NCBI GenBank assembly: GCA_050613775.1
Contig: JBODTK010000149.1
Coordinates: forward strand, 186,001 to 250,000
Reading direction: 5' to 3'
Origin: Neocallimastix sp. 'constans'
Lineage: Eukaryota
DNA: 64,000 bases
Made by a program: the position numbers and the translations under genes. Below, piece by piece: positions 1 to 64,000 of this stretch (position 1 is the first letter of the stretch; every line of letters starts with the position of its first letter). The notes under the pieces are model-generated. The model was not told where the DNA came from. It made no database searches and saw nothing but the letters and a program-made list of their open reading frames with translations.

Positions 1-25136: not shown

Positions 25137-25238
25137 AATATAAAAAGAAAAATAATTATTATTAGTGTATTAAAATGAAATTCAATGCGCCATACGTTTA
25201 ATTTCATATATATTATTAATAATTAAAAATGTTTTTTC

Positions 25239-25270
<32 letters not shown>

Positions 25271-25721
25271 TATAATGAAATCATTTTATATTTTACATTT
25301 ATAAATAGATTTCAAAATGATTAAGAAGGTAAATTATAAGCTTATATATAAATGAAAATTTCATTCAATTTTCATATTGTTAAAATATGTGAATACATTT
25401 TTCTTTTGTTCTAAAGGGAAAAAATTATTTTAATATTTTAATATATATAAAATTATATGAACATGAATAAAAACTATTTTCCCTCTTTTTTTTATGATAT
25501 TATTCTTTTATTTAGTACAATCTTTTTTCATTTCCCTTCTTTTTTCGTTTAAAGATTTTTAATTATTTTTTTTTTTTCTCTCTTTTTTTTTTTTTTTTTT
25601 CTTTTTGTGTGTGTGTATATATAAAATTATTTTTATGGATCTTTCAAAATCCTTCATATATAAATGATTGTATTCTTTAATAAATAATAATAAAATGTTG
25701 AAATTTCAGTTTTTAATACAA

Positions 25722-27577
25722 CTATTCCTTAAGAGCTACAGCACGAGAACTTTTTAAATAATTTTGTAAATTAATTCCTTTCTTAGATGTATTTTTTTCA
25801 TTATATGAATCATATGACATTTTTTTAGATAATTTCTTATTTATTGAATCTTCACTAGTTTCACTTAAAGTAGGTGATGGTGGTATTTGTGTGCTTCCTA
25901 CATTACTGGGTATCATTCCTTCTTCATTTTCGGAATATGGAATGGCTTGATCTAGTTCATTCTTTAATTGAGATGTAGAAAGAGATGAAACTTGTGATGG
26001 ATGTGGATTGGATAATGGAGGTGACTAATATATAAAATAATTTTTAAATCAAAGACAAATATATTTTCAATAAATACATAAAAATAAAGAAGAAAAAAAA
26101 ATTAATCATTCCATTATTAAAAATTTAAATAGAATAGAATTATTTTTAATAAATTATTTAAAATATAAAAAAAAAATTGCTTTTTAAAAGATTTCACTAT
26201 AGGATATCTTTACCATAACATTTAAATGAGTATTATTTATTGGACTTTGTCTATCTGGTATACTATCAATTTCATTTTGATAGATAATTAAAATTTCTCT
26301 TATAATACCTATTAAAATAAAATAAATTTTTATATCCATTCAATTAAATAAATAGAAATTAATATCTTTAATATGAAAACCAATTATTCAATATTTTAAT
26401 ATAAAATTTATAAATATTTCGGGACAATTTCAATTTGAAATTTACTTTTCATTTCATTTTCGTTAATAGAAAAAAGTGACCACCAATTCTTGTTGCCATT
26501 ACAATATATTTGTTCCCCTATCATTTTAGCGGAAATATATATAACGGCAGCAACAATAACATTCCATTTATGTCTTAAGCACATGGTTGTGGTAAGACTA
26601 TTTTTTTTTTAAAAAAAAAAAGAAAAAAAAAAAAGAAAGAATATATATTATCATTTAATAAATATTTGAAATTTCTTATGTTCTTAAAATCTTTAAATAA
26701 ACTTATTTCTATTAAATAAAGATAGTTACCAGTCATTTATAACACAATAGATATATTTGTTTAATCTTTCAGATGTCTTTAAGACTTTTGTATAATTTTG
26801 AACATATGTACTTGGAAGTTCTAATTCTAAATCATAACATATTACTTTTAAAATTTCCATTTCATTATGAACAATATTTCTTTCCCAAGTACCGAAAAGT
26901 TTAGGAGTAACTTCAAAATCATTATTTTTCATACTCACTTTAGCACAAGTATTTACTATTTCTTTCATACTACGCATATCCTTAGATTCAAAAAGTTTAC
27001 AAGCTAAGAATATACAAGCAGAAGCAATATCTTGATATCTACTATCCTGTATTGCTTTACGAACATAATATCTATGCAAAAAGATTGATGCAGAGGATAA
27101 TACATGATGACCCAACTTTAATTTTAAACAAACAGTTCTAATAAATTGAATAGCTTTTGCTCTTTGAATTAATTCTTCTTCAAAAGAAATATATTCTCTG
27201 CAAGGCTTTTTCATAGATTGTAATTCTTCAAAAGTATAAAGCCATTTGTTTTTATTATGTATGACTCTTTTTTCTTTTCTTTCCTTAAGTATATCATTCT
27301 TTATATTGTTAACATTACCTAATCCTAGATTATTAGATAATGGAGATTTAACATAACTGTGCCCTATACTTTTTTTAACCGGTGGTACTAAATTCTTTTG
27401 TTTTGAAGAAACGGATGTTGGGAAAGAAGGTGGATATATATTTTTATTTACAGAATTTCTTGGTTTAAATTTTTGTTCATATACATTTGAGGTTTCTGAT
27501 TTGTAAACCGCCGATTTCGACTTTGGTTGGTATGGATAGTATTTTTGAGTATTCTGACATTGTGGTTCACTTTTCAT
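25722..27577 (-). CDS. Transcriptional cyclin (cyclin T/K, Pch1-like), 4 exons
   Basis: KWLYTFEEL...EELIQRAKAIQFIRTVCLKLKL...ASIFLHRYY...IASACIFLACKL...EMEILKVICYDLELELP. Spliced continuation NDC/LTTTMCLRHKWNVIVAAVIYISAK...KNWWSLF. Exons approx 27577-26730, 26597-26445, 26308-26214, 26025-25722. Confidence 0.9.
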
Positions 27578-30500
27578 AATGCTTTTTTGTTTAAAAAGAA
27601 TCGTAATTATTTAAAAGTTTTCTTATTTACTTTAATATGATAATTAATAAATACTGAGTAAATAAATAAACTTTTATTTTAATAAAAATGATATACTTTT
27701 TAAATAAAAAAGATTATTGAAAAATAAAAAAATTGATTAATATCAATATTAATAATTTTAATAATATCTTTCATTAATGATTTATATGTTTTTTTTTAAC
27801 ATATTTATTGACTTAAATATATAGTAATCCTCCTTGTTTTTTATTTATTACTATATTAGAATATTTATATTTATATTTTTATTATATTTCTCATTATAAT
27901 CCTTATTCTTTTTATTTTTTTTTTCTTTTTAACATCTTATTCCACAATAATCCTTATATAATACTTTTTATTTTATTTTTTGTTTTCTTTAAAATTCCTC
28001 TTCCTCTTTTATAATTTTATCCTCTATTTAATATTTCATCTTTAGTATTTTTTAATTTCCATTCTTTTTTTATTTTGACATTATGTATTTTTATAAAGTT
28101 TTATACTTCAGGTATTTTATATATTTTTGAGGTTTTGTATTTATTATTTATTATTATATTATATATCCTTATTTTTAAATATTAAAACTTATATATAAAT
28201 ATTTATATTTACCTTTAACCTTTATATATTTATAGGTTTTTATTTTTAATATTTAATTAATATGAAAATTTTTAGTATTAAATTTACAATAAAATGAAAA
28301 ATAAAAAAATTAAAACAAGTTTAACTTTTTATTTCACTTTCAATTTATAAAAAAAATATCTTAGTGTATATATAAAAATATTATACTTTTTATGTTTTAT
28401 ATTTGTAATATAAGAACGAAATTATAATATTTATTCAATAACTAAGTTTGGTATTAAATCTTGTTTTCTACTCTATATAAATAATAATAGATTTTTCTAT
28501 TTTATAAAAAGATTTTTTTTTTTTTTACTTAATACAGAAATAAATTTATTAAAAATATCCTTGGATATATTATTTTTTTTTTGTTTGTATATGAAATTTT
28601 TAAATATTTATAAAAAAAAGTGTTAATTTTACTTTTTTAAAATTTAATACAAGTTTAAGCTAAAAACTATTTATTTGTATTTATTTTAATAAGAAAAAAA
28701 AATAAATCTTTTTTATGGTCTTACTAAATTATTGAAACATTAAAATTTATTTATAATAAAATATGTAGATTTAAAATATTATTTTTGTGAAAAAAAAAAA
28801 AAAAATTATTGAGATATAAATGCTTTATTTGAATGAAGAATAATAATAAAAAATATGTTTAAGTATTTCTTTTTTTCTATAAAAAAAAAAAGCTTTATTA
28901 TTATACTATTTTTATATTTATTAAAAAATATTATTTTATTTAATAATAAATAAATTTAAGTATATTTTTATTATTTTGTTATGAAAATAACTATATAAAA
29001 AAATATGTTTATGTTTTTTTTTTTTTGTTTATATGTTCATAAAGTATATTTTTTTTTTCTTTTTTATTTTTTTTTTTTTTTTTAATTTTTTTATTTTTTT
29101 TATTGATTAAATATATATAGAATCAAAAGAACAGATTTAAATAGATTATAAATATGATAATATTTAAAAAAAGAAAAAAAATATATATTTATTTTAATAT
29201 TTATTGATTGTTAATGTGATTTTTGGACTTTGATTTATAAATTTTAATATCATAAAATTTATGTTAATCTTTTTATATAGTTCATACGATATTAAGGAAA
29301 TGTGTTTGAAAAAAAATAAAAATAAAAATAAAATAAAAATAAAAAGGTGAAATTCTCAAATAAAAAAGAATATACAAAATATTATATAAATTTTTAATAT
29401 TAAATTCAATTATATATTATTTATTACAATTTATTATAATTAATTTACGTATAATATTATATAATTTACATTATATTTCATTACAGTATATATAAATAGG
29501 ATTTATAATTTATTTATATTTTTTAATAATTTTAATAATTAATATAAAGCATATTAAAAAATAAATAAATAAAAAAAAAAAACATATAATAAGTAGAAAT
29601 AAAATTTAGTAATTTTTTTTTTATTGTATATAATTTAATACTATATTCTTATTAATCATTTAATTTTATATATTATGTAAAATATAATTATATTTTTATT
29701 AATAAAATTTAGAATAATTTAATATTTATTTATTTAATTACATATTTATCTACTTATTTATTTTACTATTTGATTATTTATTTATAATATTTATTATTCA
29801 AAAAAATTTATTAATCTAATAATAATATAAATAAAAAAAAGATTATTTATTTTTTAATATTAGATATTTGATTTTATTATAGATTAAGATTTAAAGTTAC
29901 TTATGATTGTATATTATATGATTAACATTTAATCAAATATTTGATAATAATAGTATTATATTATGTATTTATATTATTCATTATTTAATACTATTTATTT
30001 ATTGAATATATATATAACTAAATCTATATAAATTTAACAAATTTCTATTTTTTTCTTTCTATTAATTGGATTTTAGACTCATTAGGATTAGAACTTGTAG
30101 GAGCTAATTAAGGAATAATTAAATAATTATTATTTTAATAATTACTATTAATTCAAATTTTAATAGCAATATTAATAAATTAATAAATAACAAATAAGCA
30201 ATAAAGAATTATAATAACTAATATTATTTTAATATTATTATTTATTATTATTTTAATTATTAATTATTAATTATTAATTATTAATTATTAATTATTAATT
30301 ATTAATTATTATTTATTATTTATTATTTATAGTAAATAATTTAAAGCTCATTAATAGATTAAATATAATGTAATGAATTGATTGATATTTGTCGTATATT
30401 AATATATATTATGTTATACTATGTAATATATAATAAATATTAATAATTTCATGTTATTTATTAGGATAATAATACGTAACTAGTTACTAATATAGGATAA

Positions 30501-31727
30501 TATGTTTTAAATTTTAAACTAAAATATAATATCTTATAATATATTATAATGTATATAATTATATTTTATTATATATTAATAATAGTAATAACAATATCTA
30601 GAAAAAAAAAACCACAAATAAAAAAAATGAAAAATTATTATTTTAAACTATTTTATTATTTATCATCAATATATTTGTATCAATATAATACAATATATTA
30701 TAGAATTAACTAAAAATATAACAAAATAAGATTCTTTGATATATTAATGGCCTATACTATAAATAAGAAACAATATATTATTTGATATATAAAAATAATT
30801 TGTAATATATTCAATATATTATTTTGTATTAAATCAATATATTGGAATATATTTCTTAAGAAATAAAAGTTTATTAGATTTTTATTCTTATTATTTAATT
30901 TTAAATGATCAATTTTTTTTTTAAAAAAATAGATATAAAGCTCTAATTATTAAAAGTCATTTCTATTTTAATATATAAATTGTATATACCGATATATTAT
31001 TATATATATTAAATTAATATATTATAATATTGTAATATATTAATTGTAACTTAATCCTTAAGTTTGGTATTTTTCATCATTTTGTCATAACCAAAAAAAG
31101 ATTTTATTTTTTGAATTTAATAAAATATATAATAAATTGAATAATAAATTATATTTATAGTATTATTTTAATATTGAATATATTATATATTTTATTTATA
31201 AATCAATATACTATATATTGATGCAATATAATAATTATATTGTTTGAATAATTTCAATAGTATTAGAATGGATTAAATAAATAGAATTTAAAATATATAG
31301 ATATAATATAATAATATGTTGAATAAATAGAAACAAATATAATCCCAGCTTTGAAACTAAAAATAAAATATAAAGAATGGATGATAAGAAAATATTAATA
31401 GAAAAGAAAAACTTTTTCATTGAAATCTATGAAGATTCTATTGATCCTTTAAAAACGTTATGTATTATTTGTTAATACAATATATGTATTATATTTCATT
31501 ACATATTTGTATTAACAAATTATACTAAAGGTCTCTCTATAAAAATTTAGATTATAATGTACGATACAATTCTTTAATTAAATAAATTTCTATATTGTGT
31601 AATGTACGATACTTCATAAATGATCAATAATGTACGATATGATATACTGTATGTTCTTAAATGATGTAATAGTATCAACCATATGGTATAAAAAAATTTA
31701 TAAAAGAGCTTTATATTTTTATTTTCC

Positions 31728-31990
31728 TTTTCAATATGTTATACAACAATAATAATTTTCAATATGATATATAATAATTATTTTCAATATGATATGTAAT
31801 AATAATAATTATTTTCAATATGATATATAATAATTATTTTCAATATGATATATAATAAGAATTTTCAATATGATATATATAATAATAATTATTTTCAATA
31901 TGATATATTTAACTATTTTCAATATGATATATATAATAATAAGAATTTTCAATATGATATATAATAATAATTATTTTCAATATGATATGA
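31728..31990. repeat. Minisatellite, ~10 copies of TTTTCAATATGATAT(A)-(AAT)n, 24-31 bp period
   Basis: Conserved core TTTTCAATATG with variable-length AAT tail. Confidence 0.9.
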
Positions 31991-33087
31991 TAAAAATTAA
32001 ATTTCTCTATATGAACGTATTTATATCACTTTTATTTATTCCAAATTTCTTTTTTAATTTATTATTCATTAAAATTAATATTTAAATATATTAATGTATA
32101 TATTAATATCATAATAATTATTATAACTGTTATTAATATTAAATGATTTTTATGTATATAACATTTATAATCATTAATAATAATATTATTATTAATATAG
32201 AAGATTGGTAATAATAATTAATATTTTTTTTTATTTTTTATTATTATTATTATTATTATTTTTTAATATATCAATATATTAATGTTTTTAATTAATTATT
32301 CTATTTAATTTTTATTGTATCATATTTCGTTTGTAAACACGACTAAAATAATACCAATAATTAAACAACAGGAGCTGAAAATGACCAATCTAATGTTAAA
32401 CTAATTACTTACTATTATTCTTTTTCTCATATTAAGTGGATGAATAAGTTTTAAAAATTTAAAGTCACCCTGAAAATAAAATATTAAAAATGAAGGTTAA
32501 GGTTAAATGTATAATAAAATAAATAAAAAAAAATAAAATAGAATAAAATAAAATAAAATAAAATAAACTATACTTTACTAAACTAAACTAAATTAAAATA
32601 AAATAAAAAAGAAAAAAAAAATTATAAATTATTTTTCTGTATAATTATTATTTAATAATAAACTAAATATAATTCCATTTGATTTATTAATGTTTAAATT
32701 AGATTATTAATTAAATTTTAAATAAGCATTTTTATAGATAGTTATTTAAAAAATTTTTTTTTATCTTTATTCTATATAGGGGTCAATTACTACACTACAA
32801 TTGCTTACTACTACTACTACTACTACTAAAAACAGTTATAATAAATAATAATAATTATAATAATAATAAATAATTATAACAACAATAATAATAATAATAA
32901 TAATCAAAATTATAATTAATAATAATTATAATAATAATTATAATAATAATTATAATAATTATAATTAATAATAATTATAATAATAATAATTATAATAATT
33001 ATAATTAATAATTAATTATTATTAGTATTTTTATAATTATTAGTATTATAATTATAATAATAATAGTAATAATAATTATAACATAAA

Positions 33088-33118
<31 letters not shown>

Positions 33119-34637
33119 TTTAAAATAATTTTTTTTTTTTTTTTTTTTTACCCTTAAATACTACTATTAAAAAATACACATATTAAAATTTAAATTTCTT
33201 TATTAAATACTTTAATTATATAATTTATATTATATATTAATCCATTTTATTGTTTAGCACTAAAGTTTATATTATTAATTACTTAAATAGGAAAATGAAA
33301 ATATATATACTGACTCTATATATTAATTATTAAATAGTGTACATTGAAACGTTAAATTATTCAATTTTTCAATTATATTGTAAAGTATTTAATAACAATG
33401 TCTACCAATAATGTATTTTTAATAATTTATTACTGTTTTATTTATTATGTAATGGTAGTAAATATATTTTTCCATGATGCATGTATTTTGAATGTAAATA
33501 TTATTTAATACAATATATCCATTTTAAAGTTGGATGAATACTATAAATAGAAATTATTATGGTCAGGGTAACGATCAAATACTAATTTACATAAACATTA
33601 ATAAAGAGTAATTGTGATGATAGAGTTGAAAAATTCAACAATCAAGTAATTATTAAAACATTAATATATAATGGTAAATGGTAGAGAATTACAATGATAA
33701 GGTAAGGTAGAAAATTGTTATGGTAAAGTAATTAATTAAACATTAGTAGAGAATGATTATAAGTAATTTATTTAGTTCGTTCCTTGTGTGATTAATGATG
33801 ATATAGTTATGATATAGTTTTTAAACATGAATAAAAAAAATTTGATAATTATAAAATTTGACTTTTTTAAAATATTAAAAAATATTAATAAAATATTGAA
33901 AACAATTATTATAATTTATTCTTATATATTAATATTTATTAATATTTATTATTTATTATTATTTATTATTTATTATTATTTATTATTTATTTTGTTTATT
34001 ATATATTTATTATCATGTATTATTTATTATTATTTATTATTATTTATTATTATTTGTTGATATTACATGTTATATATTATTATTTTATATTATTATTATA
34101 TATTATTTATTAATTTATGTTATTTTAAATATTTATTATTTGTTAATTAATTATATTGTAATAATATTTTGATATTAATTAATTAATTGCATTATATTAA
34201 TAAATATATTTTTTTAATATTATTAATAACTTTATAATAAAAAAATTATATATTATTCTTGATATTAAAGTTTGTCATTTATATCATGGGTAAAAAATTT
34301 TTTTTTTTACTCAATAAACAATGCATTGTTAACTTTTCTATGAATAAAATAGCAAAAAAGGACTAATTAATTATTGTTATTATGCTATATATATTATATG
34401 TGTATACATTTATGTGATTTATATATTTGTTTACCAACCAATTATTAATATGGAATTTTAATAGTCAATGATAATAATAAAATAAAAAATAGAATTAACT
34501 TATTTAATAAAATTGATATTATTTATTTATATAAGCGTATAAACAAATTAGAGTATTTAAACGTAAAAAGATGATTATTAAGTTTTTTAATAATTAATTA
34601 ATAATCATCATAAACTTATTCTATAATTATTATTATC

Positions 34638-34672
<35 letters not shown>

Positions 34673-35785
34673 TTATTATATATATTATTATTATCACTAT
34701 TAATTATTATTACTATTTAATTATTTCTAATAATATTAATATTATTAAAAAATTATTTGTTATTATAATTAGTATTACTACAAAAAAAAAATACATAAAA
34801 CATAAATACTATGTATACTACATAAAATATATCATTATTATTTATTATTGAGACTCAATTCGTATTCTTCTTTAACCTATTTTCTTAATAGATAGATTTT
34901 TCTAATAAAAAGGCCGAAATACTTTTATGAATAATACATTAAAAAATTCAGTACTCAGCAATTTAACCTTGGAATAAATGTATATCTGAGCCTCAAACAG
35001 TATTTTTATTTAATATTTTTCTTAACATAAATTTTTTTATCCATATAAATTATATAAATGATATAGTAAATATTAAAACTTTTTTTATTCTATAAAAAAA
35101 AATTAAAAATTATAGTATAAACTTTTTTTTATTCTATAAAAAAAAATTAAAAATTATAATATAAACTTTTTTTAACAAATTACTATTTAAATATGATTAT
35201 AAATAAAATTTTAACTGTTATTTAAGATTTTTGATTATTATTATTATTTTTTTTGTTAATAATAAGGTTATATTAAATATATAACATATATTTATTAATT
35301 AATAAATTTATATAATTTGCGGTATTCTAATCATTTGATTGTTTCAATTACATTAATAAATACGTACTAATAAAAGCCCTAAATAGTAGAAAGATGTCAA
35401 GAATAGTTTATTGTTTTATCACCATGTGAATGCAGGGAAATATATATATATAAATACATAATACTAATAAGCAAGTGATTTACATTTCATAATTGGTTTA
35501 AAATTTCCTTAAATTCTTTAATAATTAATTTATAATATATTCATAATATTAATCATATTTACATACTTTATTAGTATAAAAAACAGGCTAATGATTTTAT
35601 CATAGTTTTAATGTTACAATAAAATAATATTTAAATCATTTTTATTTATTATTATTATTATTTCCTTTTCATACACATTTAGTTTTATTTATTATTTTAA
35701 ATGTATTTTTACTATGTCCTTTCTTTTTTATATAGTAATATATTTAAATTTATGGAATGTAATTATATTCTAACATTATTATAAC

Positions 35786-35816
<31 letters not shown>

Positions 35817-36049
35817 AGGGGAGATTTACATATAAAACACATTATAAATTACCACAAGTTAAAATTTTTAATATCAAGTTGAGTCTAATGAATGTTTTAT
35901 TAAAGTTATATTATTTCTATAAGAAAATAATAATTGTTTCATTTCTTAATTAGTATCATTTTCTTTAAAAAAAAAAAAAAAAAAAAAGCTTATACATTTC
36001 ACATATGTATAAAATAATATTATTATCTTGTGCATATACCATTAGTAAT

Positions 36050-36850
36050 TTAGTATTATGATTTATAATATTAATCACAAAGAACGAATATTATATTTTC
36101 TATATTTCCTGGTTCTTGTTTTAAAATAATAATAATTTAGTATAGTTTATTAATAATTTAACAATACCAGTATTATTGAAACTAAATTAAGAAAAATAAC
36201 TAATAATTCAATTTTATTCAATTTTACTTGTTGATAATGTCTTGTCATTATTATAAAAATTTAAACGTTAATATACTTTAATAAAAATAGAAAGTTTTAA
36301 TCAAGTTTAACAACATTACATAAATTTTCAATTTTTTTTTTTTTTTTTTTTTTTTTAATTTTCATCTATTGATTCTACTAGTGTTCCTTGTTCTGTTAAT
36401 AATTCGGTAATATCAAATATTTTATTAGTAATTGATAAATGTAAAGTATCTGTATTACCTACATTTTGATTTTCTTGATGTTCGATAATAATAACCTTAA
36501 TACTATCGAAATCACAGTTGTTATCTATTAAAAGATATAAAATATCTCTTAGATGGTGGAATTATTCTGGCTTTATTGATTTATATATAAATATTTCTTT
36601 TACTTTATCAATTTTTAATTGTATTCATTAGTTACAATATGCTTTTTTTTTTGATTTAAATTTTCTTAATGTAATCTACCAATAGTACAATAATTATCTA
36701 TATCATTTATGCTGAATACTATTAATTAAACAGGTAATTTAACCTCATTATGATAATATCATTAAAATTATGTAATTATTACATATGTACATATTAAATA
36801 ATATATACAACAAATAATTAAATTTTTTATATTATTTCCACCAATTTCAA
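36050..36850 (-). pseudogene. Ankyrin-repeat protein pseudogene fragment
   Basis: Minus-strand frame around 36546-36356 reads DILYLLIDNNCDFDSIKVIIIEHQENQNVGNTDTLHLSITNKIFDITELLTEQGTLVESIDEN* (ankyrin-like LH..I....DI.ELL...G); flanks have stops and frameshifts. Confidence 0.5.
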
Positions 36851-37105
36851 AATAGATTTATTATTATAAAATAAAATAAAATAAAATAAAATAAAATAAA
36901 TAAATAAAAAAAAAAAATAAAAAAATTATACATAATACCTTATTATAAACTTTATGTATATCATAAATGATTTACTTTTTTTCCTAAATTAATTGACATT
37001 TTATCATTATAAATAACTAGAATGTTTATCTAACGTTTGACTTTTTAAAATTATATATTGAAACTATTAATGTTAATATAAAATATCATTTTTTGAAATT
37101 ATTAT

Positions 37106-37139
<34 letters not shown>

Positions 37140-37944
37140 AATATATAAATACTTAAAATTACTACTAAACAAAAAATTTAACATATATAAAAAAAAATTA
37201 ATGTAAAAAATTATCATTGCGTTCTTATTTAGCCAAGTCCATAAGCATCTTTTTTAAAATATATAATTTTCCTTATAACGACTAAGTTTATACCTTAATT
37301 GTCCAAAATAATATATCAAATATAGAGAAAACCAGTTCTCTAGTTTAATAGAGGCATATATTTAAATTTCATTGAAAAGAAAATATTAAATAAAAATAAA
37401 TAATTTATCCTTTTAATATAATATCAAGTATTTTGTGTGGAAATAAAAAAAAAAGTAGGAAAAAAGTCCTTTAATAACATATGGAAATAGTGACAGAATA
37501 TACTAAATATACCATGATTGAAAACCAGGTGGAATATTTAGTAAACATGTCAAGTAGTCGAATGTTCTCTATCTCAATCCTGACCTATTGGTTAAATTTA
37601 TTAAATAATATATATTAATTTATTAAATAATATTTATTAATTTATTTTTTAATATATTAATTTTAATGATTTTTATTTAATGCGTTGTCACAAAGTTTAA
37701 AAAGTTTAATTTAAATTAATATATAAAATGGAAAAATTAATAATTCAAAATATATAAAAAATATAGTGAATATTAATTTAATTTATAACATAATAATTTT
37801 TTTTTTTGTTTATATTGAATGGATTTGATTTATTATAAATATAATTAATATTATATTATATCTTCATATTATATATTTTATATATTTTAATAGTTAATTA
37901 TTATTTAATATTTTTATTAATTTTATCATTTACAAATTTAATGA

Positions 37945-38450
37945 AATAATAAATAAATAATAAATAATAAATAATAAATAATAAATAATAAATAATAAAT
38001 AATAAATAATAAATAATAAATAATAAATAATAAATAATAAATAATAAATAATAAATAATAAATAATAAATAATAAATAATAATAAATAATAAATAATAAA
38101 TAATAAAAATAATAAATAATAAAAATAAATAATAAATAATAAATAATAAAAATAAATAATAAATAATAAATAATAAATAATAAATAATAATAAAAATAAT
38201 AAATAATAAATAATAATAAATAATAAATAATAATAAATAATAATAATAAAAATAAATAATAAATAATAAATAATAAATAATAAATAATTTATAATAAATA
38301 ATAAATAATTTATAATAAATAATAAATAATAAATAATAAATAATAAATAATAAATAATAAATAATAAATAATAAATAATAAATAATAAATAAGAATAAGA
38401 ATAATAAATAATAAATAATAAATAATAAATAATAAATAATAAATAATAAC
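37945..38450. repeat. (AATAAAT)n 7-mer satellite
   Basis: About 500 bp tandem array. Confidence 0.95.
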
Positions 38451-38782
38451 TAAATATTTAAATATAAAAAATATATATATAAATATGTAAATATTAGTAT
38501 TTAAGTATGTAAATATAAAAAAATATAAATATAAATATAAAAATGTATAAATATATAAATATATAAATATATTAATAGATATAAAACTCATTAAACAATA
38601 ATTAGAATTTTAAGAATTTTCGAAACATAAAATATAGAAATATGAATATATAATTAATATAAATATTCTAGAAAGGCTTTTTTTTTTTTATTTAATATTT
38701 ATAATTTTTAATATTAAAAAAAAATAAAAACTCTTTTATGCATTTATATTTATACTTTTAATAATTTAAAAAGAAACAAAAT

Positions 38783-38826
<44 letters not shown>

Positions 38827-38997
38827 TATGTTTTTAAAAAAAAATATTTCATTAATTTTTTTTTTTTTTTACTATATATATATTTTTTACTATTTTTATA
38901 TTTAAAAAAATTTTTTTTTCTTTTTCATTTATATATAAATATAATATATATTTTTTATATAAATTTATATATATAATACATATAATACATATATTAT

Positions 38998-40910
38998 GGA
39001 TGTGAAGCATTTCGACATAATTTATGTATAATCAGCATAAATATTTGTACAATGAATATAAATTATGTAATACGCCACAACTTCAACGTATATTTTTATT
39101 TATTGTATTTTAGCATTAAAAAAATAAAATAAAAACTAAAAAAAATAATAAATAAAAGAATAAATAAGTTTTCTGTTAAGATTTCGTTTTATTTTTATTT
39201 ATTTTCAATTATTTAATTTTCATTTTATTATTATATTTTATTATTAAATATTTAATATTTTATTATTAAATTAATTAAATAATAAAATAAAATTTATTTT
39301 AATTTTAATTTTTTATTATTAATAAAATTTAAATATTGATATTGATATTAATATAATTTAAACTATATATATTCTAGTTAATTATTTTTATTTATAAATT
39401 TAGAGCTTGTTTAATTCTAATAAACATTTATACCATAAATCAATGATATCATTTTTATCACATTTTTTATCAATTAATTCCGATTCCTTTTTTTTTTGTA
39501 TTTTTTAATTAAATCATTGATTTCATCAGTTTTTGTTAATATTCTTTTTTTTTTTTTTTTTTTTTTTTTCCAAACTCCTTCGATTTTCCTTTTGCAATTA
39601 TTATAAGATAAAGATTCTTCTCTTTTTAAATGATAAATCAATTCATAGAAAGAAGGTTTTTTGTAAAACAATTTTTTTTAAGTAATTGTTAAAAAATTAT
39701 GAAGCATTATTTGTTATGTGGTTTATATTGTTATAATAATTCCAATATTGAATATCATATTTATATAAATAAGTCTTATTAAAATATTCCAAAAAATTTA
39801 AAAAATGGAAATAATTATATATTTGACATATAATTTTAATATAATTATAAATATCAAATATATATTCAGGATTTATAAAAGGAAAATTTGTAATAGCTTT
39901 ATAAAACAAATAAATTTTATGATTACTTTCAACTTCATTATAACATAATTTATTTTTTTGAACTTCTAACGATCTTTTATAATGCCATACACAATATTTA
40001 ATAGTAATATTAGGAAATATTTTAATGTCAGCATTGGATATACCTTTTTTAAAATCACAATGCAAAATTTTTGGTGTAACTATAATATTATTATAATATT
40101 TACTTGCATTCTTTTTTAATTCTTCAAATGACAGTTCATAGGTTGCTTGTTCTTTATTATTTAATATAGATAGTAATGTAGTGTAAAAACTTTTTATTTC
40201 TGGAGCATATATTCTTGTTATAAATACTTGATAACCAAATATTGGTGCAATATAAAATGTACCATCAGGAAACATATTTTCGTTGTATTTAATAAACAAT
40301 TCTGTTTGGAATGGTGATTGAAAAATTATAATATCAAAATTTTTGAATATCATAAAATTTTCACCTCTTTCGTTTATATAATATTCAGATTCATCTGGAA
40401 TTTCATTAAATTTTGATATATCAGGAGGTAGTTGTTTTTTTTTATATATCTTGATATTTGAGATTTAATTGAATTATATTCAGGGCATATCAATCCAATT
40501 TCTTCAGATATTTCATTATATATATGTTTTGGATTTATATCAAATGGGATTGAGGTTTTTCTAATTTCCTTTTTTCATTTTATGTTCTACTATTGATACA
40601 GATGCATCATATTCTTTTCCTGGATGAGTATGTTTGTTTTCATATTTTATTACTTTATTATTATCATTTAGAATAATGTATGATTTAACATTTTTTAACG
40701 GTTTTATATTCAGTACATTTGAATACTTTTGTACTATTCGTTATATACCATAAATTAAATTTATATTTTTTGTTTACAATGATTTGGTTTTTTTCTTTAT
40801 TAGTTTCACTTATTTCTAATTGATCATCCATTTATTATAAATATTTTAATTTAAAAGTTTTATTTTTTAATTTTTTTTTTTAATCTATTTTTTTTATCTT
40901 ATATTTTTAT

Positions 40911-40966
<56 letters not shown>

Positions 40967-41375
40967 TTTATTTTAGATTAAAAGTTTTATTTTTTAATTT
41001 TTTTGTTTTAATCTATATTTTTTATCTTATATTTTTATTTTTATTTTTTTTATTTTTTATTTTATTTTATTATTTATTTTTTTTTATTTTTATTTTACTT
41101 TATTATTTATTTTTTTTTATTTTTATTTTACTTTATTATTTATTTTTTTTTTTATTTTTATTTTACTTTATTATTTATTTTTTTTTTTATTTTTATTTTA
41201 CTTTATTATTTATTTTTTTTTTATTTTTATTTTACTTTATTATTTATTTTTTTTTATTTTTATTTTACTTTATTATTAAAAATTTAACCCTATCCTATTC
41301 ATTTATTTTTATAAGCCACATTGTAATACATGAATAAATGATTATACATAAATTATTTCGAAATGCAATACTCCC
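38998..41375 (-). mobile_element. Mutator-like (MULE) DNA transposon, full length but decayed
   Basis: Imperfect TIRs GGATGTGAAGCATTTCGACATAATTTATGTATAATCA / revcomp GGGAGTATTGCATTTCGAAATAATTTATGTATAATCA. Perfect 9-bp TSD ATATATTAT (38989-38997 and 41376-41384). Subterminal ~37-bp tandem repeats at 41060-41277. Confidence 0.9.
39474..40831 (-). pseudogene. MULE transposase, frameshifted
   Basis: Starts MDDQLEISETNKEKNQIIVNKKYKFN. MULE motifs DGTFYIAP, HCDF, CVWHY (CxxH) and ITNNAS. Split over several frames (ORFs 39697-40353 and 39474-39671). Confidence 0.85.
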
Positions 41376-41449
41376 ATATATTATTATTTTTATTTTTATT
41401 TTTATTTTTTTTGATTAAAGTGAGCCATTGTAATTTCCGAGTTTGATGA

Positions 41450-41494
<45 letters not shown>

Positions 41495-41595
41495 TCTTTT
41501 TATTAAAATTAAATATATATATATATATATATTATATTTAATTTATTTTTTATTTATTTTGTTTTTTTATATATATATTATTCAATATAATAAAT

Positions 41596-41602
41596 AAAAA
41601 AA
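41596..41602 (-). terminator. Pol III oligo-T terminator of tRNA-Ile
   Basis: T7 run on the minus strand 7 nt after the tRNA 3' end. Confidence 0.75.
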
Positions 41603-41609
41603 TTAACTT

Positions 41610-41702
41610 TGCTCATGGCGGGGGTCGAACCCGCGATCTTCGCGTTGCATAAGAGGATCACCCTTATAAGCACGACGCCTTAAACCTCTAGGCTACACGA
41701 GC
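41610..41702 (-). tRNA. tRNA-Ile(UAU) with 19-nt intron
   Basis: GCTCGTGTAGCCTAGAGGTTTAAGGCGTCGTGCT-TAT-A[AGGGTGATCCTCTTATGCA]ACGCGAAGATCGCGGGTTCGACCCCCGCCATGAGCA. Cloverleaf closes, A and B boxes present, intron at canonical 37/38. Confidence 0.95.
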
Positions 41703-43046
41703 ACCAACGCTGCAAAATTGTAAGAAATTACTTATAAAATTAATTATAAATAATTTCTTAACTACAATGTTAAAAAGTAAACAGGTTGAATTTAACGAGG
41801 AATCAGGTTGATATATCTATATAATATAACTATATAGATATAAGTAAATTACTAAAATAAAAGAGTTATAAAGTTAAATTTGTTAATTTAACACTTAATT
41901 AAAACTAATAATTGGTTTGATATGATAAAAATTTTTATTTATTAATAAAAATATATAGTTATATTATAATAGGTTAACTATAACCTTACAAAGGACAAAA
42001 AGATAAATTTGAATTTTCTTTTTATACTTTGTAGGTTTGAGAATATTGATAATAATAATATAAAGTTGATAATAATAATATTTAGTATAAGAATATGTTT
42101 AATATAAATAAATTATATTTTTTAATCTAATATATTAGCTAATATATATAATATAATATTAAATTTAAATATTTAATATAGTAATTAATAATTAATAATT
42201 AATTAAATCAATATAACATAAATTAATACATAAACATTAATTTATGAATCAAGGATGACATGACCAAATGATTCATGTTAATAAATATTTTATTTATTAA
42301 TAATATTTAAGTTTAATATGATATCATTAGAATCAGTAGGCCTAAGCTGGTCCTAAGATGATCAAATAACTTATAATATTATAAAATAAATAAAATTTAA
42401 AGAATAATTAATGAATTATAAATTTTTATTAATTATTTTGTTTTTAATAATTTTAATTGAAATTAATTGAAATTGAAATTTAATTCAGTTGTAATTTCGA
42501 CAACGCCCTTCCACAAAAATCGGATTCCAGACGATTTTGTGTAACGTTACATAAAGAAATTATTATATTTATAAAATTGTATATTTTAAAAAATTTTTTT
42601 TTTTTTTTTTTTTTTTGAAGTAAAAAGGTCACATGAGTCCTTTAAAGAACACATTACAAGTGGCCATTTCATGGAAATTTCGAAATTGTCAAAATTTACT
42701 GAAATTAAAATTTTGTTATAAAATTAAATATCGAGAAATATAATGGTGTGAATTTTATTAAAAATTTCGTTGAAAAAATGTAAAATTGAAATTTTGAAAT
42801 TGAAATTGAAATTTCATCTTAATTTTATGCATTAAATTGAAAATTTTTAAATATAATGAAAATTTATAATTTAATGAATATAATAATGTAAAAATAAATA
42901 AAGTATTATTAAATTTCGATTTTTTAAAAATTTTTGAAATTTTGAAATGTAAAATTTTAAATTAACTAATTTAATTTTGAAATATTATTATTTAATATAC
43001 TATTTATAGCTTAAGTATAATAATTTTTTTTTTTTTTTTTTTTTTT

Positions 43047-46000
43047 TTAATTATAAGAAAGAGAAGTGAATTTTCTATTATTCTTTAAATATTCTTGATA
43101 TATTCTTTGATTCCTTGGATTATTTTCAACTTCATAAGAAGGCACCCAATTACTTGAACTTTTATATTTGTATCTAACTCTATATTCGTAGCAGTTTTTC
43201 TTGTAGTTTGTCCTAAATCCAGAAATTTCAATAATATCATTAATGGATTCCTTGTGCGAACTTCTATTTAAAAACTTTTGCGGAGTTGGGACATAAGGTT
43301 CCAATTCAGAGATATGAAAGATTGGATGATGTTTTGGAAAAGGTGACTTTTTAAGATCAATTTTATAATTATTATTCTCTAAAACATCGATTACCTTGTA
43401 AGGTCCATATTTGCAAGGAGCGAGTTTAGAACAATCTTCAATATTTAAGGAAGGAGGTGCTTGAATCCAAACCAAGTCACCTTCTTTTATTACAGGAGGT
43501 GGCATCCTTTTCTTATCCGCATAATTTTTATATAATTCTTTAGATCTTAATAAGACATCTTTAATATGATTAAAACTTGTACTTACATTTTTAATAAATT
43601 TACTATTAGTATCAACTTGGGGTAGTAAGAAATATTCGTCCATAGATGGATGAAATCCATAGTTAATAAAGAAAGGTGTTTCTTTTGTAGATTCATTGAC
43701 TGAATTATTATAAGCGAACTCTGCAAGATAGATCCAATTAATCCAATCGTCGTGATAATAAGATCTTGAATAAGCTCTTAAATACTGTTCAATAAAGGAG
43801 TTACATCTCTCAACTTGACCAACAGTCTCATGATGATCTGTTGTAGCTAATTTGGATTTAATATTAAGTAATTTCATGAATTCTTTCCAAAGTGCACTTG
43901 TAAACTGAGGACCTCTATCTGTATACATATCATAAGGAAGGCCATGTAATTTATAAACATTATTCATAAATGCTTTGGCAGTTTGTTTTGCATCAGGAAT
44001 TTGTTTGAAAGGTATTAAGTGAATCATTTTAGAGAAACGATCCACTACAACCATTATTACCGTATATCCCTTTGAATCCGGGAGGCCACATAAAAAGTCA
44101 ACTTCTATAGATTTCCAAGGTCTATCAGGTGTTTCCAACGGTTGTAGAAAGCCATATTTCCTATGTCTATTAATTTTGTTTCTTGCACAACATTCACAGG
44201 AATTGACAAATTTTATAACATCATCTTGCATTTTGGGCCACCAAAAGTTTCTTGTAATTAATTCAAGAGTTCTTTTAATTCCAAGATGACCAGCGGAAGG
44301 CTTTTCATGATATTTAGTTAAGATTTCTAATCTTAAAATTTCAGGAATATAAATTAAATTATTATATAATATAATATTATCCTTTATTTTGAACTTATTC
44401 ATTTTCCTAAAGGGTTTATAGGACATATCATTTTTAATATTCTGTGGGCTAAAATAGAGTCTAATATCATCAGCTGTGGCATCTGTTTTTGTAGCTTCTA
44501 TAATTCTTTCTAAAAGATCGCTAACAACACCAATAAAACATGGAACTTCCTTTACATTTTTTATGTCAAGAATATTTTCGGTTTTAGTTTCTTCATTATT
44601 TTTTATATAATCTGGTCTTCTTGAAAGAGAATCAGGTTTTCCATTATTGGAACCTTGTCTATAAATTAATTCAAAATTATATTCTTGGAAGAACATATGC
44701 CATCTATGTTGCCTTTGATTACCAATTTTACCACCAAGGGTATATAATAAGTTCCTATGATCAGTATAAACAGTTACTTTGTATTTCGCACCAAGTAATA
44801 AATGTCTCCATGCCAAAAAGGCTTCTCTAATAGCTAACAACTCCTTGTCTGTAATAGTATAATTAATTTCTGCACCTTGTAAGCTTCTTGAGAAATATGC
44901 AACTGGATGTAATTTATTATTATCATCCTTTTGTGATAAAACAGCACCAAGGGCAAAGTTACTTGCATCACATTCAACAATAAATGGTTTATTATTATCC
45001 GGATGGAATAAAACTGGAGAACTGGTTAATCTTTTCTTTAATTCTGAGAATGATTCTTCACATTTGTTATTCCAATTAAATTTAATATTTTTTCTGGTTA
45101 AATTATGTAAAGGTTTTGCAATTTTTGCAAAATCTTTAACAAATCTTCTATAATAATTGCAAAGACCTAAAAACCTCTGTACGTCCTTTAAGTTATTTGG
45201 TTGAGGCCAGTCTTTAATTGATTCTATTTTCTTCGGATCGGTAGTGACACCTTGACCTGATAATACATATCCAAGGAATTCAACTTTCTCTTTATCAAAT
45301 TCGCATTTTTCTAATTTTGCATATAAGTTATTATTAATTAATGCTTGCAAAACCTCCCTAACTTGTTTATGATGTTCTTTTAAATCTTTGGAGTAGATTA
45401 AAATATCGTCTAAATAAAGAATAACACTTTTTTCTAAATATGGTCTTAGTACCGAATTAATAAACGATTGAAAAGTAGCTGGTGCGTTTTTTAAACCAAA
45501 TGGCATAACTAAGTATTCATAGTGACCATATTTAGTTCTGAAAGCTGTCTTGTATTCATCCCCTTCCTTAATACGGATTAAATTATAGGCTGAACGTAAA
45601 TCTAATTTTGTAAAATACTTTGCTCCTTTAACCTTTTCAATAATTTCATTAATAAGAGGTATGGGGTACGAGTTTCTTATAGTAACAGCGTTTAACTTCC
45701 TATAGTCTACGCATAACCGAAGTGTACCATCTTTTTTCTTTTGGAATAGAACTGGATAACCTGCAGGTGATTCAGATGGTCTAATAAATCCTTTTTTTAG
45801 GTTTTCTTTTATATATTCTTTCAAAACTTTATTTTCCTCTTCGGTTAAGGGATAGATTGGACCATAGTGAAGGGAAGCGTCCTTCTCCAGCACTATTTTG
45901 CAGTCGGTTAAACGATGTGGGGGAAGTTTATCGGCTTCGGCTTTACTAAAAACAATAAATAGATCGCGATATTGAGGCGGAATATCTTCAATATTTGGAT

Positions 46001-46949
46001 CTTCATTGTCATTTTTATTAATTTCTTTATTTGATAAGAAGGAATATATTAAAAAATTGTAATTATAGTCATTGTTTAAATTAAAATTGTTTTTTAAATA
46101 TTTATTTTGTTTTTTGAAATAATATTTATATTTATTAATAAAATAATGATTTTTATTAAAAAATTTTTTATAATTAAATTTATCACAAAATTTTGAAAAT
46201 TTATTAAGGTTAAGGTTATTAAGTTTTTTATTAAAAAATTTTTTATTATAATTAAACTTCTGATCAAATTTTTTTAAATTTTTTGAAAAATTTTTATAAT
46301 TAAATTTTTTTATTGATTTATTAAAAAGTAAATAATTTTTTAAAATTTTATTTTTCATCGACTGTAGATATAAATTGTTTTTGCAATATTTATTAGGATT
46401 TTTGTTATTTTTATTTGAAAAATAATAATTTAAGTAAGAATATAATATATTCTTATCATAATTATAGTGAATTTTGAATTTTCGCATGAATTGATTACCA
46501 AAAAGTAGATCAGTTGGTATGCAATTTGTTATTAGAAATTTTTCATTGTAATTTTTAAAATAAAATTTTTTATTCTTTTGTATTTTTATTTGAAATTTTA
46601 GCCAAACGTACTGATCTATCTTAGTAGTAGAACCAGATATACCTTTGACTGAAATTTTATTTTTTAAATTATAAATTTTTAAATTTAGTTTTTGAACTAA
46701 ATTTTTTGTAATAAAATTACAAAATGATCCAGAATCTAGCATAGATTCAGATGTAATTTTTTGGTTATTTTTAATTTTTAATTTATTATTATTAATTGGT
46801 AGTCTTGTTGGAATGTAGCAATGGAATAAAAGAAAAGTTGAAGGTAGTTTTTGGGTTGTGATGTTATCAAATGAAGGAAAGTTATAATAAATTGTTTTTA
46901 CATTTTTTGATGAATTGGACTCCGAGTGAAGTCCTTCATTTAGTTTTTT
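43047..46949 (-). CDS. pol: Pol of element B (PR-RT-RNase H-IN-chromo-like), -1 frame relative to gag
   Basis: LDSGS protease; RT LRLCVDYRKLN...YLDD; RNase H CDASNFALGAVL; integrase HHCC, DDE and GPY motifs. Frame is open from the slippery site at 46949, upstream of the annotated Met at 46742. Confidence 0.95.
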   Translation of the reverse strand, partial: KKLNEGLHSESNSSKNVKTIYYNFPSFDNITTQKLPSTFLLFHCYIPTRLPINNNKLKIKNNQKITSESMLDSGSFCNFITKNLVQKLNLKIYNLKNKISVKGISGSTTKIDQYVWLKFQIKIQKNKKFYFKNYNEKFLITNCIPTDLLFGNQFMRKFKIHYNYDKNILYSYLNYYFSNKNNKNPNKYCKNNLYLQSMKNKILKNYLLFNKSIKKFNYKNFSKNLKKFDQKFNYNKKFFNKKLNNLNLNKFSKFCDKFNYKKFFNKNHYFINKYKYYFKKQNKYLKNNFNLNNDYNYNFLIYSFLSNKEINKNDNEDPNIEDIPPQYRDLFIVFSKAEADKLPPHRLTDCKIVLEKDASLHYGPIYPLTEEENKVLKEYIKENLKKGFIRPSESPAGYPVLFQKKKDGTLRLCVDYRKLNAVTIRNSYPIPLINEIIEKVKGAKYFTKLDLRSAYNLIRIKEGDEYKTAFRTKYGHYEYLVMPFGLKNAPATFQSFINSVLRPYLEKSVILYLDDILIYSKDLKEHHKQVREVLQALINNNLYAKLEKCEFDKEKVEFLGYVLSGQGVTTDPKKIESIKDWPQPNNLKDVQRFLGLCNYYRRFVKDFAKIAKPLHNLTRKNIKFNWNNKCEESFSELKKRLTSSPVLFHPDNNKPFIVECDASNFALGAVLSQKDDNNKLHPVAYFSRSLQGAEINYTITDKELLAIREAFLAWRHLLLGAKYKVTVYTDHRNLLYTLGGKIGNQRQHRWHMFFQEYNFELIYRQGSNNGKPDSLSRRPDYIKNNEETKTENILDIKNVKEVPCFIGVVSDLLERIIEATKTDATADDIRLYFSPQNIKNDMSYKPFRKMNKFKIKDNIILYNNLIYIPEILRLEILTKYHEKPSAGHLGIKRTLELITRNFWWPKMQDDVIKFVNSCECCARNKINRHRKYGFLQPLETPDRPWKSIEVDFLCGLPDSKGYTVIMVVVDRFSKMIHLIPFKQIPDAKQTAKAFMNNVYKLHGLPYDMYTDRGPQFTSALWKEFMKLLNIKSKLATTDHHETVGQVERCNSFIEQYLRAYSRSYYHDDWINWIYLAEFAYNNSVNESTKETPFFINYGFHPSMDEYFLLPQVDTNSKFIKNVSTSFNHIKDVLLRSKELYKNYADKKRMPPPVIKEGDLVWIQAPPSLNIEDCSKLAPCKYGPYKVIDVLENNNYKIDLKKSPFPKHHPIFHISELEPYVPTPQKFLNRSSHKESINDIIEISGFRTNYKKNCYEYRVRYKYKSSSNWVPSYEVENNPRNQRIYQEYLKNNRKFTSLSYN

Positions 46950-48016
46950 GAATTATTATTATTTGTACTATTATTACTGTTATTATTAATTTTATTAAAG
47001 TTATTATTATTATGGACTTTATTATAATTATTATTATAATATTTGTTATAATTATTATTATTATATTTATTATTATTGTTGTTGTTGTTATTGTGGACAT
47101 TAGAAGGCTTTTTCTTTAAATTTTTATTACCATTAGATTTTAATTGACCTTTAGATTTCAAGGAATTTTCGTAAAGAATACATCTAGTATAAATAGTACT
47201 AAGATCAGAAGGAAATTCATCCATTTTTTCTATTTCTTCCTGGAACCTTGGGTGCAATCCATTATAAAAGAATAAAACTAAAGCTTCTTCATTCCAATTC
47301 AAACATGTTGTAAGGGTTCGAAATTCATCAATATAATCATTAATTTTCCCAAATGTGTGAGAAATTTTTGCGAGTTGGATCATGGCTAATTTCTTACTGG
47401 CAACATTATTAAAAGCTTTCCTTAATTCTTTAATCAATTCTTCTAATGTTGCTGGACTTCTATCTTTATATTTGGCATAATACCAATTACGAGCACCATC
47501 TCTTAAGCGTGACTTAACATAATTAATTTTTACATCCATAGTAGATTCACAGTTAGGATAAGTCTTAAAAGTATCTTCACAGAGCTGACAAAAGAGATCG
47601 GTTTCCTTAGTATCCCCAGTGAAAAATCCAGGTTCTGGGACTTCTTGAAGTGTATTGGGAATAGTATTCCTCATTATTACATCATTGTCTGCCTCTCTTC
47701 TTGTTGATATAGAAGCGTTATCATCTTGATTTTGAGAAGCATTAACATTAGGAATAAAATCGAATTTCTGATTTAAAATGCTGGTAATAGAAGAAAGTTG
47801 TTTTATGATATTCTTGTTATCCCTATTTAAAGTAAAAAGTTTCTTTTGAAGATCTTCATTATATTTATTAAAATCTTCTCTTGATAAGAATGTAACTTCT
47901 GCATCTTTTGCCAGTTCAGAGACAGTAATCTGAGCGTCTGTTCTTAGCTTATTTACTTCCGACATAGGAGCAAAGTCAGGATAGGAGTTTGCCCACACGT
48001 TATTATAAAGGGACAT
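46940..48016 (-). CDS. gag: Gag of element B
   Basis: 358 aa with Ty3-type capsid motifs (PEPGFFTGD...SRLRDGARNWY...INDYIDEFRTL...FYNGL); Asn-rich C-terminus, no zinc knuckle. Confidence 0.93.
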   Translation of the reverse strand: MSLYNNVWANSYPDFAPMSEVNKLRTDAQITVSELAKDAEVTFLSREDFNKYNEDLQKKLFTLNRDNKNIIKQLSSITSILNQKFDFIPNVNASQNQDDNASISTRREADNDVIMRNTIPNTLQEVPEPGFFTGDTKETDLFCQLCEDTFKTYPNCESTMDVKINYVKSRLRDGARNWYYAKYKDRSPATLEELIKELRKAFNNVASKKLAMIQLAKISHTFGKINDYIDEFRTLTTCLNWNEEALVLFFYNGLHPRFQEEIEKMDEFPSDLSTIYTRCILYENSLKSKGQLKSNGNKNLKKKPSNVHNNNNNNNNKYNNNNYNKYYNNNYNKVHNNNNFNKINNNSNNSTNNNNSKN

Positions 48017-48262
48017 ATCAAGGTGATTCTCTTTTCCAAGGTAAGGTTATTGTTAAAAAGTAAACAGGTTGAATTTAACGAGGAATCAGGTTGATATATC
48101 TATATAATATAACTATATAGATATAAGTAAATTACTAAAATAAAAGAGTTATAAAGTTAAATTTGTTAATTTAACACTTAATTAAAACTAATAATTGGTT
48201 TGATATGATAAAAATTTTTATTTATTAATAAAAATATATAGTTATATTATAATAGGTTAACT

Positions 48263-48310
48263 ATAACCTTACAAAGGACAAAAAGATAAATTTGAATTTT
48301 CTTTTTATAC
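48263..48310 (-). promoter_or_regulatory. LTR TATA box and predicted self-primer of element B
   Basis: Minus strand TATAAAAAG (48309-48301) then GTAAGGTTAT (48272-48263), complementary to the PBS at 48050-48041. Confidence 0.75.
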
Positions 48311-49191
48311 TTTGTAGGTTTGAGAATATTGATAATAATAATATAAAGTTGATAATAATAATATTTAGTATAAGAATATGTTTAATATAAATAAATTATA
48401 TTTTTTAATCTAATATATTAGCTAATATATATAATATAATATTAAATTTAAATATTTAATATAGTAATTAATAATTAATAATTAATTAAATCAATATAAC
48501 ATAAATTAATACATAAACATTAATTTATGAATCAAGGATGACATGACCAAATGATTCATGTTAATAAATATTTTATTTATTAATAATATTTAAGTTTAAT
48601 ATGATATCATTAGAATCAGTAGGCCTAAGCTGGTCCTAAGATGATCAAATAACTTATAATATTATAAAATAAATAAAATTTAAAGAATAATTAATGAATT
48701 ATAAATTTTTATTAATTATTTTGTTTTTAATAATTTTAATTGAAATTAATTGAAATTGAAATTTAATTCAGTTGTAATTTCGACATACAATGTTGAAATT
48801 ATAACTGAATTGAAATCTCAATTTCAGTTATTCACATTTCAATATACATTTAATTAATAATTAATATAAACTCTTATTTAGTATTTAAAGAATTATCTTA
48901 GGCCTAATAATTCTGAAAATATTAATAAATAAGATTTATATTAATAATTTCAATTATTTACATATGACGTCACATGTATTTATTTATATTATGTTTATAT
49001 ATATGTTTATATCATATATATTAATTACTATTTTTAATTATTCAAATTAATTATACAAATTAAATTTATTTAATTATATTAAATATTTTAAACATATCGA
49101 TATTGTTATTATTTTAATATTTTATTAATATTCATTTTACTATATTATTATTATCTTATAATTAAATACTATTATTATGTAACTTACAAAG

Positions 49192-49244
49192 TATAAAAGA
49201 AAGATGTAAAAATCTATCTTTTATGTTCTTTGTAAGGTTATTGT
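49192..49244 (+). promoter_or_regulatory. LTR TATA box and predicted transcript 5' end (self-primer) of element C
   Basis: TATAAAAG at 49192; GTAAGGTTAT at 49232-49241 is complementary to the PBS at 49480-49489. Confidence 0.75.
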
Positions 49245-49513
49245 ATTTACAATAATTATATACTAATAATTCAATAAATAAATATTTTCATAAATCCTTC
49301 AAAGAAATTATTATTTAAAATATTCTTAGATATTAAGTGTTTAAATAACTTAACTATTTATCTTATATTATTTTTATATTATTATTAATTAATTATTGTT
49401 GGATTATTGATATATAATTCAACATATTAACCTAGTAACGTTATTAATCATAAAACTATTTTATATCTTAATTTTAACAATAACCTTACCCTAGTTTTGG
49501 TTACTACTTTAAT

Positions 49514-50590
49514 ATGTCTTTTTACAATAATGTATGGGCTGACATTGCTCCAATGTCAGAAGTTAATAAATTAAGGTCTGACGCCCAAGTTACTGTATCC
49601 GAATTGGCTTCTTCTGTTAATGATAGTTTTTTATTAAAAGAAGATTTTAATGAATATAACAAGGACTTACAAAAAAAACTTTATACACTTTACAAAGATA
49701 ATAAAAATATTATTAATCAATTATCTAATTTAACGAAAATTTTAGATGAAAAGTTAAATATAAATATTGCTACAAATGATATTCCTTCTACTAGTCGAAC
49801 ACAAGAGGATAATGTATCTACCATTACTAGACGTGATGATGACAATGATGTTATTATGAGGAATGCTTTTTCAAACCGTTTACAACAAGTTCCTGAACCT
49901 GGATTTTTCTCTGGAGATACTAAAGAAACTGATCTATTCTGTCAACTTTGTGAAGATACCTTTAAAACATATCCAAATTCAGAAGCTACAGAAGATATCA
50001 AAATTAACTTTATTAAATCCCGTTTAAGAGATGGCGCTCGTAATTGGTATCTAGCTACGTACAAGGATACTAACCCAAAAACTCTTTCTGAATTGACTAC
50101 TGAATTAAGAAAAGCATTTTCCAACGTTGCAAGCAAAAAATTAGCTAAGATTCAATTAATAAAATTGAAACATAACTATGGGAAAATAAATGATTATATT
50201 GAACAATTTAGAACTCTTTCGAATGGTCTTGGATTCAGTGAAGAAGCCTTAGTTTTAATTTTCTATAATGGGTTACATTCAAAATTCCAAGAAGTAATTG
50301 AAGAAATGGAAGAATTCCCTGTTGATCTTGGTACTATTTATACTAAATGTATTTTACTTGAAAATACATTAAAAACAAAAAATCAAATAAAATCAAATAA
50401 TGGTAATTCAAAACTTTCTAGAAGCAGTAATAATAAACATTCAAAACACTTTAGTACCCATATTAATCATGATAAAAATTATAATTTTAATAACAATTAT
50501 AATAACAAAAGTAATTATAATAATAATTACAATAATAACAATTATAATAGTAATAAAACCAGTAGCAATAATAATAAAACAAAAAACTAA
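49514..50590 (+). CDS. gag: Gag of element C
   Basis: 358 aa, clearly homologous to B Gag. Confidence 0.93.
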   Translation: MSFYNNVWADIAPMSEVNKLRSDAQVTVSELASSVNDSFLLKEDFNEYNKDLQKKLYTLYKDNKNIINQLSNLTKILDEKLNINIATNDIPSTSRTQEDNVSTITRRDDDNDVIMRNAFSNRLQQVPEPGFFSGDTKETDLFCQLCEDTFKTYPNSEATEDIKINFIKSRLRDGARNWYLATYKDTNPKTLSELTTELRKAFSNVASKKLAKIQLIKLKHNYGKINDYIEQFRTLSNGLGFSEEALVLIFYNGLHSKFQEVIEEMEEFPVDLGTIYTKCILLENTLKTKNQIKSNNGNSKLSRSSNNKHSKHFSTHINHDKNYNFNNNYNNKSNYNNNYNNNNYNSNKTSSNNNKTKN

Positions 50591-53500
50591 ACAATGGACT
50601 TCAACAGAAGTCCAATATAATAAAAAACACAAGAATTCTTCATTATAATTTTCCTACATTTAATAATGTAGTAAATAAAAAATTACCTTCAACTTTCCTT
50701 TTATTTGATACATATATTCCAACATCATTTTCAAATAATATAAAAAATATTAAAAATGATAATAATAAATTAAAAACTGAATCTATGTTAGATTCAGGCT
50801 CCTTCTGTAATTTTATTACAGAAGATTTAGTAAAAACTTTAAACTTGAAAAAATATAATTTAAAATCAAAAATTTTAGTCAAAGGAATTTCTGGTGATAC
50901 AACCCAGATAAAGAATTATGTTTGGCTAAAATTTCAAATTAAAATTAATGGAAATAAAAAAGTTTATTTTAAAAATTTTAAAGAAAAATTTTTAATTTCG
51001 AATTGTATTCCAACAAAATTACTTTTTGGAAATCAATTTATGAGGAAGTTTCATATTCATTACGATTATAATAAAAACTTCCTATATTCTTATTTAGATT
51101 CTCACTTTTATAACAAAATTAATAAAAATGCTAATAAAAATCCACAATATTATTCTTGGTTTAATTCAGTGATAAAAAGATTTTTAAAAAATTATTTTTT
51201 AAAACATAAATTCATAAAAAAATTTAATTATACAAAAAATTCAAAAAATTTCAAAAATTTTAATCAAAATAAATTAAATTTTAAACTTAATAAATATAAA
51301 AAATTTCTTCATAAAAAATTTAATTTTTTAACCAATAAAACATTTTTTAAATTAAAAAACAATCACCAAAATAAAAAATATAAAATTAATAATAAATTTA
51401 ACTATAATTATTTAATTTATTCATTTTTAACAAATAAAGAAAATTATGAAGAAGATATTGAAGATATAAAAATCGAAAATATTCCGCTTCAATATCGAGA
51501 TTTGGCTGTTGTATTTAGTAAGAAAGAAGCAGATAAACTACCACCACATCGTTTAACTGACTGTAAAATAGTTTTAGAAAAGGATGCTTCTCTTCATTAT
51601 GGACCTATCTACCCATTATCTGAAGAAGAAAATAAAGTTTTAAAAGAATATATAGAAGAAAATTTAAAGAAGGGATTTATTAGACCTTCTGAATCTCCAG
51701 CTGGTTATCCTGTCTTATTTCAAAAAAAGAAAGATGGTTCTTTAAGATTGTGTGTGGATTACAAAAAGTTAAACGCTGTTACCATTAGAAATTCATATCC
51801 TCTTCCACTTATTAATGATATCATTGAAAAGGTTAAAAGTGCAAAATATTTCACAAAATTAGATCTAAGATCTGCCTATAACCTAATTCGTATAAAAGAG
51901 GGGGATGAATATAAAACAGCTTTTCGAACTAAATATGGTCATTACGAATATCTCGTAATGCCTTTTGGGTTGAAAAATGCCCCAGCCACTTTCCAATCAT
52001 TTATTAATTCTGTACTCAGACCTTATTTGGAAAAAAGTGTTATTTTATATTTGGATGATATTTTAATTTATTCTGAGGATTTGGAAGAACATCACAAACA
52101 AGTAAGAAGTGTATTACAAACTTTAATTAATAATAATTTATACGCAAAATTAGAAAAATGTGAATTCGATAAAGAAAAAGTTGAATTCCTAGGTTACATT
52201 TTATCTGGTGATGGTGTATCTACTGACCCAAAGAAAATTAAATCTATAGAAGAGTGGCCAACTCCGAAAAATATTAAAGAAGTACAACGATTTTTAGGCT
52301 TATGTAATTACTATAGGAGATTCGTAAAAAATTTTGCAAAAATAGCTAAGCCTCTCCATAATTTAACAAGAAAAAATACAAAATTTATTTGGGATACAAA
52401 TTGTGAAAATTCATTTAAATTATTAAAAAGTAAATTAACTACTTCTCCAGTACTGCATCACCCAGATGTAACTAAACCATTCATAGTAGAATGTGATGCA
52501 AGTAACTATGCTATAGGTGCTGTTTTATCTCAGAAAGATGAAAATAATAAATTACATCCTGTTGCTTACTTTTCAAGAAGTTTACAAGGCTCCGAAATAA
52601 ATTATACCATTACAGAAAAAGAGTTATTAGCTATTAGAGATTCTTTCTTAACTTGGCGACATCTTTTACTTGGTGCAAAACATAAAATTACTGTCTATAC
52701 TGACCATAGAAATTTAATCTATACTTTAGGAGGAAAAGTTGGTAATCAAAGACAGCATAGATGGCACTTATTCTTTCAGGAATATGATTTCCAACTTATA
52801 TATAGACAAGGAACTAAAAATGGGAAACCAGATAGTCTTTCAAGAAGACCTGACTATATGAAGAATAACGAAGATATTAAACCAGAAAATATATTAGATA
52901 TTAAAAATGTAAAAGAAGTTCCCTGTTTTGTAGGAATTATGAGTAATTTACTAGAAAAAATTATTGATGCTATTAAAGAAGATGCTACTGCTGAAGATAT
53001 TAAATTATACTTTAGTGAAAACAATATTAAAAATAATTATGCTTATAAACCATTTAGGAAAATGGAAAGATTTAAAATAAAAGATAATATTATATTATAT
53101 AACAATTTAATTTATATTCCTGAATCACTTAGATTAGAAATTTTAGAAAAATATCATGAAAAACCCACTTCTGGACATCTTGGTATAAGAAGAACTCTAG
53201 AACTAATTACAAGAAACTTTTGGTGGCCAAAAATACATGAAGATGTTACAAGTTATGTTAATTCTTGTGAATGTTGTGCAAGAAACAAGGTTAATAGACA
53301 TAGAAAATATGGTCTTTTACAACCTTTAGATACTCCTGATAGACCTTGGAAGTCTATCGAAATTGATTTTCTATGTGGTCTTCCTTATTCTAAAGGATAC
53401 ACCGTTATTATGGTAGTTGTTGATCGTTTCTCTAAGATGATTCATTTAATTCCGTTTAAACAAATACCTGATGCCAAACAAACTGCCAAAGCTTTCATTA

Positions 53501-54417
53501 CAAATATATTTAAACTACACGGATTGCCTTGTGATATGTATACAGATAGAGGATCTCAATTTACAAGTGCTCTTTGGAAAGAAGTAATGGAATATTTAAA
53601 CATTAAATCAAAAATCGCTACAACTGACCATCATGAAACAGTTGGTCAAGTTGAAAGGTGTAATTCTTTTATTGAACAATATTTAAGAGCTTACTCAAGA
53701 TCATATTATCATGATGATTGGATTGAATGGATTCACCTTGCTGAATTTGTTTATAATAACTCCATTAATGAATCTACAAAAGAAACACCCTTCTTTATTA
53801 ATTATTGTTTTCATCCATCTATGGATGAATTTTTCTTATTACCTGATATTGATACTAATAATAAAATTATTAAGGACTTAAGCATGAACTTTAATCATAT
53901 TAAAGATGTTTTATTAAGGTCAAAAGAACTATATAAAATACACGCAGATAAAAAGAGAATGCCACCTCCAATATTTAAAGAAAATGATTTAGTTTGGATA
54001 CAAGCTCCTCCATCACTAAATATCGAAGATAGTTCAAAGTTAGCTCCTTGTAAATATGGACCATATAAAGTAATAGATGTTCTGAATAATCATAATTATA
54101 AAATAGATATTAAAAGGTCACCTTTTCCAAAACATCATCCTATATTCCATGTTTCGGAGTTAGAACCTTTTATTCCAACACCTCAAAAGTTTTTAAAAAG
54201 AAGAACTCATGATGAATCTGTTAATGATATAATTGAAATCTCAGGATTTAGAACTAATTATAAAAAGAATCAATATGAATACAGAATCAGGTATAAATAT
54301 AGAACTGCTTACAATTGGGTTCCTTCATACGAAGTTGAAAATAACCCCCGAAATCAAAATATTTATTTACAATATTTACAAAATGGAAGAAAACCTATTT
54401 CAATAGCTTATAACTAA
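50581..54417 (+). CDS. pol: Pol of element C (PR-RT-RNase H-IN-chromo-like), -1 frame relative to gag
   Basis: Same motifs as B. The -1 frame is open from 50578 through the Met at 50785. Confidence 0.95.
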   Translation, partial: KKLNNGLQQKSNIIKNTRILHYNFPTFNNVVNKKLPSTFLLFDTYIPTSFSNNIKNIKNDNNKLKTESMLDSGSFCNFITEDLVKTLNLKKYNLKSKILVKGISGDTTQIKNYVWLKFQIKINGNKKVYFKNFKEKFLISNCIPTKLLFGNQFMRKFHIHYDYNKNFLYSYLDSHFYNKINKNANKNPQYYSWFNSVIKRFLKNYFLKHKFIKKFNYTKNSKNFKNFNQNKLNFKLNKYKKFLHKKFNFLTNKTFFKLKNNHQNKKYKINNKFNYNYLIYSFLTNKENYEEDIEDIKIENIPLQYRDLAVVFSKKEADKLPPHRLTDCKIVLEKDASLHYGPIYPLSEEENKVLKEYIEENLKKGFIRPSESPAGYPVLFQKKKDGSLRLCVDYKKLNAVTIRNSYPLPLINDIIEKVKSAKYFTKLDLRSAYNLIRIKEGDEYKTAFRTKYGHYEYLVMPFGLKNAPATFQSFINSVLRPYLEKSVILYLDDILIYSEDLEEHHKQVRSVLQTLINNNLYAKLEKCEFDKEKVEFLGYILSGDGVSTDPKKIKSIEEWPTPKNIKEVQRFLGLCNYYRRFVKNFAKIAKPLHNLTRKNTKFIWDTNCENSFKLLKSKLTTSPVLHHPDVTKPFIVECDASNYAIGAVLSQKDENNKLHPVAYFSRSLQGSEINYTITEKELLAIRDSFLTWRHLLLGAKHKITVYTDHRNLIYTLGGKVGNQRQHRWHLFFQEYDFQLIYRQGTKNGKPDSLSRRPDYMKNNEDIKPENILDIKNVKEVPCFVGIMSNLLEKIIDAIKEDATAEDIKLYFSENNIKNNYAYKPFRKMERFKIKDNIILYNNLIYIPESLRLEILEKYHEKPTSGHLGIRRTLELITRNFWWPKIHEDVTSYVNSCECCARNKVNRHRKYGLLQPLDTPDRPWKSIEIDFLCGLPYSKGYTVIMVVVDRFSKMIHLIPFKQIPDAKQTAKAFITNIFKLHGLPCDMYTDRGSQFTSALWKEVMEYLNIKSKIATTDHHETVGQVERCNSFIEQYLRAYSRSYYHDDWIEWIHLAEFVYNNSINESTKETPFFINYCFHPSMDEFFLLPDIDTNNKIIKDLSMNFNHIKDVLLRSKELYKIHADKKRMPPPIFKENDLVWIQAPPSLNIEDSSKLAPCKYGPYKVIDVLNNHNYKIDIKRSPFPKHHPIFHVSELEPFIPTPQKFLKRRTHDESVNDIIEISGFRTNYKKNQYEYRIRYKYRTAYNWVPSYEVENNPRNQNIYLQYLQNGRKPISIAYN

Positions 54418-54435
54418 AATGATAATAATAATATT

Positions 54436-54481
<46 letters not shown>

Positions 54482-57169
54482 GAAATTTTATTTTTTATTA
54501 TTATTAATTCGTTTTTAAATTTTATTTTATTATTATCAATTTTTCAGTCAAATTTCAATTTCAAAATTTCGAAATTTTCAAAATTTTCAAAATTCAAAAA
54601 CATAGCTATGTTACACTTACAACTATCAATTTATAATCAAATTTTATTCATAAATTCATTAATTATTATAATTTTCAATTTTTTTAAAGTTAATGCATAA
54701 AATTAAAAAGTTAATTGAAATTAAAATTTCAAAATTTCAATTTCAAAAATTTTTAATCAAAAACATTTAAAAATGGTACCATCATATTCTTAAACATCAA
54801 TTTTTATAACAAAATTTTAATTTTATTAAATTTTAGAAATTTCAAAATTTCAATGAAATGGTCACTTATAAAGGGTTTCCTTTTAAAATTTAAAAGGACT
54901 CAAGTGGCCTTCCTCCTTTATAAATTAAAAAAATTTTAATTTAAGAAATTTCAAAAAATTTTTAACAAAAAATTTAGTCCTCCTTATCGTTACACAAAAA
55001 TCGTCTTGAATCCGATTTTTATAGGAGGGCATTGTTGAAATTATAACTGAATTGAAATCTCAATTTCAGTTATTCACATTTCAATATACATTTAATTAAT
55101 AATTAATATAAACTCTTATTTAGTATTTAAAGAATTATCTTAGGCCTAATAATTCTGAAAATATTAATAAATAAGATTTATATTAATAATTTCAATTATT
55201 TACATATGACGTCACATGTATTTATTTATATTATGTTTATATATATGTTTATATCATATATATTAATTACTATTTTTAATTATTCAAATTAATTATACAA
55301 ATTAAATTTATTTAATTATATTAAATATTTTAAACATATCGATATTGTTATTATTTTAATATTTTATTAATATTCATTTTACTATATTATTATTATCTTA
55401 TAATTAAATACTATTATTATGTAACTTACAAAGTATAAAAGAAAGATGTAAAAATCTATCTTTTATGTTCTTTGTAAGGTTATTGTATTTACAATAATTA
55501 TATACTAATAATTCAATAAATAAATATTTTCATAAATCCTTCAAAGAAATTATTATTTAAAATATTCTTAGATATTAAGTGTTTAAATAACTTAACTATT
55601 TATCTTATATTATTTTTATATTATTATTAATTAATTATTGTTGGATTATTGATATATAATTCAACATATTAACCTAGTAACGTTATTAATCATAAAACTA
55701 TTTTATATCTTAATTTTAACATACAAATTAACATTAATTATTACTAATTAACATTAATTTGAGAAAATAAAATTAAATATAATTAAATAAATATAAAATA
55801 ATATAAATAAATAATTATACTTAACTTAAATATAAGATAGAGTTTATTATAGAAAGTTTATAATAAACAATAACACAAAAGGAATAAAAGACACAAATAT
55901 TTATAAAATATGTTTTATTTAAAAGGTTTTGGTTTATTAATTAATTAGTTTATTTGAATTATTATTTATTATAAAAATTCTAAAATAATAACTCTTGATT
56001 TCTCGAAGAGAACTCAAGAGAATCAAATATATATAAATTAATAATTAAATATTATTGGTTAAAATAAATACAATAATTTAATGTATTAAATTAATGTATT
56101 AAATAAGAAAGATAGATAAATTTTATAATAAAATAATAAATTTATCTAAGTTTCTTACATTGCTCCCTTTACTTAATGAATTTGTATAAATTCATTATTA
56201 TATAGGAAGTAGTATATTTAAAATAAAAATTATAATTAACCAAAAAAAATATAAATTTAAATAATTTATTGAAAGTTTTGCTAACCTTAACTTTTTAACA
56301 TCTAGAGAAAAGATTAGAGGAAAAACTCTAGACGAATCAATATTAAGTAAAACCAATTAACTTGGGAAAACCTTAATATTGTTTTCTAACTAATATATAA
56401 ATATAAGTGAATAAATAATTATAAATTAAATAAAATAAATATAATTATTAAGTGTATAAATAAATATAAAATTAAATAAAATGACTATATTATTAAATGA
56501 ATAAATAAATATTAAATTAAATAAATTATAATAACTAAGAAATGTAAATAAATTATTAATAAATTTATTTGTATTTCTTACATTGCTCCTTTTCATTTGA
56601 ATTGTTCAATGAAAGAAGAACAATTTAAAAAATAATAAATTAAGAAATATTAAAAAGAAATAAAATTTAAATAAAATTAAAATAAATATTTAATTGCAAT
56701 TTCAATTTAAAAAAATGAAATTTAAATTTTGAATTAAAATTTATTTTAAATAAATAATTAAATAAACAATAATTTATAAATTTATATTGTATATTATATA
56801 TATTTTGTATTAATAAATAAATAAATAATAATAATAATAATTAATTTTACAATATATATATATTATATATTATTCATTAAATGAATGAAAATAATAATAA
56901 TAATTTGAATTATATATTATATATTATATATTTTTCATATTTATTAAATAAATAATAACATTTTATTATTTATATTATATATATGTTATATTATTCATTA
57001 GATAAATAAATAAGTAATAATCTAAATTATACATATGAATTATTTATTAAATAAATAAATAATAATATTTTATAATTTTTTATATTAAATTTTATATGTA
57101 TATTTTGAAATATGTATTAAATAAATAATAATAATATTTTATAATTTTTTATATTACATATATATATAT

Positions 57170-57224
<55 letters not shown>

Positions 57225-57528
57225 GATATAACGAGATATAGCTTTTGCCGATATCTGTTTTAACAAAGGGCAATTAGTAATTAACAATTATATTATTAAT
57301 AATAATATATTATTTCAATTACGTAGAAGTGAATTTCAATTTTTATATCACTTCAGCCCTAGTGTTAATATCTATATGTGATCATAGAACATTGTAATTA
57401 TATATTTAAATATATCTTATAATTTTTTAAAATTTTATTTTCGTTCGTATGATCAATATTAAAAACTTTTTATTATTATTATTTATTATTATTATTACTT
57501 TATTTATCATAATTATAATTTTATTTAC

Positions 57529-57598
<70 letters not shown>

Positions 57599-57782
57599 TA
57601 ATTTATTTATTTTTTATTTTTATTTATTTTAAAGAAAAGAAAACTGAACAACTTATCTTTTAAATTATTAATTTATTTTATTTATTTTTTGTTTTTTGTT
57701 TGTTTATTTGTTAGTTTTGTTTTGTTTCCTGCTTTGTTGCTTTGTTTGTTGCTTATTTTACTTTATTTTATTTTTTTATTTT

Positions 57783-57818
<36 letters not shown>

Positions 57819-59672
57819 GAAATATATATATAATGTATATAATGTTATATATAAGAACAATTATATAATATTAAAATATAATATAAATATAATATTATAA
57901 TAGATAAACATGATATATAAAATAAAATAAAGTAAAATAGTTAGTATGTAATATTGTTAATTTTTATGAAATTTATAAGACTTATTTTTAAAAGTAAATA
58001 GGCAGAGTAAACAGAATAAGTGTTGTCATATTATTATAAAGTTATAATGTTTAATATATATAATAATAAAGAATTGTTAGTCAATGTAATAATAAATTAA
58101 ACAAAATAAATAATATATATATGACATAAACAAACATAAACAATGAAAAGAAAAATAAAAAATAAACAAAAAAAAAAATTATAAATTTAAATTGAGAGAA
58201 AGAAAAAATTTCGTAAATAATATAAAATGAATTTATTTAATTTAATTATTCCATTATAATTATAATTATTATTTTTTGTTATATTCATATTAAATTATTT
58301 ATAAAATATTTTCTTCCTAAAAAGAAGAGTTATTATTGTAAGAAATTACTTATAAAATTAATTATAAATAATTTCTTAACTACAAATTAACATTAATTAT
58401 TACTAATTAACATTAATTTGAGAAAATAAAATTAAATATAATTAAATAAATATAAAATAATATAAATAAATAATTATACTTAACTTAAATATAAGATAGA
58501 GTTTATTATAGAAAGTTTATAATAAACAATAACACAAAAGGAATAAAAGACACAAATATTTATAAAATATGTTTTATTTAAAAGGTTTTGGTTTATTAAT
58601 TAATTAGTTTATTTGAATTATTATTTATTATAAAAATTCTAAAATAATAACTCTTGATTTCTCGAAGAGAACTCAAGAGAATCAAATATATATAAATTAA
58701 TAATTAAATATTATTGGTTAAAATAAATACAATAATTTAATGTATTAAATTAATGTATTAAATAAGAAAGATAGATAAATTTTATAATAAAATAATAAAT
58801 TTATCTAAGTTTCTTACAAAAATAATACAGAATGAACAAATAATACTAATTGTGCTAGAATAATATAAATTATTCTAACCTTATAGATTATTCTATTCTA
58901 TATAATTGGAACTTTCCAATATTCTTCAAATATTACTAAATAGAAATCTTAAGTTAATAAATCACTAATTAACTTATAATTCCTTTTTGAATTATCGATC
59001 CGATTCCATTATAATGTATTAAAAATCTTTAGCCAAGAATATTGTCCTTGCCCACTTAATATATTAATATTATATTTCTTTTGTATTATGTTATATTGAA
59101 AATAATCAAATCTATTTAATTAGTTATTAAAATTTTCGTTATCAATTTAAATTTATTTTTAATTACTAAATTTAACTAAACCACAATAAAATATTCTGTA
59201 TAATCTCTTTATTTTTATTTTATATATATTAGTATTAAACTATTATTAAATAATTAATAATTCAATAATATATAACTACTATTTATAACAATAATATTAT
59301 TAACTAAAATAATAATTCAATTTCAATTTAAATGTTTTATTTATAAAAATAATTAGTAATTAGTTTATTAAAAAAATAGTTAGGCTTTACAAATTTTAAT
59401 TTGATAAAAAAAATATAAATACATGTAATTTTAGTGAAATAAAATATAATCAATAACTTTCTTTTTATTAAATAAATAATTATATTATTATTTTTCTTTT
59501 ATAAATTTAAATAAATAAATATTGATTTTAAAACAAATTATTTTTTTTTTATTGTAATTTTATTATTTGTGTTAATTATTATTATATTCCTAAAATTATA
59601 TGAACCATACCAAAAAAAAGAGGATTTTAAATATAAAAAACCTAAATCAATTAAAATGCTTTTTTTTTTTTT

Positions 59673-60754
59673 TGTTGAAATTATAACTGAATTGAAGTTT
59701 CAATTTCAGTTATTTACATTTCAATAATTAAAAATATTATTTATTTAATTATATATTATTATATAATTAATAATTAATATAAATTCTTGTTTAATATTTA
59801 AAGGGTTATCTTAGGCCTAATAATTCTGAGAATATTAATAAATAAGGTTTATATTAATAATTAATTTCAATACTACATTTGATATAAAACAAATATGTGT
59901 AGTAACATATTTGTATATTTAATAATAATTATTAAATATTAAATTTATATCTTTTTGATAATAATTATTTTATTTTATTTTATTTCAATATATATTATTA
60001 TAATTATAATAATTATAATACTTTAATTCATATAAAATTTATATAGTTCTATATATTAGAATATGTATTTAATATATTACCTATTTCTTATAAATTAAAT
60101 TATTTATATTAGAAATAGAGAACTCTCTTGTAAAATTTGAGGAATTAGAATTATTATTTAATTGTACGAATATTATAATTTTATTAATAAAATTTACTAA
60201 ACTACCATTATTTAAAACCCACTGCTTATAAATTATTGCACATAAAAGTCCCGCATATCACATTTGACGTCACGTGTATTTTATTTTTATTATGTTTTAT
60301 ATATTTTACAACATATCTATATTTAATTTCAATTATATAATTAAATTTATCTTTATATTTTATTAATATTTATATTACTACATTATTACTATTTACTATC
60401 TTATAATTAAATATTATTATTATGTAACTTAACAAAGTATAAAAGAAAGATGTAAAAATCTATCTTTTATGTTCTTTGTAAGGTTATTGTAAAATTACCT
60501 TAATAGTAATATATTATAGATATTTTATTATTAAATAAAATCAATAAATTTAAAATCAAATTAATTTGATAATTCTAATTATCAAAGTTTATTATAAATA
60601 AATTTTTATTAAACTAAACATTAAAATATTTATTATTATTATTATATATCTATATAGTATATTACTATATAGATATATCGACTTACTGAATATTTTTAAT
60701 AAAACATATTATTTTACTTAAATTTAAACTATAAATTATATCAAAATCTTAACA
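59673..60754 (+). mobile_element. Solo LTR related to elements C/B
   Basis: Starts TGTTGAAATTATAACTGAATTGAA like C and contains the same TATA...GTAAGGTTATTG block. Ends CTTAACA and is flanked by TTTTT on both sides (TSD in a poly-T tract). About 390 bp longer than the C LTR. Confidence 0.88.
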
Positions 60755-60793
60755 TTTTTTTTTGTTGTTGAAGTCGAGAAAATAACCAGATTT

Positions 60794-60824
<31 letters not shown>

Positions 60825-62126
60825 GTATATAATGAAATACAATTTAAAATATTGTTCAACATTCAGCATTTTATCAAAAAACTGTTTTTTTTTTTTTTTT
60901 TTTTTTTTTTTTGTTTATTTTATTATTTAAAATAATGTTATAAACCATCAAAAGTGAACTTTCTTATTTAAAAAAAAAAAGATAAATAGATTATTTTTTT
61001 TTTTTCAAAGAAAAAAACAGACAGAAAGACAATGGAAATAGATGAGATTACTCCTTAAAATAATGGATGTTTAATGTCGATGAGTCAATAAAACTGGTAT
61101 CATTTAAGAAGCTCTGCTCTACATCTACAACATATCCAAAGTTTTAACCTTTTAGCTGCGCTAGATCTCGAGATATTCCAATTAAAAAAAAAAAAACAAT
61201 GAATTTATAAATAAATACATTATTTCTTATTTTCTAAAGTTAATATATATTTTATATAAAATAGTATTCTAATTCTATAAATAACATTTGTTATAAAAGA
61301 AAAAATTATTTTTTAAATAATAATTTAGATTCCAATATTTTCCGGTAATAAGAAAGCTAAACAAATATCAAATCAGTTGTTATTATAAATAGATAATTTA
61401 ACAATTTTAAATCAATATTAAATTATCATATATCATACATCAATAAATTAATTATTAAATTATATATCAAATATCATTCAAAATCATTATTAATCATTTT
61501 ATAATAAGATCGATCAGCACTTTTATTCAACTGAAAGAAACACCTTTTAATGATTAATTGTAATTATTAAATGCTAATTAAATTCAACTTATAATTAATA
61601 TATTATATTAAAAAGAAATATTTAGTTATGACTTATCATTAAAAGATTATTTAACTTTATTAATAATTATATAAATATTTATACGAAATAGTCATTTTTA
61701 AATTAAAAAATTAGCCAGAGCTCTTATTTTAAAGAATATATTTGTTATTGTTTTAATTTAGAAATAATTTTTTGGAACAATCATTTATATTATTATTTAT
61801 ATTAAATAAAATATTTTATTAATACTCCAAAGAGTTATTATTTATAATGGGAAGCTATTTATTAACAATTTGGTGGAATACATCTCTAATGATCACCCAG
61901 GAGTATTCATGCTAATTGATTCTATAGATTCATCCATTTTCGTAAATCCATTAATGAGAGTAACTGCTCGGTCGTAATTATTCCTCATCCTATTAAAAAA
62001 AAAAAAAAAGTATTTTCAATTCAAAGAGTCACAATTGAGGCTCAACAATTTTATTTGTAACCTTGGATATACTTTTAAGTGGTAACTTTGTCATAAATAA
62101 ATTGAACTCAAATTTATGCTCTAATT

Positions 62127-62171
<45 letters not shown>

Positions 62172-62200
62172 TATTATTTATAAATTTTTAATATCTGATT

Positions 62201-64000
62201 TGTTAAATATCACAGTTATGTGTTTAATTACATTGTACATTATACTACATTATTAAGTGTAAAATATTTCTTTTATTCGATAATATAATGTAGTGTAACG
62301 TTAAATGTTACCAATAATGTTAGACTAGAAAATAAATATTAATAACATGTAATAACATATTCTTAAATGAATAAGGTCTTTCTAAATGTAAAAGCAATAA
62401 ATAAATAAATAAATAAATAAACACATAATAAAATATAAATATCTGAATTTAAGTGTTATATTTAACAGATTAAGAGTCTCATGACTCAATAATTCATTAA
62501 CAATTGCTGATATCAAAATCTAATATATTAAATATTAAACATTCATTAAATATTAAAATAAAGAAATATTGGCAGCCACATTAAAATGACTAAATCAGAT
62601 AATTCAACAGTTACGGGGAGTTCTTCAAAAACTTCTTCAAAGACAACAAAGACTACAAATACATCGAGTACAACAATGAATGATACTCTTGTCGAAGTAG
62701 AACCTCCAAATATTCAAACCAACACAATTAATAAATTTCACATTCAAAACTTTAGAATTACAAATGAAAACTTTCACAAATGGCATTCAGACTTAAAATT
62801 ATTCCTTGATTCTGAAGAATTGGGTGATTATATATCAAAGAATATCAAAGATATAAACACAAATAAAAAACATTTAAAATATGACAGTACAGTCAGAATT
62901 ATAATATTAAACAGCCTCGACGAATATACAAAAAGCTTATTAAATAATTGTACAAGTGCCTACTTAATGATAAAGGAATTAAAGGAAAGATTTTCAGAAA
63001 CAGGCCCTTCAAGATTATTTGAAATTGAAATGAAGATAAAAAAGCTAGAAATCGAAAACGATGACTTCAAACTGTATTTAGATAATCTTAACTTATTATT
63101 TACAGAATACAATAACGAGGCAAAATCTCAAAATAAGCCAGAACTAAGTGAAGAAACAAAAGTCTTGTATTCTTTAGAGGAACTAAATAAAGTCGGCATC
63201 GCATATTCATTCACATTTCTATATGTTGAAAAGACATTTAAGGATTTAAAAGAAGACATAACAAAACTAAGTACCATAATTAAGAAAAGTAAAAGTATTA
63301 AACGAGTAGAAATCAAGGAAACATATCAACACGAAGATCAAATTAATAGAGTCCGAAATGGGAAACTCCCATATAATTTTAATAAAGAAGCAAATTCCAA
63401 CGAATACTGTCAATATTGCCATAAAAATGGGCACACTACTGATAACTGTTTCTTCAATCCATCGAATTCACCAAATAATAACTATAGAGGAGAAAAGAAA
63501 AATATTAATAATAAGTCAAGAAACAAAATTAAAATTAAAAGAACATCTTTAAACAGGAAAGGTAGTAAAAGAAACTTCAAATTTTATAACGTTAATTATG
63601 AAGAACAAAACAATTCGAATTCAGATTCAGATCCTTCATTCGACTTCTGCTTCAATATAAAAACTAATTGTGTAAAAGATAATTTTAATAACAGTTCAAT
63701 AACTTCCAGGAACATAAGGGTAAATAAAGTAACTACCGAAATCTTAAAAGAAGAAAATAATATTATGGAAGATAACAATATAGAATCATGGATCATTGAT
63801 AGTGGAACAGGGATTAATTTATCTAAGAATATAAAAATACTATCAAACATTGAAGAAGTTGCTAATAGAGGAATTACATACCCAAACGGACAATCCGATA
63901 GAATATACAAAAAGGGTATGTACAAAGGGATGTATAAAAATAATAATTTTTCTATTGGAGAAGTATTTTATGCTCCAAACATACAAAATAATTTAATTTC
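62201..64000 (+). mobile_element. Ty1/Copia LTR retrotransposon, 5' part (runs off window)
   Basis: 267-bp LTR 62201-62467 with 10-bp terminal IR TGTTAAATAT...ATATTTAACA; PBS 62468-62483; gag-pol ORF follows. Confidence 0.92.
62586..64000 (+). CDS. Copia Gag-Pol polyprotein (N-terminal part; absent from the ORF track because there is no stop in the window)
   Basis: One frame from ATG 62586: ITNENFHKWHSDLKLFLDSEELGDYI (Copia gag), zinc knuckle CQYCHKNGHTTDNC at ~63408, protease WIIDSGT at 63789. Confidence 0.9.
   Translation, partial: MTKSDNSTVTGSSSKTSSKTTKTTNTSSTTMNDTLVEVEPPNIQTNTINKFHIQNFRITNENFHKWHSDLKLFLDSEELGDYISKNIKDINTNKKHLKYDSTVRIIILNSLDEYTKSLLNNCTSAYLMIKELKERFSETGPSRLFEIEMKIKKLEIENDDFKLYLDNLNLLFTEYNNEAKSQNKPELSEETKVLYSLEELNKVGIAYSFTFLYVEKTFKDLKEDITKLSTIIKKSKSIKRVEIKETYQHEDQINRVRNGKLPYNFNKEANSNEYCQYCHKNGHTTDNCFFNPSNSPNNNYRGEKKNINNKSRNKIKIKRTSLNRKGSKRNFKFYNVNYEEQNNSNSDSDPSFDFCFNIKTNCVKDNFNNSSITSRNIRVNKVTTEILKEENNIMEDNNIESWIIDSGTGINLSKNIKILSNIEEVANRGITYPNGQSDRIYKKGMYKGMYKNNNFSIGEVFYAPNIQNNLI

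What the first reader, a model, noticed from the sequence alone, without database searches (positions are those of the whole stretch)
41610..58823. tRNA-gene-anchored nest of three young LTR retroelements: candidate two-position Pol III targeting system in a gut fungus
Seen: a tRNA-Ile(UAU) gene is followed upstream by element A (TSD at -12 to -16 from the mature tRNA 5' end). Elements B and C are both inserted at -61 to -65. All three have LTR pairs that look identical or nearly so, and intact TSDs, so three insertions hit a 50-bp window recently. Known: S. cerevisiae Ty3 inserts about 16-17 bp upstream of tRNA coding sequences via TFIIIB; Dictyostelium DGLT-A and TRE5-A use fixed upstream distances; self-priming Tf1 targets Pol II promoters instead. 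Inference: self-priming Gypsy families here may have evolved tRNA targeting with two landing positions, one at the Pol III start site and one just upstream of the TFIIIB footprint. I am not aware of this being described in Neocallimastigomycota but could not search.
Basis: partly seen in the sequence, partly recalled or inferred. Interest (0 to 1): 0.88.

Follow-up and report, generated by a model that had tools for sequence, protein, structure and literature searches.

The report
Retrotransposons stacked before a tRNA gene
Three young jumping genes sit stacked just in front of one tRNA gene in what is likely a gut fungus, two of them at exactly the same five bases, which likely reflects aiming at the tRNA transcription machinery as yeast Ty3 does, although only this one site could be examined.

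Summary
Observation confirmed. tRNA-Ile(UAU) lies at 41702-41610 (-). Element A (3.1 kb, non-coding) has its TSD at -12..-16. B and C are intact Gypsy elements in opposite orientations with three TACAA copies at -61..-65. All three LTR pairs are 100% identical. B and C sit 49 bp inside A's LTR, so these are not three independent votes for tRNA targeting.

B and C have a 10-nt self-primer, a predicted -1 gag-pol frameshift and an integrase chromodomain that has lost two of three cage residues (27 of 27 motif-matched clade members). Their clade includes a Pecoramyces protein. Self-priming is not shown for A.

The best reading is Pol III-anchored integration (about 0.6). The genome-wide test could not be run. 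An older B/C-clade solo LTR lies at -861..-865, at neither position.

Each element of the idea has precedent: Tj1 (self-priming, upstream of tRNA genes), D. lacteum DGLT-A (55-65 bp), DGLT-A plus TRE5 (two distances in one genome), and Ty3's cage-less chromodomain binding Brf1. New would be the host lineage and this combination. My searches found no report in gut fungi, but the main paper on their LTR elements was not readable.

The parts
41610..41702 (-). tRNA-Ile(UAU) gene with intron, A and B boxes and a T-run after it; mature +1 = 41702
41714..41718 (+). TSD of A (AAAAT), -12..-16; second copy 58819-58823
41719..41767 (+). First 49 bp of A's 5' LTR; the last 5 bp (41763-41767, TACAA, -61..-65) are the target of B and C
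41768..42502 (-). B 3' LTR, 735 bp, identical to the 5' LTR; purine tract just before it
43047..46952 (-). B pol (PR-RT-RNaseH-IN-SH3-diverged chromodomain), open, catalytic motifs present
46940..48016 (-). B gag (358 aa from the first ATG), ending on an AAAAAAC slippery site followed by a hairpin (predicted -1 frameshift)
48051..48785 (-). B 5' LTR with a 10-nt self-primer at LTR position 514, complementary to the PBS that follows the LTR
48786..48790 (+). Middle TACAA copy between B and C
48791..49479 (+). C 5' LTR, 689 bp, self-primer at LTR position 442
49514..50590 (+). C gag (358 aa), same slippery site and hairpin; 65% identical to B gag
50578..54417 (+). C pol, open; 79% identical to B pol (RT 94%, IN 84%)
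55033..55721 (+). C 3' LTR, identical to the 5' LTR
55722..55726 (+). Third TACAA copy
55727..56159 (+). Rest of A's 5' LTR
56160..58336 (+). A internal region: 2177 bp, 11% GC, longest stop-free stretch 88 codons and low-complexity; PBS not starting with TGG; purine tract before the 3' LTR
58337..58818 (+). A 3' LTR, 482 bp, 9-bp terminal inverted repeat; its own TACAA site is unoccupied
59673..60754 (+). D: older solo LTR of the B/C clade (1082 bp, 577 identities and 92 mismatches to C's LTR plus large gaps), between T-runs, -861..-865 from the tRNA before A inserted

Best explanation
A non-coding LTR element (A) sits 16 bp upstream of a tRNA-Ile gene and two intact Gypsy elements (B, C) sit in tandem at one 5-bp site 61-65 bp upstream, likely because the integrases involved dock on the Pol III machinery of the tRNA gene at two fixed distances. 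Shown: the positions, the three TACAA copies, that A came before B and C, and intact gag and pol. Inferred from sequence: self-primed reverse transcription and a -1 gag-pol frameshift in B and C. Inferred order: A landed at the Pol III start region like Ty3, mobilised by an unknown partner. C then landed at -61..-65, and B landed at the same distance from the tRNA, between the gene and C, pushing C outward. Inferred and untested: the cage-less chromodomain at the end of the B/C integrase no longer reads H3K9me and instead serves as a protein-contact module for TFIIIB or a neighbouring factor, as Ty3's does, placing the insertion just upstream of the TFIIIB footprint.
For: Three exact TACAA copies require two separate integrations at the same base; a dimeric cDNA would give no middle TSD (reasoning). 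The order A, C, B keeps each new insertion at a constant distance from the tRNA. The identical TACAA site in A's tRNA-distal LTR is empty (weak, n=1). A's distance matches Ty3 and DGLT-A (about 15 bp; PMC5006619), and B/C's matches D. lacteum DGLT-A (63-64, n=4; 55-65, n=2; same call). All four LTR insertions identified with confidence in 64 kb lie within 0.9 kb upstream of the only tRNA gene. The B/C clade (34 of 123 integrase cores) is monophyletic with FastTree support 1.0. In 27 of 27 motif-matched members (28 examined) cage positions 1 and 3 are non-aromatic and W is Y/F, against aromatic at all three in 25 of 25 matched relatives (32 examined, chosen as canonical). The profile aligns to canonical chromodomains at E 3e-4 (reversed control 0.32), and the model (pLDDT 83.5) matches chromo and chromoshadow domains over residues 89-148 at Z 6.3-7.2, rmsd 1.5-2.5 for the best rows. 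Ty3's chromodomain also lacks the cage and binds Brf1 (PMC8632968). Skipper-2 has a group II chromodomain and is tRNA-associated (PMC5006619). In other runs, A's LTR mostly continues as A past position 49 (20 contigs in X1) and B's U5 end has mixed flanks (7 contigs, agreement 0.61), which argues against B being bound to A's sequence.
Against: One locus only. No genome is held and six collection scans gave nothing; one search gave 9 of 9 chance matches. B and C sit inside A's LTR, so they may be responding to A. D, a member of the same clade, lies at -861..-865 in a T-run. No intervening element that would have displaced it was found. One X3 consensus of an A-like left junction (3 contigs, 30 letters) is AT-rich with no tRNA end in view (the tRNA could lie on the other side). 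Many group II chromodomain elements are simply spread on chromosomes (PMC5006619 section 13), so loss of the cage does not imply tRNA targeting. The chromodomain calls are modest: hhalign probability 39%, no Pfam Chromo hit, Z under 8, and the folding alignment included 35 relatives from outside the clade. A's integrase is unknown.
Confidence: 0.6

Rival explanations
1. A may be tRNA-targeted, but B and C are drawn to a feature of A's LTR end or to LTR ends in general (a bound protein or bendable site). The tRNA gene is then incidental for them and there is no second Pol III position.
For: The site is 45-49 bp inside A's LTR, and the 49 bp to its left stay in place for both insertions. D shows that the clade inserts elsewhere.
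Against: The same site in A's other LTR is empty. Most A LTR contigs run on uninterrupted and B's flanks are mixed. D's target is a T-run unlike TACAA. Hitting the same base twice by regional preference alone has odds of about 1e-3.
Confidence: 0.22
2. The B/C clade targets a broad window upstream of Pol III genes, Ty1-like and set by nucleosomes. -63 is merely the strongest peak and D at -863 is another position in the same window.
For: D is within 0.9 kb of the same tRNA gene, exactly 800 bp beyond the B/C site. Ty1, Ty2 and Ty4 use a window of about 1 kb (PMC5911963 Table 1).
Against: Two of three clade insertions share one base, sharper than a 1-kb window predicts. The window-type precedents listed are copia elements.
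Confidence: 0.12
3. No targeting: an LTR-rich genome with many tRNA genes gives such a nest by chance and tolerance, or the tandem is an assembly artefact.
For: The families are multi-copy. Contig depth relative to the single junction in X3 is about 19-22 for tRNA-Ile, 43 for B and 57 for an A variant (depth is not a copy number). The window was selected for this feature. The A|B and B|C junctions have no independent support.
Against: Base-exact triple TSD between two different families in opposite orientations, with perfect LTR pairs. The tRNA-A junction is seen in run X3.
Confidence: 0.06

Closest known systems
Tj1 of Schizosaccharomyces japonicus (Tf1/sushi chromovirus)
   Same: Self-priming anatomy, chromodomain, 5-bp TSD, insertion upstream of tRNA genes (13 of 17 inserts; PMC4600332)
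   Different: Tj1 lands 5-11 bp from mature tRNA, in one fixed orientation, and uses stop-codon readthrough. B and C are at -61..-65, in both orientations, with a predicted -1 frameshift.
DGLT-A of dictyostelids (D. lacteum DGLT-A.1/.2 at 63-64 and 55-65 bp; D. discoideum and D. purpureum at about 13-33 bp)
   Same: Ty3/Gypsy LTR elements at both distances seen here (PMC5006619 Table 1)
   Different: DGLT-A is defined by lack of a chromodomain; the D. discoideum element has one ORF and a TGG-type PBS. The two LTR distances are listed for different species.
Ty3 of Saccharomyces cerevisiae
   Same: A's position (about 15-16 bp). A cage-less integrase chromodomain, which in Ty3 binds Brf1 (PMC8632968). 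Best PDB sequence hit of B's integrase (7q5b, E 5e-47).
   Different: Ty3 is tRNA-primed with a +1 frameshift (recalled) and lands at the start site, not at -65. B's sequence match to Ty3 stops before the chromodomain.
Skipper-2 of dictyostelids
   Same: Chromovirus with first and third cage residues diverged, tRNA-associated
   Different: Inserts downstream of tRNA genes; most have a polypyrimidine tract in place of a PBS and no LTR complement to it
DGLT-A plus TRE5 in D. discoideum
   Same: Two fixed upstream distances in one genome (13-33 and 40-54 bp)
   Different: TRE5 is a non-LTR element; here both positions are used by LTR elements

Membership tests
Ty3/Gypsy (Metaviridae), B and C | LTRs TG..CA, gag, pol in the order PR-RT-RH-IN | tested here: met
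   (protease hits below Pfam cut-off but LDSG motif present)
Tf1/sushi chromoviruses, B and C | LTR segment complementary to the PBS (self-primer), PBS without TGG | tested here: met
   10-nt exact complement in both; the motif is kept in all five B/C/D LTRs, 0 expected by chance. Priming itself not assayed.
Tf1/sushi chromoviruses, B and C | Chromodomain after the GPY/F (SH3) module | tested here: met
   Diverged, group II-like. No Pfam Chromo hit, so support is moderate.
Tf1/sushi chromoviruses, B and C | Phylogenetic placement with Tf1, MAGGY and sushi | tested here: inconclusive
   The tree held only search hits, was midpoint-rooted and had no named reference elements. Most hits outside the clade carry PF00385.
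Pol III-targeted LTR elements (Ty3, Tj1, DGLT-A) | Genome-wide enrichment at a fixed distance from Pol III genes | not testable with these tools
   No genome; scans empty; loose ends limited to 30 letters
Pol III-targeted LTR elements (Ty3, Tj1, DGLT-A) | Repeated use of one distance at a locus | tested here: inconclusive
   2 of 3 B/C-clade insertions at -61..-65, 1 at -861..-865; A n=1
Pol III-targeted LTR elements (Ty3, Tj1, DGLT-A) | Integrase contact with TFIIIB | not tested
   No host TFIIIB sequence in hand; no complex prediction was run
Tj1 family | In-frame stop between gag and pol; one orientation; -5..-11 | tested here: not met
   pol in the -1 frame behind AAAAAAC; B and C in opposite orientations; -61..-65
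DGLT-A family | No chromodomain; single ORF and TGG-type PBS in the prototype | tested here: not met
Skipper-2 | Insertion downstream of tRNA genes; no self-primer in the LTR | tested here: not met
Non-autonomous LTR element (TRIM/LARD-like, terms recalled), A | LTR pair, TSD, purine tract, no coding region | tested here: met
Self-priming Gypsy, A | Self-primer in the LTR; Gypsy-type enzymes or a known partner | tested here: inconclusive
   No exact complement of 7 nt or more to the PBS start; best duplex -5.1 kcal/mol in the LTR part scanned, against about -12 for B and C; no partner found

The most novel reading that the evidence does not exclude
A gut-fungal clade of self-priming chromoviruses has independently turned its chromodomain from a heterochromatin reader into a TFIIIB-docking module that lands on the upstream face of TFIIIB. 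The -63 site would then be the mirror image of the Ty3-type -14 site about the TBP site. The midpoint, -38.5, falls at the centre of a TATA..TATA stretch at 41733-41748 (read; weak in DNA this AT-rich). Two LTR lineages would share one Pol III promoter from opposite sides, and intact B and C would offer a native safe-harbour integration vector for anaerobic fungi.
Probability: 0.25. Interest if true: 0.75.

Novelty: new variant of a known kind. Interest (0 to 1): 0.5.

Why it matters
If confirmed, this adds Neocallimastigomycota to the short list of hosts with Pol III-targeted LTR elements. It would also add a third case, after Ty3 and Skipper-2, in which a cage-less chromodomain goes with tRNA-gene targeting, making the idea that cage loss redirects integration testable in a clade of 34 sampled members. 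Those include three that lack the domain and close relatives that keep the cage. B and C look transposition-competent, so they are candidates for targeted integration in anaerobic fungi. It is not a new kind of system.

Tried and rejected
Whole genome: none held.

Searches for other copies with flanks: viral contigs by protein and by DNA pattern, and prokaryote genomes, found none. The one metagenome scan gave 9 loci, all 9 chance matches with no BLAST hit to the elements and 32-68% GC.

Laying runs on A's 3' LTR region gave no data, so A's right-hand junctions are untested. One search gave loose ends of at most 30 letters, often mixed, too short to see a tRNA 61-65 bp away; 48 loose-end rows and 761 pieces were not shown.

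The single-sequence fold failed (pLDDT 35.5). The Atlas search of the C-terminal 77 aa gave unnamed top hits at 0.91 and Chromo clusters at 0.88-0.89, a lead only. No fold-search row aligned the chromodomain part to Ty3's chromodomain; the Ty3 rows by VIA-align covered the SH3 part.

A second Pol III gene near D: Rfam finds only one RNA gene in the window; ARAGORN at a relaxed threshold gave 54 calls, judged noise. An 800-bp element between the tRNA and D: no convincing TG..CA with TSD was found.

The 'TFIIB repeat' ORF at 26726-27610 as a BRF1 gene was rejected: it reads as a cyclin. Host-gene searches named no organism.

Mirror-image Ty3 integration on both sides of a TATA box is recalled only; two searches found no passage for it. 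Earlier-finding look-ups by place or sequence returned nothing; word look-ups were empty.
Full report
1. Observation. The only RNA gene Rfam finds in the window is a tRNA at 41702-41610 on the minus strand, anticodon UAU followed by an intron, with A and B boxes and a T-run. Upstream of it, in order: AAAAT (-12..-16); 49 bp of LTR A ending in TACAA (-61..-65); element B (41768-48785, minus); TACAA; element C (48791-55721, plus); TACAA; the rest of A to 58818; AAAAT. The LTR pairs are identical at 482/482, 735/735 and 689/689. B and C interrupt A's LTR, so A is older than both, and their target is A's DNA. A further, older solo LTR of the B/C clade (D, 59673-60754) lies at -861..-865 once A is removed. 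One contig of run X3 spans the tRNA-A junction without differences. No listed piece (32 of 793 shown) spans A|B.

2. What the elements are. B (7018 bp) and C (6931 bp) carry open gag and pol in Gypsy order with catalytic motifs present. Gag stops right after AAAAAAC, pol is in the -1 frame and a hairpin follows, so a -1 frameshift is predicted. The PBS does not begin with TGG. Its first 10 nt are the exact complement of a motif in the LTR, and that motif with its upstream segment is kept in all five B, C and D LTRs although B and C LTRs align at only about 69%. This is the self-priming anatomy of the Tf1/sushi group (bioRxiv 2022.12.06.519325, passages and section 28 part 1). A (3141 bp) has LTRs, a TSD and a purine tract but no coding region; its priming and its autonomous partner are unknown.

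3. Host and clade. The window is 17% GC. The integrase search gave 31 clusters at 61-99% identity, none with a Pfam Chromo hit, then a drop to 48% or less with most hits carrying PF00385 (120 of 432 listed). One cluster holds a Pecoramyces ruminantium protein, 84% identical over the integrase core. The best holders of the DNA include many faecal metagenomes of animals. A gut fungus is therefore likely. B, C, the 31 clusters and the Pecoramyces protein form one clade of 34 among 123 sequences, support 1.0, midpoint-rooted.

4. The integrase tail. Behind the SH3 module, 31 of 34 clade members keep a conserved domain of about 60 aa that aligns by eye and by profile to canonical chromodomains (E 3e-4, probability 39%, reversed control E 0.32). 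Cage positions 1 and 3 are non-aromatic in 27 of 27 motif-matched members (28 examined). A model built on a 62-sequence alignment, 35 of them from outside the clade, has pLDDT 83.5. Its residues 89-148 match chromo and chromoshadow domains at Z 6.3-7.7, middling values. Foldseek's top hit is the Ty3 intasome (E 3e-4). This is a group II-like chromodomain. Ty3's chromodomain likewise lacks the cage and contacts Brf1 and target DNA (PMC8632968, passages). Skipper-2 has a group II domain and sits downstream of tRNA genes, while many group II elements show no such preference (PMC5006619, section 13).

5. Mechanism. Three TACAA copies mean two integrations at one base, so something fixes the position. 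The simplest anchor that stays put is the tRNA gene: A at the start region, then C, then B between the gene and C. I put this at 0.6, with the chromodomain-TFIIIB contact as an untested step. The main rival is a hot spot made by A's LTR (0.22). Against it, the same site in A's other LTR is empty, A LTR contigs in other runs mostly continue as A, and B's flanks are mixed. A broad Ty1-like window would also cover D (0.12). Chance or artefact is unlikely (0.06; one search gives about 1e-8 and 1e-3 under simple models that ignore selection of the window and dependence between events). The decisive genome-wide test was not possible: no genome, empty scans, chance matches only in the metagenome scan, and loose ends of at most 30 letters.

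6. Comparison. Tj1 is a self-priming chromovirus with 13 of 17 inserts 5-11 bp upstream of tRNA genes (PMC4600332, parts 1-2 of 4), so self-priming plus tRNA targeting is known. Table 1 of PMC5006619 lists D. lacteum DGLT-A.1 at 63-64 bp (n=4) and DGLT-A.2 at 55-65 bp (n=2), and D. purpureum DGLT-A.1 at 13-16 bp (passages), so both distances are known for Gypsy elements. D. discoideum has two upstream distances in one genome (PMC5911963, sections 10-12). B and C work like these if the best reading holds, but are not members of Tj1, DGLT-A or Skipper-2: a defining feature of each is not met.

7. Novelty. Six searches combining gut-fungus or early-diverging-fungus terms with retrotransposon or tRNA terms listed no paper on tRNA targeting in these fungi, judged from listings. 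A search for tandem same-site insertions listed two papers on DNA transposons. Navaratna et al. 2024 on anaerobic-fungal LTR elements was seen only as a reference-list entry (PMC13728883); it and its supplements may bear on novelty. PMC6673722 (passages) added nothing on a second site. Two unchecked notes of this scan report a small non-coding LTR element stacked 16 bp upstream of a tRNA-Leu gene in another probable gut fungus and a tRNA-targeting clade in another early-diverging fungus. They agree with the reading for A but are leads, not support.

8. Verdict. A real, clean nest and a plausible new variant of Pol III-targeted LTR integration, resting on one locus with one same-clade exception. 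Interest 0.5. The boldest reading (a cage-less chromodomain docking on the upstream face of TFIIIB, mirror to the Ty3 position) has about 0.25 probability and would merit 0.75.

Noticed in passing
window 59673-60754: Older B/C-clade solo LTR (D) in a T-run. Its TSD position is exactly 800 bp beyond the B/C site in the pre-A state; unexplained, may be chance.
   Followed up: partly
window 20655-21404: 750-bp stretch with an 11-bp TG..CA terminal inverted repeat flanked by ATAAT. Possible solo LTR of another family about 20 kb from the tRNA; no other copy in the window. If real, it is an LTR far from any tRNA gene here.
   Followed up: partly
window 56458-56674: Inside A, a degenerate second copy of the LTR end plus PBS region (69% to 56025-56264).
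   Followed up: no
window 39697-40464 (-): MULE transposase fragment about 1.1 kb downstream of the tRNA gene.
   Followed up: no
window 26726-27610 (-): Cyclin-like exon (Cyclin_N, TFIIB repeat); not BRF1-like.
   Followed up: partly
window 15468-17057 (+): 529-codon ORF with no Pfam hit and only 2 homologues (40-46% identity) among 7994 candidates scored.
   Followed up: partly
proteins P0066, P0073, P0075, P0096; P0056, P0067, P0077 and others; P0029-P0031: The lineages next to the B/C clade have a differently diverged cage-less chromodomain or end right after the SH3 module: repeated change or loss of the domain. P0073 is a Pecoramyces (Orpsp1) protein.
   Followed up: partly
window 41719-41767, runs X3 and X15: A high-depth variant of A's LTR start with 7 differences in 49 bp: A has an abundant sister family.
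   Followed up: no
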